Positions 1 to 52,278 of a stretch of DNA of 52,278 nucleotides are shown piece by piece. Made by a program: the position numbers and the translations under genes. The stretch spans positions 1 through 52,278 of the forward strand of contig CAZVAA010000001.1 of assembly GCA_964624125.1 (NCBI GenBank), given 5' to 3'. The notes beneath the pieces are model-generated. The model saw only the letters and a program-made list of their open reading frames with translations. It searched no databases and was not told the origin of the DNA. Source of the DNA: an uncultured Sphaerobacteraceae bacterium. Its GTDB lineage: Bacteria; Chloroflexota; Chloroflexia; Thermomicrobiales; UBA6265. How positions within the stretch are numbered: the first letter of the stretch is position 1; every line of letters begins with the position of its first letter.

Positions 1-349
1 CGTTCTCGACCTCGGTGAAGATGTCCGTCGCATCATCCGGGTCGATCTGTTCGAGAATGTCGGCGGCCTGCGCGGCAGACATCCGGGTAAGGATGCCGGC
101 GGCATCGCGATCATCGAGGCGGGAGAGGAGGAGGGCGAGGGTTTCGTCGCCGAGGAAGGCGAAGAGCTTGCTCAGTTCGGCGGCGGTCAGGTCCTCGAGG
201 AGCGCGAGGGCGTCTTCCTCGAGCATCCGGTTGGCGAGCTCGCGCGCCAGGTCGACATCCTTGTTCGCCACCGCGGAGCGGATGTCTTCCAGCAACGCGT
301 CGTCATTGCGCGGCGATTCCAGGGTTGTCGAAACTGATTCTGTCGGCAC
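1..349 (-). CDS. mgtE: Mg2+ transporter MgtE, N-terminal part only (gene runs off the left edge of the window)
   Basis: Not in the ORF track because it is truncated. Hand translation of the minus strand from GTG at 349 gives VPTESVSTTLESPRNDDALLEDIRSAVANKDVDLARELANRMLEEDALALLEDLTAAELSKLFAFLGDETLALLLSRLDDRDAAGILTRMSAAQAADILEQIDPDDATDIFTEVEN with no stop. GGAGG lies about 7 nt upstream and an in-frame TGA at 373-371 closes the frame. The repeated acidic helical pattern ending in DPDDA.DI matches the MgtE intracellular N-domain. Confidence 0.6.
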   Translation of the reverse strand, partial: MPTESVSTTLESPRNDDALLEDIRSAVANKDVDLARELANRMLEEDALALLEDLTAAELSKLFAFLGDETLALLLSRLDDRDAAGILTRMSAAQAADILEQIDPDDATDIFTEVEN

Positions 350-476
350 GATGCCACCTCCGGAAAAGCGTCACAGCATGGACCCGCGCTCCAGGCTGGA
401 ACGTGGCATGGCCATGTCCGGGCATCATGAGAAGCCCGGGGAAGCAGTCAGGTTATGGGGTGAGGATACGCGTTCA

Positions 477-533
477 GTCGACGCGCGCGCAGGCGGCTCA
501 CCTGGGGCAAGCGCACCAACGCGCGCGCTCGAC
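477..533 (-). other. GC-rich imperfect hairpin between the 65-aa ORF and mgtE
   Basis: GTCGACGCGCGCGC (477-490) pairs with GCGCGCGCTCGAC (521-533) with one bulged base and a 30-nt loop. It begins at the stop codon of ORF 533-730. No U-tract follows on the minus strand, so it is not a canonical terminator. Confidence 0.4.
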
Positions 534-730
534 TACCGTGGGCGGCGCAGCAATTGGCCGCGAACGAGCCGACCAAGCCCGAACAGCATGGCGGCGTTTT
601 TACGCGTCTGCACGGCTTCCGGCGATCCGGAATCCGCATGGGACTGGGAGATGAGCACGCGGCGAATGATGGCTTCCTCGCGTGCGGCATCGCGGTCGAT
701 GTAGATGCGACGTGGCGTCGAAGTGGACAT
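533..730 (-). CDS. Hypothetical small protein (65 aa), or part of the mgtE leader
   Basis: ORF MSTSTPRRIYIDRDAAREEAIIRRVLISQSHADSGSPEAVQTRKNAAMLFGLGRLVRGQLLRRPR with an ATG start and GAAAGG about 11 nt upstream. Composition is more protein-like than the neighbouring shadow ORFs, but I recognise no family. Confidence 0.3.
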   Translation of the reverse strand: MSTSTPRRIYIDRDAAREEAIIRRVLISQSHADSGSPEAVQTRKNAAMLFGLGRLVRGQLLRRPR

Positions 731-989
731 GTCTCACGACCTTTCCCGCCAGTGAGCGCACTCTGTCCCTTGCGATACGCGTCAGGATGAGCACGAAAGC
801 TGGCGTATGCCCCCGGGGGACTCCCGGGGCGGCCGTGATAGGGCGCTGACCGGTCAGTTCCGGGGAAGAATTGAACTGCAACTCGGACTGTCAGCGTCCA
901 ACGAAACTCCCTTGATGGGCCGAATGCGGGGAGCCTTGCTCAACCCGCGCACAACGAAAGCGCCCGGATCGGGCCGCTTCCTGCCTATG

Positions 990-1018
990 ATCCTACCCAT
1001 TTTTCTCCTTTGGGTCAA
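990..1018 (-). promoter_or_regulatory. Sigma70-like promoter facing the small ORF and mgtE
   Basis: Minus strand reads TTGACC (1018-1013), a 17-nt spacer, then TAGGAT (995-990). It lies about 255 nt upstream of the ATG at 730. Confidence 0.4.
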
Positions 1019-1067
1019 GCAACAGCGCGGCCGAATTTCACGGGACAGCGGCGATTGCGGTCGCGCA

Positions 1068-1096
1068 TTGCCAGCGGCACGAAGGCGCGTGACAAT
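1068..1096 (+). promoter_or_regulatory. Sigma70-like promoter for the Ldh_2-family gene
   Basis: TTGCCA (1068-1073), a 17-nt spacer, then GACAAT (1091-1096). The implied transcription start near 1103 lies downstream of the GTG at 1099, which favours the ATG at 1135 as the start. Confidence 0.4.
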
Positions 1097-1134
1097 GCGT
1101 GGAAGGTATATGGAGCACAGGGAGTACAGCACCG

Positions 1135-2232
1135 ATGATGGCGCCGGAAATCGACCAATGGGCGGGTGTCCCCCGCTTCGATGAGGACGAGCTGACCACC
1201 TTTGTCCAGCAGTTGTTCGAGGCGGCGGGATTAGGAGTCGAGGCTGCCCGGCTGTCTGCCGAATCCTTGCTTGTCGCCGACCGGCGAGGTATCGAGTCGC
1301 ATGGTGTGGCGCGTATCCCCGGGTATATCCGGCGATTGCGAAACGGGATGATCGACGCCGAGGCCATGCTGACGGTCGATCGCGAGACGCCATCGACGAT
1401 CGCGTTCAACGGCAACAACGGCCTTGGTTTGATCATGGGGCGCCGCGCGATGGAGCGCTGTGTCGCCAAGGCGGAAGAGACTGGCGTGTGCATGGCGACG
1501 GTCCGGAACAGCAATCACTTCGGCATTGCCGGCACCTATGCGCTCATGGCTGCCGAGCGTGGTCTCGGCGGGATGGCGATGACGAACTCGTCGGCGATCG
1601 TCGTTCCCATGTTCGGGCGCGAATCGCTTCTCGGCACGAACCCGCTCGCGTTCGCCGTCCCGACCGGCGACAAACCGTTTTGCCTCGACATGTCGACCTC
1701 CACCGTCTCCTTCGGCAAGATCGAGATCGCCCGGCGTGCCGGTATGCCGATCCCTCCCGGCTGGGGTGTGGATGACGAAGGACGGATGACGACCAACGCG
1801 GACGATGTCCGCGGTTTACTCCCGCTTGGGGGCAGCCGTGAGACCTGTGGGCACAAGGGCTACGGACTCGGATTGATGGTCGAGGTCATGTGCAGCCACA
1901 TGGCGCAGAACACGTGGAGCCACCAGATCGGTGCATCGTACGTCTCCGATGCGCCGACATCCGGCACCGGGCATGCCTTCATCGCCTGGCGGGTCGACGC
2001 CTTCCGCGATCTCGATGAGTTCAAGGCCGATATGGACGACATGATCGCGCGCATTCGCGACAGCGCGGTCTCGGATGACTACCCCGGCAAGCAGGTGCTG
2101 ATTCCTGGCGATCCGGAAGCGGACGCCGAGGCCTACAATCGCGAGCACGGCATCCCGGTTCGCCAGACGGTCCTCGCCGAAATGACCGAGGTTGCGAACG
2201 AGTGCGGTATCGAGGTGCCGTTCTCCGTTTAG
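1135..2232 (+). CDS. Ldh_2 family oxidoreductase (malate/L-lactate/ureidoglycolate dehydrogenase type 2)
   Basis: Track ORF 1099-2232. Motifs IESHGVARIPGYIRRL and NSNHFGIAGTYALMAAERGLGGMAMTNS are typical of the Ldh_2 family. Start moved to ATG 1135, which has AGGGAG 10 nt upstream. Confidence 0.85.
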   Translation: MMAPEIDQWAGVPRFDEDELTTFVQQLFEAAGLGVEAARLSAESLLVADRRGIESHGVARIPGYIRRLRNGMIDAEAMLTVDRETPSTIAFNGNNGLGLIMGRRAMERCVAKAEETGVCMATVRNSNHFGIAGTYALMAAERGLGGMAMTNSSAIVVPMFGRESLLGTNPLAFAVPTGDKPFCLDMSTSTVSFGKIEIARRAGMPIPPGWGVDDEGRMTTNADDVRGLLPLGGSRETCGHKGYGLGLMVEVMCSHMAQNTWSHQIGASYVSDAPTSGTGHAFIAWRVDAFRDLDEFKADMDDMIARIRDSAVSDDYPGKQVLIPGDPEADAEAYNREHGIPVRQTVLAEMTEVANECGIEVPFSV

Positions 2233-2241
2233 CCCGCCGAC

Positions 2242-3378
2242 CTACAGGTCCCAATGCTCCCGATGCGCGGCCAGCGCCGCGTTGATCGCTGCCTGTGAGT
2301 CGAGACCGATGCGACGGGAGGGCGGCATGGATTCCGCTCGCGGGCCATACGGTTCCTCGACCGGCTGGGTGCCGCTCATGCCATCGCACAACCCCTCGAC
2401 GATTGCCGCTGAGCAGTAAGGCGCGTAGTGCTGGCTGTAGCCGCCTTCCATCGCAATCGCCAACCGGCCCTCGCACAATTCCTCAGCGACATCGCGAATG
2501 GCGCGGGTCATCGACCGATAGCCGGCGGTTGTCAGCGACATGCGCCCGTTCGGATCCTCGACGCTGCCGTCCTGGCCTGCTGAAACGAGGATCAACTCTG
2601 GCCCGAATTGCCGCATGACGGGGACAACAATGAGGTTCACGACATCCATCCACGCGAGATTCCCACTGCCCGCCGGCAGCGGGATGTTCACCGTCCTGCC
2701 GATCCCTTCCCCTTCGCCAACCTGGTCGAGCGCGCCCCAACCCACCGGGAAGAGATCCTCCTGGTGGATCGAGATGAAGAGCACATCCGGATCGTCAAAG
2801 AAGGCATCCTGCGTGCCGTTTCCGTGATGCACGTCCCAGTCGAGGATCGCGATTTTCCTGATCCCGTACTGCTTCTGGGCATGTCGTGCCGCCAGGGCGA
2901 CATTGCTGAACACGCAGAAGCCCATGCCCTTGTCGGACATGGCGTGGTGGCCAGGTGGCCGCACGATCGCGAACGAGTGGTTCACCCGGTCGGTCATAAC
3001 CGCGTCGACCGCCGCCGCAACGCCACCCGCCGCCCAGCGAGCGATGCGGTCACCGCCACGACCTATCGGGGCACCGTTGCCGGTATCACCGCCGGTCTTG
3101 CCGAGTTCGCGTACCCGTGCGATGTGATCCGGGGTGTGATAGGCGTGCAGCAGGTCGTCCGACGCCTCGAAGGCGTCGATCCGGTCGAGGATATCCGTGT
3201 AGCCGAAAAGGTCGAGAAGTTGCTTGGTTCGGGATGCAACTTGCGGGCTCGATGGATGCTGGGTTGGGTCCGGGAAGGGATAGTCCTCCCGATAGGCGAT
3301 GCGGAACAGGCCCGGGTTATGCGCCAGGTAGCGGTCATCGAAGACAAGCCCGACACGTCGGTCACGTCGCGAAATCAT
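2242..3378 (-). CDS. Histone deacetylase-family (acetoin utilisation / acetylpolyamine amidohydrolase-like) protein
   Basis: 378-aa ORF containing RPPGHHA, ILDWDVHHGNGTQDAFFDDPDVLFISIHQ and EGGY, the classical Zn-dependent HDAC signatures. Confidence 0.85.
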   Translation of the reverse strand: MISRRDRRVGLVFDDRYLAHNPGLFRIAYREDYPFPDPTQHPSSPQVASRTKQLLDLFGYTDILDRIDAFEASDDLLHAYHTPDHIARVRELGKTGGDTGNGAPIGRGGDRIARWAAGGVAAAVDAVMTDRVNHSFAIVRPPGHHAMSDKGMGFCVFSNVALAARHAQKQYGIRKIAILDWDVHHGNGTQDAFFDDPDVLFISIHQEDLFPVGWGALDQVGEGEGIGRTVNIPLPAGSGNLAWMDVVNLIVVPVMRQFGPELILVSAGQDGSVEDPNGRMSLTTAGYRSMTRAIRDVAEELCEGRLAIAMEGGYSQHYAPYCSAAIVEGLCDGMSGTQPVEEPYGPRAESMPPSRRIGLDSQAAINAALAAHREHWDL

Positions 3379-3472
3379 GATTCCTCCGGCTTGGCACGGT
3401 GGGTTTGGATACGTTTCGGGCAGTATCGCACGGAATCGCGAGGGCGGGGATGAGGTGATGGATCATTAAACG

Positions 3473-3510
3473 GGTAAGCGGGGCGGCCATGCATGGCCGC
3501 CCCGCTTACC
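3473..3510 (-). terminator. Perfect 38-nt palindromic hairpin downstream of the peptidase gene
   Basis: GGTAAGCGGGGCGGCCATG/CATGGCCGCCCCGCTTACC, 20 nt after the stop at 3530. The plus side is followed by TTCTTGTCTT and the minus side by CGTTTAAT. Confidence 0.6.
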
Positions 3511-3529
3511 TTCTTGTCTTGCGTGGTTC

Positions 3530-4564
3530 CTACCAGGAGATGGAAAGCGCCATGCCATCCATCACAGCCCACATCCAGTTGAATGTGCCCCAGTCGTAGT
3601 AGCGGTACTGACCCGTCCCCGGATCGGAGAGGTACACGCCACCATCGTCGTAGCCATACGCGACCATCACGTGCATCGCCTGCGTCAGCTGGTAGCGGGT
3701 GCCATCCTCTGTCCACTCGTAGTGGCTCAGGTCGCCCCACATGCCGAGCCAGACAATGGTGGGCATTCCGGCGTCGATCGCCGCCATCAGGTCGGACGAA
3801 TCGCCGTAGAAGGAGTTGCCGTTGAAACCGAATTGGTTCAGGCCGGGCACCAGCGCATCAGCATAGACGCCGTAGTCGGTGGTGTTGCCCCAGACGCCGT
3901 TGATGTTGCCCCGGTAGCCCCAGTGCGGGTTGGGATGGAGCGGGGTCACGGCTTCGATATCGTATTCGGAGACCCAGCTGCCAAGCGCGCCAGTCGCGAT
4001 CGAGACCGCCGCGAACTCGCAGCTCAGCGGGCGCTGCTGCTGATAGGCGACAACGCCGGGAATGATCACCTCGCCACTGCCGGAGGAAGGTTCCGCGGCC
4101 GGCGCGGTGTTCGACTGGGGGGTGACAATGGCGGCATTACCGCTGAGGTCGAGCAAGGTGCCCGTGCCGGAGCAGCTGTTGCCGTCGACCCAGACCGTCT
4201 GCCCACCGATATAGGAGCCGTTGACCGAGACCTCCAGCCAGGTCTTCGCGCCATGCGAGGCACTGCTCGTGTCAAAGGTCAGGTAGGCGATACCGGAGCC
4301 ATCGGTGGTCGCGCTGCTGGTGCTGTAGACGGTGCCGTCGTTGTCGTCCGACAACATGAGGACGACCTCAGCCCCTGAGAGCGCCGCTCCACCGGAGCGG
4401 ACCTCGACGGTGGTGTCGACGACACAGCCCACAGCAGGGTGAATCGCGCCGGTTTCCATCCAGACATCGACGGCGCTGCTCTGGGCCATTGCGGAGTGGG
4501 CGACTGGCGCGCCGGCGGCAACAGCCAGCATGCCGCCCAAAAAGGTTCTACGTGACGTTTTCAT
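3530..4564 (-). CDS. Tat-exported peptidase_C39-like (C39_2 / BtrH-like) cysteine peptidase with an N-terminal Ig-like domain
   Basis: Track ORF 3530-4696, trimmed to MKTSRRTFLGGMLAVAAGAPVAHSAMA, which has a twin-arginine signal. The C-terminal domain has QQRPLSCEFAAVSI (candidate Cys) and AMHVMVAYGYDDGGVYLSDPG (candidate His), typical of C39-like peptidases. Confidence 0.75.
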   Translation of the reverse strand: MKTSRRTFLGGMLAVAAGAPVAHSAMAQSSAVDVWMETGAIHPAVGCVVDTTVEVRSGGAALSGAEVVLMLSDDNDGTVYSTSSATTDGSGIAYLTFDTSSASHGAKTWLEVSVNGSYIGGQTVWVDGNSCSGTGTLLDLSGNAAIVTPQSNTAPAAEPSSGSGEVIIPGVVAYQQQRPLSCEFAAVSIATGALGSWVSEYDIEAVTPLHPNPHWGYRGNINGVWGNTTDYGVYADALVPGLNQFGFNGNSFYGDSSDLMAAIDAGMPTIVWLGMWGDLSHYEWTEDGTRYQLTQAMHVMVAYGYDDGGVYLSDPGTGQYRYYDWGTFNWMWAVMDGMALSISW

Positions 4565-4891
4565 TCTTCCCCCCAACCCCACCGCGACGGCGAGGTTTGT
4601 GTGACGTGTGCCAAGTATGCGAATGGCATGTAACGAGACCCGCATGGTCTTGACCTTTGCGGGATCAGGACGCGCCAGCCTGCAAGACAGGGCCACCGGG
4701 TCAAGCGTCCCTGTGACTCTAACAAGACGGATCGATCGCGGCCAGATGTACGTTCACTCTTTTCGTGCCTCCCTGGAAACTCAGGAGGCATCCGGGCCGG
4801 CGCCGCTGGCCCTCTCGCCGCTCGCGGATCCTGCCCTGTATGTACCCTCCATACGGATGCCAGGGTGTATTGGATGCCAGACCCGGTACGG

Positions 4892-6124
4892 TCAGTGATC
4901 GTTGCCCCGCAGGTCTTTTCCAAGGAACTTCGCCTTCGCCGCCGCATCGATACGCTGGTCCGACGGCCCGGTGGCGAAGATACCGGCAAAGCCACCGGCG
5001 GTTGGATCTTTCGCCCGGGCCCGCTCGACCTGCGCCCGCAACGCATCCGCCTCCTCACCGGTCTCCGTGACCAGCGGCGCAACCCACTTCGCGTGCTCGC
5101 GCAGGATCCCGTAGTACCCCCGACGCGCCTTGCCGAACGTGGCCGGGACCTCGCGCCAGTCTGTGGTAGCGAGCAGGTCGCGGAGGACGCGGATGTCGCG
5201 GTAGACCAGCGCCAGGCCGTGCCCCTGGCTGGGGTCGTTCGCGCCGGCGGCATCCCCGATCAGGACGGCATTCGGGCCGTCGATGCGGCTACTCACGAGA
5301 TCGCTGTTGGGGAAGAACCCGAGCGGGCCAACCGGCTCGGCGCGGTCGAACGCGCCAGCAGGGTAGAGCGCGCCAACCCGACGCAAGTATTCATCCTTGC
5401 GCTGCGGCCCCTGAAGCTCGCGCGCCTCCTCCGTCGGGCAAACGTAATAGACGCGGGAGAGATCGTCCTGCTGGAGGTAAACCATGCCGAACCCGGCCTC
5501 GTGATACGCCTGGTGAGCGCTATCCCGGGCCAGGTCGACCCCGCGAACCAGCATCCCGCCCATTGAGTGATGGATCGGATCACGCTTGCCGGTTCCGCCG
5601 ATCACCTTGCGCGTCAACGAGCGCTGCCCATCCGCGCCGACGAGGAGACGTGCGTGGAGGGTGGTGGCGTCTTCCGATGTAATAGCGAGTTGCCAGCCGT
5701 CGGGGGAGGCGACCGGCTGAGCGGTCGCCGGTTGGAAGACCTGCGCCCCTTCCTCGCGTGCCTGGTGGATCAGCGTCTCCTGCATCGCGACGTGATTGGC
5801 GCTGATGCCTCCCGGACTGTCCGGGAAGTCAGACGCCCATGCGTATGGCTCGCCGGGCTCGGCGTTGCGGTAGCGGGTCCAGTAGGGGAGTGAGATCGCC
5901 CCGGCCTCATCGAGGACCTCACGCAGGCCGAGCGCATGGACCTCTGCCACGCCCCAGGGGTGGATCGCCTCGCCGCGAATCCGGTCTCGGAATGTCGCCT
6001 CGCGCTCGATGAGGGCAACCTCCAGGCCGGCGCGGCGAAGCACGATGGCCAGTGAGCTCCCGGCGATGCCGCCACCGATGATGGCGACATCGACCGTCTG
6101 CGTTGGGCGGTGGGGTGAGGTCAT
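4892..6124 (-). CDS. FAD-dependent monooxygenase / oxidoreductase (UbiH / geranylgeranyl-reductase-like)
   Basis: VDVAIIGGGIAGSSLAIVLRRAGLEVALIERE is a Rossmann GxGxxG fold, and LIGDAAGANDPSQGHGLA is the second FAD motif. The start is uncertain: ATG 6124 is chosen, and the track uses TTG 6157. Confidence 0.8.
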   Translation of the reverse strand: MTSPHRPTQTVDVAIIGGGIAGSSLAIVLRRAGLEVALIEREATFRDRIRGEAIHPWGVAEVHALGLREVLDEAGAISLPYWTRYRNAEPGEPYAWASDFPDSPGGISANHVAMQETLIHQAREEGAQVFQPATAQPVASPDGWQLAITSEDATTLHARLLVGADGQRSLTRKVIGGTGKRDPIHHSMGGMLVRGVDLARDSAHQAYHEAGFGMVYLQQDDLSRVYYVCPTEEARELQGPQRKDEYLRRVGALYPAGAFDRAEPVGPLGFFPNSDLVSSRIDGPNAVLIGDAAGANDPSQGHGLALVYRDIRVLRDLLATTDWREVPATFGKARRGYYGILREHAKWVAPLVTETGEEADALRAQVERARAKDPTAGGFAGIFATGPSDQRIDAAAKAKFLGKDLRGNDH

Positions 6125-6137
6125 GGTGTGGGATGGG

Positions 6138-6503
6138 CTAGGTATTGAGTTCGCCAATCATGTAGGCGACCAGGACGAGCACCAGCGTCATGAATGTGGC
6201 AAGCATGCCGATCATGCCACGGCGGCGCATGCCCTCCTCCTTGGCGGTCAGCATGTGCTCGGCGCCCACGGGCACGATCGAGACCAACGCAATGACGACG
6301 TGCATCGCCGGGATGCTCTTGCCTTCACCGAGCAGCGAGAACCCGAGCATGTACTGCAGCAGGAGGAACGTCGCCGCGGCCATCGCCACGACCCGGTGAT
6401 AGGAAATCGGCTTGCCCTGTACGAAATTGAGGAGATACATCACAAAATCGACGAGATAGAGCACGACGACGATCGTGCCGACGATCATATGGACATTGGT
6501 CAT
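6138..6503 (-). CDS. Small integral membrane protein (121 aa, about 4 TM), unknown function
   Basis: Strongly hydrophobic ORF MTNVHMIVGTIVVVLYLVDFVMYLL... immediately upstream of, and probably co-transcribed with, the FAD oxidoreductase. Confidence 0.55.
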   Translation of the reverse strand: MTNVHMIVGTIVVVLYLVDFVMYLLNFVQGKPISYHRVVAMAAATFLLLQYMLGFSLLGEGKSIPAMHVVIALVSIVPVGAEHMLTAKEEGMRRRGMIGMLATFMTLVLVLVAYMIGELNT

Positions 6504-6742
6504 CCGGTTCGATCCTTCCAGGAATCAGGCCTGCCCATGGCACGGTCTCGTTGCGGCGGGCGATCGCGCGACCGCCGGGGCATTCGACGCTGGATAGTAT
6601 GGAGCACAATCGGTGTCGTGGCACGGATTGTCGGGAATCTCCTGATCGCCTGTCAGGGGAATAACAGCCGCATCGGACGTGCGTAAAGGAATGTTCGGGT
6701 GTATTGTCTGTTGTACACAACGGTTAGTTTGACCATACACCC

Positions 6743-6770
6743 TTGCAACGGCGCAAAGGATCGGTAGTAT
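6743..6770 (+). promoter_or_regulatory. Sigma70-like promoter for acs
   Basis: TTGCAA (6743-6748), a 16-nt spacer, then TAGTAT (6765-6770), about 80 nt upstream of the acs ATG. Confidence 0.4.
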
Positions 6771-6852
6771 GGCGCAGTGCACGTTTTGGCGGCTCATCCC
6801 GACGCTGCATCGATGAGACCGTCCGATACCGGAAAAAGGGGTTTTTTGGGAA

Positions 6853-8847
<1,995 letters not shown>

Positions 8848-8865
8848 GGCGGGTAACGACCGCGC

Positions 8866-8903
8866 GAAAACGGGGAGGTGCCAGCATCGGCGCCTCCCCG
8901 TTT
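8866..8903. terminator. Bidirectional intrinsic terminator between convergent acs and the membrane-protein gene
   Basis: AAAACGGGGAGGTGCC agcatc GGCGCCTCCCCGTTTT. The 16-bp stem has one G-U pair and A/T tracts on both sides. Confidence 0.7.
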
Positions 8904-8964
8904 TGCATGTCAGGCGATTCTCATCCCGGTCCGGTGAACGGGTCGTTACCCGCTCTCGCGAACC

Positions 8965-9663
8965 CTACCTCTGCCCGGAAGCGAACGTCCCGTGTGCGGC
9001 GAGGCCGGCGAACGCCACGGCCATCCAGATCGGTGACACCACGCCCGGGAAGCCAGGCAGGCCTGTCAGGCCGGTGAAGGCGAGGACCGCGAGCACCGGG
9101 ACGCAACTGAACACGCCGATCCAGAGGGGAATCACCCGGTCCTTCAGGCTCATCCAGGCGACCGCGCCGGCGGCGACCGTCACGCTGAACCAGCCAATGA
9201 AGGAGCCGAAGTCGTTGAGGATGTAGTAGATATACAGCCCCATTTCGCCATAGGTCCCGGCGTCCATGCCATCGGCGTGGTAGATCGCCGTCGCGCCCTT
9301 CCAGCCATATCCGAGTGAGAGCGCGCCCGCGGCGGCGGTCAGGCCCTGCGTCACGATCCGGGCGGCATTGCTGTGCGGCAGCCGCGGCTCCACCACGCCT
9401 CGCCAGGCGGCGGCAAAGGCCAGCAGCAGGGCGACCGTCAAAAATCCTGCGATGACGCTCATGTGCGCTGTTCGCTGGTTGATATCGTTGACGACCGTCA
9501 TCGTCGCGACGGTGCCCTCTCCGTCCGTGGGGACGTGAATATCCGTCAGGATCGTCGCGACGAACCCCATAATCCCCGCGAGCGACCCCGAAATCGCCCA
9601 GAGACGGCCCATCCGGACCTTCGGAGTAGCGATCTCCTGCGTGGGCGAAAGACCCAGTTCCAT
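8965..9663 (-). CDS. Hypothetical integral membrane protein
   Basis: Track ORF 8965-9750, trimmed to ATG 9663 (MELGLSPTQE...) with GGAGGA upstream. It has several hydrophobic helices and I recognise no family. Confidence 0.6.
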   Translation of the reverse strand: MELGLSPTQEIATPKVRMGRLWAISGSLAGIMGFVATILTDIHVPTDGEGTVATMTVVNDINQRTAHMSVIAGFLTVALLLAFAAAWRGVVEPRLPHSNAARIVTQGLTAAAGALSLGYGWKGATAIYHADGMDAGTYGEMGLYIYYILNDFGSFIGWFSVTVAAGAVAWMSLKDRVIPLWIGVFSCVPVLAVLAFTGLTGLPGFPGVVSPIWMAVAFAGLAAHGTFASGQR

Positions 9664-9916
9664 AACGTAATCCTCCCCGCCAGCGTCTCCTCGACGTGGC
9701 ATGCTGCAATGGTTGATGTGTTGTTGGTACGTCACTTGACCCAGATGCAACTCTAGGGGAGTGGATTGACCACTACATCAGAAGAACCGCGTATTTCATC
9801 GGGTACGTATTACGTATGCGACTTCTCCTCCGTAACCGTTGCCCGATGGCCGGGGCCAGGCCGATTGTCAATAGCGCGGGTCCTGGCCGTGAAAGCCGGA
9901 ACCAGCCTGGACGACA

Positions 9917-9949
9917 AAACGGGCGGCTCCCAAAAGGAGCCGCCCGTTT
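9917..9949 (-). terminator. Intrinsic terminator downstream of the lysS-distal small ORF
   Basis: AAACGGGCGGCTCC caaa(a) GGAGCCGCCCGTTT. On the minus strand the stem is followed by TTTTG. Confidence 0.65.
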
Positions 9950-9980
9950 CCTGACTTGCGTATGTGCCTGGCGCGTGTCG

Positions 9981-10121
9981 CTAGCGGGTAACCATGAAGG
10001 CGAGCCCGCCGCCCACAATCACCACGAACAGCAGCGGCAGCAAGATACCGAGAAATGATGCCGGCTCGAAGCCGAGCTTGTAGATCCCGGTTTTCTCCTG
10101 AATCTGGTCCTTGATGCCCAT
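9981..10121 (-). CDS. Hypothetical 46-aa single-pass membrane protein
   Basis: MGIKDQIQEKTGIYKLGFEPASFLGILLPLLFVVIVGGGLAFMVTR with GGAAGGAA 7 nt upstream of the ATG, followed by a good terminator. Confidence 0.4.
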   Translation of the reverse strand: MGIKDQIQEKTGIYKLGFEPASFLGILLPLLFVVIVGGGLAFMVTR

Positions 10122-10230
10122 CAGCGTTCCTTCCTCTCGTTTCCCAACAATCCCTGCAATGTCTGCACTATCAGCGAGGCCTGGCGACAACATGTGTTGC
10201 TTCCAGCATATCCGGGACGCCACTCCGGCG

Positions 10231-11757
10231 CTACTCCGGATCGGTATTGGTCACCTGGTCCTGCTCTTCAGGCAGGCGTCGCATGGCCGGGAAGAGGATC
10301 ACGTCGCGCAGGGTCGACTGGTCGGTCAGCAGCATGACAAGCCGGTCAATGCCGATCCCGACACCACCCGTCGGGGGCATGCCGTACATGAGCGCATTGA
10401 TGAAGTCACGGTCGATCGGCATCGCCTCCTCGTCGCCCGCCTCACGATCCTTTTGCTGGTCCAGGAACCGGTCGAGCTGGTCCATGGGGTCGTTCAGCTC
10501 GGTAAAGGCGTTGCCGATCTCCCCGCCGCCGATGTACGGCTGGAATCGCTCCACATGGGTGGGGTCGTCGGGCTTCTTCTTCGCGAGTGGCGAGAGTTCG
10601 ACCGGGTAATCGATGAGGAACGTCGGCTGGATCAGGTACGGCCGGACGAACTGCTTCAGCAGTTCATCGACGACGCGCGGCCAAACCATGCCCGATTCGA
10701 TATCCGCCCCGGCCTTCCGGGCCTCGGCGATCAGGTCGTCCGCTTCCGGGAACTCCGTGTAGTCGATGCCGGACCGCTCCCGGATCGCATCGCGCAGCGT
10801 CATGCGCGGCCACGGCGGGGTAACGTCGATCTCATGACCCTGGTAGGTGAACGTCGAGCCGCCATAGACCTCCTTCACCACGGACGAGATGAGCTGCTCG
10901 ACCATGTCCATCATCTGCTCGTAGTCGCCATATGCCTGGTAGAACTCGAGCATGGTGAACTCGGGCGAATGGTTCTTGTCGATGCCCTCGTTCCGGAAGT
11001 CCTTCGCGATCTCGTAGACGCGCTCGAACCCGCCGACGATCAGCCGCTTCAGGTACAGCTCATCCGCGATGCGCAGGTAGAAGGTCTGGTCGAGCGTGTT
11101 GTGGTGCGTCGTGAATGGCCTCGCCGCGGCGCCTCCATACAATGGCTGCAGCACCGGCGTCTCGACCTCCAGGTACCCGTGGTCGTCGAGGAAGTGCCGG
11201 ATCGCGGAGACGATGCGGGAGCGGGTTTCGAACACCTTCCGCGTCTCCTCGTTGGCGATCAGGTCGGCGTAGCGCTGGCGATACCGCAGGTCGATATCCT
11301 GCAGCCCGTGCCACTTTTCCGGCGGGGCGTTTAGCGCCTTGGCGAGCATGGTCACGGAGCTGGTGCGCAGGGAAACCTCGCCCATGCGGGTGCGGAAAAG
11401 GTCGCCGGATGCCTGCACGAAGTCACCGACATCAAGCAATTTGAGGACGTCGTTGTACGTTTCTTCCCCGATGACATCTTTACGGATGTAGAGCTGCAAC
11501 TCGCCGTGGCCGTCGCGGATGTGCGCGAAGACCGTTTTCCCCATGTGCCGGTAGCTGACGAGGCGCCCGGTGAGGGTAACCGTGTCACTGGTATACCCGT
11601 CCTCCAGTGACTCATCTTTCTCGGCGCGCTCGAAGAGGGCCAGCGCTTCGGCGGTCGTATGGGTGCGTTGGGCACGAGTGGGGTAGGGGGCGATGCCGCG
11701 TTCCTCGAGGGCTTCGGCCTTCGCGCGGCGAATTCGCTGCAGTTCGCTCAGCTCCAT
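10231..11757 (-). CDS. lysS: Lysine--tRNA ligase, class II
   Basis: Track ORF 10231-11826, trimmed to MELSELQRIRRAKAEALEERGIAPYP. Contains the FRNEGID, FYQAYGDY and GGGEIGNAFTELNDP...GMPPTGGVGIGIDRLVM class II motifs. Confidence 0.95.
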   Translation of the reverse strand: MELSELQRIRRAKAEALEERGIAPYPTRAQRTHTTAEALALFERAEKDESLEDGYTSDTVTLTGRLVSYRHMGKTVFAHIRDGHGELQLYIRKDVIGEETYNDVLKLLDVGDFVQASGDLFRTRMGEVSLRTSSVTMLAKALNAPPEKWHGLQDIDLRYRQRYADLIANEETRKVFETRSRIVSAIRHFLDDHGYLEVETPVLQPLYGGAAARPFTTHHNTLDQTFYLRIADELYLKRLIVGGFERVYEIAKDFRNEGIDKNHSPEFTMLEFYQAYGDYEQMMDMVEQLISSVVKEVYGGSTFTYQGHEIDVTPPWPRMTLRDAIRERSGIDYTEFPEADDLIAEARKAGADIESGMVWPRVVDELLKQFVRPYLIQPTFLIDYPVELSPLAKKKPDDPTHVERFQPYIGGGEIGNAFTELNDPMDQLDRFLDQQKDREAGDEEAMPIDRDFINALMYGMPPTGGVGIGIDRLVMLLTDQSTLRDVILFPAMRRLPEEQDQVTNTDPE

Positions 11758-11804
11758 AAAGTGCTCCGTGGGATTGCTGTGTGAGAGGTTTCCGCTGGAC
11801 GCCG

Positions 11805-11839
11805 GACACACAAACGCGGCGGGCACGCACCCGCCGCGT
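11805..11839 (-). terminator. Possible terminator downstream of greA
   Basis: Minus strand reads ACGCGGCGGG tgcgtg CCCGCCGCGT followed by TTGTGTGTC, a weak U-tract. It lies between the greA stop (11864) and the lysS start. Confidence 0.4.
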
Positions 11840-11863
11840 CCGCGTTCGGTTCCGTGCGTCTGG

Positions 11864-12337
11864 TTATTTTACTTCGACGACGGTGTAGGTGACGTTCCCG
11901 TCCGGCGTTTCGACGACAAAGGTGTCGCCCGCGCGTTTCCCGAGCAGCTGTTTGCCCACCGGGGAATCGTCGGCGATGCGCCCCTTGAGCGGATCGGCTT
12001 CTTCGGAGCTGACCAGCACCCAGTGCTCGAGCGGCTCGCCATCGTCGGTGTCCACCGAGAGATGCGACCCGAGGCCGATAGTGCCGTCCTGCGAGCCTTC
12101 GGTGATGATCACGGCGCGCTCGAGCATGTACTCGATATCGTGACGGCGGCTCTCGGCGTGTACGCGCTCATCCTTGAGGTCTTCGTACTCGCTGTTATCG
12201 GAGACATCGCCGTCCTCGTTCGCGCGCTGGATACGGGCGGTGAGGTCGGGCAGGCGCTCTTCGACGAGGTGCCGCAGCTCCTCCTCGAGGCGTCGCTTGC
12301 CATCTGGTGTGAGTTGAACGCTGCGTGTTGACGCCAT
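11864..12337 (-). CDS. greA: Transcription elongation factor GreA
   Basis: Only the last 157 aa of the 451-aa track ORF look real: MASTRSVQLTPDGKRRLEEELRHLVEERLPDLTARIQRANEDGDVSDNSEYEDLKDE...PLKGRIADDSPVGKQLLGKRAGDTFVVETPDG. ATG at 12337 with AAAGGA upstream. Confidence 0.9.
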   Translation of the reverse strand: MASTRSVQLTPDGKRRLEEELRHLVEERLPDLTARIQRANEDGDVSDNSEYEDLKDERVHAESRRHDIEYMLERAVIITEGSQDGTIGLGSHLSVDTDDGEPLEHWVLVSSEEADPLKGRIADDSPVGKQLLGKRAGDTFVVETPDGNVTYTVVEVK

Positions 12338-12928
12338 TAGGGAACATCCTTTCGTTTGGATTGAGCCCTGGATCACGGAAAGCGAAGAACGATGCGCCAC
12401 GCCCCCGGCTGATGCCGGGCGCATGCTCGCGGTTCGCAGGTTCGCTTGTGCCGTATGCCTGTTGTACATCGGCCCCGGCACAAGGTGCCCGGGGCGCGTG
12501 GACCATGCGCTTTCCTGTCCAGGAATCAGGTTCCGGGACCAGGTACGCAAATAGGACAAAACCGGAGGACCGAGCCCCCGGCAATCTCCCGATGCATCCA
12601 GTATATGCCGAACTGGCACGAACGCAAGTGTTGCTACGCGCCGCAGGTGTGCCGACAGGGCGCTGGAAGCACCCGGTTCCGGGGCGCGGGTACGCGTTCG
12701 TACGCGAGGATCGGGTTGTTGACCGATATGATGAAAGGTTCTCGCCAGACAGGCCTTGCCAATGAAGGGCATTCCCCATTTACTCTTCAGGAAGTCAGAG
12801 AAAGACCCAACCAAGCGTCGATCTTGCATGCAATTCCCGAGTTGACAAATTGTCACAATAAGGCACGAGACCCATCGCGACTGCGCAACGAAAACCCTAA
12901 TCAGCGAATCATGATTCTTCGAAGGTGG

Positions 12929-12957
12929 TTGCACGCCTAAAAGTGATTGTGTAGTAT
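12929..12957 (+). promoter_or_regulatory. Sigma70-like promoter (extended -10) for the first L,D-transpeptidase gene
   Basis: TTGCAC (12929-12934), a 17-nt spacer ending in TGTG, then TAGTAT (12952-12957), about 100 nt upstream of ATG 13059. Confidence 0.45.
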
Positions 12958-13058
12958 ACGGCCACAGTGTACGTACACAGCACGCGGCTGGCGTGCTTCG
13001 CTTTGCCCCGCAAGTGATCAACGGATCGTTTCCCGCAACGAGAGGAAGGGGACAACCT

Positions 13059-13829
13059 ATGGGACTTTGCATGCAGGGAATGGCTGATCCTTGCGGCAAT
13101 CGCGCTGGCGCGTTCATGACAAGGCTTGTCATGGCGTTCATGCTCGCCCTCGCGTTCGCAGGCACCCTCGCGGTGACTGCACCACAGGACGCTTCGGCCG
13201 GACAGGCTGGCCACATCAATACGCAAGGTGTTCCGCTGATGGCGGGCTACACCGACGATTCGGTCATCCTCTGGATGGATGAGGGCGTTCGGGTCGATAT
13301 CCTCTGGGGACCGGATAACGGCAAGTACGAGATCTACTACTACGATGTGCATGGCTGGGTCTCCGCCGAGTACATCACGCCGGAAGGGGCGGGCGGAGCG
13401 ACATCGGCGCCGACCACGACAGAGGCCCCGGCGGCGACTTCGGAGGCCGAGCACTGGATTGACGTCGACCGTTCGGATGGATCGGTCACGCTCTTCATCG
13501 GCGATGTGCCGCAGGCCACCTACTGGGGATCGCTTGGTTGGGATCCTTCGGATCACGGCTATTACTCCACCGCAGTCGGCACCTATTACGTGACCTGGAT
13601 GGATGCGTCGTTGACCTACACCCCGTTCGCGGATAACTACATCACCCACTGGGTCGGGTTCGATTGGGAGCGTGCAAACGGCTTCCATTCCTACACGAAG
13701 GACGCCAACGGCAACTTCGTGCCCGGAGGCGCCGGGGCGACCGCGGGATGCGTCGCCCTGAACGAGGAAGCGGCCCAGGCGGTCTACGACTTCGCCTTCC
13801 CGGGCATGCGCGTAGAGATCCATAACTAG
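13059..13829 (+). CDS. L,D-transpeptidase (YkuD domain) with an N-terminal SH3b-like domain
   Basis: Track ORF 12993-13829. ATG 13059 has GGAAGGGG 7 nt upstream. Signal-like LVMAFMLALAFAGTLAVTAPQDASA. The YkuD core ends in GFHSYT...GATAGCVALNEEAAQAVYDF, with catalytic His and Cys. Confidence 0.85.
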   Translation: MGLCMQGMADPCGNRAGAFMTRLVMAFMLALAFAGTLAVTAPQDASAGQAGHINTQGVPLMAGYTDDSVILWMDEGVRVDILWGPDNGKYEIYYYDVHGWVSAEYITPEGAGGATSAPTTTEAPAATSEAEHWIDVDRSDGSVTLFIGDVPQATYWGSLGWDPSDHGYYSTAVGTYYVTWMDASLTYTPFADNYITHWVGFDWERANGFHSYTKDANGNFVPGGAGATAGCVALNEEAAQAVYDFAFPGMRVEIHN

Positions 13830-13837
13830 GCGGCTCA

Positions 13838-14767
13838 ATGGCACGACGACGGGGAACTCAACGAAATGCGACGACGGGGACGGCAGTGACCGTCCTCGTC
13901 GTGTTGCTCTCACTTGCTGTTGTGTGGCAGGTCGCCTCGCTGCTCGGTCCAGGGGACCCTGCCGGTCCGGTGGTTGAGGACACCTTCTACACAACCGCCG
14001 ACGTCAACCTCCGCGCCGGGCCTGGTGTTGACTACGAGGTCCTGTCGGTCGTACCGGTTCGGGATGAGGTCACCGTCACCGGAGACGCCCGGGATGGCTT
14101 TCTCCCGGTGCGGACGCAGGGGGTGGATGCCTGGATTGCCTCCGATTACCTGTCGCCGGATGGAGTCACGCTCGCATCGAATGTCGATGTGGCCATGCCG
14201 ACGGAAGCGCCGCTTCCCACCGACGTTCCGCCGACCCAGGCTCCGCTGCCAACCGAGATTCCGCCGACGGAAGTGCCAGTTGTGACCGGGGAGCCGGTGG
14301 CGGATACGCTTGCGGCGGAGACCACCACCGTTGGGGAGGGCGCGCCGGCGGCCCGATCGCTCGATGTCACGACGCCCGAAGGCGAGCGGTGGGCCGAAGT
14401 TGACCGATCCACCGGAACCGTGACGCTCCATCAGGGCAACACGATCGTCGCATCCTTCCCCGCGCTGATCGGCAAGGATCCGTCCGCGGACGGGTATTAC
14501 GCGACCGCGGTGGGAACGTACTACGTCTTCTCAAAGGAGCGTGCGCTGACCGAGACGCCGTTCGCCCCGGGGGTGTATCTCACCGATTGGGTTGGCTTCG
14601 ATCCGGAGCGCAGCAACGGCTTCCATTCACCGACTCGTGACGAGCATGGAAATATCGTGCAGACCGGCGGCACCGCCACCCTCGGCTGTGTTCGGCTTGG
14701 CGAGGCTGACGCCCGCACCATGTTCGACTTCGCCTTTATCGGCATGCGAGTCGAGGTGCACGACTGA
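13838..14767 (+). CDS. L,D-transpeptidase (YkuD domain) with an SH3b-like domain and a Pro/Thr-rich linker
   Basis: Paralog of the preceding gene. SH3b-like ADVNLRAGPGVDYEVLSVVPVRDEVTV, linker PTEAPLPTDVPPTQAPLPTEIPPTEVP, and YkuD core GFHSPT...GTATLGCVRLGEADARTMFDF. Confidence 0.85.
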   Translation: MARRRGTQRNATTGTAVTVLVVLLSLAVVWQVASLLGPGDPAGPVVEDTFYTTADVNLRAGPGVDYEVLSVVPVRDEVTVTGDARDGFLPVRTQGVDAWIASDYLSPDGVTLASNVDVAMPTEAPLPTDVPPTQAPLPTEIPPTEVPVVTGEPVADTLAAETTTVGEGAPAARSLDVTTPEGERWAEVDRSTGTVTLHQGNTIVASFPALIGKDPSADGYYATAVGTYYVFSKERALTETPFAPGVYLTDWVGFDPERSNGFHSPTRDEHGNIVQTGGTATLGCVRLGEADARTMFDFAFIGMRVEVHD

Positions 14768-14791
14768 CGACTGCGGCGCCAGACGCGTCGG

Positions 14792-15679
14792 CTACGCCGT
14801 AACCATCTCCTCGTCCTTTTCCGGATGCGGATGGTGCAACCGGTGCCGGACACGAGCGGTAATGGCACCGGTACGTGGCTCGAAGAGGAACACGATCCCG
14901 AAGATGACCGTCGCTACCAGCACGACCGCCGCACCGGACGGGATGCCCTGGTAGTACGACACATACAGCCCCGCAATGCCTGACAGCACCCCGATCATCG
15001 AGGACAGCACCACCATCCGTCGCAGATCGTTGGTCAGCAATCGGGCGGTCGCCGCCGGGGTGACCAGCATCGCCAGGACGAGGATGTTGCCAACGGTCTG
15101 GATGGAGATCACGATCGCCATCGCCAGGATCACGAGGAACACCTGATCGAACAGCCAGAGATGGATCCCGCTGGCCTTCGCGAAGGTGCGGTCCAGCGCG
15201 ATCATGGTGAACTCGCGCCGGAAGATGAGCATCGCACCCAGCACGATCGCGCCGACGGCCATCGTCAGGTAGAGGTCGGAGCGCCGAACCCCGAGGATCG
15301 AGCCGAAAAGGAACGTGTTCAGGTCGCGGATATATCCGCTCTGCGTCGACATCAACGCGATACCAAGCGAGAAGGAGCCGACGAAGAGGACGCCGACCGC
15401 GGTGTCGTTATTGATTCGTCCGCCCTGGCTGATTGCCCCGATACCGAGCGACACGATGACGGCGGCGATCAGCGCGCCGACCAGGAAGTTTCCCCCGAAA
15501 ATGAAGGCGATGACGACGCCGGGGAAGATCGCGTGGGAGAGCGCATCCCCGAGGAAGGCGAGCCCGCGCAGGATCACGAAGACGCCTGTCGCGCCACAGA
15601 TAATGCCGACGAGGATGATGGCGAAGAAGGCATGCTGCATGAAGACATGCTGCCAGGGAGTAGTGAGCCAGTCGATCAT
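14792..15679 (-). CDS. Metal (Zn/Mn-type) ABC transporter permease, ABC-3 family
   Basis: 295-aa polytopic ORF with FMQHAFFAIILVGIICGATGVFVILRGLAFLGDALSHAIFPGVV, typical of ZnuB/MntB/TroCD. Its start overlaps the ATPase stop by 1 nt. Confidence 0.9.
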   Translation of the reverse strand: MIDWLTTPWQHVFMQHAFFAIILVGIICGATGVFVILRGLAFLGDALSHAIFPGVVIAFIFGGNFLVGALIAAVIVSLGIGAISQGGRINNDTAVGVLFVGSFSLGIALMSTQSGYIRDLNTFLFGSILGVRRSDLYLTMAVGAIVLGAMLIFRREFTMIALDRTFAKASGIHLWLFDQVFLVILAMAIVISIQTVGNILVLAMLVTPAATARLLTNDLRRMVVLSSMIGVLSGIAGLYVSYYQGIPSGAAVVLVATVIFGIVFLFEPRTGAITARVRHRLHHPHPEKDEEMVTA

Positions 15680-16476
15680 CAGGCCGTCACTCGCTCGGCG
15701 TCAACGGTCGACGGTGCGTCCTGGTTGACGATGATGATCTGCCCGCCAAACGTCTCCCGCAGCAGCTCCTCGGTCATCACCTGACGTGGTGTTCCCCGGG
15801 CGATGATGCCGCCGTTGAGCAGGACCACATCATCAGAGGTGACAGCGGCCTGCTGCAGGTCGTGCGTGGCGTAGACGATCGCCGTGCCCTGGCGCCGCAA
15901 CCGGGCGAAGAGCTCGACGAGCATCTCTTGCGTGGGAATATCGACGCCGGTGAATGGTTCGTCCAGGAGCAGGACGCGCCCGTTGGAAAGAAGCGCCCGC
16001 GCGAGAAAAACCCGTTGTTGCTGGCCGCCGGAGAGCGCGCCGATCTGGGCATGCGAGAGGTGGTCCATGCCGACCTGTTCCAGCGCATGCATCGCCATTT
16101 CGCGGTCGTTGCGGCTGAAGGGACGCCAGCGGGAACGCGCGCGGCTCAACCCCAGCAACGTCGCATCGAGCACGGAGATGGGAAACGTCCAGTCAGTGCC
16201 GGACCGTTGCGGGACATAGATCACGCAATCGCGTGCGCTGTGGATGGGCTCGTTCTCGAAGGTCACCTCGCCATGCGATGGCGGGATCATCCCCGCGAAC
16301 ACCTTGAGCAGCGTGCTCTTGCCTGCGCCATTTGGGCCAAGCAGGCTCGTGGTGGTGCCGGGCACGATGTCGAGGTCCACATCCCGCAATGCGGAACGGT
16401 TCTCGTAGTGCACGCTGACGCCGTGGGCGCTGAGGATGGGAGGGAGGTCGAAGGTCCGGTGATGGGAAACCGTCAT
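15679..16476 (-). CDS. Metal ABC transporter ATP-binding protein
   Basis: Track ORF 15679-16536, trimmed to MTVSHHRTF.... Walker A GPNGAGKST, signature LSGGQQQRV and Walker B LLLDEP. Confidence 0.9.
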   Translation of the reverse strand: MTVSHHRTFDLPPILSAHGVSVHYENRSALRDVDLDIVPGTTTSLLGPNGAGKSTLLKVFAGMIPPSHGEVTFENEPIHSARDCVIYVPQRSGTDWTFPISVLDATLLGLSRARSRWRPFSRNDREMAMHALEQVGMDHLSHAQIGALSGGQQQRVFLARALLSNGRVLLLDEPFTGVDIPTQEMLVELFARLRRQGTAIVYATHDLQQAAVTSDDVVLLNGGIIARGTPRQVMTEELLRETFGGQIIIVNQDAPSTVDAERVTA

Positions 16477-16593
16477 GGGATGGCGTCTGCCTGTCTGGAG
16501 AGTGCCAGCGAGCGCGTGGTAGCCGTGTCGGGGCACGAGCGAATTCCTGGGATACCGTCACCTGACGGTTTGGTCTGCATCAACATACCAGTA

Positions 16594-16610
16594 TTGATAC
16601 CAGGTGTCAA
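16594..16610. promoter_or_regulatory. Candidate Fur/Zur-family operator (17-bp near-palindrome)
   Basis: TTGATACCAGGTGTCAA, with 7 of 8 half-site positions self-complementary, in the 142-bp gap between the Fur-family gene and the ABC ATPase gene. Confidence 0.45.
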
Positions 16611-16618
16611 TTGTCGGT

Positions 16619-17107
16619 TTAGGCGTGGGCGGCGGGCGTTTCCTGGCAGGTCGGGCAGGTGCCGAACACCTCGAGCACGTGATCGTGTATCTCGAATGAG
16701 GTGGATACGGAGAGGTCCCGTACCAGGTCGTCGACCGGGCAAGCGGTAAAGGTCACCGTCGTGCCGCACTGGTCGCAGAGGAGATGGTGCCGGTGTCCCG
16801 GCGTGCCCCACATGTAGGTTGGGCGGCCATCCGGTTGCACGATCCGGGTGAGCACATCGATCGCCGCCAGCACCTCCAGCGTCCGGTACACCGTCGCCCG
16901 GCCAATATTCCTGCCTGCTTCGGTCTCCGCGATCTCCGCTACCAGCTCCTCGGCGGAGAAGGGGCGCGAGTGTCCGAGCACGGCGTCAACGATCGCCTGG
17001 CGTGGCTTCGTCAACCGGTAGCCATGAGCGCTGAGGACCCTTTGCACTTCATCGCGTGAAAGGACATTTGGTTCGTGATGGTGGGTGTCGACGTGCTGCG
17101 TTGTCAT
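16619..17107 (-). CDS. Fur-family metalloregulator (Zur-like by context)
   Basis: 162 aa with a winged-helix RATVYRTLEVL, then HHHLLCDQCG...(C)...HVLEVFGTCPTCQ, which are the Fur-family metal sites. It is first in line with the metal ABC genes. Confidence 0.85.
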   Translation of the reverse strand: MTTQHVDTHHHEPNVLSRDEVQRVLSAHGYRLTKPRQAIVDAVLGHSRPFSAEELVAEIAETEAGRNIGRATVYRTLEVLAAIDVLTRIVQPDGRPTYMWGTPGHRHHLLCDQCGTTVTFTACPVDDLVRDLSVSTSFEIHDHVLEVFGTCPTCQETPAAHA

Positions 17108-17334
17108 GTGAGCAGCATACCACGGATAACGGGACTATGTCTCAGGTGGAGCAGTCTACATTCAGCCGGTTCCAGTCTCGCCTTGCTGGCGGCACGGGTT
17201 CCTCATTGACGACGCTACGGACGTGCCATACCGTCGTGCCCACGAGCGTCGCTTCGCATGATTGCCTTGGGCGTGAGCCGCACGAGCGCGGGCAGGTCCC
17301 AGGCCATCGTCATGTCACGGATAGGGAACTGAAT

Positions 17335-18480
17335 ATGTCGGACAGTGTGTATTCGCGGCTGGGTATCGAGCCGGTTATCAATTGCGCCACGTTCTATACG
17401 CGCCTCGGGGGATCGATCATGTCGGCGCGCGTGGCGGATGCGATGCGCAGCGCTTCCGGAGCGTTTGTCGATGTCCCGGCCCTCCAGGAGGCTGTCGGGC
17501 GGCGAATCGCGGAGCTCACCAGCAACGAAGCCGCTTATGTCTCGAACGGCGCGGCGGCCGGCATCGCCCTCGCTGCGGCAGCGTGTATCACCGGGGAAGA
17601 CCTTGCCGCGATGGCACGGTTGCCACACGTTCTCCCCGGTCGACCGTACGAGTTCATCGTCCAGCGAAACCAGCGGAACTTTTACGATCGTGCGATCGAA
17701 CAGGTTGGTGGCACGATCGTCGAGATTGGCCACGCCATGGGGACGGCGATGTGGGAGCTGGACGGCGCGTACAGCGAGCGCACCGCAGGCGTGTTCTATT
17801 TCGCGGGCAGCCACCTGAACCGCCAGACGCTTGCCCTCCCGGACGTCATCGAGTGGGCACACGCCAGGGACCTCCCCGTGATCGTCGATGCGGCTGCGCA
17901 GGTCCCTCCGATCGAGAACCTCTGGCATTTCACCAAGGAGCTCGGTGCCGATCTCGCCATATTCAGTGGCGGTAAAGGGATCGGTGGTCCGCAGAGCAGC
18001 GGGTTGGTGGTGGGGCGGGCAGACCTCATCCATGCGATCACGCTCAATGGCCCACCGAACCACCGGATCGGGCGGCCGATGAAGGTGGCCAAGGAATCGA
18101 TGGTGGGTTTGCTTGCGGCGATCGAAGACCATCTCGATCCGGAGTACGCCGTTGATATGGAAGAACGTACCCGCGCATGGAACCGGCAACTCACCGCCTG
18201 GAAGGATGCCTGGGAAGGGATTGGCGCATCCGGGGTCTCATTCTCGATCGAGTCGACGGGCGAGGCCGGCGAGCCCATTCCGCGACTCCTCGTCCGGTTC
18301 GGGGATGACGCCGCGATGAATCTGCAGGGCTTTCTCGATGAGCTACGCGCGGAGCGCCCCGTCATCGAGGTCGTCGCGAACGATGCGAGCAGTGCGGCTG
18401 TCAGCGCCCACCTCCTCAGGGAAGGGGAGGAAGCCAGGGTGGAGAAGCGTATCGCGGACATCTTGCGGCGAGCTGGCTGA
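17335..18480 (+). CDS. SelA-like (DgaE-type) PLP-dependent enzyme
   Basis: Track ORF 17056-18480, trimmed to ATG 17335 (MSDSVYSRLGIEPVINC...). The upstream part overlaps the Fur-family gene. FSGGKGIGGPQSSGLVVG matches the SelA-family Lys-containing motif. Confidence 0.7.
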   Translation: MSDSVYSRLGIEPVINCATFYTRLGGSIMSARVADAMRSASGAFVDVPALQEAVGRRIAELTSNEAAYVSNGAAAGIALAAAACITGEDLAAMARLPHVLPGRPYEFIVQRNQRNFYDRAIEQVGGTIVEIGHAMGTAMWELDGAYSERTAGVFYFAGSHLNRQTLALPDVIEWAHARDLPVIVDAAAQVPPIENLWHFTKELGADLAIFSGGKGIGGPQSSGLVVGRADLIHAITLNGPPNHRIGRPMKVAKESMVGLLAAIEDHLDPEYAVDMEERTRAWNRQLTAWKDAWEGIGASGVSFSIESTGEAGEPIPRLLVRFGDDAAMNLQGFLDELRAERPVIEVVANDASSAAVSAHLLREGEEARVEKRIADILRRAG

Positions 18481-18639
18481 GGCGGTGGAGCGTACCCGTC
18501 AGTATCTTTCTGCCCGGGGTTAACTGCAGTGGCTGTCGTGACCTGGACTCTGGTTGCGCAATGCGGGCAAGGATGCCAACATCGCCGGCCCGGAATGCGA
18601 TAATCGAGGAGATGGATACTCAGGCATGATGGAAGGCAG

Positions 18640-20730
18640 GTGCGTCCCGCGATGACAACGATGGTCCCCATGTACCGGCAGCGACGATTTGGCTTCCTGA
18701 TCCTGCTGGTGGCGTTGCTCGCCGGCTTGTTGCTGGCGCCCGTCCTCATGCCCGGCGCCTCCGCCCAGTCCAGCGAGCAGATCGTCTGGGACCAGTACAA
18801 CGTCGATCTCGACGTCGCGGAGGACGGCACCGTCCACGTCACCGAAACCCAGGTCGTGGTGTTCGATGGCCAGTTCACCACCGGTTTCGCCAATATCCCG
18901 CTCAATCGCGTTGAAGACCTCACGAACGTCCAGGTCGCCATCGGCATTGGTGAAGGGGCGGAACCGCAACCTGCCCAGGAAGTCGGCGTCTTCCGGGATC
19001 AACCGGGCACCTTTGCATACTCGCAGCGGGGCGGCATGCTGGAGCTCGACTATGCGTTCGAGCCAACACGCCGGGGCAATTCCTCGGCTGAAAACACCCG
19101 TACCGTCGTCATCGAGTACGACCTGATTGGCGCGATTCGCGTGTATGAGGATCTCGATCCCGCCAACCAACAGCTCCGCTGGGTCGCGATCGATAGCGAC
19201 GTGACCGAGATTGCGCCGATCCGCAGTTCAACCGTGACGGTCACCTTGCCCGAGACCGTTGATCCGGAGCAGACGGTCGCCCAGCCGGACGATGTCGAGA
19301 CCGACGGGCAGGTCTTTACCTGGACCCGCAGCGACCTCGAGAACGGCGACCGGCTTGAGGTCAATCTCCAGTTCCCACCGATCACCTCGGCTACGGTTCC
19401 TGCCTGGCAGGCCAGCGATGATGCCGCTCGTGAGGCAGCGCAGGAAGCCGAGGAGCGCTCCGCCGTCGCCGGCACACTCTTCCTCGGGGCTGGCTTGCTG
19501 CTCCTGATCGGCGGCAGCCTCCTGCTGGTCGGAATCTGGTACGCGCGGGGGCGTGATCCCGAGGTTGGCCTCGTCGCCGATGTGGTCCCCGAGCCGCCGG
19601 ACGATCTCCGTCCGGGCGCGGCTGGCACCCTCCTGGACGAGGAAACGCACCCGCGGGATGTGATTGCCACGATCTTCGATCTGGCCCGCCGTGGCGTGAT
19701 CCGCATGGATGAGAAGGAAACCGAGGGATTTTTCGGCTTCGGCAAGCGCACGACGCACACACTGACGCTGCTCAACCACGAGCTCGACCTGACCGGTTAC
19801 GAGCAGGTGCTGCTCGATGCCATCTTCGGGACGCATGCCGTCGATGGCATGGAAGTCTCGATGGGCACCGTCCAGCAAGCGTTCGCCCAGCGCGAGCAGC
19901 AGATCCACAATGGCTTTTACGACGAGCTCGTCGAGCACGGCTATTTCGATGCCTCGCCGGAGAAGACCCGCCAGCGGGCCAGGATCCTGGCGTTCATCGG
20001 TCCCGTGCTCGCGGCGATCGTCATCATCCTCGTGATCGTCTTTGCTGGTGCGAGCAGCGGATTCATCATCCTGCCGATCCTGGCGGCCATCGCGCTCTTC
20101 GTGATCGGCAACAAGGTGGCCACCCACCTGCCCCGCAAGACGCTCAAGGGCGCCGAGGCAGCCGCGAAATGGAGCGCCTTCAAGCGATATCTCGAGGACA
20201 TCGAGCAGCACGAGAACCTGGACGAGGCGAAACAGATCTTCGATCGCTACCTCCCGTACGCGACGGCGTTCGGCCTGGAGGACTCCTGGATCCGCAAGTT
20301 CTCGCAGGTCGATACCCCCATGCCGGATTGGTTCGGTCCGGTGATCATTGGTCAGCCGGGCCGCACCGGGTATCCGCGACGCGCCGGGCGGAGAATGGGG
20401 CCTGGCGGTGGCGTCTGGGTCTTCCCCTCTGGTGGTGGGAGCGCCCAGGGACGTCCTTCCGGCGGCGGTGGCTCTGGCGACGGCGGAGACGGTTTCGATA
20501 TGCCAACGCTGCAGGACGCGAGCGATGCCGCTGGCGGGTCGCTCCAGAGCGGTTCGGACAGCATTTTCGACATGCTCGGGACTGCTGCCGACATCTTCGG
20601 CGGCAAGGGTGGTTCCCGTGGCGGTGGCAGCTTCGGTAGCTGGGGCGGCGGAGGCGGAGGCTTCGGCGGCTTCAGTGGCGGAGGCGGCTTCGGTGGTGGA
20701 GGTGGCGGCGGTAGCCGTGGCTTCGGATGA
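18640..20730 (+). CDS. DUF2207-type membrane protein, paralog 1 (696 aa)
   Basis: Signal/anchor helix, ectodomain start IVWDQYNVDLDVAEDGTVHVTETQVVVFDGQF, a TM helix, cytoplasmic VPEPPDDLRPGAAGTLLDEETHPRDVIATIFDLARRG, two TM helices, RKTLKGAEAAAKWSAFKRYL, and a Gly-rich tail ending GGGGGGSRGFG. The start is uncertain (GTG 18640 or ATG 18652). Confidence 0.8.
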   Translation: MRPAMTTMVPMYRQRRFGFLILLVALLAGLLLAPVLMPGASAQSSEQIVWDQYNVDLDVAEDGTVHVTETQVVVFDGQFTTGFANIPLNRVEDLTNVQVAIGIGEGAEPQPAQEVGVFRDQPGTFAYSQRGGMLELDYAFEPTRRGNSSAENTRTVVIEYDLIGAIRVYEDLDPANQQLRWVAIDSDVTEIAPIRSSTVTVTLPETVDPEQTVAQPDDVETDGQVFTWTRSDLENGDRLEVNLQFPPITSATVPAWQASDDAAREAAQEAEERSAVAGTLFLGAGLLLLIGGSLLLVGIWYARGRDPEVGLVADVVPEPPDDLRPGAAGTLLDEETHPRDVIATIFDLARRGVIRMDEKETEGFFGFGKRTTHTLTLLNHELDLTGYEQVLLDAIFGTHAVDGMEVSMGTVQQAFAQREQQIHNGFYDELVEHGYFDASPEKTRQRARILAFIGPVLAAIVIILVIVFAGASSGFIILPILAAIALFVIGNKVATHLPRKTLKGAEAAAKWSAFKRYLEDIEQHENLDEAKQIFDRYLPYATAFGLEDSWIRKFSQVDTPMPDWFGPVIIGQPGRTGYPRRAGRRMGPGGGVWVFPSGGGSAQGRPSGGGGSGDGGDGFDMPTLQDASDAAGGSLQSGSDSIFDMLGTAADIFGGKGGSRGGGSFGSWGGGGGGFGGFSGGGGFGGGGGGGSRGFG

Positions 20731-20759
20731 TCCGCAGCAGCGCATCTCTTCTCCCGTAT

Positions 20760-20798
20760 CCCCGCCGGAATGTGTTCCGGCGGGGATTCCCATATTTT
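20760..20798 (+). terminator. Intrinsic terminator after DUF2207 paralog 1
   Basis: CCCCGCCGGA atgtgt TCCGGCGGGG followed by ATTCCCATATTTT. Confidence 0.5.
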
Positions 20799-20886
20799 GG
20801 CTGCGGTTATGGGAACTTTTCCGGCTGCGTTCCGGTTATATATGGTGAAACACAACCCTGCATGGTGAAGATGCCCGGAGACTCGT

Positions 20887-23040
20887 ATGGCCGAAGCCGA
20901 TCGTGATGAGAATATTGCCCGCGGATGTTTGACGACGTTCGTCGTTGGAATCGTCGCCATCTTTGTGCTGTTCGCGATGACGAACAGTGGTACCAGTAAT
21001 TCCGGCTCCAGGCAGTCAAGCGATAGCGTGGTATGGAACGTCTACGATGTCACCCTCGACATCGGCGCGGATGGCGTGATCCATGTCACCGAACGGCAGG
21101 AAGTTCGCTTCGATGGCGTTTTCAGCCAGGGATACGCGGTCATTCCCATGGACCGGATCGAGTCGATCGATAACGTCCGGATCACCGTCGAGGGCGCACC
21201 GCAAGACCTGAACAACAACAAGCTTCTTGATCGCGATGAGGCCACGCGCCCTGGCCCGATGCTGACCGCGACGCAGGTCTATGATCGCTCCCCATTCAAC
21301 AAGCTCGATCCCAATACCTTCCATGTGCAGGAGGGTGAAAACGACTTCCGTATCGATTACGGGTTCGAGCCCACCGGTGGCGGCGTGGTGTACACGGGCG
21401 GGTATCCGCAGGTCCGGACCGTTGTGCTGGAGTACGACGTGACCGGTGTTATTCGTGACTATCCGGAAGCCGAGGAGCCGTGGCAGCAGGTCCACTGGAT
21501 GGCGATCTCCAGCGAGGTCACTGACATCGCCAGGGTCCGGGAGGCTACCGTCACGATCAACTTGCCAGAAGCGGTTCCCGTCGAGGACCTTGCCTATGCG
21601 CCGGAGCCGCAGACCGTCGAGGGGAGCCATCTCGTCTGGACTCGCGAGAACATGGGTGAAGGAGATTTCTTCGACGCGCAGGTCGCATTCCCGGCCATCA
21701 CCTCGGCGACCGCGCCAGCGTGGCAGCCGGAGGCCGATGCCCGGGATGCCAGCATCGAGGAGCGCGAGAACCGGCAATCCCTTGCCGGCCTGCTCCTGAT
21801 AGGAGCCGGGATCCTGACCGTGGTCGGCGGTGGTCTCGGTATCCTGTACGCGTGGTTCACTCGCGTACGTGAGGTCGTGCCTGGAGTCGTTCCGGACCAG
21901 CTGTACGAGCCCCCGGACGATCTCCCTGCCGGCCTCGTCGGCGCCCTCGTTGACGAGGAGGTCAACCCGCGCGATATCGCCGCGACCATCCTCGATCTCC
22001 ATCACCGGGAAATTGTCCGCATCTCGGAGGTGCAGGCCGGCGACGAGCGCCCTCGATTCGCCCGACCGGAACGCGAGATCGAGTTGCTGCGGCCGCTCAG
22101 TTACGCCGATCCGTTCGAGCAGGAGATCCTCCGCGTGATCTTCGGAGATCGACCCGAGCGTGGTGTTACTCAACCCTTCAGTGCCTTGCGGGCGTTGTTC
22201 GGTTCGCAACGCCATCGGATCCAGCACGCGATAGACGAGGAACTGGTCGAGCGCGGCTACCTCGAGGAGTTGCCGGAGACGAGCCGGGAACGCTGGACCT
22301 GGCTGCTCAAGGGCATCGTTGGGTTCACGTTCCTGGTCTCGATCGGCCTTCTTCTTTGGCTTCAGGTGTGGACGTGGTGGGCGGTTATTCCCCCTGTGGC
22401 CGGTATCGCGATCTACTACGCTGGCAAGCGCCTGACCCCGTCCATCGCCCGCAAGACACCAAAGGGCGCCGAGGTCGCTGCTCGCTGGAAGGCGTTCGAG
22501 AACTTCCTGCGTTCAGATCACCGGGGACTCTTCAGCAAGGAGTGGGAGAAGATCAACGCCAGGTACCTGCCATGGGCGGTGGCGTTCGGGATGGACCACC
22601 GGTGGCTGAGCGCGATGAACGCCCCATTTGTGTCGTCCGCCGGCGCCGCGGCTTCGACCTCCCGCCCCTCAACGTCGTCCTCCCGTCCGTCGGGCACGTT
22701 TGGATCCGGCCGATCGTGGGGTGAATACGACACTCGCAGCCGGGGTGGTGGCAGTACCGGGCGCACCAGGTGGTCACCCACTGTTCCGAGCTGGGGCTGG
22801 GATGCCTCGCAATGGAGTGACATGCAGGGCGCCAGCGATAGCGTCTTCAGCAAGCTCAGTGCGGGCAGCGAGTCGATGTTCGAGATGATGGGTGACGCCA
22901 TGGCCGCCATTGGCGAGCATTCGAAGAACAGCGGCGGCGGAGGTGGCTGGTCCGGGGGTGGTGGCTTCGGCGGTTCGTCCAGTTCCGGCGGCGGACGCAG
23001 CAGCAGCTCCAGCGGTGGCGGCAGCCGGGGCTTCAGTTGA
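20887..23040 (+). CDS. DUF2207-type membrane protein, paralog 2 (717 aa)
   Basis: Collinear with paralog 1: VVWNVYDVTLDIGADGVIHVTERQEVRFDGVF, GVIRDYPEAEEPWQQVHWMAISSEVT, LYEPPDDLPAGLVGALVDEEVNPRDIAATILDL, RKTPKGAEVAARWKAFENFL, and a tail ending SGGGSRGFS. Confidence 0.8.
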   Translation: MAEADRDENIARGCLTTFVVGIVAIFVLFAMTNSGTSNSGSRQSSDSVVWNVYDVTLDIGADGVIHVTERQEVRFDGVFSQGYAVIPMDRIESIDNVRITVEGAPQDLNNNKLLDRDEATRPGPMLTATQVYDRSPFNKLDPNTFHVQEGENDFRIDYGFEPTGGGVVYTGGYPQVRTVVLEYDVTGVIRDYPEAEEPWQQVHWMAISSEVTDIARVREATVTINLPEAVPVEDLAYAPEPQTVEGSHLVWTRENMGEGDFFDAQVAFPAITSATAPAWQPEADARDASIEERENRQSLAGLLLIGAGILTVVGGGLGILYAWFTRVREVVPGVVPDQLYEPPDDLPAGLVGALVDEEVNPRDIAATILDLHHREIVRISEVQAGDERPRFARPEREIELLRPLSYADPFEQEILRVIFGDRPERGVTQPFSALRALFGSQRHRIQHAIDEELVERGYLEELPETSRERWTWLLKGIVGFTFLVSIGLLLWLQVWTWWAVIPPVAGIAIYYAGKRLTPSIARKTPKGAEVAARWKAFENFLRSDHRGLFSKEWEKINARYLPWAVAFGMDHRWLSAMNAPFVSSAGAAASTSRPSTSSSRPSGTFGSGRSWGEYDTRSRGGGSTGRTRWSPTVPSWGWDASQWSDMQGASDSVFSKLSAGSESMFEMMGDAMAAIGEHSKNSGGGGGWSGGGGFGGSSSSGGGRSSSSSGGGSRGFS

Positions 23041-23233
23041 GGTCGCAGCTCACACCAGGCACAGCGGAGGGGCCGCGTTGCGGGGCAACCCGTTTGGCTG
23101 CCGGAGACCGTTGCCTCAACCCTCCGGGCGCCTGCATCGCAGTTGGTCCCGATCGCCATCCGTCTGGACTCGTTCCCGTACTATGGTGGTGCTGGGAATC
23201 AAGATCAAACGCACCTAGCCAGGAGAATCCGTC

Positions 23234-25087
23234 GTGAAGACGCGGTTGACCGGGATCCTGTTTGTACTTCTTGCGCTCGTACTCAGCGGATCGCCGGCGG
23301 CTGCCGAAGGGGTTACCTGGCGCATCTACGATGTCGTCGTGGATATTCGCGACGACGGCTCGATTCACGTCACCGAGACGGTTGAGATTGATTTCAACGG
23401 TTCGTTCTCGGAGGGACACCGCTCGATTCCCATGGATCGAATCGAGTCCATCGACAATGTCCAGGTTGCCGTCGGTGATGGTGCAAATGCCGCAACGCCG
23501 TCCGAGCAGATGTCGCGAGACGATTATTCCGGCAATCCCGGCACCTATACGGTCTACAACGAGGATGGCCGCACCGTCATCGATTATGGGTTCGCACCGG
23601 TTAATGGATTGGAAACCCGTGCCGTCGTCATCGAGTACGACGCGTTGGGCGTGATTCGTGACTATCCGGAGAACGACCCGCCCCGGCAGGAGATTCGCTG
23701 GACGGCCATCTCCGATGAGGTGACCGCCGTCGGGCCGGTCCGGAGCGCCAGCGCGACAATCAATTTCCCCGAAAGCGTCGAGGGGAGCGAGGCCACCCGG
23801 TTCGATCCACAAGAGACGTCCGCCCACCCAACCGGAGTGACGTGGGAGAGAACGGGCATGGGAGAGGGTGACCAGCTTCAGGTGCTGGCCTCGTTCCCGA
23901 CCATGACCGATGCCACCGCGCCAGCGTGGCAAGCAGACGCGGACAAGTACGAAGGGCGACAGAACCTGGTCCCCGGGATGTCGATGATCGTCGGGTTGGT
24001 GACCGTGGTTGGGGCCGTGTTGATGGGGCTCTTTATGTGGCGGGAGGGTGTCCGTGAGCCCGCTACGGGTGCGATCATCGATATCCTGCCGGAGCCTCCC
24101 GGGGACCTGCCTGCTGGCCATGTCGGCGCCCTTATCGATGAGTCGTTCAGTTCCAATGATTTGCTCGCCATGATGATCGACCTCGAGCGACGGGGCACGA
24201 TCGAGATCACCGAGGACGCGTCCAGGAAGGAATCGGATCCTTCACGGTATAAGCTGCGACTCCTGGAACGCCCGGGTGATGCCCCGGCATGGCAGCGGCC
24301 GATGCTGGAAGGCCTCTTTGGTGACGGCGCTCCCGTTGGCGCAACCACCACGTTCGAGCGGCTGAAAAAGCTGGCGGCTTCTCACCGGGGCAAGATTGGC
24401 AGTGCGGTAGAGAAAGATCTTTACGAGCGCGGCTACTACGAGGAACCGCCATCGGAGAGCCGGAAGCGCTGGGGCCTTCGCATCGTCGGCGCCGCTTTCC
24501 TGGTCGCGCTCGTCGTCGGAGCGATCGCCCTGTGGTCGCGGTCGTTTGGCGGCTGGTTGATTGCCGTGGCCGTGGTGATCGGTGTTTGCGCGATCCTGCT
24601 CGGCATCCTGGTGACACAGGCGGCGCGAAAGTCGCAAGCCGGGGCGGAGGAAGCCGCCAAATGGAAGGCGTTCCAACGCTACCTGAAGCAGATGCAGAAG
24701 GAAATGGAGCCGGACCAGCGTCTCCAGTTGATGGATACGTACCTGCCCTGGACCATCGCGCTGGGGTTCGGGAAATCCGAGTGGAAGGAGTGGGAGCGGG
24801 ACGACCGCGACTACCGCTGGGGCACGCACCAGTATCGGCCGTGGGATTCGAGGTACCGCCATCACCATTCCGGGATGGAGAGTCGCTCGGGTGGCGGTGG
24901 CTCGTTCGATGTGCAGTCCATGAGTAACCGGGCCATGGGCGGCGTGGGCACGGCGAACCTCTCGATGATGGCGATGCTCAACGCCGCATCGGACACGATC
25001 AGCGCCGGGTCGGGTTCATCTTCCGGGTCAGGGAGCGGCTCCGCCTCGTCCGGCAGCAGCGGCGGCGGTGGCCACAGCTTCAGCTAG
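23234..25087 (+). CDS. DUF2207-type membrane protein, paralog 3 (617 aa)
   Basis: GTG start with AGGAGA upstream and signal peptide MKTRLTGILFVLLALVLSGSPAAAEG. Motifs VTWRIYDVVVDIRDDGSIHVTETVEIDFNGSF, GVIRDYPENDPPRQEIRWTAISDEVT, LPEPPGDLPAGHVGALIDE and RKSQAGAEEAAKWKAFQRYL. The tail ends GGGGHSFS. Confidence 0.8.
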   Translation: MKTRLTGILFVLLALVLSGSPAAAEGVTWRIYDVVVDIRDDGSIHVTETVEIDFNGSFSEGHRSIPMDRIESIDNVQVAVGDGANAATPSEQMSRDDYSGNPGTYTVYNEDGRTVIDYGFAPVNGLETRAVVIEYDALGVIRDYPENDPPRQEIRWTAISDEVTAVGPVRSASATINFPESVEGSEATRFDPQETSAHPTGVTWERTGMGEGDQLQVLASFPTMTDATAPAWQADADKYEGRQNLVPGMSMIVGLVTVVGAVLMGLFMWREGVREPATGAIIDILPEPPGDLPAGHVGALIDESFSSNDLLAMMIDLERRGTIEITEDASRKESDPSRYKLRLLERPGDAPAWQRPMLEGLFGDGAPVGATTTFERLKKLAASHRGKIGSAVEKDLYERGYYEEPPSESRKRWGLRIVGAAFLVALVVGAIALWSRSFGGWLIAVAVVIGVCAILLGILVTQAARKSQAGAEEAAKWKAFQRYLKQMQKEMEPDQRLQLMDTYLPWTIALGFGKSEWKEWERDDRDYRWGTHQYRPWDSRYRHHHSGMESRSGGGGSFDVQSMSNRAMGGVGTANLSMMAMLNAASDTISAGSGSSSGSGSGSASSGSSGGGGHSFS

Positions 25088-25133
25088 CATCGCCGTCTGG
25101 AAGCCGTTGGACGGTCATCACGCTAGACTGTGG

Positions 25134-25162
25134 AACGGGGCGGACGAAGGCCGCCCCGTTCA
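25134..25162 (+). terminator. Hairpin after paralog 3 (weak terminator candidate)
   Basis: GAACGGGGCGG acgaagg CCGCCCCGTTC, an 11-bp stem. The downstream ACCGTATTGAT is only weakly T-rich. Confidence 0.35.
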
Positions 25163-25213
25163 CCGTATTGATCCAGAATCACTTCCCGGACGCCTGCGAA
25201 ATGACAACGCCAC

Positions 25214-26341
25214 ATGACCACAACTGACGCCATCATCCGGCTCGCGCTGATCGGTGGCATGGTCCTCCTGCTCGTCGGAGGCCTGCTGCTGATCCTCGGT
25301 ATCTGGTACTTGCGTGGGCGCGATCCGCAGACCGGCCTGGTTGCCGATATCATCAGCGAGCCCCCGGACGATCTCCCACCCGGCGCCGTTGGCACGCTCC
25401 TCGACGAGCATGCCGACCATGAGGATGTCGTCGCGACGCTTCTCGGGCTCGGTCGAAATGGCGCTGTCACCATCGAGCAGGTACCGAGCGCGAACCGAAG
25501 GGTGCGGGACTACCTCATCACGCTCCTGCATCCTGACCGCATCACCGACCGCATCGAGCGTGACTTGCTTGTCGTGCTCTTTGGCACGTCGCCGCAGGCG
25601 ATGCAGGAGGTCCGCCTCAGCGATGTACGGGGCCGCTTCGCGCGCCATGAACCGCAGATCCGCGACGACCTCTATAACGAGCTTGTCACGCGCGGTTACT
25701 TCCCGGAAAACCCGCATACCCAGCGGCAGCGTTGGCGTCGCATCGCGTGGATCGGCTTCGGCCTCTCGTTCGTGATCGGCATCATCCTCGCGATCACCGT
25801 CGATCCCGTCGCCCTCGCAACGATGGTCGCGGCCATGGTTGTCTGGGGCGTCATGGTCCGCGTCAGCCGGCACATACCGCGCAAGACGGAGAAAGGCGCG
25901 GAAGCCGCCGCGAAGTGGCGGGCCTTCAAGCGCTACCTGCAATCCATCGAAAAGCAGCGCTCCCTGTCCGAGGCCTCGGACATCTTCGATCGCTACTTCT
26001 CCTATGCCGTCGCGTTCGGTATCGAGCGTGAGTGGATCCGCGCCTTCGCCAAGGCCGGCGCGGCAAAACCCGCCTGGTTCGGCGGGGTCGATGTGGGGGA
26101 TGTGGTCATCGCTGGCGACCTGGGCAACCTGGGCGACATCGGCGATATCGCGGGCGCGGGTAGGGTGATCGGGGAGATTGGTGGCTCCATCGGAGATGTC
26201 TCGCTCCCGGATGTGTCGATGCCCGACGTACAGGGGCTTTCAGATATGCTTGGCGGGACCTTGCAGGGCGCAAGCGACGGATTGAGCGGGTTACTGGATG
26301 CAGCAGGATCAGTCTTCGATGCCATTGACTTTGACCTCTGA
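25214..26341 (+). CDS. DUF2207-type paralog 4 (375 aa), with only the membrane/cytoplasmic half and no ectodomain
   Basis: Starts directly at the helix equivalent to the post-ectodomain TM (LLLILGIWYLRGRDPQTGLVADIISEPPDDLPPGAVGTLLDEHADHEDVVATLLGL). Keeps RKTEKGAEAAAKWRAFKRYL. The acidic GD-rich tail ends AGSVFDAIDFDL. An in-frame TGA at 25202-25204 excludes a longer N-terminus. Confidence 0.7.
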   Translation: MTTTDAIIRLALIGGMVLLLVGGLLLILGIWYLRGRDPQTGLVADIISEPPDDLPPGAVGTLLDEHADHEDVVATLLGLGRNGAVTIEQVPSANRRVRDYLITLLHPDRITDRIERDLLVVLFGTSPQAMQEVRLSDVRGRFARHEPQIRDDLYNELVTRGYFPENPHTQRQRWRRIAWIGFGLSFVIGIILAITVDPVALATMVAAMVVWGVMVRVSRHIPRKTEKGAEAAAKWRAFKRYLQSIEKQRSLSEASDIFDRYFSYAVAFGIEREWIRAFAKAGAAKPAWFGGVDVGDVVIAGDLGNLGDIGDIAGAGRVIGEIGGSIGDVSLPDVSMPDVQGLSDMLGGTLQGASDGLSGLLDAAGSVFDAIDFDL

Positions 26342-27128
26342 CGTGGCGCCCGTCGCGGCGTCATGGGTCGAGGTGCTCGACGTCCCGGTCGATCTCCTTG
26401 GAAGCGTTGGTGTCGAAGAGTGGGTGCGTGGCCAGCTCTCCAGCGGCGATGCCTGCGCTCACCTCGCGACCACGAACCCCGAGTACATCATGACCGCCCG
26501 CCGCGACCCGGATTTCTCGGCGGCCCTGCGTGAGGCCGAACTTTCGACGATTGACGGCGCCGGCCTCGCTGTCGCCGTTCGCCTGCTTGCGCCGAATGCC
26601 GATGCTTCGCGCGTTACCGGCGTCGATCTCACCTGGATGCTCGCACGCATCTCGGCCGAGACCGGGGACGGCATCTTCCTCCTCGGCGCTGCCCCGGGCA
26701 TCGCAGACAAGGCGGCCGGCCGCATGCGTGCCGCCTATCCCGGCGCGAACATTGTCGGCACCTGGGCCGAAGGCTCCCCGGCTCCGACGCACGACGCGGA
26801 ATCGATTCGCCGCATTGCGGAATCAGGCGCGACTATCCTCCTTGTTGCCTACGGCGCCCCGAAGCAGATCCACTGGATCGCTCGCAACCGCGAGGCGCTG
26901 TCTGCTTCCGGGGTTCGCCTTGTCATCGGCGTCGGTGGAGCGCTGGACTACGTCTCCGGTGAAACCCGATGGGCACCACCACTCGTGCGCAAGCTCGGCC
27001 TGGAGTGGGCGTATCGTCTCGTCCGTGAGCCGTGGCGGTGGCGACGCCAGCTCGTGCTCCCGGTCTTCGCTGTCCTCGTCTTGCGCGAGGCGGCCCGGCA
27101 GCGCATCAACCGCCTGCGTCGCCAATAG
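26298..27128 (+). CDS. WecB/TagA/CpsF-family glycosyltransferase (N-acetylmannosaminyltransferase-like)
   Basis: TTNPEYIM, IDGAGL, GAPKQIHWIARN, IGVGGALDYVSGETRWAPPLVRKLGLEWAYRLVREPWRWRRQ. The start is ambiguous (ATG 26298, ATG 26319 or GTG 26343). The first two overlap the end of paralog 4. Confidence 0.85.
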   Translation: MQQDQSSMPLTLTSDVAPVAASWVEVLDVPVDLLGSVGVEEWVRGQLSSGDACAHLATTNPEYIMTARRDPDFSAALREAELSTIDGAGLAVAVRLLAPNADASRVTGVDLTWMLARISAETGDGIFLLGAAPGIADKAAGRMRAAYPGANIVGTWAEGSPAPTHDAESIRRIAESGATILLVAYGAPKQIHWIARNREALSASGVRLVIGVGGALDYVSGETRWAPPLVRKLGLEWAYRLVREPWRWRRQLVLPVFAVLVLREAARQRINRLRRQ

Positions 27129-27223
27129 GACGCGTCTGGCAGCACCATCCTCGCGTAGAATGAGGAGCGGCCGGCGTAGGTGCGCCGGTATCTCGCACGC
27201 GACGAAAGAGTCCGACCCGATTC

Positions 27224-27805
27224 ATGGAATCCCCCTCCGGCCAGGTTCCCTGCACCTACCATCCGAATGTCATGACCGGCCTGCGCTGCGGTCGATGCGG
27301 AAAGCCGATCTGCTCGCAGGACGCCGTGCGCACCCAGGTCGGGCTGCGGTGCCCGGAATGCTCCGGCACACGACGTCCCGCCTCGATCCGCACCCAGTCT
27401 GACCAGCTCGTGAAAGCGGTCGGCGCCGCAGCACTCGTCGCGATCGTCGTTGCCGTCTTGTGGCGGTTCGCGCCGGACTGGGGTTTCTATCTTTCCCTCG
27501 CCCTCGGGTTCGGTGTTGTCGAGACGATCGCCAGGCTGACCGGCAACAAGCGCGGCCAGGATCTCCAGCTCATCGCGATCGCCATCGTCACCGGCGGCAT
27601 CCTGCTCAGCCGCTTTCTGCTTGCCCAGCGATTTGGCATCAGCTTCGGCGACCTGAACACGCTTGACGCTGTCGTCTGGAGCGAGGAAGTCCGTCAAACC
27701 TATGGCGGCCCGCGTTCAGTCGCGAACCTGCTCCGCATCCAGGCCGTGCCAGACCTTGTCTACCTGGCGCTCGCCTACGCGATTGCCTGGATTCGGTTCC
27801 GTTGA
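27224..27805 (+). CDS. Zinc-ribbon (CxxC...CxxC) N-terminal domain fused to a polytopic membrane domain, unknown function
   Basis: CTYHPNVMTGLRCGRCGKPICSQDAVRTQVGLRCPECSG followed by about 4 hydrophobic helices. The stop overlaps the murJ TTG start (TTGA). Confidence 0.6.
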   Translation: MESPSGQVPCTYHPNVMTGLRCGRCGKPICSQDAVRTQVGLRCPECSGTRRPASIRTQSDQLVKAVGAAALVAIVVAVLWRFAPDWGFYLSLALGFGVVETIARLTGNKRGQDLQLIAIAIVTGGILLSRFLLAQRFGISFGDLNTLDAVVWSEEVRQTYGGPRSVANLLRIQAVPDLVYLALAYAIAWIRFR

Positions 27806-29427
27806 GCGGTAGTTCCACCGATCCAACCCGATCATCGGCCCGGGGCGGTATTGCGCTCGCCGCGATGATCCTCATGCTCGGGAATATCCTCAGTCGTGTC
27901 CTGGGGCTCGTTCGCGAGCAGCTCGCCGCCGGGCTATTCGGTACTGGCAACGAGATCGCCGCGTTCACCGTCGCCGACAACATCCAGACGCTGCTCTTCG
28001 ATTTGCTGGCGAGCGGTGCGCTCCAGGCCGCGCTGATCCCCGTGCTCGCGCAATGGGCCGCGCCGGAAGCCGGAAGCCGGGACGAACTGCGACGCATCGG
28101 CGGTACCCTCGTCACGGGCGCTGTGGTCGTTGTTGGCGCGATGGTCGTCCTCGGAATGATCTTTGCCCCAACCGTCGTCGACGGATTGGTGCTGATCTCC
28201 GGCGACACCGAGGCTCGTGGCGAGGAGACGATCGACCTCACCATCCATCTCGTCCGCATCGTCCTCCCGGCGGCGCTCCTGCTCACCATCGGCACCGTGC
28301 TGCAGGCGATCCTCTATGCGATCGAGCGGGTGACCGCTCCCGCGCTCTCGACCGCCGTCCGTAACCTGATGATCGTCCTGTTTACGGCGATGTTCGGGTC
28401 CCTCTGGGGCGTCGAGGCGATGGCATGGGGCACCCTCGCGGGGGCCGGGGCGATCGTCCTGATCCAGATCCCGCCGCTGATCCGCCATGGCGTGATGCCC
28501 CGGCCCAGCTTCGACTACAAGCACCCCGCGCTGCGCCAGATGGGCCTGCTGTACATCCCTGTCTTCCTCGGATTGCTCGTCAATACCGTCGCGGTGATCG
28601 TGGATCGCGGTCTCGCGTGGGGAGCAGGTGAGGATGCCATCGGCGCCATGCGCTACGCGACAACGCTGGTGCAACTGACCCTCGGGATCGTGGCCGCCGC
28701 GATCTCGCTGGCCGCCCTGCCGACCTTGTCGCGTCACTTCCAGTCACGCGATACCGTCGCCTATCGCACCACGCTTGGCCGGGCGCTTGTGATGGTCACC
28801 GTGATGATCTTCCCGGCGACCTTCGGGCTGGCCGCCCTCTCGCAGCCGATCTCGGAACTGCTGTTTGGCTATGGCGCGACCGGAGATGAGGGCCTCCGTC
28901 AAATCTCGATGGCGCTTCTCGGCTACCTGCCAGGCACCCTGATGGCCGCCTACGACCAGGTCCTGATCTTTGCCTTCTACGCGCGCCAGAACACCCGCCT
29001 GCCGGTCGCGATCGGCGTCGCGGCGGTGCTCGTGTACTTCGTCGTCGCCTTTTCGCTGGTCGACGCCCTTGGCATGATGGGACTTGTCCTCGCGAACTCC
29101 GCCCAGTTCATCGCCCACACGCTGACCATTTTCTGGTTCGCCCGCCGCCACTTCGGCTGGTTGCCATCACCCCGTCTCAGTTACCTCGTGCCGCGTTGCG
29201 CCCTCGCGGCCGGCGTTGCGGCCGTCGGCGCTTTCGCCCTCTGGTTCGGCCTGGCGGAGGTGTCGCCGGAGGCCACCGGAGCAGCGGACGTTCTCCTCCG
29301 GTTCGCGCTCGTCAGCATCCCAGGAGTCCTCTTCGCGAGCATCTACGTTCCGTGGGTCATGCGTCTCTGCCCGAACGAGGTCGCGCTCATAAGGAACGCC
29401 ATCGCAGCGCGGATCCCGGGCCGATAG
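27802..29427 (+). CDS. murJ: Lipid II flippase MurJ (MviN family)
   Basis: 541 aa, about 14 TM. N-terminal GNILSRVLGLVREQLAAGLFGTGNEIAAFTVADNIQTLLFDLLASGALQAALIPVL is the canonical MurJ opening. Confidence 0.9.
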   Translation: MSGSSTDPTRSSARGGIALAAMILMLGNILSRVLGLVREQLAAGLFGTGNEIAAFTVADNIQTLLFDLLASGALQAALIPVLAQWAAPEAGSRDELRRIGGTLVTGAVVVVGAMVVLGMIFAPTVVDGLVLISGDTEARGEETIDLTIHLVRIVLPAALLLTIGTVLQAILYAIERVTAPALSTAVRNLMIVLFTAMFGSLWGVEAMAWGTLAGAGAIVLIQIPPLIRHGVMPRPSFDYKHPALRQMGLLYIPVFLGLLVNTVAVIVDRGLAWGAGEDAIGAMRYATTLVQLTLGIVAAAISLAALPTLSRHFQSRDTVAYRTTLGRALVMVTVMIFPATFGLAALSQPISELLFGYGATGDEGLRQISMALLGYLPGTLMAAYDQVLIFAFYARQNTRLPVAIGVAAVLVYFVVAFSLVDALGMMGLVLANSAQFIAHTLTIFWFARRHFGWLPSPRLSYLVPRCALAAGVAAVGAFALWFGLAEVSPEATGAADVLLRFALVSIPGVLFASIYVPWVMRLCPNEVALIRNAIAARIPGR

Positions 29428-29456
29428 CGGTCGGGATCCGCATGCAGGGACCCTGA

Positions 29457-30650
29457 TCAGTGCCGCTGCCCAATCCACGGCTCGGCGATGCGGTATGCCT
29501 CGTTCCAGACTGTCCGGATCGCCACGTCATGCTCGCGGGCGATCTCCACGCAATCGTCGTATTCCGGCATGGCGTCGATCACCCGGCCGTTCCATATGCG
29601 CAGTTTCACCCGCACATCTCCCCACCGGGTCGTCGCGTTCTGGATGTGGCGAGCGGTTTTCGTCCGCTCGATCGGTATCGCCCGTACGCCGAGCGTCGAC
29701 GTGTTCTCGATGAGCACCGACTCCAGTTCCTGTCGCCGGGAAACAGGCGCGAGCACGCTCATCTGGACCGCCGGCCGGCCCTTCTTCATCGTGATGGGGG
29801 TCGTCCATACGTCCAGTGCGCCGCGCGCGAAGAGCCGTTCCGTCGCCAGCTCGATGAACTGCGGGTTCATGTCGTCGATATTCGTCTCAAGCAGGATCTC
29901 GCCGTCAGCCGGGCCATCGTCGTCGACCTCACCGATCCACACCCGTAGCGCGTTCGGCCATGGCAGCTCCTTCTGGCCGAAGCCGTACCCGATCGCGGTG
30001 GGGGAGAAGGACGGTTGCCCGAACGTCGCCATCGTCGTCAGGATCGCCGCGCCGGTTGGCGTGAGCAATTCTGCCGGCGTCTCCGCGATCAGCGGCGTCG
30101 GCTTGGCGACCGGGGCGTTTGCCTGCGCCACCAGCTCCAGCGTCGCCGGCGCGGGCACCGGGATCGTCCCGTGGGCGCTGTTGGCGAAGCCGTGGCCCAT
30201 CTGCAACGGACCACACATCACCGCGTCGATCCCGAGTAGCGAGAATCCGATGCAGGCGCCACAGATATCCACGATCGCATCGACCCCGCCGACCTCATGG
30301 AAGTGGACATGGTCGATCGTTGTCTCGTGAATCTTCGCCTCCGCGATCGCCAGTCGCTCGAAGATTTGAAGCGCGGCTGACCTGACGTCCGCATCAAGAC
30401 TGGACTCCTCGATCAGCACCCGGATATCGCCCCACGTTCGCGAATGGACATCCTCCGTCACATCGACGTGAACCCGTGTGCCGTGAATGCCATGCTGCCC
30501 GGCTCGATCCTTGCGAAGGGTGTACCCTCCGATCTCGATCTTGCTCAGCTCCGTCGAAAGATCGGCGACGGAAAGGCCGGCATCGACCAGCGCGCCAAGG
30601 ATCATGTCGCCACTGGCGCCGGAATACGGATCGAAATACGCGATTTTCAT
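29457..30650 (-). CDS. larC: Nickel-pincer cofactor biosynthesis protein LarC (DUF111 nickel insertion protein)
   Basis: Track ORF 29457-30674, trimmed to MKIAYFDPYSGASGDMILGALVDAGL, the LarC N-terminal signature. Also HFHEVGGVDAIVDI. Confidence 0.85.
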   Translation of the reverse strand: MKIAYFDPYSGASGDMILGALVDAGLSVADLSTELSKIEIGGYTLRKDRAGQHGIHGTRVHVDVTEDVHSRTWGDIRVLIEESSLDADVRSAALQIFERLAIAEAKIHETTIDHVHFHEVGGVDAIVDICGACIGFSLLGIDAVMCGPLQMGHGFANSAHGTIPVPAPATLELVAQANAPVAKPTPLIAETPAELLTPTGAAILTTMATFGQPSFSPTAIGYGFGQKELPWPNALRVWIGEVDDDGPADGEILLETNIDDMNPQFIELATERLFARGALDVWTTPITMKKGRPAVQMSVLAPVSRRQELESVLIENTSTLGVRAIPIERTKTARHIQNATTRWGDVRVKLRIWNGRVIDAMPEYDDCVEIAREHDVAIRTVWNEAYRIAEPWIGQRH

Positions 30651-30819
30651 GAACGGAAGCCTCCGGTCTGGCACTCGTATCGTAGGACGGCAAATCTACC
30701 GGTGATCACCCTCACCGGATGTCTATACCTTCGGATACACTTGACCCACAGCATACCCGTGGATCGCCTGTTTCCCCAGACGTCTCGCAAGCGGTCACGA
30801 GGTATGGAGGAGTTTCGGT

Positions 30820-31191
30820 ATGAGTTTCAACGCATATTCACCTCCGGGTTGGTGGGATCGCACGCGCATGCTGCGATATGCCTTCGCCGTCGGTCTCGTC
30901 CTCGGCATCGGGATGGGGTGGTTCTTCCACGGCATCATCTCGATGATGTTCCGCTTCGGGCTGGTCTTCCTGTTGCTGCTGCCCCTGGCGCTGCTCGCCT
31001 TCATGTGGTGGCGGTCGAGCCGGGAACGGAACCGCATGCAGACCTCGATGACCGTTGTCCGCTGGGGCAACACGCCATTCAGCCAGTACCCGGGCAACGA
31101 TATGGCGGCCGGTCCGCTCGGGAACGTCCGCTACGACAACGACGATGTCGTCAATGCCGACGATGTTCCATACCAGGAGCCTCGTCGCTGA
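30820..31191 (+). CDS. Hypothetical small membrane protein (123 aa)
   Basis: GGAGGAG about 8 nt upstream of the ATG. Two hydrophobic helices (AFAVGLVLGIGMGWFFHGIISMMFRFGLVFLLLLPLALLAFMWW) followed by a soluble tail. Confidence 0.5.
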   Translation: MSFNAYSPPGWWDRTRMLRYAFAVGLVLGIGMGWFFHGIISMMFRFGLVFLLLLPLALLAFMWWRSSRERNRMQTSMTVVRWGNTPFSQYPGNDMAAGPLGNVRYDNDDVVNADDVPYQEPRR

Positions 31192-31217
31192 TTCTTTTTC
31201 TCGAACTACTGGTTGTG

Positions 31218-31958
31218 ATGTTCGCCGTCGGCGTCCTCATCGGCTTTATCGGGGCCGGAGGCGCCGGCGTTACTGTGTCCCTCCTGACCGTTGCGTTTGG
31301 CCTCTCCATTCACACGGCCGTCGGCACCGCCCTCGCCGCGATGCTCTTCACCACGATCTCCGGCTCCATCTCGCATTTCCGTGAGGGCAACATCTCGATC
31401 GCCCCGGGGGTGGTGATCGGTGTCGCCGGCATGACGGGCGCTGCGATCGGCGCCGACCTCAGCCAGAACATCCCCGAACACATCCTCCAGCCCGCCGCCG
31501 GCTTCGCTCTCTGGTTCCTCGCGTTCCTGGTCTGGCTGCGCCTGCGCCTGCGGAGTCGCCTTCGACATATCAGTGAAGACGAGCCACGGCCACCATTGAC
31601 CCGTGCCCAGTACGCGGGCGGCACCGGCGTCGGCGTCATGGGCGGGATGGCCTCGGCCTTCTTCGGGGTAGGCATGGCGCCCTTTGTCCAGCTCGGGCTG
31701 CTGACCGTCATGCGCCTGCCGCTGATCAAGTCTGTCGGCACCACCATGCTGGCGCTCTCCTTCATCAGCCTCAGCGGAAGCCTCGCGCTGGCGCGGCACG
31801 GCGATGTTTCCTTCATCCACCTCGCCGGAGTGGTCGCTGGCATGACCTCCGGCTCCTACGTCGGCGCCAAGTTCACGCGCCGAGCCCCGATCGGCGTCCT
31901 CCGCGTGGCCGTCGTCGCGACGCCGTTCATTGGCGGAATCCCGCTGATCTTTTTCTGA
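31218..31958 (+). CDS. TauE/SafE (DUF81) family anion exporter
   Basis: Only the last ~247 aa of the 504-aa track ORF look real: MFAVGVLIGFIGAGGAGVTVSLLTV...TTISGSISHFREGNI.... The start is uncertain (GTG 31215, ATG 31218, or a non-canonical start a few codons upstream). Confidence 0.8.
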   Translation: MFAVGVLIGFIGAGGAGVTVSLLTVAFGLSIHTAVGTALAAMLFTTISGSISHFREGNISIAPGVVIGVAGMTGAAIGADLSQNIPEHILQPAAGFALWFLAFLVWLRLRLRSRLRHISEDEPRPPLTRAQYAGGTGVGVMGGMASAFFGVGMAPFVQLGLLTVMRLPLIKSVGTTMLALSFISLSGSLALARHGDVSFIHLAGVVAGMTSGSYVGAKFTRRAPIGVLRVAVVATPFIGGIPLIFF

Positions 31959-32073
31959 TCGGGCAGTCCTGCCCCTCTACTGGTCACAATCGGTACAATA
32001 GAAGGAGTCGGGCGACGTTTGTACATGAAAGCCGCCCCGAACACGGTTCAAAATGCACGAAGGATCGCAATCC

Positions 32074-32385
32074 ATGGCAGTAGAGTTCAACAAGGATGAT
32101 GTCTTCGAGGGCCTGAAGAATGTCTACGACCCCGAAATCGGGATTAATGTCGTTGACCTCGGCCTCGTCTACGACGCAGATATCGACGACACGGGCGACG
32201 TGCTCGTGACCATGACCCTGACATCGCTGGGGTGCCCGCTTGGGCCGGTGATCATGCAGGAAGTCAACAACGCGCTGAAGGACCTTCCCGGCATCGGGGA
32301 TACCGATGTCAAGCTCGTCTGGAGTCCGCCCTGGACGCCGGAGATGATGAGCGAAGAGGCGAAGGACGAGCTCGGCATCTGGTAA
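32074..32385 (+). CDS. DUF59 / SufT-like Fe-S cluster assembly factor
   Basis: VYDPEIGINVVDLGLVYD...VTMTLTSLGCPLGPVI...VKLVWSPPWTPEMMSEEAK. ATG 32074 has GAAGGA 8 nt upstream. Confidence 0.8.
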   Translation: MAVEFNKDDVFEGLKNVYDPEIGINVVDLGLVYDADIDDTGDVLVTMTLTSLGCPLGPVIMQEVNNALKDLPGIGDTDVKLVWSPPWTPEMMSEEAKDELGIW

Positions 32386-32394
32386 GGAAACGCC

Positions 32395-32440
32395 GGTGAC
32401 AGGTCCGCGACGCTGTGAGGCGAATCGCGGACCTGTCACC
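32395..32440. other. Perfect 16-bp hairpin without a U-tract
   Basis: GGTGACAGGTCCGCGA (32395-32410), a 14-nt loop, then TCGCGGACCTGTCACC (32425-32440), 10 nt after the SufT-like stop. Confidence 0.5.
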
Positions 32441-32499
32441 GCGTAACGCCAGTCCGTGACCGTGACACGACGTGTTCAGGGAGTCGGAGACCCAGCCTG

Positions 32500-33444
32500 A
32501 TGAAACAAAACCGGGTAGCCTCGCTCCTTGTCCTCCTCATCACCATCATCGTCGTTGCAACGTGGGACAACACCCTGAGCCGGTCATTCGTCGACGAGCC
32601 GGAAGAGGCTCCCACACAAGTCGCGGAAGCTCCCTCCGGCACCTCCGCCGAGACGCCTCCCAATTCCGTTCTCGACCCGGTCGTCACCTCGACGGCGGTT
32701 CCCCAGCCGACAGATCCTCCTACCCCGGTGCCGACGATCGAGCCCACTCCGGAACCCACAGCCGAGCCTGAGGAAACCCCACGACCTCCCGCACCCGAAA
32801 ACGCATCAAGCCAGTCTTATATGATCCAGCGCGGAGAATCCGATCGCGTTGAGGTCGCCCTCACGTTCGATGCTGGTGAGGGTGTCGGTTACACGGAGGA
32901 AATCCTCGACCTCCTCGCCGAGTACGATATCCGGGCCAGTTTCGGCCTGACTGGTGAATGGGTGCGGGAGCATCCCGAGCTCACCCGGCGCATCATCGAA
33001 GAGGGGCACCATGTCATCAACCACAGCGAGACCCACGCATCGTGGACGGGGCTCTCCACGTCGGTTGATCCCCTGACCGAAGCCGAGCGCATCTCCGAGC
33101 TTGAAACGCCCGAGGCTGCCGTGCTCGATGTGGCTGGCTACGAGACGAAGCCGTATTACCGCCCGCCCTATGGCGATATGGATCCCGAGGGTCTGACTCT
33201 CCTCAAGGATCAGGGCTACGACTACACCGCCATGTGGAGCTGCGACACCCTTGCATGGATGGGAGACGCCCCGGATGTCATCGCCGAGCGCTGTCACCCT
33301 GATTCCGAAGGCGGCGGCCCTGGCGCCATCATCCTCATGCATGTCGCCCAGGAAAACGACTGGCTGGCGCTCGAGCAGATCATCACCGACTATGCCGCTG
33401 CCGGCTACGACTTCGTCACCATCGAGCAGATGATCCAGCCGTAG
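32500..33444 (+). CDS. Polysaccharide deacetylase (NodB homology domain) with an N-terminal anchor and Pro-rich linker
   Basis: VALTFDAGEG...ASFGLTGEWV...GHHVINHSETH...RPPYGD, which are NodB motifs. N-terminal TM LLVLLITIIVVA and linker PQPTDPPTPVPTIEPTPEPTAEPEETPRPP. Confidence 0.85.
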   Translation: MKQNRVASLLVLLITIIVVATWDNTLSRSFVDEPEEAPTQVAEAPSGTSAETPPNSVLDPVVTSTAVPQPTDPPTPVPTIEPTPEPTAEPEETPRPPAPENASSQSYMIQRGESDRVEVALTFDAGEGVGYTEEILDLLAEYDIRASFGLTGEWVREHPELTRRIIEEGHHVINHSETHASWTGLSTSVDPLTEAERISELETPEAAVLDVAGYETKPYYRPPYGDMDPEGLTLLKDQGYDYTAMWSCDTLAWMGDAPDVIAERCHPDSEGGGPGAIILMHVAQENDWLALEQIITDYAAAGYDFVTIEQMIQP

Positions 33445-33493
33445 CGGATGCGCATGATCTCCTCCGCCAGGCTGCAGTGACCAAACCTGGACG

Positions 33494-34315
33494 CTACTGG
33501 TTCGCGTGGCTCTTGAGGAATGGCACCGCAGCATCAAGGAACGCCTGCTTCGTCTCTCCCCGGTGCAGCGTATGTCCCGCGCCGGGAATTCGCACCGTGC
33601 GGGCGTTTGCCAGTCGTGTCTCCAGCGCCGCGATGTCGTCCGGGTGCACCATGCCACCCGCCTCGAGGTCACCATGCACCAGCAATACCGGTGAGATGAT
33701 GCCCTCGATCTCCCGGATTCGGTCTACGCCGTGGTTGGCCATGGATTCCGCCATCGATTCCTCGAATACCGCCCGCTTCGTGTTCACCATCGACCACGCC
33801 CGCGACTCCGCGATCTCCCGGGGCAGGTCGGGCTGCTCGCTCAGGTTGTACGCAACGAGTTCTTCGTAGGGCATCGCATTCATCTTCAGCCAGCCCTCGA
33901 AGGCAGGGCGGAAGTCCTCCCCGCTCCGCAGGGGAGAGTCCTCGATCACCATCGCCGCCGCCTGGTCCGGATGTTTCGCCGCCCACCAGAGCGTGATGAT
34001 CCCGCCCAGCGAGTGCCCCATGATGAGCGGGCGCTCCCAATCCAGGGCCGTGAACAGGCGCTCCAGATCCCCGATGTAGTCCTCATAGCCGTAGCCGGAC
34101 TCCGGCTTGCCAGATCGCCCGTGGCCGCGCAAGTCAAGCGCGATCGGGGAGAAATCCTTCGCGAGGTCGTCGATCACCGGGTCCCAGCCGCTTCCACTGC
34201 TGCTGATTCCATGGATAAGGAGCAGGCGCGGTCCATTGCCGTCGTAGCTCGTGATATTGAGGGATATCTGGTCGAGTTCGAGCAATTCGGAGCGGGATGG
34301 CGTCGAGACGGGCAT
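33494..34315 (-). CDS. Alpha/beta-fold hydrolase
   Basis: Track ORF trimmed to ATG 34315 with GGAGG upstream. LLLIHGISSSGSGW (oxyanion region) and IMGHSLGG (nucleophile elbow). Confidence 0.8.
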   Translation of the reverse strand: MPVSTPSRSELLELDQISLNITSYDGNGPRLLLIHGISSSGSGWDPVIDDLAKDFSPIALDLRGHGRSGKPESGYGYEDYIGDLERLFTALDWERPLIMGHSLGGIITLWWAAKHPDQAAAMVIEDSPLRSGEDFRPAFEGWLKMNAMPYEELVAYNLSEQPDLPREIAESRAWSMVNTKRAVFEESMAESMANHGVDRIREIEGIISPVLLVHGDLEAGGMVHPDDIAALETRLANARTVRIPGAGHTLHRGETKQAFLDAAVPFLKSHANQ

Positions 34316-34607
34316 GGATAAGGACCTCCGGTAGCGCAAGGGGTAGGGAATTTCCGGACACGACATGCGGGGTAAGCCCTCCGCGATGCCATGAACCCTG
34401 ACAGTTTATGAAGTTCGTCCGGCTACGCGCTACAATGCCTTTGTTGTTATGGCGCGGAGTATGCGTGAGTATCGGCATACTTGTGCTTCGGCACGCGTTC
34501 AGCATTGCATGCGCGAAGGTTCGCTTCGAGGATCTCCACCACCGGAAAGCGGCCAATTGCAATCTCATATTGCTGGTGGACCAGGGTAACGGGAGGCAAC
34601 AGCCGGT

Positions 34608-37343
34608 ATGAACCGCTTGAACCGACGACGATTTATGGCGCTTTCCTCCGCGGGTGTCGCCAGCGCTGTGCTGGTTGCCTGCGGGAATGAACCCGTCAGC
34701 GATGAGGACCTGAGCCCGACCCAGATCCCCGACGTCGCGGGGGCACCACCAACGCTTGCTCCGATCACCAGCACTCCCGAATCTGGTGGCGGTGAGCAGG
34801 GTTCCGGGGACGAGCAGTCCGGTGGCGGTGGTGGTTCCGGCACGGTCGAGATCGAGGCCTTCGACATCGGCTACACCCCGGGTGAGCTTGAGTTGGCGCC
34901 TGGCGACACGCTGGTGATGAACAACACCGGCGTCTTGCAGCACGACCTTGTGATCGAGGACTTCGGCGACGAGGAAGTCATCCCGCTGATCAATGGCGGC
35001 GAGAGCGCCGAGTGGACCGTTCCCGATGACGTCGAAATCGGTTCGTCTGTGACCTTCTATTGCTCGGTCGCGGGTCACCGTGAAGCCGGCATGGAAGGAA
35101 CCATCACCTTCGTCGAGGCCGGTGCCGCCGGAGCCAGCGAAGAGGAAGGCGAGGAAGAAGAGGCAGCCGCCGGTGGAGGTGGCAGCACAGAGATCGAAGC
35201 GTTCGACATCGGGTACGAGCCGAACGAGCTTGAACTCGCCCCCGGCGATACGCTGACCATGACCAATACCGGCGTGCTCGAGCATGACCTGATCATCGAG
35301 GACATGGACGATCTCGAAGCCATTCCGTTGATCCCGGGTGGAGAGTCCGGGGAGTGGACGGTCCCGGATGATGTCGAGGTCGGCTCGAGCGTCACCTTCT
35401 ACTGCTCGGTCGCGGGCCACCGTGAAGCCGGCATGGAAGGCACGATCACCTTCGTCGAAGGTGGCGGCGGTGGTGCGGCGGAAGAGGAAGCCTCTCCAGA
35501 AGAGGAGGCCGAGGGCGACGAGGCCGCCGCAGCCGGCGCGACCGACGAGGAGTCGGGCGGCGGTGGAGGCGGTGAGATGGCCGTCGAACTCGAGGGCTTC
35601 GAGATGGGCTTTGAACCGTCCGAGTTCACGATCGCCCCGGGCGGCACGATCACCATGACCAACACCGGTGTCCTGGAACACGACTTCGCGGTCGATGACT
35701 GGGGCGGGGTCCTGATCGGCCCGATGGCTGGCGGTGAGTCCGGCGAGTACACCGTGCCGGAGGATGCGGCCCACGGCGAGACCTTTGAGTTCTATTGCAG
35801 CATCCCGGGTCACAAGGAGTCGGGCATGGTTGGCACGCTCACCGTCGGCGAGGCCGGCGGTGGGGGGGGTGGCGCCGCGGCGGATGAAGGCGACGCGGAA
35901 GCCACTCCTGAAGAAGAGGACGAGGCTGCCGCGGGTGGCGCTTCCGAGGGAGGCGAAGCCGGAGAGACCGCGATCGAGCTTGAGGCCTTTGAGATGGCAT
36001 TCGAGCCCGCCGAGTTCACCATTGCTCCGGGTGGCACGATCACCATGACCAACACCGGTGTGCTGGAGCATGACTTCGCCATCGATGATTGGGGTGGCGT
36101 ACTGATCGGCCCGATCAACGCCGGCGAGACAGCCGAGTATACGGTGCCGGAGGACGCGGCCCCAGGCGAGAGCTTCGAGTTCTATTGCAGTATCCCGGGC
36201 CATAAGGAATCCGGCATGGTCGGAACCCTGACTGTTGGGGGCGGCGGCGACTCAGCCGCCGCCAGCACCGGACAGGAAGGCGAGGAAGAAGCCGCGACGC
36301 CCGATGAAGAGGCGGGCGCGGCTTCTTCGTCTGGTGGGGAAAGTGTCGCCGAGGTCTCCATCTCCGCATTCGAGTTCGGTTACGACCCCGCAGAGGTGGA
36401 GGTGTCCCCGGGCACGAAAGTCGTCATGGTGAACGACGGTGTGCTTGAGCACGACATCTACGTCGACGCCTGGGGTGAGATTGCCCCGCTGGTTGGCGGT
36501 GGCAGTGAGGCGGAGGGCGTGATCCCGGACGATGCGCAGGCCGGCGAGAGCTTCGAGTTCTACTGCACCGTCGCTGGCCACCGGGAGTCCGGCATGGTCG
36601 GCACATTCGTCGTCGTTGGCGGTGAAGGTGGCGGCGATGCCACTGCCGAAGCTGATGGCGGGGAAGCCTCAGAGGAAGAGATCTCGGGGAACAAGATCGA
36701 GATCGCGGCGAACGAGTGGACTTATAGCCCCTCCGAGGTCGAGGTCGCGCCCGGCGATACCATTGTGCTCCGCAACGACGGAGCGATGGCCCACGATATG
36801 TCGTCGGAGGAGTGGGGCGAGCCGTTCATTCCGGATGTTGCCCACGGCGAAACCGGCTCCTTCGTGGTGCCGGAAGACGCGGAGATCGGCTCCACCATCG
36901 AGATCTACAGCGTTAACCAGGGAGCCCGGAACCTGGGCATGACCGGCACGATCACCATCGTTGAGGAGAGCGAGGCGGTCACCGCGCCCTCCGCGCCGGC
37001 GGCCACGCCGCAGGTCTCGCCGGAAGAAGCCGCGACTCCGGGTGCCGCAACGCCAGAAGCCTCCGGTGGCGGCTCCACCATCGAGGTCGAGGCGGGCGAT
37101 ATCTATTTCGAGCCGGCCGAGTTCGAGGCGTCACCTGGCGACACCATCGTTTTGCACAACGTCGGGGTACTCGAGCACGACATGGCCTCCGAAGCGTTGG
37201 GTGTCACGATGATCGAGATGCTCTCCCCGGGCGAAATGGGCGAATTCGTCATCCCGGACGACGCATCGGGCGAGATCGACATTTACTGCACCGTGGCTGG
37301 CCACAAGGAAGCCGGTATGGTCGGAACGATCACCATCGTCTAG
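34608..37343 (+). CDS. Tat-exported lipoprotein of seven tandem plastocyanin/auracyanin-like cupredoxin domains
   Basis: MNRLNRRRFMALSSAGVASAVLVACG has a twin-Arg motif plus a lipobox Cys. Seven ~92-aa modules are separated by Gly/Glu-rich linkers. Six carry H (VLEHD) ... C-x4-H-x4-M (FYCSxxGH[RK]ExGM), the type-1 Cu ligand pattern. Confidence 0.85.
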   Translation: MNRLNRRRFMALSSAGVASAVLVACGNEPVSDEDLSPTQIPDVAGAPPTLAPITSTPESGGGEQGSGDEQSGGGGGSGTVEIEAFDIGYTPGELELAPGDTLVMNNTGVLQHDLVIEDFGDEEVIPLINGGESAEWTVPDDVEIGSSVTFYCSVAGHREAGMEGTITFVEAGAAGASEEEGEEEEAAAGGGGSTEIEAFDIGYEPNELELAPGDTLTMTNTGVLEHDLIIEDMDDLEAIPLIPGGESGEWTVPDDVEVGSSVTFYCSVAGHREAGMEGTITFVEGGGGGAAEEEASPEEEAEGDEAAAAGATDEESGGGGGGEMAVELEGFEMGFEPSEFTIAPGGTITMTNTGVLEHDFAVDDWGGVLIGPMAGGESGEYTVPEDAAHGETFEFYCSIPGHKESGMVGTLTVGEAGGGGGGAAADEGDAEATPEEEDEAAAGGASEGGEAGETAIELEAFEMAFEPAEFTIAPGGTITMTNTGVLEHDFAIDDWGGVLIGPINAGETAEYTVPEDAAPGESFEFYCSIPGHKESGMVGTLTVGGGGDSAAASTGQEGEEEAATPDEEAGAASSSGGESVAEVSISAFEFGYDPAEVEVSPGTKVVMVNDGVLEHDIYVDAWGEIAPLVGGGSEAEGVIPDDAQAGESFEFYCTVAGHRESGMVGTFVVVGGEGGGDATAEADGGEASEEEISGNKIEIAANEWTYSPSEVEVAPGDTIVLRNDGAMAHDMSSEEWGEPFIPDVAHGETGSFVVPEDAEIGSTIEIYSVNQGARNLGMTGTITIVEESEAVTAPSAPAATPQVSPEEAATPGAATPEASGGGSTIEVEAGDIYFEPAEFEASPGDTIVLHNVGVLEHDMASEALGVTMIEMLSPGEMGEFVIPDDASGEIDIYCTVAGHKEAGMVGTITIV
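34842..37340 (+). repeat. Seven tandem intragenic coding repeats (cupredoxin modules)
   Basis: Modules at 34842-35117, 35184-35459, 35574-35849, 35964-36239, 36345-36617, 36690-36965 and 37074-37340. Modules 1/2 and 3/4 form the closest pairs at both DNA and protein level. Confidence 0.8.
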
Positions 37344-37360
37344 CCCGTTTCAGGCGGATT

Positions 37361-37401
37361 CAGGGGTCGGTGGAATCACTCCACCGGCCCCTGTTCTCGT
37401 T
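37361..37401 (+). terminator. Intrinsic terminator after the cupredoxin gene
   Basis: CAGGGGTCGGTGGA atcac TCCACCGGCCCCTG, a 14-bp stem with one G-U pair, followed by TTCTCGTT. Confidence 0.7.
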
Positions 37402-37473
37402 AACCATCTGGCGAAGCGTTTGGAGGAAGGGGTGCGTTTCGCGACGTGGTGCCTACGTCGTGCGCGCTTCGGC

Positions 37474-37502
37474 TTGACCGCTACCGGTTATACGGGTATT
37501 TA
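37474..37502 (+). promoter_or_regulatory. Sigma70-like promoter with an adjacent hairpin
   Basis: TTGACC (37474-37479), a 17-nt spacer, then TATTTA (37497-37502). Immediately followed by the hairpin GTGCTGTCG...CGACAGCAC (37504-37533), about 360 nt upstream of GTG 37861. Confidence 0.45.
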
Positions 37503-37860
37503 AGTGCTGTCGAGTGGACATTCGCGACAGCACCGAGATGATTCCGCGCCATAGCCTGGACACGGCAGGGCAACCAGCCCGACGGGCGGTGAATGAGGTC
37601 AATCAGAAGGCTGCTTTGGGGAGCAGGCCAGGGAAGCATCGGGCAGATGCTGCCTTGCGTTGCCTGGTCACTCTCCAGTGCGGCCTCTTCATGTGTAATC
37701 GGGCATCGTGATGCGACAGGGCCAACCGGCGCGGCAGGGGTATTCGGGACGCCGCGAACCACACTCGCGGTTTCAGTGCGGAAACAGATTCAGGGACATG
37801 ACGACCGATACGAGAGGCGTCACGGTGCCTGTTTGGGGTTATATCGAGGGGTAGGGCAGG

Positions 37861-38625
37861 GTGAGCAAGCAGTTGGTCGAGTTCCTCAAATCGGGAAGGA
37901 CCTGGATTTACGGTGTCATCGTGCCGTCCATCGTAGGACTCATCATCGCCGTCACCACAGACGGCATGGGGTTCCAGATGTTCCTGGTATGGACACTCTT
38001 CTTCCTCCTCCTGGTCGCCGTCTACGAAGGATTCCTGAGGCAGCGGAGTATCCAGGACTCCGAGACCTACTTCGCTGGTTCCGCGAATGGACTCTACAAG
38101 CTCCTGCCGCATAGCCTGGCGGATATGATCCGGAACGCTGGCCCGGACGGCGTTGCGATCATGGGCGGGGCGCTTGGTGGGTTCGCGATCAACCGGGAAA
38201 ACACGGAGGCGCTGGGGAGTCTCTCCCGCCAGGGCGTGCCCGTCCAGATCCTGATGCTCGATCCCGAAGGACCGGGAGTGGAGCGGCTGGCCGACCAGCG
38301 ACGCCAGGTTGGGTCGAGCGTCACCGGGCCGGAACTCAGGGCCGAGATCCGGACGAGTCTCAAGCACCTGAGGGACCAGCTGGGGCCGTCCAATATGTAC
38401 CAGAGCTGCCGGCTCTACTCGCATACGCCGAGGAATGCCATCTACCGTATCGGCGACTCCTACGTGGTGACGGTCTACCGCTTCGGTGGCGGCGGTTCTT
38501 CGCCGTCCCTGTTCCTGAAGCGAAACGAGGCCAACGACGCGTTCTGCAACGGCCTGGACCGGAGCTTCCGGGACACGTGGAACAGCGAGACCAGCAGGCC
38601 GTTCCGCGACGAGGATATCCTCTAG
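37861..38625 (+). CDS. Membrane-anchored protein with a C-terminal domain resembling DUF5919 (degenerate PLD-like fold)
   Basis: GTG start and two N-terminal TM helices. The pattern VQILMLDPEGPGVERLADQRR...CRLYSHTPRNAIYRIGDSYVVTVYRFGGGGSSPSLFLKR recalls the DUF5919 module that normally follows XRE HTH domains. This is my recollection, not a search result. Confidence 0.55.
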   Translation: MSKQLVEFLKSGRTWIYGVIVPSIVGLIIAVTTDGMGFQMFLVWTLFFLLLVAVYEGFLRQRSIQDSETYFAGSANGLYKLLPHSLADMIRNAGPDGVAIMGGALGGFAINRENTEALGSLSRQGVPVQILMLDPEGPGVERLADQRRQVGSSVTGPELRAEIRTSLKHLRDQLGPSNMYQSCRLYSHTPRNAIYRIGDSYVVTVYRFGGGGSSPSLFLKRNEANDAFCNGLDRSFRDTWNSETSRPFRDEDIL

Positions 38626-39335
38626 GGATTCGTCGCCGTCACGAACAGCATCGTTCCGATGGCCGGCACCGGAAGCCGCGATTCTGCGGCTTCCATCCGC
38701 ACGCGCAAGGGATGCAGTTTGCGCTCCGCCTCCCGGTCGCCCAGCACGAAGTTGCAGGAGAGAAAGCCGGCGAGTTGCGGGATCTCGCTGAGGCCGACTC
38801 CGGATCTTTCCATTGCGACCAGGCGCAGCCCGGTGACATCGAGCATCTGGCGCACGGCCTTCTCCGAGTAGTGCCGGTTCCAGCCGGTCGGAAGCGAGTC
38901 GTCCGGCGCATCGCCCCGTTTCGTCACATCGGTCACGTACCGATAGATGTTTCGTGCATCGAGCCATGCCAAAGGCCCACTCGCCGGTAGCATGAATCGC
39001 AGCGTTCCACCAGGCGCAAGGACGCGTCCCAGCTCGCGGAGCCAAGCCTCCTCATCGATGGCCCGTGAGAGCGCAGTGCCGGCGTCGACGCGCGTAAAGG
39101 CGGCATCGGGCACGTCCAGCGCCGGCGTCGGTTCATCGGTCCGGTAGACCGCGATCTCCTCGTCACCGGCGAGGAAACCCACGTCCGGGCAACGGAGACG
39201 AGTCCGGTCGTCCAGCGATGCACTCAGGCGCAGGTCGAGCCTGAGGGTCGATTCGAGGTTGGATGAAGGGGCAGCAGTCACGCGGGTCCTTTCGCGCCGG
39301 GGTGCATGGCCGGGCTGTGTCGTCGGCGGCCTCAT
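38622..39335 (-). CDS. Class I SAM-methyltransferase-like protein with a degenerate or missing motif I
   Basis: WLRELGRVLAPGGTLRFMLP is the Methyltransf_11-type motif. Where VLDLGCGTG is expected the sequence reads TLRLDLRLSAS. The start is uncertain (ATG 39335 or GTG 39281). Confidence 0.55.
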   Translation of the reverse strand: MRPPTTQPGHAPRRERTRVTAAPSSNLESTLRLDLRLSASLDDRTRLRCPDVGFLAGDEEIAVYRTDEPTPALDVPDAAFTRVDAGTALSRAIDEEAWLRELGRVLAPGGTLRFMLPASGPLAWLDARNIYRYVTDVTKRGDAPDDSLPTGWNRHYSEKAVRQMLDVTGLRLVAMERSGVGLSEIPQLAGFLSCNFVLGDREAERKLHPLRVRMEAAESRLPVPAIGTMLFVTATNP

Positions 39336-39375
39336 TGCGTATCCTCTCTATACAGTGACCAGCACGTCCGGCGCA

Positions 39376-40107
39376 ATGGAAAGGTCTGACCTGGACATGG
39401 AACTCATCTCCCTGCACCCGTTCGACCAGGAAGTCGCCAACCGGTACATCGCCGCTCTCACCGGCGATGCCCCGCCCGATCCGGCGTGGCAGGCGTGGTG
39501 GAAGCCCTCGCTGATCGACGACCTCGCCAGGATCGCCGAAGGCCGGGAAGACGCGTCCAACCGCATCACCCTCGGGCTCGCCTGGGCGCTCGCGGGAGAG
39601 CATCCCACATTCGTGCGGCAGGGTTTCGGGTTGACGACGTGGGAGGCGCGCATCGATCGCGGCGTCGGGATGCTGATGCGTCCGCCGGCACGCATTTTTG
39701 TGGATGCCGGTGTGCCGCGCCCCGCGATGCAATCGATACCGATTCGCCTTGAGGTGCAGGCCGGGATGATGGGCGGCGCCTATGTTCCGCCGCGCCTCAT
39801 CAACGACCTGGGCGAGTTGCTCGACAGCAAGCTCGAGCGCATGGCGAAGCGAATGAACGACGCTGACTACGATCCCTTCGCCATGATCGCCCTGCTTCAC
39901 CAGGCCGTGTCCTACGCGCGGGAGCGCGGGCTCGGGCTGTATGAGGCGCAGGATGCCGTCGGCGGCCCTGTCCCCGGCATGCATGTGGTCGAGGCGCCCG
40001 AAAAGAAGCGGATGGACACCGATCTGCGCAAGCGAATCGAGACGGCCATCGCCGAGGAAAAGAAGGGGAGCCTCTTCTCCCGCTTCTTTGGCAAGAAACC
40101 CAAGTAA
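39376..40107 (+). CDS. Hypothetical protein (243 aa) with a Lys-rich C-terminus
   Basis: Track ORF 39259-40107, trimmed to MERSDLDMELISLHPFDQ.... Composition is protein-like and I recognise no family. Confidence 0.5.
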   Translation: MERSDLDMELISLHPFDQEVANRYIAALTGDAPPDPAWQAWWKPSLIDDLARIAEGREDASNRITLGLAWALAGEHPTFVRQGFGLTTWEARIDRGVGMLMRPPARIFVDAGVPRPAMQSIPIRLEVQAGMMGGAYVPPRLINDLGELLDSKLERMAKRMNDADYDPFAMIALLHQAVSYARERGLGLYEAQDAVGGPVPGMHVVEAPEKKRMDTDLRKRIETAIAEEKKGSLFSRFFGKKPK

Positions 40108-40188
40108 CGCCTCGCGCACCGCTGGTGAGCCGGATCCGTTCGTCGAATCCGGGAGCGCATTCACCTTCCGCGGAACCCCGTACTTACG

Positions 40189-40218
40189 TTGACAGTACCC
40201 ATGTGAAGTTGTTAGTAT
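40189..40218 (+). promoter_or_regulatory. Sigma70-like promoter of the hrcA-grpE-dnaK operon
   Basis: TTGACA (40189-40194), an 18-nt spacer, then TAGTAT (40213-40218). CIRCE starts 9 nt downstream. Confidence 0.55.
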
Positions 40219-40226
40219 CCTTGGTG

Positions 40227-40253
40227 TTAGCACTCATCAATCGAGAGTGCTAA
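40227..40253 (+). promoter_or_regulatory. CIRCE operator (HrcA binding site)
   Basis: TTAGCACTC-atcaatcga-GAGTGCTAA is a perfect match to the CIRCE consensus TTAGCACTC-N9-GAGTGCTAA. It lies 21 nt upstream of the hrcA GTG. Confidence 0.9.
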
Positions 40254-40273
40254 ATGATAGGAGTTGAGATTAG

Positions 40274-41326
40274 GTGGATAGGCGAACGCCCGAAAGGGAC
40301 GATCTGGCACTTACAGAACGGCAGCGTGTCATTCTGAAAATGCTGGTGAAGGAATACGTTGCCTCGGGACGCCCGGTAGGATCCAAGATCCTCGCCGAGC
40401 AGTACCCGACGCGCGTGTCGTCCGCGACGATCCGCAACGAGATGGTCGAGCTCGAGGAGCTTGGCGTTGTCCAGCAGCCGCATACCTCCGGCGGGCGCAT
40501 CCCGACGGATAAAGGCTACCGGTATTACGTTCATCACCTGATGGGAACGCCCGAGCTCTCCTCGGGGGATCAGATCATGATCCGTCACCAGTTCCGGCAG
40601 GTGGAGGCCCAGCTCGACTCCTGGGTGGATTTCGCTGCATCCGTGCTGGCGGAAACCGCCGGCAATGTCTCGATCGTGACCGCTCCGCGGTCGATGGTGG
40701 CGCGTCTGCGCCATTTCGAGATGATCTCCCTGCAGCCGCGGATCGCATTGATGATCCTCGTCACGCAGGAGAGCGCGGTGCGGCAGATGATGTTGCACCT
40801 GCCAGAAGATACCGATCAGGCACTGCTCAGCCAGCTCGCCGACGCCATGGTCCCCATGCTGCGGGGTATGGGCGCGGACGAGGTCGAGATGCATGCCGCC
40901 GGCTCAACTGGCCTTGCGTCCTATGTGCTGGAGCAGATCGCTACCGGGCTCAGGGGCATGGGGTCGGTCGAGCACACGCAGATGCGGCATTCAGGGCTCG
41001 AGAACATCCTCGGACAACCGGAGTTCGCCGGGGCCGAGGGGTACAACGTGCTCGAATTGCTACGGGGCAGTTCACTGCTCGGCGCGTTGCTGCCGCAAAT
41101 GACGGTTGGCAACGAGGTCCAGGTCTTTATCGGGGATGAGAATCCCGCCGACGCCTTGCGGCGCTTTGGCGTCGTGATGGCGACATACGGCATCGATGGC
41201 GAGGTGACGGGCATTCTCGGAGTGCTCGGCCCCACACGCATGTCGTACTGGCGGTCCATCTCATCGGTGCGCTATATGGCACGGCTCATGAGCGACCTGA
41301 TGGAAGACCTGTATTCATCAGATTAA
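40274..41326 (+). CDS. hrcA: Heat-inducible transcription repressor HrcA
   Basis: LTERQRVILKMLVKEYVASGRPVGSKILAEQY...SSATIRNEMVELEELGVVQQPHTSGGRIPTDKGYRYYV. GTG start with TAGGAG upstream. Confidence 0.95.
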   Translation: MDRRTPERDDLALTERQRVILKMLVKEYVASGRPVGSKILAEQYPTRVSSATIRNEMVELEELGVVQQPHTSGGRIPTDKGYRYYVHHLMGTPELSSGDQIMIRHQFRQVEAQLDSWVDFAASVLAETAGNVSIVTAPRSMVARLRHFEMISLQPRIALMILVTQESAVRQMMLHLPEDTDQALLSQLADAMVPMLRGMGADEVEMHAAGSTGLASYVLEQIATGLRGMGSVEHTQMRHSGLENILGQPEFAGAEGYNVLELLRGSSLLGALLPQMTVGNEVQVFIGDENPADALRRFGVVMATYGIDGEVTGILGVLGPTRMSYWRSISSVRYMARLMSDLMEDLYSSD

Positions 41327-41342
41327 CGAGAACACGAACCGG

Positions 41343-41972
41343 ATGATTGATACTGCGTCGGGTCTCATGGCCAGGCGACAGGGAGGCAGCGGAGTGTCGA
41401 AACCAGAAAACAACATTCATGAAGAAGATGTCGTCGAAGAGATGACAGACGAGGAAGAGGCCCAGGAGACCGGGGAACAGGACGCGGAAAACGAGCTGGA
41501 GCGGGTTATCGCCGAGCGCGATGAGTTTTTCGACCAGCTGCAGCGGAGCCGCGCCGAGTTCATCAACTTCCGCAAGCGCAGTGAGCAGGAGAAGACGCGC
41601 CTTGGCGAACTCTTCACCTCGAACACGCTCGCGCAATTCCTGCCGGTTCTCGATGATTTCGAGCGCGCCATCGCCGCGGTTCCGGAAAAGGACAAGGATT
41701 CCGGCTGGGTCGCGGGCATCACCATGATCCACAAGAAACTGCTGGGCATCCTCGAGCGCGCCAATGTCGAGACGATCGACCAGGTGAATGTGCCGTTCGA
41801 TCCGGCCGTGCATGAAGCCGTTGCCGCGGAGCCGGGGACAAATGGTGATGCCGTCGTCGAGATTTACCAGAAGGGTTACAAGCTCGGCGGCACGTTGCTG
41901 CGCGCCGCGATGGTGAAGACCGGAGACGCTGCCGAAGATATCAACGAGAAAACTGACGGATTCGACGCCTGA
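41343..41972 (+). CDS. grpE: Nucleotide exchange factor GrpE
   Basis: Acidic N-terminus, then ELERVIAERDEFFDQLQRSRAEFINFRKRSEQEK and FDPAVHEAV...GYKLGGTLLRAAMV. Confidence 0.9.
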   Translation: MIDTASGLMARRQGGSGVSKPENNIHEEDVVEEMTDEEEAQETGEQDAENELERVIAERDEFFDQLQRSRAEFINFRKRSEQEKTRLGELFTSNTLAQFLPVLDDFERAIAAVPEKDKDSGWVAGITMIHKKLLGILERANVETIDQVNVPFDPAVHEAVAAEPGTNGDAVVEIYQKGYKLGGTLLRAAMVKTGDAAEDINEKTDGFDA

Positions 41973-42034
41973 CGCGTCGCGACAAACCAGTACATGCCGC
42001 GTACGCTCGCGGATGATCAAGGAGACAACGAATT

Positions 42035-44002
42035 ATGGGACGAACAATCGGTATTGACCTCGGAACGACGAACTCGGTGATGGCCACCATTGAAGGTGGC
42101 GAGCCCGTCGTTATCCCGAACGCGGAAGGCGAGCGCCTGACGCCGTCGGTGGTCGCGGTGACCTCCAGCGGTGAGCGCCTCGTTGGCCGCTTTGCTCGCC
42201 GGCAGGCGGTTACGAACCCCGAGAACACGGTCTTCTCCGTGAAGCGCTTCATGGGCGCGAAGTTCTCGGATCCTTCGGTGGAGCGCGACAAGGACCTGGT
42301 GCCCTACTCGGTGCAGGCCGCCTCGAACGGCGACGTGCAGGTGAAGATGGGCGACAAGTGGTACAGCCCGCCGGAAATCTCGGCGATGATCCTGCAGAAG
42401 CTGAAGGCCGATGCCGAGGCGTATCTTGGCGAGTCGGTCGACACGGCGGTCATCACCGTTCCGGCCTATTTCGACGATGCCCAGCGCCAGGCGACAAAGG
42501 ACGCCGGACGGATCGCGGGTCTCGAGGTTCAGCGCATCATCAACGAGCCGACAGCGTCCGCGCTGGCCTACGGTCTCGAAAAGAAGGGCGACGAGAAGGT
42601 TGCCGTCTTCGACCTCGGTGGCGGGACGTATGACATCTCGATCCTCGACCTGTCCGAAGGTGTCTTCCAGGTGCTGGCGACCAATGGCGATACCCACCTC
42701 GGCGGCGATGACTTCGACCAGGTGATCATCGACTGGTTGGCCGACGAGTTCAAGAAGCAGGAAGGCATCGACCTCCGCAAGGACCGGATGGCCCTGCAGC
42801 GCCTGAAGGAAGCGGCCGAGAAAGCCAAGATCGAGCTGTCCAGCACGCAGCAGACAGACGTCAACCTGCCGTTTATCACGGCGGATGCGAGTGGTCCGAA
42901 GCACCTGAACGTGACGCTGAGCCGCTCCAAGCTGGAATCGCTGGTGGCGCCGCTGATCAACCGTACCAAGGCGCCAATGGAAGCGGCGTTGAAGGACGCC
43001 GGGCTCTCCAAGAACGAGATCGACGAGGCGTTGCTGGTCGGTGGGCAGACGCGCATGCCGGCAGTGCAGCGAACGGTGCAGGAGTTCTTCGGGAAGGAGC
43101 CGCACAAGGGCATTAACCCGGACGAGGTGGTTGCGATCGGCGCTGCGATCCAGGGCGGTGTGCTCGGTGGCGATGTCAAGGACATCCTGCTGCTGGACGT
43201 CACCCCGCTGACGCTGGCGATCGAGACGCTCGGTGGTGTTGCGACACCATTGATCGAGCGGAACACGACGATCCCGGCGCGCAAGAGCCAGAGCTTCACG
43301 ACGGCGTCGGATAGCCAGCCGCAGGTGGAGATCAACGTCCTGCAGGGTGAGCGCCCGATGGCCGCGGACAACAAGAGCCTTGGCCGGTTCATCCTGGATG
43401 GTATTGCTCCGGCGCCGCGTGGTGTGCCGAAGATTGAGGTGACGTTCGATATCGACGCGAACGGTATCCTGAACGTCTCGGCGAAGGACACCGCGACCGG
43501 CAAGGAGCAGAAGATCACGATCACTGCATCCTCCGGACTCTCCGAGGAAGAGGTCCAGCGGATGGTCGACGAGGCCGAGCAGCACGCGAGCGAGGACGCG
43601 AAGCGGCGCGAGGCGATCGAGACCCGCAATAACGCCGAGAGCATGATGTTCCAGGCGGAGCAGCTGGTGAACGAGAACGGCGACAAGATCCCCGACGACG
43701 TGAAGTCGGACCTGGAGTCGAAGATCGCCGACCTGAAGGACATCCTCGAGAACGACCGGGAGAACATCGACCGGATCAAGCCGGCGGCCGATGCGTTGAC
43801 CGAGAGCCTGCAGAAGGCCGGCTCCGCGATGTACGAAGCGGCCGGCGCTGCGCAAGGCGGTCCGGACATGGCCGGTGGCGCCGAGGGTGGATTCCCCGGC
43901 GGCGAGGCGAGCGCGGATGGCAGCACCCAGGCTGACGATGAGTCGACGGTCGAGGGCGAGTTCCGCGAGGTCAATGACGACGACGAGAAGAAAAACGCGT
44001 AA
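42035..44002 (+). CDS. dnaK: Molecular chaperone DnaK (Hsp70)
   Basis: [39 protein letters not shown], a full-length 655-aa Hsp70. Confidence 0.97.
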
Positions 44003-44043
44003 TCCGGCAAGGGCGATCAACGGCGATCGTTCGGGCTGAAGAC

Positions 44044-44082
44044 AAAACGGGCGGGTGGAATGCTCCACCCGCCCGTTTTGTG
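44044..44082 (+). terminator. Intrinsic terminator after dnaK
   Basis: AAAACGGGCGGGTGGA atgc TCCACCCGCCCGTTTT followed by GTG. Perfect 16-bp stem with the U-tract inside and after the 3' arm. Confidence 0.75.
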
Positions 44083-44181
44083 TGCGTAATGCGGACAAGA
44101 GGTGTCCGGTGCGTGTGTTAACGTGTCGGCACAACGGGTTGGCTGGACATCGTGCGATGAGCTGGGAAGGGACGGGACAGG

Positions 44182-44865
44182 ATGGCCGACGACGTGAAGG
44201 TGATTCTCGAGGTCGGACCCAAGGGCAAGAAGTTCGTGGCGACTGCATGGGACTGGCCGGGGCTGGAGCGCAACGGCAAGACCGAGGAAGAAGCCCTCGC
44301 GAAACTGGAAACCTATCTTCCCCGATATGCGGCGGTCGCACGGCGTGCGCGGCGGAAAGGGGAGTTCGAGAAGCAAACGTCCCTGAATGTCGTGGAGCGG
44401 TATGATGGCAATACCTCCACCGACTATTGGGGAATCTCGTGGGTTTCATGCGACCTGGATCGCCGGCTTGTCCCGGTCGATGAGTGGGAGCGTCGACTCG
44501 TTCTGCTTCGCGCATGCTGGGCGGAATTCGATGAGATAGCTGCGCACGTGTCGCCCGAGTTGCAAAAGGGGCCGCGCGGCGGGGGCCGCGATCGGGACGA
44601 AATCATCAACCACGTTTTCGGGAATGAACGGATCCAGTTCGCGAAGAAGGTCGGCGTCGTGACTCCGCCGGGCGTCATGTTGACGCCGGATGGCCTCAAG
44701 AAGCATCGGGATGCGTTTATCGATGGACTCCGCGAATACCACGCGGAGGGGAAGAAGGTCGGCCGGACGTGGACGTTGAGCTATCTCCTTCGCCATACCG
44801 CATATCACGTCATGGACCATGCCTGGGAAATGGAAGACAAGGATCTGACGGAGGTATCTGCATGA
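44182..44865 (+). CDS. Two-domain protein: HicB-like N-terminal fold plus DinB-superfamily four-helix domain (paralog A)
   Basis: N-terminus VILEVGPKGKKFVATAWDWPGLERNGKTEEEALAKLETYL. C-terminus GPRGGGRDRDEIINHV ... YLLRHTAYHVMDHAWEMEDKDL, a His-rich DinB-type metal triad pattern. Confidence 0.65.
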   Translation: MADDVKVILEVGPKGKKFVATAWDWPGLERNGKTEEEALAKLETYLPRYAAVARRARRKGEFEKQTSLNVVERYDGNTSTDYWGISWVSCDLDRRLVPVDEWERRLVLLRACWAEFDEIAAHVSPELQKGPRGGGRDRDEIINHVFGNERIQFAKKVGVVTPPGVMLTPDGLKKHRDAFIDGLREYHAEGKKVGRTWTLSYLLRHTAYHVMDHAWEMEDKDLTEVSA

Positions 44866-45530
44866 CGACGCATTATCGAGTGGTCATTGAGACGGGCAGC
44901 AAGAAGGTCTTTGCGTCAGCGCTCGACTGGCCGGGATGGAGCCGCTCCGGCAAAACGGAAGAGGATGCGCTGAACGCGCTGGTTGAATACACGGGCCGGT
45001 ACCAGGCGATTGCCGAGCTGGCGGAGATCCGCGGTGTCAAGGCTGCGGCGGAGGGTTTTGAGGTCGTCGAGCATCAGGAGGGCAGCGGGGCCACGGATTT
45101 CGGCGTACCGGAGAAGGTGGCACGAGCCGAGCACGAGCCGATGTCGGACGCCGAGTGCGAAAGGCAGATCACGTTATTGCGGGCGTGCTGGGCGTATTTC
45201 GATGACGTCGTGCCGCGCGTGTCGGAAGAGCTGCAGAAGGGGCCGCGCGGCGGAGGCCGCGATCGTTCGAAGATCGTTGCACACACGATGGATTCCGAGC
45301 GCAACTATGCACGGAAGATCGGCGTCAGGACACCGCCGGGTAGAATGGATTCTCCCGAGGGATTGCAAGAGCATCGGGACGCAGTGTGCGACGCGATCCG
45401 CGCACGAAACGCATCGGGTGAAGGCGACACCAAAAGCTGGCCCGTTCGCTATTTTATCCGGCGAGCGGCGTGGCATGTGCTCGATCATGCCTGGGAGATG
45501 GAAGACAAGGACCTGACAGGCAAGACCTGA
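44862..45530 (+). CDS. HicB-like plus DinB-superfamily protein (paralog B)
   Basis: Track ORF 44769-45530, trimmed to MTTHYRVVIETGSKKVFASALDWPGWSRSGKTEEDALNALVEY. Also GPRGGGRDRSKIVAHT ... YFIRRAAWHVLDHAWEMEDKDL. The ATG overlaps the stop of paralog A (ATGA). Confidence 0.65.
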   Translation: MTTHYRVVIETGSKKVFASALDWPGWSRSGKTEEDALNALVEYTGRYQAIAELAEIRGVKAAAEGFEVVEHQEGSGATDFGVPEKVARAEHEPMSDAECERQITLLRACWAYFDDVVPRVSEELQKGPRGGGRDRSKIVAHTMDSERNYARKIGVRTPPGRMDSPEGLQEHRDAVCDAIRARNASGEGDTKSWPVRYFIRRAAWHVLDHAWEMEDKDLTGKT

Positions 45531-45580
45531 GTAGTGGCATCCTGATCAGTCGCCAATCGTATCTCCGGGAACGAGCGGGA

Positions 45581-46192
45581 TCACGAAAGGCTCCGGGCGA
45601 CTGCGTCGAGATGCATGATCATCCCTTCCGGAACGTTGCCGGGACCGGACATCGTCGCGATGACGAGGACGTTGCCGAGGCGAGTCATGCCGAGCTGCAT
45701 GTCGTCTGCCTGGACGACCCACATTTTGATGCCCGCGACGGATGTAGACATTCCACTGTCAATATGTTCCATCCGTCGCATCAACTCGTGGTAGGCGATC
45801 CCTGCTGATTCAAACACGATGAATGCCCCGAGCGAATCGAGGTCGGGTGAGTTGATCGGCTCATCATTGGCGACGATGAGGACGCCTCCGAGGGCATGAT
45901 CGAGGTCGGTATCCGAGGGGTCATTCCATGGCCGGGGCTCTGCCTCTGGAGCGGCTTCCTTCAAGAGGGGGTCGGTGATCCTGGCGGTTTCGAGCGCTTC
46001 AAGCAGAGTCAGGGGTGGAATGCGGTCGAGTTGGTCGACGAGTTGTCGTGCACGGGTATCGACGACATCGTCATCTGCGGGGCTGACCTCCGGGGAGGCG
46101 GCAGGTGAGGCAACGTCGAGCGCCGATGTGTGGCGCATGATCGGAGTCAATCCGACGGTCGTGGATGCCTGGATCAGGTGTCGCCTGTTCAT
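45581..46192 (-). CDS. Hypothetical protein with a Tat-like N-terminus
   Basis: Track ORF 45581-46351, trimmed to MNRRHLIQASTTVGLTPIM.... I recognise no family. It is divergent from padR. Confidence 0.45.
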   Translation of the reverse strand: MNRRHLIQASTTVGLTPIMRHTSALDVASPAASPEVSPADDDVVDTRARQLVDQLDRIPPLTLLEALETARITDPLLKEAAPEAEPRPWNDPSDTDLDHALGGVLIVANDEPINSPDLDSLGAFIVFESAGIAYHELMRRMEHIDSGMSTSVAGIKMWVVQADDMQLGMTRLGNVLVIATMSGPGNVPEGMIMHLDAVARSLS

Positions 46193-46329
46193 GAGGATGG
46201 ACCCTTTCACGGAGTTTGTTGGATGACGCTCTTCACCTCCCTGTTGCGCTGCCACAGGTAAAAGGTTCACGCGCCGGGAAAGCGCCACGGGGACCGACCA
46301 CGGCGACACCATAAGCGAAGACTGTTTTA

Positions 46330-46359
46330 TTGACATTAGTGTGTGACACACAGTATCGT
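46330..46359 (+). promoter_or_regulatory. padR promoter with an embedded palindromic operator candidate
   Basis: TTGACA (46330-46335), an 18-nt spacer, then TATCGT (46354-46359). The spacer contains TAGTGTGTG-A-CACACAGTA (46337-46355), a 19-bp palindrome with one mismatched pair. The ATG at 46366 lies only 7 nt after the -10. Confidence 0.4.
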
Positions 46360-46365
46360 GTTTGC

Positions 46366-46713
46366 ATGAGCATGAACGAGGAGCTTGTCCAGTCTCAGTT
46401 CCTGGAAATCAGGCGGGGGTCGATAGTGATCGCCGTTCTTTCGAGGATGCAATCGCCGCAGTATGGCTATGCGTTGCTTGAGGAACTGAACAGTGCGGGG
46501 ATTGAGGTCGAGGCGAATACGCTCTATCCGTTACTGCGCCGGCTGGAGAAGCAGGGATGGCTTGTTGCAGAGTGGTCGACGGAGGAATCCCGGCCCCGAA
46601 AGTATTACCGGACGAGCGATGACGGGAAGCGCGCGCTTGTGGCGCTCATCGACGAATGGCGAAAGGTGTCGGAACACTTGCTGGCGCTCGTCGATAGTGG
46701 ACATGAATCATGA
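46366..46713 (+). CDS. PadR-family transcriptional regulator
   Basis: IVIAVLSRMQSPQYGYALLEELNSAGIEVEANTLYPLLRRLEKQGWLVAEWSTEESRPRKYYRTSDDGKRAL is the canonical PadR winged helix. Confidence 0.85.
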   Translation: MSMNEELVQSQFLEIRRGSIVIAVLSRMQSPQYGYALLEELNSAGIEVEANTLYPLLRRLEKQGWLVAEWSTEESRPRKYYRTSDDGKRALVALIDEWRKVSEHLLALVDSGHES

Positions 46714-47711
46714 TGACGTTGAAGGATCGGTACATTGCCGCCGCGCTGGAGCATGTTCCGGACAGCCAGCGCGATGAGGTCGACGAGGAAATACGGACAG
46801 CAGTCGACGAGATGGTTGATCAACGGATCGAAGCCGGTGAGCAGGCGGACCAGGCGACGACGCAGGTGCTCAATGAGCTGGGCGACCCGGCGAAGCTGGC
46901 GGCGTCGTACCAGGATCGACCACGGTATTTCATTGGGCCGGGATGGTTCCCGACCTATACATCATGGCTGAAGAACATCCTGACATTCGGGCTGCCTGTC
47001 ATCGTGCTGGTGACGCTCCTGACAAGCATCGGCGTGGATGGCGAGAGCGTGTCCGAGGCAATTCAGGACGCGCTTGAATCCGTGATCCTGGCGGCGGTCC
47101 AAATTGTCTTTTGGGTGACCGTCGGGTTCTTCATCGCGGAGCGGGTTCTTGGACCGGATTTGCCGTCACAGGGGAGCGCACAATGGACGGCCCGGGATTT
47201 GCCGGAAGCTCCTGTGAAGCGGCAAATCACCCTCGGCGGTATTCTGCCGGAGGTGATCGCTATGATCGTCATTGGGGCGCTGGCGTTGTTGCAATATGTG
47301 CGTGGCGTTGGCATGTTCAATTGGGCTCGGTCGGATTCATTCGATGGAATCGCATTGGTCAATCCGGATCTGGTGTGGGTGTGGCCCGTCGGGTTTTTCG
47401 CTCTTGTCGGGCTGTCAATCGCAACGACGATCTCACGGTACATGACCGGGTTCTGGACGCGCCGAATGATGATATTCGAGTGGATAGATTCCGCATTATG
47501 GAGCGGCTTTATCGTTGCCCTGGCGGTAAGTGCGCCGATCATCAACCCGGCATTCGCAGCCCGGGTGGACGAGGGAGCGACCTGGTGGGAGACCGGCGGC
47601 CAGGCGAATGCCATCATCGCGATTGCGGTCATTGCCGTGTCGGTGGACGCCTCATGGGAGGCATGGAAAGGGCATCGCGAATATACGAGGTTGGAGATGG
47701 CGCAAGTCTGA
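46710..47711 (+). CDS. PadR-associated membrane protein (DUF1700/HAAS-like N-terminal helical domain plus polytopic C-terminus)
   Basis: ATGA overlap with padR. N-terminus MMTLKDRYIAAALEHVPDSQRDEVDEEIRTAVDEMVDQRIEAG...LGDPAKLAASY, then about 6 TM helices. Confidence 0.65.
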   Translation: MMTLKDRYIAAALEHVPDSQRDEVDEEIRTAVDEMVDQRIEAGEQADQATTQVLNELGDPAKLAASYQDRPRYFIGPGWFPTYTSWLKNILTFGLPVIVLVTLLTSIGVDGESVSEAIQDALESVILAAVQIVFWVTVGFFIAERVLGPDLPSQGSAQWTARDLPEAPVKRQITLGGILPEVIAMIVIGALALLQYVRGVGMFNWARSDSFDGIALVNPDLVWVWPVGFFALVGLSIATTISRYMTGFWTRRMMIFEWIDSALWSGFIVALAVSAPIINPAFAARVDEGATWWETGGQANAIIAIAVIAVSVDASWEAWKGHREYTRLEMAQV

Positions 47712-47816
47712 GCGCGGCCTTGCGCATAGCCACGCAATCCTCGTGAGGGAGGGGCAGGGCACTGGCCCGGTACAATGCCTTGCAGAGAGATCTCATTGAG
47801 AGGCAGGGGACAGCGC

Positions 47817-49379
47817 ATGAGTGACCAGGCGGAATCAACGGAGACGAAAGCGCAACATCTGGCTGATTTCCGGGCGGAGATGGCGGACCAGCACGAAAAG
47901 GCACGCGAAAGCCAGGCGAAGCGTGGCAAGCGGAGCGCGCTGGATCGGGTGCATGCGCTCCTTGATGACGGATCCTTCATTGAACTGGATGCGTTTGTCC
48001 GGCATCGTGCCACGCAATTCGGGATGGACAGGAAGAAGCCGTTCGGCGATGGCGTCGTCACTGGTTTCGGTACCATCGACGGCAGGACAGTCGCGGTCTT
48101 CTCGCAGGATTTTACCGTTTTCGGCGGATCGCTTGGCGAAGCGTATGCCGAGAAGATGGTGAAGATGATGGACATGGCCGAGGAGTACGGCTGTCCGATC
48201 ATCGGGATCAACGATGCCGCGGGGGCACGTATCCAGGAGGGTGTCGAGGGGCTCGCCGGGTATGGGGACGTCTTCTTCCGGAATGTCCGGGCGTCCGGTG
48301 TTGTGCCGCAAATCTCGATCATCGCGGGTCCGTGTGCCGGCGGGGCCGTCTATTCGCCAGCCATGACCGACTTCATTTTCATGGTTGAAGGCATCGGCCA
48401 GATGTTCATTACCGGGCCGGATGTGATCAAGACGGTCACCGGTGAAGAGGTAACGCTCGAAGACCTTGGCGGCGCGGAATCGCACAATACGAAGAGCGGT
48501 GTCGCGCACTTCCGGGCAATGGACGAGGACGACCTGAACGAGCAGGTGCGCTACCTGCTGTCGTTCCTGCCGTCGAATAACCTGGACGATCCGCCCCGGT
48601 TTGATGTCGATGACGAGCCGGATCGGGAGTGTCCCGCACTGGACGAGATCGTTCCGGAGCAGAGTTCGCGACCCTATGACATGCGTGAGGTGTTGCAGGA
48701 TGTGCTCGATGAAGGTGACTTTTTCGAAGTGCAGGCCGAGCATGCGCGCAACCTGATCGTGGGGTTCGGACGGCTCGACGGGCAGAGTGTCGGCATCGTC
48801 GCGAACCAGCCAGCGGTGTTGGCCGGGACGCTGGATATCGATGCGAGCGTGAAGGGCGCGCGTTTCGTGCGAACGTGTGATGCGTTCAATATCCCGCTGA
48901 TTACCTTCGTCGACGTTCCGGGATTCCTGCCAGGCACGGATCAGGAGTACAACGGGATCATTCGTCACGGATCCAAGCTGCTGTACGCGTTCTGCGAGGC
49001 GACGGTGCCAAAACTGACGGTCATCACACGGAAGGCGTATGGGGGAGCGTACGTCGTGATGTGCTCGAAGCATGCCGGGGCCGACTTCAACATCGCGTGG
49101 CCGACGGCGGAGATCGCGGTGATGGGGCCAGCGGCCGCGGTCGGGCTCGTCTTCCGCAAGGAGTTGAAGGAAGCCGACGATCCTGATGCCCGGAGGGACG
49201 CATTGATCCGCGACTATGAGGATCTCTTTGCGAGTCCTTACCAGGCGGCATCGCGCGGGTACATTGACGACGTCATCGAGCCGCGGCAGACCCGCTCGTG
49301 GTTGATTCGTGGGTTATTGCTCGCGAAATCGAAGCGCGTGCGTGGACCACGCCGGAAACATGGAAATATCCCGCTATGA
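47817..49379 (+). CDS. Acyl-CoA (propionyl/methylmalonyl-type) carboxylase carboxyltransferase beta subunit
   Basis: Track ORF trimmed to [11 protein letters not shown].... Motifs [41 protein letters not shown] and [11 protein letters not shown] are typical of PccB/AccD5. Confidence 0.92.
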
Positions 49380-49585
49380 ACGAGCAAGAGGAACGGTTGC
49401 GTCTTCAGGTCGATCCCCAACCGACCGACGAGGAGCTTGCGGCCATCGCAGCGGCAGTAACGGCGTTGGTCTCCCGAAATGGCGACGGCCGCGACGAGCC
49501 GCCGGATATGGGCGGTGGCCGGTGGAGGTGGAAGCGGGCCGGGCGGCGGGAGTTGCTGCAGGGGTTCGAGCGGGATCGGGAGTGA
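49376..49585 (+). CDS. Acyl-CoA carboxylase epsilon-subunit-like small protein
   Basis: ATGA overlap with the beta-subunit stop. [31 protein letters not shown]...RWRWKR resembles AccE/PccE (PTDEELAA motif and a basic Trp-rich C-terminus). Confidence 0.55.
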
Positions 49586-49681
49586 CGCTCTGCAGACCGT
49601 TCCACGCCTTCCGGGCGTCTCACGGGCGTGGGATGACAGGAGCGTTTTGTTGTCGTGCGCAATATTTGTCGGGAGGAGCAC

Positions 49682-50515
49682 ATGCTGACAGGAACGTCGT
49701 TTATCAAGTCGGTGAATGCGCTGCAGGTGCCGGAGGGGGCGGTGGGCGTGTGGTGGATCGGGCAGGGTAGCCTCGTCCTCAAGATGGGCGGCAAGGTGAT
49801 TTGGCTGGATCCCTATCTCGATCCAGAGGAGGATCGACCTGCCGGAAAGCGGCGGATGATGCCGCCACCGTGCGCCCCGGAGGAGGCGACCAATGCGGAT
49901 GTCATCTTGTTGACGCATGATCATCGGGATCATATCGATCCGGCGTCGTTGCCCCAGGTTGCGGCGGCTTCTCCCAATGCGAATCTTTTCGCCCCGGCTC
50001 CGTTGCGGTATCGCGTCGGGGAGCTTGTGGGGAATGTTGAGCGGGTGAAGCCGGCGACGGCAGGTGTGTCGATTGATCTTGGCGATCTCTCGGTGATGCC
50101 GGTCCCGGCCGCGCACGAGGATCTGGATGAGCACCCGGAATACGGGCACAAATACCTCGGTTATGTGATCCGGGCTCGCGGTGTCACGGTGTACTGCGCA
50201 GGGGATACCGTTCCATTCGAAGGGCTTGTCGAAACGCTAGCGTCACAGGAAATCGATCTCGCATTCCTGCCGATAAACGGTCGGGATTTCTTCCGGACGC
50301 GATCCGGGACGATCGGGAACATGGACTACCGTGAGGCCGCGGAGACAGCAGAGATGATTGGGGCGGATACGTTCGTACCGGTGCACTGGGGCATGTTCCC
50401 GGGGAATACGGTCCCGCCAGGGTATGCGGTGACGTATGTGGCGGACAGGCGGCTGGACGTGCATGTCCACGTTCCGGCAGTGAACCGGGCGTGGGTGTAC
50501 ATGCCGGGGCAGTAA
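49682..50515 (+). CDS. MBL-fold metallo-hydrolase
   Basis: GGGAGGAG upstream of ATG 49682. ADVILLTHDHRDHID (HxHxDH motif) plus downstream His/Asp ligands. Confidence 0.8.
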   Translation: MLTGTSFIKSVNALQVPEGAVGVWWIGQGSLVLKMGGKVIWLDPYLDPEEDRPAGKRRMMPPPCAPEEATNADVILLTHDHRDHIDPASLPQVAAASPNANLFAPAPLRYRVGELVGNVERVKPATAGVSIDLGDLSVMPVPAAHEDLDEHPEYGHKYLGYVIRARGVTVYCAGDTVPFEGLVETLASQEIDLAFLPINGRDFFRTRSGTIGNMDYREAAETAEMIGADTFVPVHWGMFPGNTVPPGYAVTYVADRRLDVHVHVPAVNRAWVYMPGQ

Positions 50516-50555
50516 CACGCGGGGCGACGACACGCGTCGCGACTGCGAGGGGCAT

Positions 50556-51101
50556 TTACCCGGCGGGGAAGAACCCCTCCTTCAGCAGCCGTGTCAACTC
50601 GTCTCGGGCCCCGAAGATCTGGAGGGCGAGGTTTGGATTCCGATCGGGGAGGCCGGATTCAGCGAGCTCGTCTTCGTCAAGATTGGTGATGGTTCCGTCG
50701 GGCTGCATGATGGCATCGAGGATCAGGTCCGGCCAGGCGATGAGCAATGTTCCGCCGTGGTCTTCGCATTTGGCCGGACGGGTGACATTGCAGTACCAGC
50801 CCCGGAGCTCGCCACCGGGAGAGACGATGGCAAAGGCGTTGTACGGATGGCGTGGTGAGAAGAACTCACGCATGGTGTCGCCGACACGGAAGGGCACCCC
50901 ACCGACATTGATGTCCTTCATCGTCCAGGTCGCGTGGATCTCCACCCATGGTTCCGGCACCGGCGATTCGGCGACGACGGCCGGATAGGTCGGACCGTTG
51001 TCGCCGAATTCGTCGCGTTTCTCGACGAGGACCGCCGTCCCTGGGATCAGCTTCGGCCAGAGACGACGGGTTGACTCATCGGGTGTCCAGAGATCGACCA
51101 T
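50556..51101 (-). CDS. DUF402-domain protein (nucleoside di/triphosphatase-like)
   Basis: GELRGWYCNVTRPA...WPDLILDAIMQPDG is typical of DUF402. The start lies 2 nt after the phosphohexomutase stop. Confidence 0.75.
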   Translation of the reverse strand: MVDLWTPDESTRRLWPKLIPGTAVLVEKRDEFGDNGPTYPAVVAESPVPEPWVEIHATWTMKDINVGGVPFRVGDTMREFFSPRHPYNAFAIVSPGGELRGWYCNVTRPAKCEDHGGTLLIAWPDLILDAIMQPDGTITNLDEDELAESGLPDRNPNLALQIFGARDELTRLLKEGFFPAG

Positions 51102-51103
51102 GG

Positions 51104-52278
51104 TTATTCGCGGATGAGCTTGAGGACCTCGTTGGTCTTCTGTTCCAGCAGCGATTTCTCTTCGGCTTCAACGTTCAGGCGCAAGAGTGGCTGGGTATTG
51201 GATGCGCGGAGGTTGAACCACCAGTCGGAGAAGCCGACGGTGAGGCCGTCGAGGTGGTCGATCCTGGCATTTTCCGCAGTGTAGTGCTCATCGACACGCG
51301 CAATCACCGCATCGGTGTCATCGACTTCGGAATTGATTTCACCGGAGCGGAACCGGGTGTCAATAGGCTCGATGATTGACGAGAGCGAGTGTCCTTCTTC
51401 GGACATCAGCTCGAGCACGGTAAGCATCGCGATCAGGCCGCTGTCGGCATACCAGTTATCGCGAAAGTAGAAGTGGCCCGAATGCTCGCCACCGAAGATG
51501 GCATCCGCTTCCCGCATGATCGCCTTGATGAAGGAGTGGCCGACGCGGGATCGGATGGCGCGTCCGCCATGCTCCTCGATCACCTCGGCCACGGTGCGTG
51601 AGCAGATGAGGTTGTAGACAATGGACGACCCCGGGTGCTTCTTGAGCATCTGGATGGCCACCATCGCCGTCGTCATGTCGCCACCGACAAAGTTGCCGTT
51701 CTCGTCGATAAGGAACATGCGGTCGGCATCGCCATCGAACGCGACGCCCAGGTCGCATTGTTGTTCGACGACTGTGCGCTGGAGATCACGGATGTTCTCA
51801 GGCTCGATCGGGTTGGCCTCATGGTTCGGGAAGGTGCCGTCAAGCTCGAAGTAGAGAGGAACGATTTCGACCGGCAGTTTGTCGAACACGACCGGGACCA
51901 GCTTGCCGGCCATGCCGTTCCCGGCGTCGACGGCGATCTTGTAGGGCTTGATCGTTTCCCGGTCGATGATCGCAAGCGCGTGCTCGGCGTAATCGTTGAG
52001 CACGTCGCGTTTTTCGATCGTTCCCCGTTCGCCTCGCGGTTTCGGGAACTTCCCGGAGATGACGAGATCGCGGATATCGCCGATACCGGTATCCATCGAG
52101 AGCGCGCGGGCTTCTTCCTTGCAAATCTTGAAGCCGTTGTAGGCGGCAGGGTTGTGGGATGCGGTGATCATGACGCCGGCCGGATAGTCGAATTTACCGA
52201 CGGCAAAATAGAGGGTATCGGTGGATACCAGGCCGATATCGACGACATTCGCGCCCTGGTCACAGATGCCGGCCATCA
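51104..52278 (-). CDS. Phosphomannomutase/phosphoglucomutase (alpha-D-phosphohexomutase), with the N-terminus beyond the window
   Basis: GVMITASHNPAAYNGFK (active-site Ser loop), GVAFDGDADR (Mg loop) and GGEHSGH (sugar loop). Confidence 0.9.
   Translation of the reverse strand, partial: MAGICDQGANVVDIGLVSTDTLYFAVGKFDYPAGVMITASHNPAAYNGFKICKEEARALSMDTGIGDIRDLVISGKFPKPRGERGTIEKRDVLNDYAEHALAIIDRETIKPYKIAVDAGNGMAGKLVPVVFDKLPVEIVPLYFELDGTFPNHEANPIEPENIRDLQRTVVEQQCDLGVAFDGDADRMFLIDENGNFVGGDMTTAMVAIQMLKKHPGSSIVYNLICSRTVAEVIEEHGGRAIRSRVGHSFIKAIMREADAIFGGEHSGHFYFRDNWYADSGLIAMLTVLELMSEEGHSLSSIIEPIDTRFRSGEINSEVDDTDAVIARVDEHYTAENARIDHLDGLTVGFSDWWFNLRASNTQPLLRLNVEAEEKSLLEQKTNEVLKLIRE

Follow-up and report, generated by a model that had tools for sequence, protein, structure and literature searches.

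A lineage-specific, maintained expansion of DUF2207 membrane-protein genes at a conserved envelope locus of uncultured Thermomicrobiales

DUF2207 is a very widespread family of bacterial membrane proteins, for which a single study in the literature that we searched describes phenotypes: the Streptococcus mutans mutant is sensitive to acid and oxidant and defective in biofilm formation (PMC10457818). The S. mutans gene adjoins uppP, and the authors concluded that its product apparently has no role in envelope biogenesis (PMC10457818). Members such as Escherichia coli YciQ and S. mutans SMU.243 have the same two Pfam domains and the same layout as the full-length copies described here, which come from an uncultured Sphaerobacteraceae bacterium of the Thermomicrobiales (contig CAZVAA010000001.1, assembly GCA_964624125.1). 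In the 52,278-nt window that was analysed, however, the family is represented by four tandem paralogs rather than by one gene, one of them without the N domain, and the array is set inside a wecG–murJ cluster with an ECF-type promoter-like box within it. No description of such an array was found in the literature searched. The array is a lineage-specific and selectively maintained DUF2207 expansion at a conserved envelope locus of uncultured Thermomicrobiales (Chloroflexota).

The four ORFs, D1 to D4, span positions 18640-26341, all on the forward strand. D1 (18640..20730, 696 aa), D2 (20887..23040, 717 aa) and D3 (23234..25087, 617 aa) are full-length DUF2207 paralogs, and D4 (25214..26341, 375 aa) is an ectodomain-less gene with the DUF2207_C domain only. 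These coordinates and lengths bear out the description in an earlier note, made from the DNA letters alone, and all of the peptide motifs that it quoted were found in the translations. In public gene calls (P0001) D1 starts four codons further downstream and has 692 aa, and the start is probably the ATG at 18652. The frames with high GC3 coincide with the four ORFs, which are separated by spacers of 156, 193 and 126 nt. Pairwise identities among D1–D4 are 29-38%, and the array is therefore not an assembly duplication.

The family assignment proposed in the earlier note was correct. PF09972, the DUF2207 N domain, matched D1–D3 with E-values of 1e-12 to 1e-16 (61.6, 56.8 and 47.8 bits for D1, D2 and D3, respectively; gathering score 24.4). 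PF20990 (DUF2207_C) matched D1–D3 with E-values of 3e-27 to 2e-42 and D4 with 1.8e-42 (146.2, 110.3, 96.3 and 146.2 bits for D1 to D4; gathering score 33), nearly the whole profile being covered in each. D4 had no PF09972 match in the Pfam scan and is thus a C-only member. NCBIfam TIGR04222 scored 22.4 bits in D1 and 22.1 bits in D3, below its curated cut-off of 43, and had no match in D2 or D4, so that the similarity is that of a related region and not membership. PADLOC gave no defence-system match for D1–D4, for the zinc-ribbon-like protein Znf193 encoded downstream or for a SelA-like protein. A search with the D4 C module returned 5,712 representative clusters at 50% identity.

The predicted layout of D1 comprises a signal or anchor helix, a beta-sandwich ectodomain, a TM helix, a cytoplasmic module, two further TM helices, a helical region and a Gly-rich tail. 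Hydropathy and the AF2 model (pLDDT 81) place its helices at residues 13-32, 255-304 (a long helix that contains the TM segment, with a hydropathy peak at 281-299), 440-469 and 474-495, in agreement with the topology of the family: an anchor, a TM helix after the ectodomain, a cytoplasmic module and two more TM helices. D4 (pLDDT 80.6, pTM 0.74) has only the last three of these helices; its N-terminus is the TM helix preceding the cytoplasmic module, which is followed by two TM helices, a helical region and an acidic Gly/Asp tail, in which a C-terminal helix is conserved. The claim that all four copies keep every topological element accordingly fails for D4, which lacks the ectodomain and derives from an older, well-populated C-only family.

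In Foldseek searches the ectodomain matched the non-catalytic N-terminal beta-sandwich of M1 aminopeptidases (ERAP1, APN, LTA4H) and ribophorin I of the oligosaccharyltransferase (E 1e-8 to 1e-6 over ~225-240 columns). The folds are alike, but identity is just 8-15%, the catalytic M1 domain is absent here and whole-chain TM-scores are low (0.15-0.3). As judged from the predicted models, the likeness is that of a generic binding fold and not of family membership. The C module had no significant structural neighbour in Foldseek, its best match being TolQ/ExbB (E 0.8, probability 0.15, TM 0.16-0.24). An identity as a TolQ/ExbB/MotA stator was considered and rejected, given this non-significant match and a TM2/TM3 core without invariant polar residues; the closest invariant charged residues, R171 and K224, sit at helix boundaries. 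No solved structure of a homolog was found.

We then surveyed gene number at the syntenic site in 80 Chloroflexota genome loci. Most have one DUF2207 gene, and the earlier statement that the family is usually a singleton thus describes the norm in the related genomes surveyed. A pair of a full-length and a C-only gene was found in eight loci (L008, L009, L011, L012, L015, L021, L046 and L086), and one small clade, made up of the window, L004/5, L006, L007, L001/77, L090, L091 and L039, has three or four genes. This series of one to four genes at one site separates a core, consisting of the full-length and the C-only gene, from accessory copies. In a neighbor-joining phylogeny with 200 bootstraps, support was 1.0 for array D1, 1.0 for D2, 0.975 for D3, 1.0 for D2 and D3 together and 0.975 for all C-only genes. 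The ancestral single-copy gene has its ortholog in D1, whose best match to the single-copy gene of L002 is 45% identical, compared with 31-37% for D2–D4. The sister paralogs D2 and D3 are younger and occur only in the clade with three or four genes; identity to D2 is 43-70% over ~22 ortholog clusters and then falls to 32-39%. D4, an ectodomain-less C-module paralog, is older and is also present in two-gene loci, with whose C-only genes it groups; its ortholog clusters (355-411 aa) number at least 120, and every one of them matches PF20990 only.

The phylogenetic distribution bears on whether one envelope machine is built from D1–D4 as non-redundant subunits that are all needed together, a form of the hetero-oligomeric complex that was the first option in the earlier note. 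The genes are adjacent, collinear and on the same strand, each has 1:1 orthologs in the same order in several lineages, purifying selection acts on all four, and their products have in common the conserved C-terminal helix and the RK[TS]xxGAExAA[KR]W motif. Such an obligate complex is nevertheless unlikely, because the closest species-level relative, L039, lacks D3 and has a 318-nt spacer in its place, and in many relatives this locus has just one gene or a full-length gene plus a C-only one. D1 also appears to be insulated transcriptionally from D2–D4 (see below).

Each of D1–D4 has a 1:1 ortholog in at least seven other contigs. Between L001 and L090, a comparison that is unsaturated (dS 0.39-0.52), dN/dS was 0.067 for D1, 0.138 for D2, 0.085 for D3 and 0.089 for D4, and 0.046-0.089 for flanking genes; D2 evolves faster than D1. 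Between the window and L004 the ratios were 0.10-0.23, with saturated dS. These codon-level comparisons show purifying selection on all four genes, which are therefore not decaying duplicates; the earlier note had argued as much, and the orthologs and ratios well below 1 in two independent comparisons uphold it. The opposite proposal, that D1 alone is functional and that D2–D4 are drifting remnants of tandem duplication, draws on the 1-nt frame changes that break the D2 and D3 orthologs in the long-read contigs L001 and L090, on the L039 locus, which lacks D3 and has one frame change in D2, and on the low conservation of D2 and D3, the lowest among the copies. The indels are not common to L001 and L090, though, and ABCatp and MurJ likewise contain 1-nt indels, a pattern that indicates long-read assembly errors. 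The window, L004/5, L006, L007 and L091 each have four uninterrupted ORFs, the D2 and D3 ratios are comparable with those of flanking genes, and the at least 120 D4 ortholog clusters are full-length. Decay is thus very improbable and already largely refuted.

The same data speak to the second option in the earlier note, specificity variants, in which diversified ectodomains would recognise different extracellular ligands or envelope components. Three copies are full-length, with ectodomains 41-46% identical and of a binding-type beta-sandwich fold, and the evolutionary rate of D2 and D3 is about double that of D1 and D4. The ectodomains of D1–D3 are more alike than their C modules (29-37% identity), however, which is the opposite of what would be expected from ligand-driven diversification and weakens the case. 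D4 is without any ectodomain, and positive selection was not seen (dN/dS at most 0.14). We regard specificity variants as a doubtful explanation.

The gene order around the array is conserved: a Fur gene on the opposite strand, DUF2207, wecG/tagA, a zinc-ribbon membrane protein gene and murJ. The Fur-family regulator (16619..17107, minus strand; PF01475) heads a divergent metal ABC-transporter operon and marks the upstream limit of the DUF2207 locus, an arrangement conserved by synteny in ~45 Thermomicrobiales loci. Downstream on the forward strand, a wecG/tagA-family glycosyltransferase gene (26298..27128; PF03808, E 2e-48) starts 23-44 nt before the end of D4, an overlap between DUF2207 and wecG that is kept in L001, L006, L007, L090 and the single-copy L002. 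It is followed by znf (27224..27805, plus strand), whose zinc-ribbon-like product, Znf193, has 193 aa with a CxxC...CxxC N-terminus and a hydrophobic C-terminal half. Neither Pfam nor PADLOC gave a match for znf, which keeps its place between wecG and murJ across the Thermomicrobiales, with identities of 39-65%. Its stop overlaps the start of murJ, which encodes a MurJ-family flippase (27802..29427, plus strand; PF03023, E 8e-71) and is the last gene of the conserved cluster. The tight conserved coupling of DUF2207 to wecG/tagA and murJ provides a testable handle on the family.

What is new here, as far as conserved sequence can tell, is a post-D1 hairpin together with a GGAAC-N18-GTT box in the D1–D2 spacer of all eight array loci. 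The terminator-like element (20758..20800, plus strand) consists of a 13-bp GC-rich hairpin at 20758-20787 (dG -27.6, z -5.0) and a T-rich tail, ATATTTTGG. A simple terminator scanner made no call for it because, behind the strong stem, the T-run in the tail TCCCATATTTTGG is interrupted; the T-runs are cleaner in the orthologs of L004, L039, L091 and L090. A hairpin and T-run lie directly 3' of the D1 stop in L004, L006, L007, L001, L090, L091, L039 and L009, where the position is kept but not the sequence, and the terminator-like hairpin is present in all eight array loci. A second hairpin, in the D3–D4 spacer (25133..25161, plus strand; dG -24.7, z -3.9), has no U-tract and is specific to the window, the orthologous arrays having shorter spacers without a comparable hairpin; an attenuator or an RNA-stability element are possibilities.

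The promoter-like motif (20812..20837, plus strand), with a -35 box at 20812-20816 and a GTT -10 box at 20835-20837, sits 49 nt 5' of the D2 ATG, which is preceded by a Shine-Dalgarno GGAG at 20877-20880. It conforms to the sigmaE/sigmaH consensus GGAAC-N18-19-GTT, the regulons of which include membrane proteins and cell-surface stress genes (PMC10012870). Boxes and spacing are identical to those of the actinobacterial ECF promoters and the distance to the start codon is suitable, but that consensus comes from another phylum. The exact motif occurs just once in the window, in the D1–D2 spacer, and about one occurrence per window is expected by chance, so the case for a promoter rests on conservation: boxes and spacing are identical in 8/8 array loci, which are related and not independent, while the D1–D2 spacers are otherwise ~47% identical. 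The motif also precedes the single-copy DUF2207 gene in L002 and L023; most other DUF2207 genes of Thermomicrobiales lack it upstream, so that any ECF control would be specific to the clade. No ECF sigma or anti-sigma gene was found in the window, and Pfam detected no Sigma70_r2/r4 among the ORFs scanned.

Taken at the level of sequence, these elements suggest that the array is split into two transcription units, one consisting of D1 and the other, controlled by stress, of D2-D3-D4-wecG-znf-murJ, with D2–D4 probably sharing a stress-type promoter with the cell-wall genes. The two spacer hairpins noticed earlier are real by folding energy and z-score, and the view that they mark separately controlled units holds for D1 against the rest, given its conserved hairpin, but not beyond, as the post-D3 hairpin is window-specific and D4 overlaps wecG.

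We assign a probability of roughly 0.6 to the whole reading in which a maintained DUF2207 expansion is organised as two transcription units, with a regulatory split between paralogs and a membrane role of the shared C module. D1 would be expressed by itself, transcription ending at the terminator-like hairpin, and D2–D4 would be co-transcribed with wecG, znf and murJ from a promoter of the sigmaE/sigmaH ECF (stress) type, so that the paralogs would be divided mainly by regulation into a constitutive copy and a stress-induced set. More tentatively, the proteins may act at the membrane in envelope maintenance, where the non-catalytic ectodomain might contact an envelope component, the TM/cytoplasmic C module common to all four might be an assembly or signalling part, and D4 might be an ectodomain-less subunit or modulator; the conclusion of the S. 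mutans authors cited above speaks against an envelope role. The conserved ECF-type box predicts stress induction of D2–D4 together with the cell-wall genes. A more specific proposal is that DUF2207 proteins are induced by stress as accessory factors in the handling of polyprenol-linked cell-wall precursors: in this clade, an ECF sigmaE-like factor would induce an alternative set of DUF2207 proteins, D2, D3 and the ectodomain-less D4, along with TagA/WecG and the MurJ-family flippase, and the set would cooperate physically with these enzymes, the ribophorin-like ectodomain touching lipid-linked glycan or nascent polymer on the outer side of the membrane. This is a long shot, yet if true it would give a first mechanistic foothold for a family of >5,700 clusters at 50% identity. 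The locus is a useful lead rather than a new kind of system; it refines the search for DUF2207 function and overturns nothing current.

The array was also said to lack the LemA partner beside which DUF2207 genes are often found. LemA is indeed absent from the window, as judged by Pfam scans of essentially all ORFs and by a LemA probe, itself confirmed with PF04011 (E 4.5e-71), which had no match there. This does not distinguish the locus, as 0/85 Chloroflexota DUF2207 loci have LemA within 10 kb. The pairing exists in other bacteria, unlike at the window locus, but a full-length DUF2207 gene was directly downstream in only 4/43 LemA loci, whereas an M48 peptidase was the partner in 31/43. Like the S. 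mutans mutant phenotypes and the neighbouring uppP gene, the choice at LemA loci between DUF2207 and an M48 protease of the HtpX type as partner fits a stress and envelope theme.

The four tandem DUF2207 paralogs at 18640-26341 on the forward strand, here called D1 to D4, form a paralog array under selection at a conserved envelope locus. The coordinates and lengths of the four same-strand reading frames in the earlier note were reproduced exactly: D1 (18640-20730, 696 aa), D2 (20887-23040, 717 aa), D3 (23234-25087, 617 aa) and D4 (25214-26341, 375 aa), all in the frames with coding-type GC3. Its family assignment was confirmed by Pfam matches above the gathering scores, to both the N domain (PF09972, ectodomain) and the C domain (PF20990) in D1-D3 and to PF20990 alone in D4 (E 1.8e-42), and its quoted peptide motifs, spacer lengths (156, 193 and 126 nt for D1-D2, D2-D3 and D3-D4) and two hairpins were all real. 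Matches to TIGR04222 in an NCBIfam scan were sub-threshold only. Since the copies are 29-38% identical to each other, they are old paralogs and no artefact of assembly.

The layout agreed between hydropathy and two confident AlphaFold2 models (D1, pLDDT 81; D4, pLDDT 80.6 and pTM 0.74). D1 was modelled with a signal or anchor helix, a beta-sandwich ectodomain (approximately residues 48-245) and a long helix containing a transmembrane (TM) segment, followed by a cytoplasmic alpha/beta module, two more TM helices, a helical region with RK[TS]xxGAExAA[KR]W, a disordered Gly-rich tail and a conserved C-terminal helix. D4 begins at the TM helix preceding the cytoplasmic module and is thus architecturally different, contrary to the claim that all four copies keep every topological element.

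HMMs built for the N and C domains were used to scan 80 genome loci and contigs found by protein look-up. Most loci contained one full-length DUF2207 gene, eight (L008, L009, L011, L012, L015, L021, L046 and L086) carried a C-only gene with PF20990 alone behind the full-length one, and the four-gene order of three full-length genes and one C-only gene was found in the window, L004/L005, L006, L007, L001/L077, L090 and L091. L039, which at the species level is the closest genome and has a D1 with 71% identity, retained D2 and D4 as well but had lost D3, the one loss of this copy. One-to-one orthologs were identified by tblastn in the array locus L004 at approximately 70%, 55%, 54% and 71% identity for D1 to D4, respectively, and approximately 22 intact ortholog clusters of D2 were found at 43-70% identity. 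In a neighbor-joining tree of the C modules with 200 bootstraps, support was 1.0 for D2, 0.975 for D3, 1.0 for D2 and D3 together, 0.975 for all C-only genes including D4 and 1.0 for the D1 genes of the arrays. D1 was nearest to the single-copy genes, with 45% identity to that of L002 as against 31-37% for D2-D4. From this tree and these identities, D1 is the ancestral ortholog, the C-only partner the earlier addition, and D2 and D3 later additions in one clade. That the C-only form constitutes a family in its own right is shown by at least 120 clusters of D4-type proteins of 355-411 aa, all with PF20990 only; such proteins recur as a minority among the 5712 C-module relatives obtained by exhaustive search.

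Between the window and L004, dN/dS was 0.14, 0.22, 0.23 and 0.10 for D1 to D4 and 0.17-0.19 for flanking genes, values that were down-weighted because dS was saturated at 1.5-2.1. A better pair was L001 and L090, two contigs of one long-read sample (ERZ25039483) with 88% identity and dS of 0.39-0.52, for which dN/dS was 0.067, 0.138, 0.085 and 0.089 for D1 to D4 and 0.046-0.089 for flanking genes. The rate of evolution of D2 and D3 is about double that of D1 and D4. D2 and D3 are both split by 1-nt frame changes in L001 (12196-16297) and L090 (5792-9908), as would be expected if they were becoming pseudogenes there. This explanation was rejected: the indels were not common to the two contigs, ABCatp and MurJ contained similar ones, and constraint on the coding signal was strong (dN/dS 0.09-0.14 for D2 and D3), so the frame changes are most likely long-read assembly errors. 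The earlier view that the copies are not decaying duplicates was thereby borne out, and D1-D4 are functional copies. Yet six of the eight 1-nt indels in the block common to L001 and L090 fell in D2/D3, an enrichment in these two genes, and one 1-nt indel was also seen in the D1 ortholog of L086 from the same sample.

The spacers had been proposed to carry their own hairpins and to delimit separately controlled units. A hairpin was found in the D1-D2 spacer at 20758-20787 (z -5.0), and in every array locus the D1 stop is directly followed by a GC-rich hairpin and then a T-run, the position of the hairpin being kept while its sequence varies. Downstream of it, GGAAC-N18-GTT was present at identical spacing in all eight D1-D2 spacers, 49-67 nt upstream of the D2 start, in sequences otherwise approximately 47% identical. 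The element at 20812-20837 was the sole exact occurrence in the 52 kb, but as approximately one is expected by chance per window of this size, the argument for a promoter rests on conservation and not on a single match. In L002 and L023, whose single-copy genes are sister to the D1 genes of the arrays, the element also lies ahead of that gene; it was found neither upstream of most other Thermomicrobiales DUF2207 genes nor in the 35-150-nt spacers between the full-length and C-only genes of two-gene loci. It fits the GGAAC-N18-19-GTT consensus of sigmaE/sigmaH ECF stress promoters (PMC10012870), although this consensus comes from Corynebacterium and Mycobacterium and the host belongs to Chloroflexota. 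A sigma-70 promoter scan of 18300-27300 found none, and an Rfam search of the window and spacers returned nothing at the gathering score, with two sub-threshold chance matches inside coding sequence.

The conserved hairpin and ECF-type box are new relative to the earlier note and support its proposal of separate control for D1 versus the rest, but not for the other copies: the D3-D4 hairpin (25133-25161, z -3.9) was specific to the window among array loci, and the 3' end of D4 runs 23-44 nt into wecG, the wecG/tagA-family glycosyltransferase gene, an overlap also seen in other loci between wecG and the DUF2207 gene before it. The most economical reading of these conserved signals is two putative units, in which D1 would be transcribed alone and D2-D3-D4 together with wecG, a zinc-ribbon-like gene and murJ from an ECF-type promoter.

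Homologs all came from uncultured Thermomicrobiales and other Chloroflexota. The synteny spans Thermomicrobiales, with lysS, greA, two YkuD L,D-transpeptidase genes and a divergent Fur/ABC metal-transport operon on one side and the order DUF2207, wecG/tagA, a 193-aa zinc-ribbon membrane protein gene, murJ and larC on the other; it was not found in Anaerolineae and other distant Chloroflexota, where DUF2207 contexts were variable. The 193-aa protein Znf193 (27224-27805, forward strand) combines a zinc-ribbon-like CxxC...CxxC motif at its N-terminus with a C-terminal half that is hydrophobic, and it matched nothing in Pfam or PADLOC. Its gene, whose stop overlaps the start of murJ, keeps its place between wecG and murJ in almost every Thermomicrobiales locus, at 39-65% identity. 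In most Thermomicrobiales loci the YkuD pair (12993-14767, forward strand; the second with an SH3_3 domain) is conserved ahead of the Fur/ABC operon, and it adds a cell-wall flavor to the neighborhood. A SelA-like or class-V aminotransferase-like gene (17056/17335-18480, forward strand) lies between Fur and D1 in the window only and a different Aminotran_5 gene between D4 and wecG in L004, which points to local rearrangement at the array edges. The larC gene (29457-30674, reverse strand) encodes a full-length LarC nickel insertion protein of 405 aa, as in L009 and L086, and an approximately 150-aa C-terminal remnant occupies this position in L001 (20610-21068), L002 (14972-15421), L090 and L091.

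By Foldseek, the modelled ectodomain resembled the non-catalytic N-terminal beta-sandwich of M1 aminopeptidases, ribophorin I and a Bacteroides putative protease (E 1e-8 to 1e-6) at 8-15% identity, and is a binding-type fold and not an enzyme. Diversification of binding specificity, one of the options raised earlier, would place the divergence of D1-D3 in this domain, but their ectodomains were more alike (41-46% identity) than their C modules (29-37%), which argues against it. The C module of D4 had no significant structural neighbor, and a PDB sequence search with the family profile returned only noise and no solved relative of this module. A TolQ/ExbB-like stator, the best Foldseek match, was rejected (E ≥0.8, with no invariant polar residues within the TM2/TM3 core), and PADLOC defence models gave no matches. 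The C module common to D1-D4 might mediate assembly, with D4 perhaps an ectodomain-less subunit, and a role in envelope maintenance is tentatively suggested. The sole DUF2207 phenotype in the literature searched is that of a Streptococcus mutans mutant with acid and oxidative-stress sensitivity and a biofilm defect, in which the gene adjoins uppP (PMC10457818). Escherichia coli yciQ serves as a neutral integration site. The searched literature held no mechanistic work on DUF2207, YciQ, LemA with TPM or LemA with Toastrack/PspA. Within a known, uncharacterised family, the array is a variant specific to one lineage, and a useful lead to DUF2207 function more than a surprising system.

The reported lack of LemA was real: Pfam scans of essentially every window ORF found none, and a LemA consensus probe validated against PF04011 (E 4.5e-71) matched neither the window nor any of 85 related loci. 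In the reverse view, from 80 metagenomic LemA loci (L092-L171), the 43 assessed genes directly downstream of lemA encoded an M48 (HtpX-type) peptidase, often in overlap with lemA, in 31 cases and a full-length DUF2207 protein in 4. The LemA-DUF2207 pairing thus exists but is a minority in this sample and absent from Chloroflexota, so the absence of lemA does not distinguish the array locus. M48 peptidase and full-length DUF2207 may be alternative LemA partners.

Elsewhere in the window, the forward strand encodes a 911-aa protein with three plastocyanin/azurin-type copper-binding domains and a cupredoxin domain (34608-37343), for which a syntenic multi-cupredoxin gene was found in L086 and L090, an hrcA-grpE-dnaK heat-shock operon (40274-44002), and a PadR-family regulator followed by a HAAS-domain membrane protein (46330-47711), a typical PadR/HAAS signalling pair.

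Follow-up and report, generated by a model that had tools for sequence, protein, structure and literature searches.

The window, by which we mean the whole 52,278-nucleotide stretch of DNA analysed here, carries a gene whose product is, with moderate probability, a lipid-anchored, Tat-exported 'poly-auracyanin', a string of tethered one-electron carriers for respiration with six copper modules and one copper-less module. Textbooks present plastocyanin, azurin and auracyanin as shuttles of one domain and multi-domain cupredoxin proteins as enzymes, namely multicopper oxidases (MCO) and the nitrite reductase NirK. Conserved chains with type-1 (T1) copper sites only would make up a third group, that of tethered and multivalent copper carriers; such chains exist as lipoproteins in their own right and also joined to the cytochrome c subunit of bc complexes. 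They bear on the way in which bacteria that lack a closed periplasm retain their electron carriers, and on how Chloroflexota couple quinol oxidation to oxygen reduction.

The gene and its flanking signals are listed in Table 1. Its GC3 (0.77) lies in the usual range for genes of the window, and the GGAGG of its ribosome-binding site is kept in the upstream regions of the orthologues. The promoter-like stretch is conserved only with locus L081, that of the closest four-module orthologue, and was missed by a consensus scan; the upstream gap gave no Rfam family match and contains no inverted-repeat operator. Judged from sequence, the cupredoxin-array gene looks monocistronic. The gene is real and under strong purifying selection (dN/dS 0.049 against a 98%-identical twin from another sample). 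An assembly or repeat artefact was considered and rejected: the repeats are 53-79% identical in DNA, the closest pairs (76-79%) have dS >1 and dN/dS of 0.06-0.14, and the near-identical gene was assembled independently.

Table 1. Features of the cupredoxin-array gene and its surroundings, in positions of the window (aa, residues of the protein)
Feature	Position	Strand	Details
Alpha/beta-hydrolase, divergently transcribed	33494..34366	-	Pfam; conserved neighbour, marker of the orthologous locus
Promoter-like stretch ATGAAGTT ... TACAAT	34407..34436	+	Inside 241-nt upstream gap; weak evidence
Shine-Dalgarno GGGAGG	34591..34596	+	Read from sequence; 11 nt upstream of ATG
Complete CDS, predicted Tat-lipoprotein with seven tandem cupredoxin modules	34608..37343	+	ATG start, 911 aa plus stop
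Twin-arginine signal peptide (RRRF) and lipobox LVAC	34608..34682	+	Cys25, predicted lipidation site
Acidic disordered tether, 52 aa	34683..34838	+	pLDDT <50 (AlphaFold)
Tether motif PTQIPDVxGAPPTLAP	34716-34763	+	aa 37-52; residues invariant or nearly so in family
Module 1 (type A)	34839..35117	+	aa 78-170; ligands H112/C152/H157/M162; pLDDT about 90-94
Module 2 (type A', old duplicate of module 1)	35181..35459	+	aa 192-284; ligands H226/C266/H271/M276
Module 3 (type B)	35577..35852	+	aa 324-415; ligands H358/C397/H402/M407
Module 4 (type B', old duplicate of module 3)	35967..36242	+	aa 454-545; ligands H488/C527/H532/M537; separately modelled
Module 5 (type C)	36348..36620	+	aa 581-671; ligands H615/C653/H658/M663
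Module 6 (type D*), no copper site	36690..36965	+	aa 695-786; Ser768 for Cys, Ala773 for His; penultimate
Module 7 (type E), C-terminus of protein	37074..37340	+	aa 823-911; ligands H857/C894/H899/M904
Six Ala/Gly/Glu-rich disordered linkers, alternating with modules 2-6	35118-35180, 35460-35576, 35853-35966, 36243-36347, 36621-36689, 36966-37073 (span 35118..37073)	+	AlphaFold, composition; pLDDT <50 at aa 173-189, 287-320, 418-448, 548-579, 673-692, 789-821
Terminator-like hairpin, then T-rich tail	37361..37403	+	14-bp stem, 10 GC pairs; 18 nt past stop

The N-terminus reads MNRLNRRRFMALSSAGVASAVLVAC-G, and the signal region NRRRFMA ... LVAC combines the twin-arginine motif, hydrophobic stretch and lipobox of a Tat lipoprotein. 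The twin-arginine signal and lipobox proposed by the first-pass annotation are borne out by the family, in which R6, R7, F9, L22, A24 and C25 are invariant across 24 members; the Tat signal model TIGR01409 scores 14.4 bits, slightly under its 16.7 cut-off. Cys25 is the only cysteine outside the copper loops, and the protein is predicted to be a Tat-exported bacterial lipoprotein. The motif in the tether that follows occurs only once in the window.

The same annotation had described a 911-aa open reading frame of seven tandem modules of about 92 aa, joined by acidic Gly/Glu/Ala-rich linkers, and had assigned the modules to the T1 cupredoxins. Both claims hold: the modules measure 89-93 aa (n=7), and Pfam, ligand alignment, AlphaFold and Foldseek agree on their identity. 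In the profile search, Copper-bind (PF00127) matched in seven stretches (E 9e-46, 154.8 bits against a cut-off of 21.2) and Cupredoxin_1 matched as well; hits to SpoIIE, Ig_3, I-set, fn3_5 and FAS1_DH, with zero qualifying stretches each, were dismissed as spurious. The pattern GVL[EQ]HD ... YC[ST][VI][AP]GH[RK]E[AS]GM, which supplies a His/Cys/His/Met set, is present in six of the seven modules, as first reported, and in the alignment the four residues fall, ligand by ligand, on the known ligands of Anabaena plastocyanin. By motif and model, these six are predicted T1 blue copper sites. Module 6 reads GAMAHD ... YSVNQGARNLGM, with the cysteine replaced by serine and the second histidine by alanine; AlphaFold nevertheless predicts that it keeps the cupredoxin fold (pLDDT about 90-95). 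Module 4, modelled separately (pLDDT 94.7), forms a Greek-key beta-sandwich of 9 strands with 219 Foldseek matches in the PDB at E<=1e-3. Plastocyanin, Cupredoxin_1 proteins, auracyanin and azurin are on top, with plastocyanin 2gim at E 1e-7 (TMq 0.77), 4hci at TM 0.80-0.85 and auracyanins also among the matches.

Plastocyanin (2gim, 1fa4) is the best match by both sequence and structure, and its role as a one-electron carrier from a bc-type complex to a terminal acceptor would likewise apply to the modules of the array. It is a soluble single domain of photosynthetic hosts (cyanobacterial and plant), whereas the modules share one tethered chain in a host that is not photosynthetic. The modules also lack about 9-12 residues of plastocyanin loops, have a C-x4-H loop in place of C-x2-H, and follow the first ligand with His-Asp instead of His-Asn. 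The plastocyanin equivalog TIGR02656 reaches 135.3 bits (cut-off 87.85) only when summed over six stretches; each module scores about 22 bits, short of a full-length one-domain match.

Auracyanins A and B of Chloroflexus and Roseiflexus (1qhq, 2aan, 6kol) share with the array the phylum, the T1 fold and the His/Cys/His/Met ligands. They also share its layout, with an N-terminal membrane anchor and then a flexible tail, and auracyanin A is a lipoprotein. They are single domains of about 125-140 aa, in contrast to seven minimal modules of ~90 aa per chain, and they lack the Tat signal, the extreme acidity and the conserved copper-less module. The profile match to 6kol and 2aan is marginal and partial (E 7e-4 to 1.5e-3), plastocyanin being closer. 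The array protein is auracyanin-like in its predicted working, yet on sequence it is probably not an auracyanin orthologue.

The three-domain copper nitrite reductases (Hyphomicrobium denitrificans 2dv6; 6tfd) offer a precedent, a T1 cupredoxin joined by a covalent tether to its redox partner. Their copper loop is near-identical to that of the array (YYCSIAGHRQAGMEG vs FYCSVAGHREAGMEG); the C-x4-H-x4-M loop of the modules is that of the tethered cupredoxin in 2dv6, and the His-Asp motif is common to both. These enzymes carry one extra cupredoxin on a catalytic T1/T2 NirK core, whereas the array has neither core, T2 site nor HxH. The absence of T2/T3 sites noted in the first-pass annotation extends to the family, as a motif scan found the protein and 38 relatives to be free of HxH. 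Identification as a multicopper oxidase or NirK was accordingly rejected: there is no HxH, no Cu-oxidase family among the Pfam matches, and no packed domain interface in the full-length model (pTM 0.26). The acidity and Tat lipobox also raised the possibility of a haloarchaeal halocyanin, which was rejected on its bacterial neighbours, MurJ and HrcA-GrpE-DnaK, the DnaK being 90% identical to that of Thermomicrobiales metagenome-assembled genomes (MAGs).

The linkers are 21-39 aa long and consist of 26% Ala, 26% Gly and 23% Glu, with EEEGEEEEAAAGGGG found among them. Net charge runs from -5 to -13 per linker and from -14 to -21 per module, all modules being strongly negative, and sums to about -180 over the whole chain. 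This extreme acidity may partly mirror a generally acidic exoproteome of the host and not a dedicated mechanism. Full-length AlphaFold prediction yields seven confident cupredoxin domains (pLDDT >90) that are not packed against each other, and the array as modelled is a set of beads on a string and not a packed unit. Its computed contour length is up to about 90-110 nm, with a linker rms of about 3-4 nm. All three indels relative to the 98% twin sit in linkers.

The array protein belongs to a conserved Thermomicrobiales (Chloroflexota) family, so that the search for the same architecture in related genomes met with success. Orthologues at one syntenic locus carry 4, 5, 5, 6, 6 and 7 modules, and the module tree gives the order A A' B B' C D* E here versus A B C D* E. 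Module 2 is 84% identical to module 1 in protein and 76% in DNA (dN/dS 0.14), and dN/dS between modules 4 and 3 is 0.06. The strict ligand pattern is found in 168 of 184 family modules, or in 171 if three further non-matching modules are read as artefacts of the pattern or of truncation. The remaining 13 ligand-less modules, from 13 relatives, all occupy the penultimate position. Module 6 is the best-conserved module, with 84-87% identity to orthologous modules and zero differences from the 98% twin.

The first-pass annotation had suggested looking for respiratory genes nearby; none lies in the 52-kb window or adjoins the array gene at any orthologous locus. Nor is there an operon partner, as the window and five orthologous loci hold housekeeping genes only. 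The alpha/beta-hydrolase is arranged in the same way at the loci of P0009, P0017, P0001, P0025, P0007 and P0205 and is probably genomic context, not a functional partner; this conserved neighbour and an FBP aldolase look like plain synteny. A respiratory connection is seen elsewhere. In cyt b(N)-cyt b(C)-Rieske operons, among them one of a Thermomicrobiales MAG, the fourth gene encodes a transmembrane-anchored cytochrome c with related modules fused behind it, and the syntenic orthologue P0205 is built from the module type of these fusions. The fused subunits (P0035, P0202, P0186 and P0210) come from the same bacterial order and share tandem T1 modules and Ala/Gly/Glu/Pro linkers with the array. 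They begin with a transmembrane helix and a CxxCH cytochrome c domain followed by 2-5 modules, and are encoded in bc operons, whereas the array protein is a stand-alone lipoprotein without haem. No characterisation of such cytochrome c-(cupredoxin)2-5 subunits was found in the literature searched. The putative link of the array to the bc complex rests on module homology in a different protein; the fusion of same-type modules to cytochrome c in Thermomicrobiales bc operons lends its electron-transfer role indirect support.

In the favoured reading, the chain would lie at the outer surface of the cytoplasmic membrane, its modules strung on flexible, strongly acidic linkers. Each copper module would carry one electron at a time, as plastocyanin and auracyanin do, presumably fed by a quinol oxidase of the bc or ACIII type and discharging to haem-copper oxidases or other copper enzymes. 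As they are tethered and not packed, the modules would swing independently and form a multivalent carrier cloud within a few nanometres of the membrane, not a fixed wire, with occasional self-exchange from module to module. Electrostatic repulsion (about -180 net) may keep the chain extended and the modules unstuck from each other, and tandem duplication and loss would tune module number. The copper-less penultimate module might be a docking or spacer unit; this is guesswork, as is any role for PTQIPDVxGAPPTLAP. Thermomicrobia are aerobic and their Complex III is given as 'ACIII or both'; ACIII is described as having auracyanin for its typical acceptor, which is further proposed as donor to downstream complexes (PMC5826079), and for T. 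roseum a carrier role of an auracyanin homologue has been proposed (PMC2615216).

The first-pass annotation had weighed two readings, a multi-centre relay resembling multihaem cytochromes and a high local concentration of tethered carriers. Multihaem c-type cytochromes, and the dihaem QcrC of the actinobacterial bcc complex, are functional analogues in that they hold many one-electron centres in one extracytoplasmic chain and stand in for a freely diffusing carrier in cells without a closed periplasm, as the array would. They differ in cofactor and fold, and their haems are rigidly packed within a few angstroms, whereas each copper centre has a domain of its own, and disordered linkers join these domains. 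In a copper wire, electrons would hop from module to module for tens of nanometres out through the cell wall, to or from a distant or extracellular partner. Six T1 centres on one polypeptide anchored at one end, the contour length, and linkers flexible enough for adjacent modules to collide are all compatible with this, as is the precedent for cupredoxin-to-T1 transfer in the three-domain nitrite reductases, where the tethered domain comes second only to plastocyanin as a sequence match. Yet the array does not place its centres at fixed short edge-to-edge distances in one folded unit: no fixed inter-domain geometry is predicted, the conserved copper-less module between modules 5 and 7 would interrupt a strict chain, and 4-7 modules among orthologues are unexpected of a device of defined length. 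The charge on every module disfavours module-module encounter, and Pfam finds no terminal catalytic or substrate-binding domain. The wire is consequently unlikely, and the high local concentration of carriers fits better, given the disorder, the variable module number and the copper-less module.

Copper buffering or handling is, in our estimate, rather improbable. Here, the protein with its six coppers per chain would serve copper tolerance, or assist the maturation of cuproenzymes as a reservoir or chaperone, much as CopI-type cupredoxins do. Adding binding sites is a simple route to higher capacity, Tat export would permit loading before export, and such dosage logic agrees with a variable module number. 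The NCBIfam CopI models do give partial matches, summing to 143.7 bits over nine stretches, but these fall far short of the cut-offs (143.7 against 280 and 61.6 against 200 bits for NF051440 / NF047895) and are confined to the shared C-terminal copper loop. An assignment to CopI was rejected on these grounds and for want of a His/Met-rich region: the protein has no His/Met-rich tracts, and 13 of its 16 histidines are at ligand positions. No cop/cus/csoR genes lie in the window or at orthologous loci, a buried T1 site makes a poor exchangeable store, and modules of the same type belong to bc-complex operons.

Chloroflexota are generally regarded as single-membrane cells. A polyprotein precursor, cleaved in its linkers after export to free single-domain blue-copper carriers, would be economical in yielding tandem identical carriers from one transcript and has long, exposed, low-complexity linkers open to proteases, but it is very improbable, as no conserved cleavage motif is seen in linkers that vary freely in length and sequence, freed domains would escape a cell lacking an enclosed periplasm, and the single lipid anchor, conserved module order and fixed penultimate copper-less module favour an intact chain.

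More tentatively, Thermomicrobiales, and by extension many single-membrane bacteria with similar arrays, could run extracytoplasmic respiration on tethered blue-copper chains and not on soluble or dihaem cytochromes c. One chain would then be built into the bc complex (a cyt c-cupredoxin x3-4 subunit), and a lipid-anchored chain of 4-7 modules, encoded by the present gene, would hand electrons to the oxidases, with the copper-less module and the PTQIPDVxGAPPTLAP tether motif as possible docking elements. If true, this would represent an undescribed, copper-based class of multivalent electron-transfer tether.

Neither T1-only tandem cupredoxin arrays nor cupredoxin-fused bc complexes are described in the literature searched, in which subscription papers are partially covered; there, 'multidomain cupredoxin' denotes the SCOP class for MCO/NirK. 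A metagenome survey shows T1-only arrays in other lineages, with as many as 10-11 modules, and suggests that they are widespread in metagenomes. They are annotated with generic names only, such as 'plastocyanin'. With modules of about 90 aa, high-confidence predictions and an expected colour, the system should be tractable, and the natural variants of 4-7 modules provide a ready series for the effects of valency and linker length on electron-transfer kinetics.

The predicted Tat lipoprotein is a tandem array of type-1 (T1) blue copper domains, as the first-pass annotation had proposed from the sequence; its T1 cupredoxin modules on a Tat/lipobox N-terminus, including the ORF position, the seven modules and the six full ligand sets, were confirmed in every particular. 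The ORF, read from the sequence, comprises 911 codons with an ATG start, and a ribosome-binding site, GGGAGG, lies 11 nt 5′ of the ATG. The protein begins with MNRLNRRRFMALSSAGVASAVLVAC-G, and Cys25 is the sole cysteine outside the copper loops. The Pfam model PF00127 (Copper-bind) matches seven stretches (E 9e-46, 154.8 bits versus a cut-off of 21.2), corresponding to modules of 89-93 aa that are in register and joined by linkers of 21-39 aa with a composition of ~26% Ala, 26% Gly and 23% Glu. The ligand pattern GVL[EQ]HD ... YC[ST][VI][AP]GH[RK]E[AS]GM is found in six of the seven modules; the sixth module, M6, reads GAMAHD ... YSVNQGARNLGM, with the Cys replaced by Ser and the second His by Ala.

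Positions of the features discussed, in the window unless the protein (aa) or another contig (L-number) is named
Feature	Position	Remarks
Cupredoxin-array gene	34608..37343 (+)	
Module M1	aa 78-170	
Module M2	aa 192-284	
Module M3	aa 324-415	
Module M4	aa 454-545	
Module M5	aa 581-671	
Module M6	aa 695-786	copper-less
Module M7	aa 823-911	
Tether motif PTQIPDVxGAPPTLAP	aa 37-52; 34716-34763	shortly 3′ of lipobox Cys codon
Promoter-like stretch	34407-34436	ATGAAGTT ... TACAAT
Two YkuD L,D-transpeptidases and polysaccharide deacetylase	12993-14767 and 32500-33444	predicted secreted
Four DUF2207 membrane-protein paralogues	18640-26341	consecutive; 696, 717, 617, 375 aa
ORF with TauE/SafE domain	30444-31958	mechanical call, 504 aa; domain at residues 255-499
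Interval corresponding to the aldolase gene of other loci	37344-40250	compared with L081, L083, L087, L088
ORFs in this interval	37861-38625; 39259-40107	no Pfam match
Split cyt b-Rieske operons with cytochrome c-cupredoxin gene	L089 5728-9611; L085 3779-7823	Thermomicrobiales/Chloroflexota MAGs
Array loci	L090 7063-10527; L091 8001-11501	

Cyanobacterial plastocyanin is the best match to a profile built from the seven modules (E 1.3e-9); the first module His aligns with the histidine of plastocyanin PPHN, and FYCSvaGHreaGMvG with FYCE--PHRGAGMVG, which places all four ligands in register with plastocyanin. Next in rank comes the cupredoxin tethered at the N-terminus of a Hyphomicrobium nitrite reductase (2dv6); its loop, YYCSIAGHRQAGMEG, shares both the C-x4-H-x4-M spacing and the His-Asp motif with the window modules. 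The AlphaFold model of M4 (pLDDT 94.7) is a nine-strand beta-sandwich with 219 Foldseek matches in the PDB at E<=1e-3, headed by plastocyanin 2gim (E 1e-7, TMq 0.77); next come a Bacillus anthracis Cupredoxin_1 protein (TM 0.80-0.85), the auracyanins of Roseiflexus and Chloroflexus, and azurin. Plastocyanin loops are ~9-12 residues longer, and the window modules are minimal cupredoxins; in every aspect of sequence and fold, they are PF00127 T1 cupredoxins. The protein would work like auracyanin and plastocyanin, yet it appears to be an orthologue of neither. The absence of T2/T3-type HxH motifs reported by the first-pass annotation holds for the window protein and for every relative examined, and an assignment as multicopper oxidase (MCO) or copper nitrite reductase (NirK) was rejected on these grounds. 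CopI was likewise rejected, since the window protein scores far under the cut-off of this model, as it does with the amicyanin, azurin and rusticyanin models.

The repeats are genuine. The closest module pairs, M1/M2 and M3/M4, share 84-85% protein identity and only 76-79% DNA identity, with dS >1 and dN/dS of 0.14 and 0.06, respectively; the remaining pairs share 38-52% protein identity. A twin protein of 908 aa on contig L086, independently assembled from another sample, shares 98% protein identity and 94.7% DNA identity with the window version. Together, the diverged repeat DNA, the dS values and the independent assembly of the twin rule out an assembly artefact. Between the window gene and the twin, dN/dS is 0.049, all three indels fall within linkers, substitutions accumulate about twice as fast in linkers as in modules, and M6 is unchanged; the array gene is under strong purifying selection. 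Its codon-position GC is typical for window genes.

A search of 5.8 billion proteins recovered ~35 relatives; their module counts range from 3 to 7, and an RRRF ... L[VT]AC[GS] start is common to nearly all of them. Residues R6, R7, F9, L22, A24 and C25 are invariant in the family alignment, and the highest count, seven, occurs in the window protein and its twin. Six relatives share a locus order, with LarC, TauE, FeS, deacetylase and an alpha/beta-hydrolase on the minus strand on one side of the gene, and FBP aldolase ... HrcA-GrpE-DnaK on the other. This shared position identifies them as orthologues with altered module number: four in P0009, five in P0025 and P0205, six in P0017 and P0007, and seven in P0001. 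A module tree resolves the window protein as A A′ B B′ C D* E versus A B C D* E in the five-module P0002, where D* is the copper-less type; tandem duplication of the first two module types, specific to this lineage, thus accounts for the seven modules, and B-type modules expanded independently in other lineages. The strict ligand pattern is matched in 168 of 184 family modules, and we read three further non-matches as pattern or truncation artefacts, which brings those with a full ligand set to 171. The other 13 lack ligands, and each is the penultimate module of one subfamily. This copper-less module is the best conserved (84-87% identity versus 69-77% for neighbouring modules), which argues for an old, selected feature and not for decay.

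In the vicinity of the gene, 241 nt separate it from the divergent alpha/beta-hydrolase gene, and a GC-rich hairpin (14-bp stem, T-rich tail) 18 nt 3′ of its stop codon makes it look monocistronic. The promoter-like stretch recurs at L081, the locus of the closest four-module orthologue, and not at more distant loci; it would imply a 5′ UTR of ~170 nt, in which no Rfam match was found. The class II fructose-bisphosphate aldolase gene found 3′ of the cupredoxin gene at orthologous loci is absent from the window and from the twin contig, where two other ORFs take its place, indicating local rearrangement or insertion. The window has bacterial gene content (MurJ, WecG, LarC, TauE, an Fe-S assembly protein, a polysaccharide deacetylase, HrcA-GrpE-DnaK, four DUF2207 paralogues, acetyl-CoA synthetase, and a Fur regulator with an ABC-3 transporter), and its DnaK shares 90% identity with the DnaK of Thermomicrobiales MAGs (Chloroflexota). 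The DUF2207 genes lie upstream of the WecG/MurJ cell-wall genes, and two of the four are also kept at the P0017 locus. Where the window has a single ORF with a TauE/SafE domain, orthologous loci have two genes encoding a ~120-aa protein without a Pfam match and a ~245-aa TauE; TauE itself therefore probably starts near 31200. The 52-kb window contains no gene for respiration, copper homeostasis or denitrification.

How could such a chain function? A full-length AlphaFold model, built with a 24-sequence family alignment, shows seven domains with pLDDT >90, M6 included; pLDDT is under 50 for aa 1-76 (signal and tether) and for each of the six linkers, and pTM is 0.26. The chain is thus predicted to resemble beads on a string without inter-domain packing. 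The disordered residues sum to 244, equivalent to a contour length of ~88 nm, and a single linker has an expected rms span of ~3-4 nm. The mature chain combines 190 Asp+Glu with 14 Lys+Arg (net charge ~-180), distributed as -14 to -21 per module and -5 to -13 per linker. The first-pass annotation had offered two functions, a multi-centre relay akin to multihaem cytochromes and a high local concentration of carrier domains; geometry, valency, M6 and charge favour the latter and disfavour the former. On balance, the protein probably provides multivalent tethered one-electron carriers, six per lipid-anchored chain. Each copper module would act as a one-electron carrier of the plastocyanin/auracyanin type, and the lipid anchor and tether would keep a cloud of six carriers at the outer face of the cytoplasmic membrane, with module-to-module self-exchange possible now and then and not required. 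Chloroflexota are generally regarded as single-membrane cells, from which free carriers would be lost. A true relay, in which electrons pass along the chain, is unlikely: the full-length model lacks fixed inter-domain geometry, module number is not conserved among orthologues, the copper-less M6 interrupts the chain, and all modules repel each other electrostatically. Copper buffering or handling by the six sites is quite improbable, and a polyprotein cleaved into its modules very improbable indeed.

Any special reading of the charge is tempered by the other secreted proteins, which are acidic too. Window proteins are mostly mildly acidic (pI ~4.4-6.5; cytoplasmic median near pI 5), secreted ones more so (pI 4.1-4.4), and the cupredoxin array is the most extreme; the predicted secreted L,D-transpeptidases (pI ~4.4) and deacetylase (pI 4.1) belong to this set, whose predicted acidity may point to a saline environment or to an exoproteome that is acidic in general. 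Within the disordered, fast-evolving tether, the motif PTQIPDVxGAPPTLAP is invariant or nearly so in 24 family members; it occurs once in the window, is absent from the syntenic orthologue P0205, and might serve in docking or sorting or be a target of modification.

A possible connection to respiration comes from the most distant family matches, P0034 and P0035, which combine an N-terminal TM helix and a CxxCH cytochrome c domain with three related cupredoxin modules. The P0035 gene directly follows genes for a Rieske protein and for cytochrome b split into an N and a C part; its family numbers 797 proteins at E<=1e-20, many labelled Thermomicrobiales, and a cyt b(N)-cyt b(C)-Rieske operon likewise has P0202 (Thermomicrobiales) as its fourth gene. 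In Thermomicrobiales/Chloroflexota MAGs (L089 and L085), the fourth gene of such an operon encodes a TM-anchored CxxCH cytochrome c with 3-4 tandem T1 modules. This fusion resembles a bc-complex c-subunit of a type not yet described. A query with the bc-subunit recovered P0205, a lipobox protein with five modules located between the alpha/beta-hydrolase and FBP-aldolase genes and hence a syntenic orthologue of the window gene, showing that both kinds of array share module types. The link of the window gene to a respiratory complex would thus be indirect, solely via homologous modules in a different protein. Thermomicrobia have been tabulated as aerobic with Complex III 'ACIII or both', the typical ACIII acceptor being auracyanin (PMC5826079), and the T. 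roseum genome paper suggested an auracyanin homologue as a possible carrier (PMC2615216).

In reviews, cupredoxins figure as carriers with a single domain or as components of NiR, MCO and COX enzymes, and databases name such arrays just 'plastocyanin' or 'cupredoxin domain-containing protein'. Structurally, the nearest precedent for T1 cupredoxin tethering comes from three-domain nitrite reductases; functionally, the nearest analogues are the dihaem or multihaem cytochromes that take the place of soluble carriers in monoderms. The full-text literature searched, whose partial coverage makes an earlier account possible, yielded no description of T1-only tandem arrays or cupredoxin-fused bc complexes. 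The T1 domain itself is a classical building block. Apparently undescribed are the tethered, multivalent design and its conservation, as well as the copper-less module and the parallel fusion in the bc complex.

T1-only arrays extend well beyond this family. The module profile has 7,892 matches at E<=1e-3 among 1.84 billion representative proteins, including arrays of 7-11 modules in unrelated lineages: P0121 (10 modules, 1154 aa, with Pro-rich linkers and a C-terminal TM anchor), P0098 (11 modules, 3670 aa, a giant Bacteroidota-like protein with PKD domains), P0113, and, with seven modules each, P0112 (1166 aa, lipobox), P0100 (880 aa), P0137 (818 aa) and P0157 (1064 aa). These examples include Actinobacteria-like arrays with Pro-rich linkers and a C-terminal TM anchor, a lipobox array, and giant Bacteroidota-like arrays interleaving cupredoxin and PKD-like units. 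The P0121 and P0112 genes stand alone, with no respiratory neighbours at their loci. At L091, a neighbouring gene encodes a protein of >2383 aa with weak Cu-oxidase matches.
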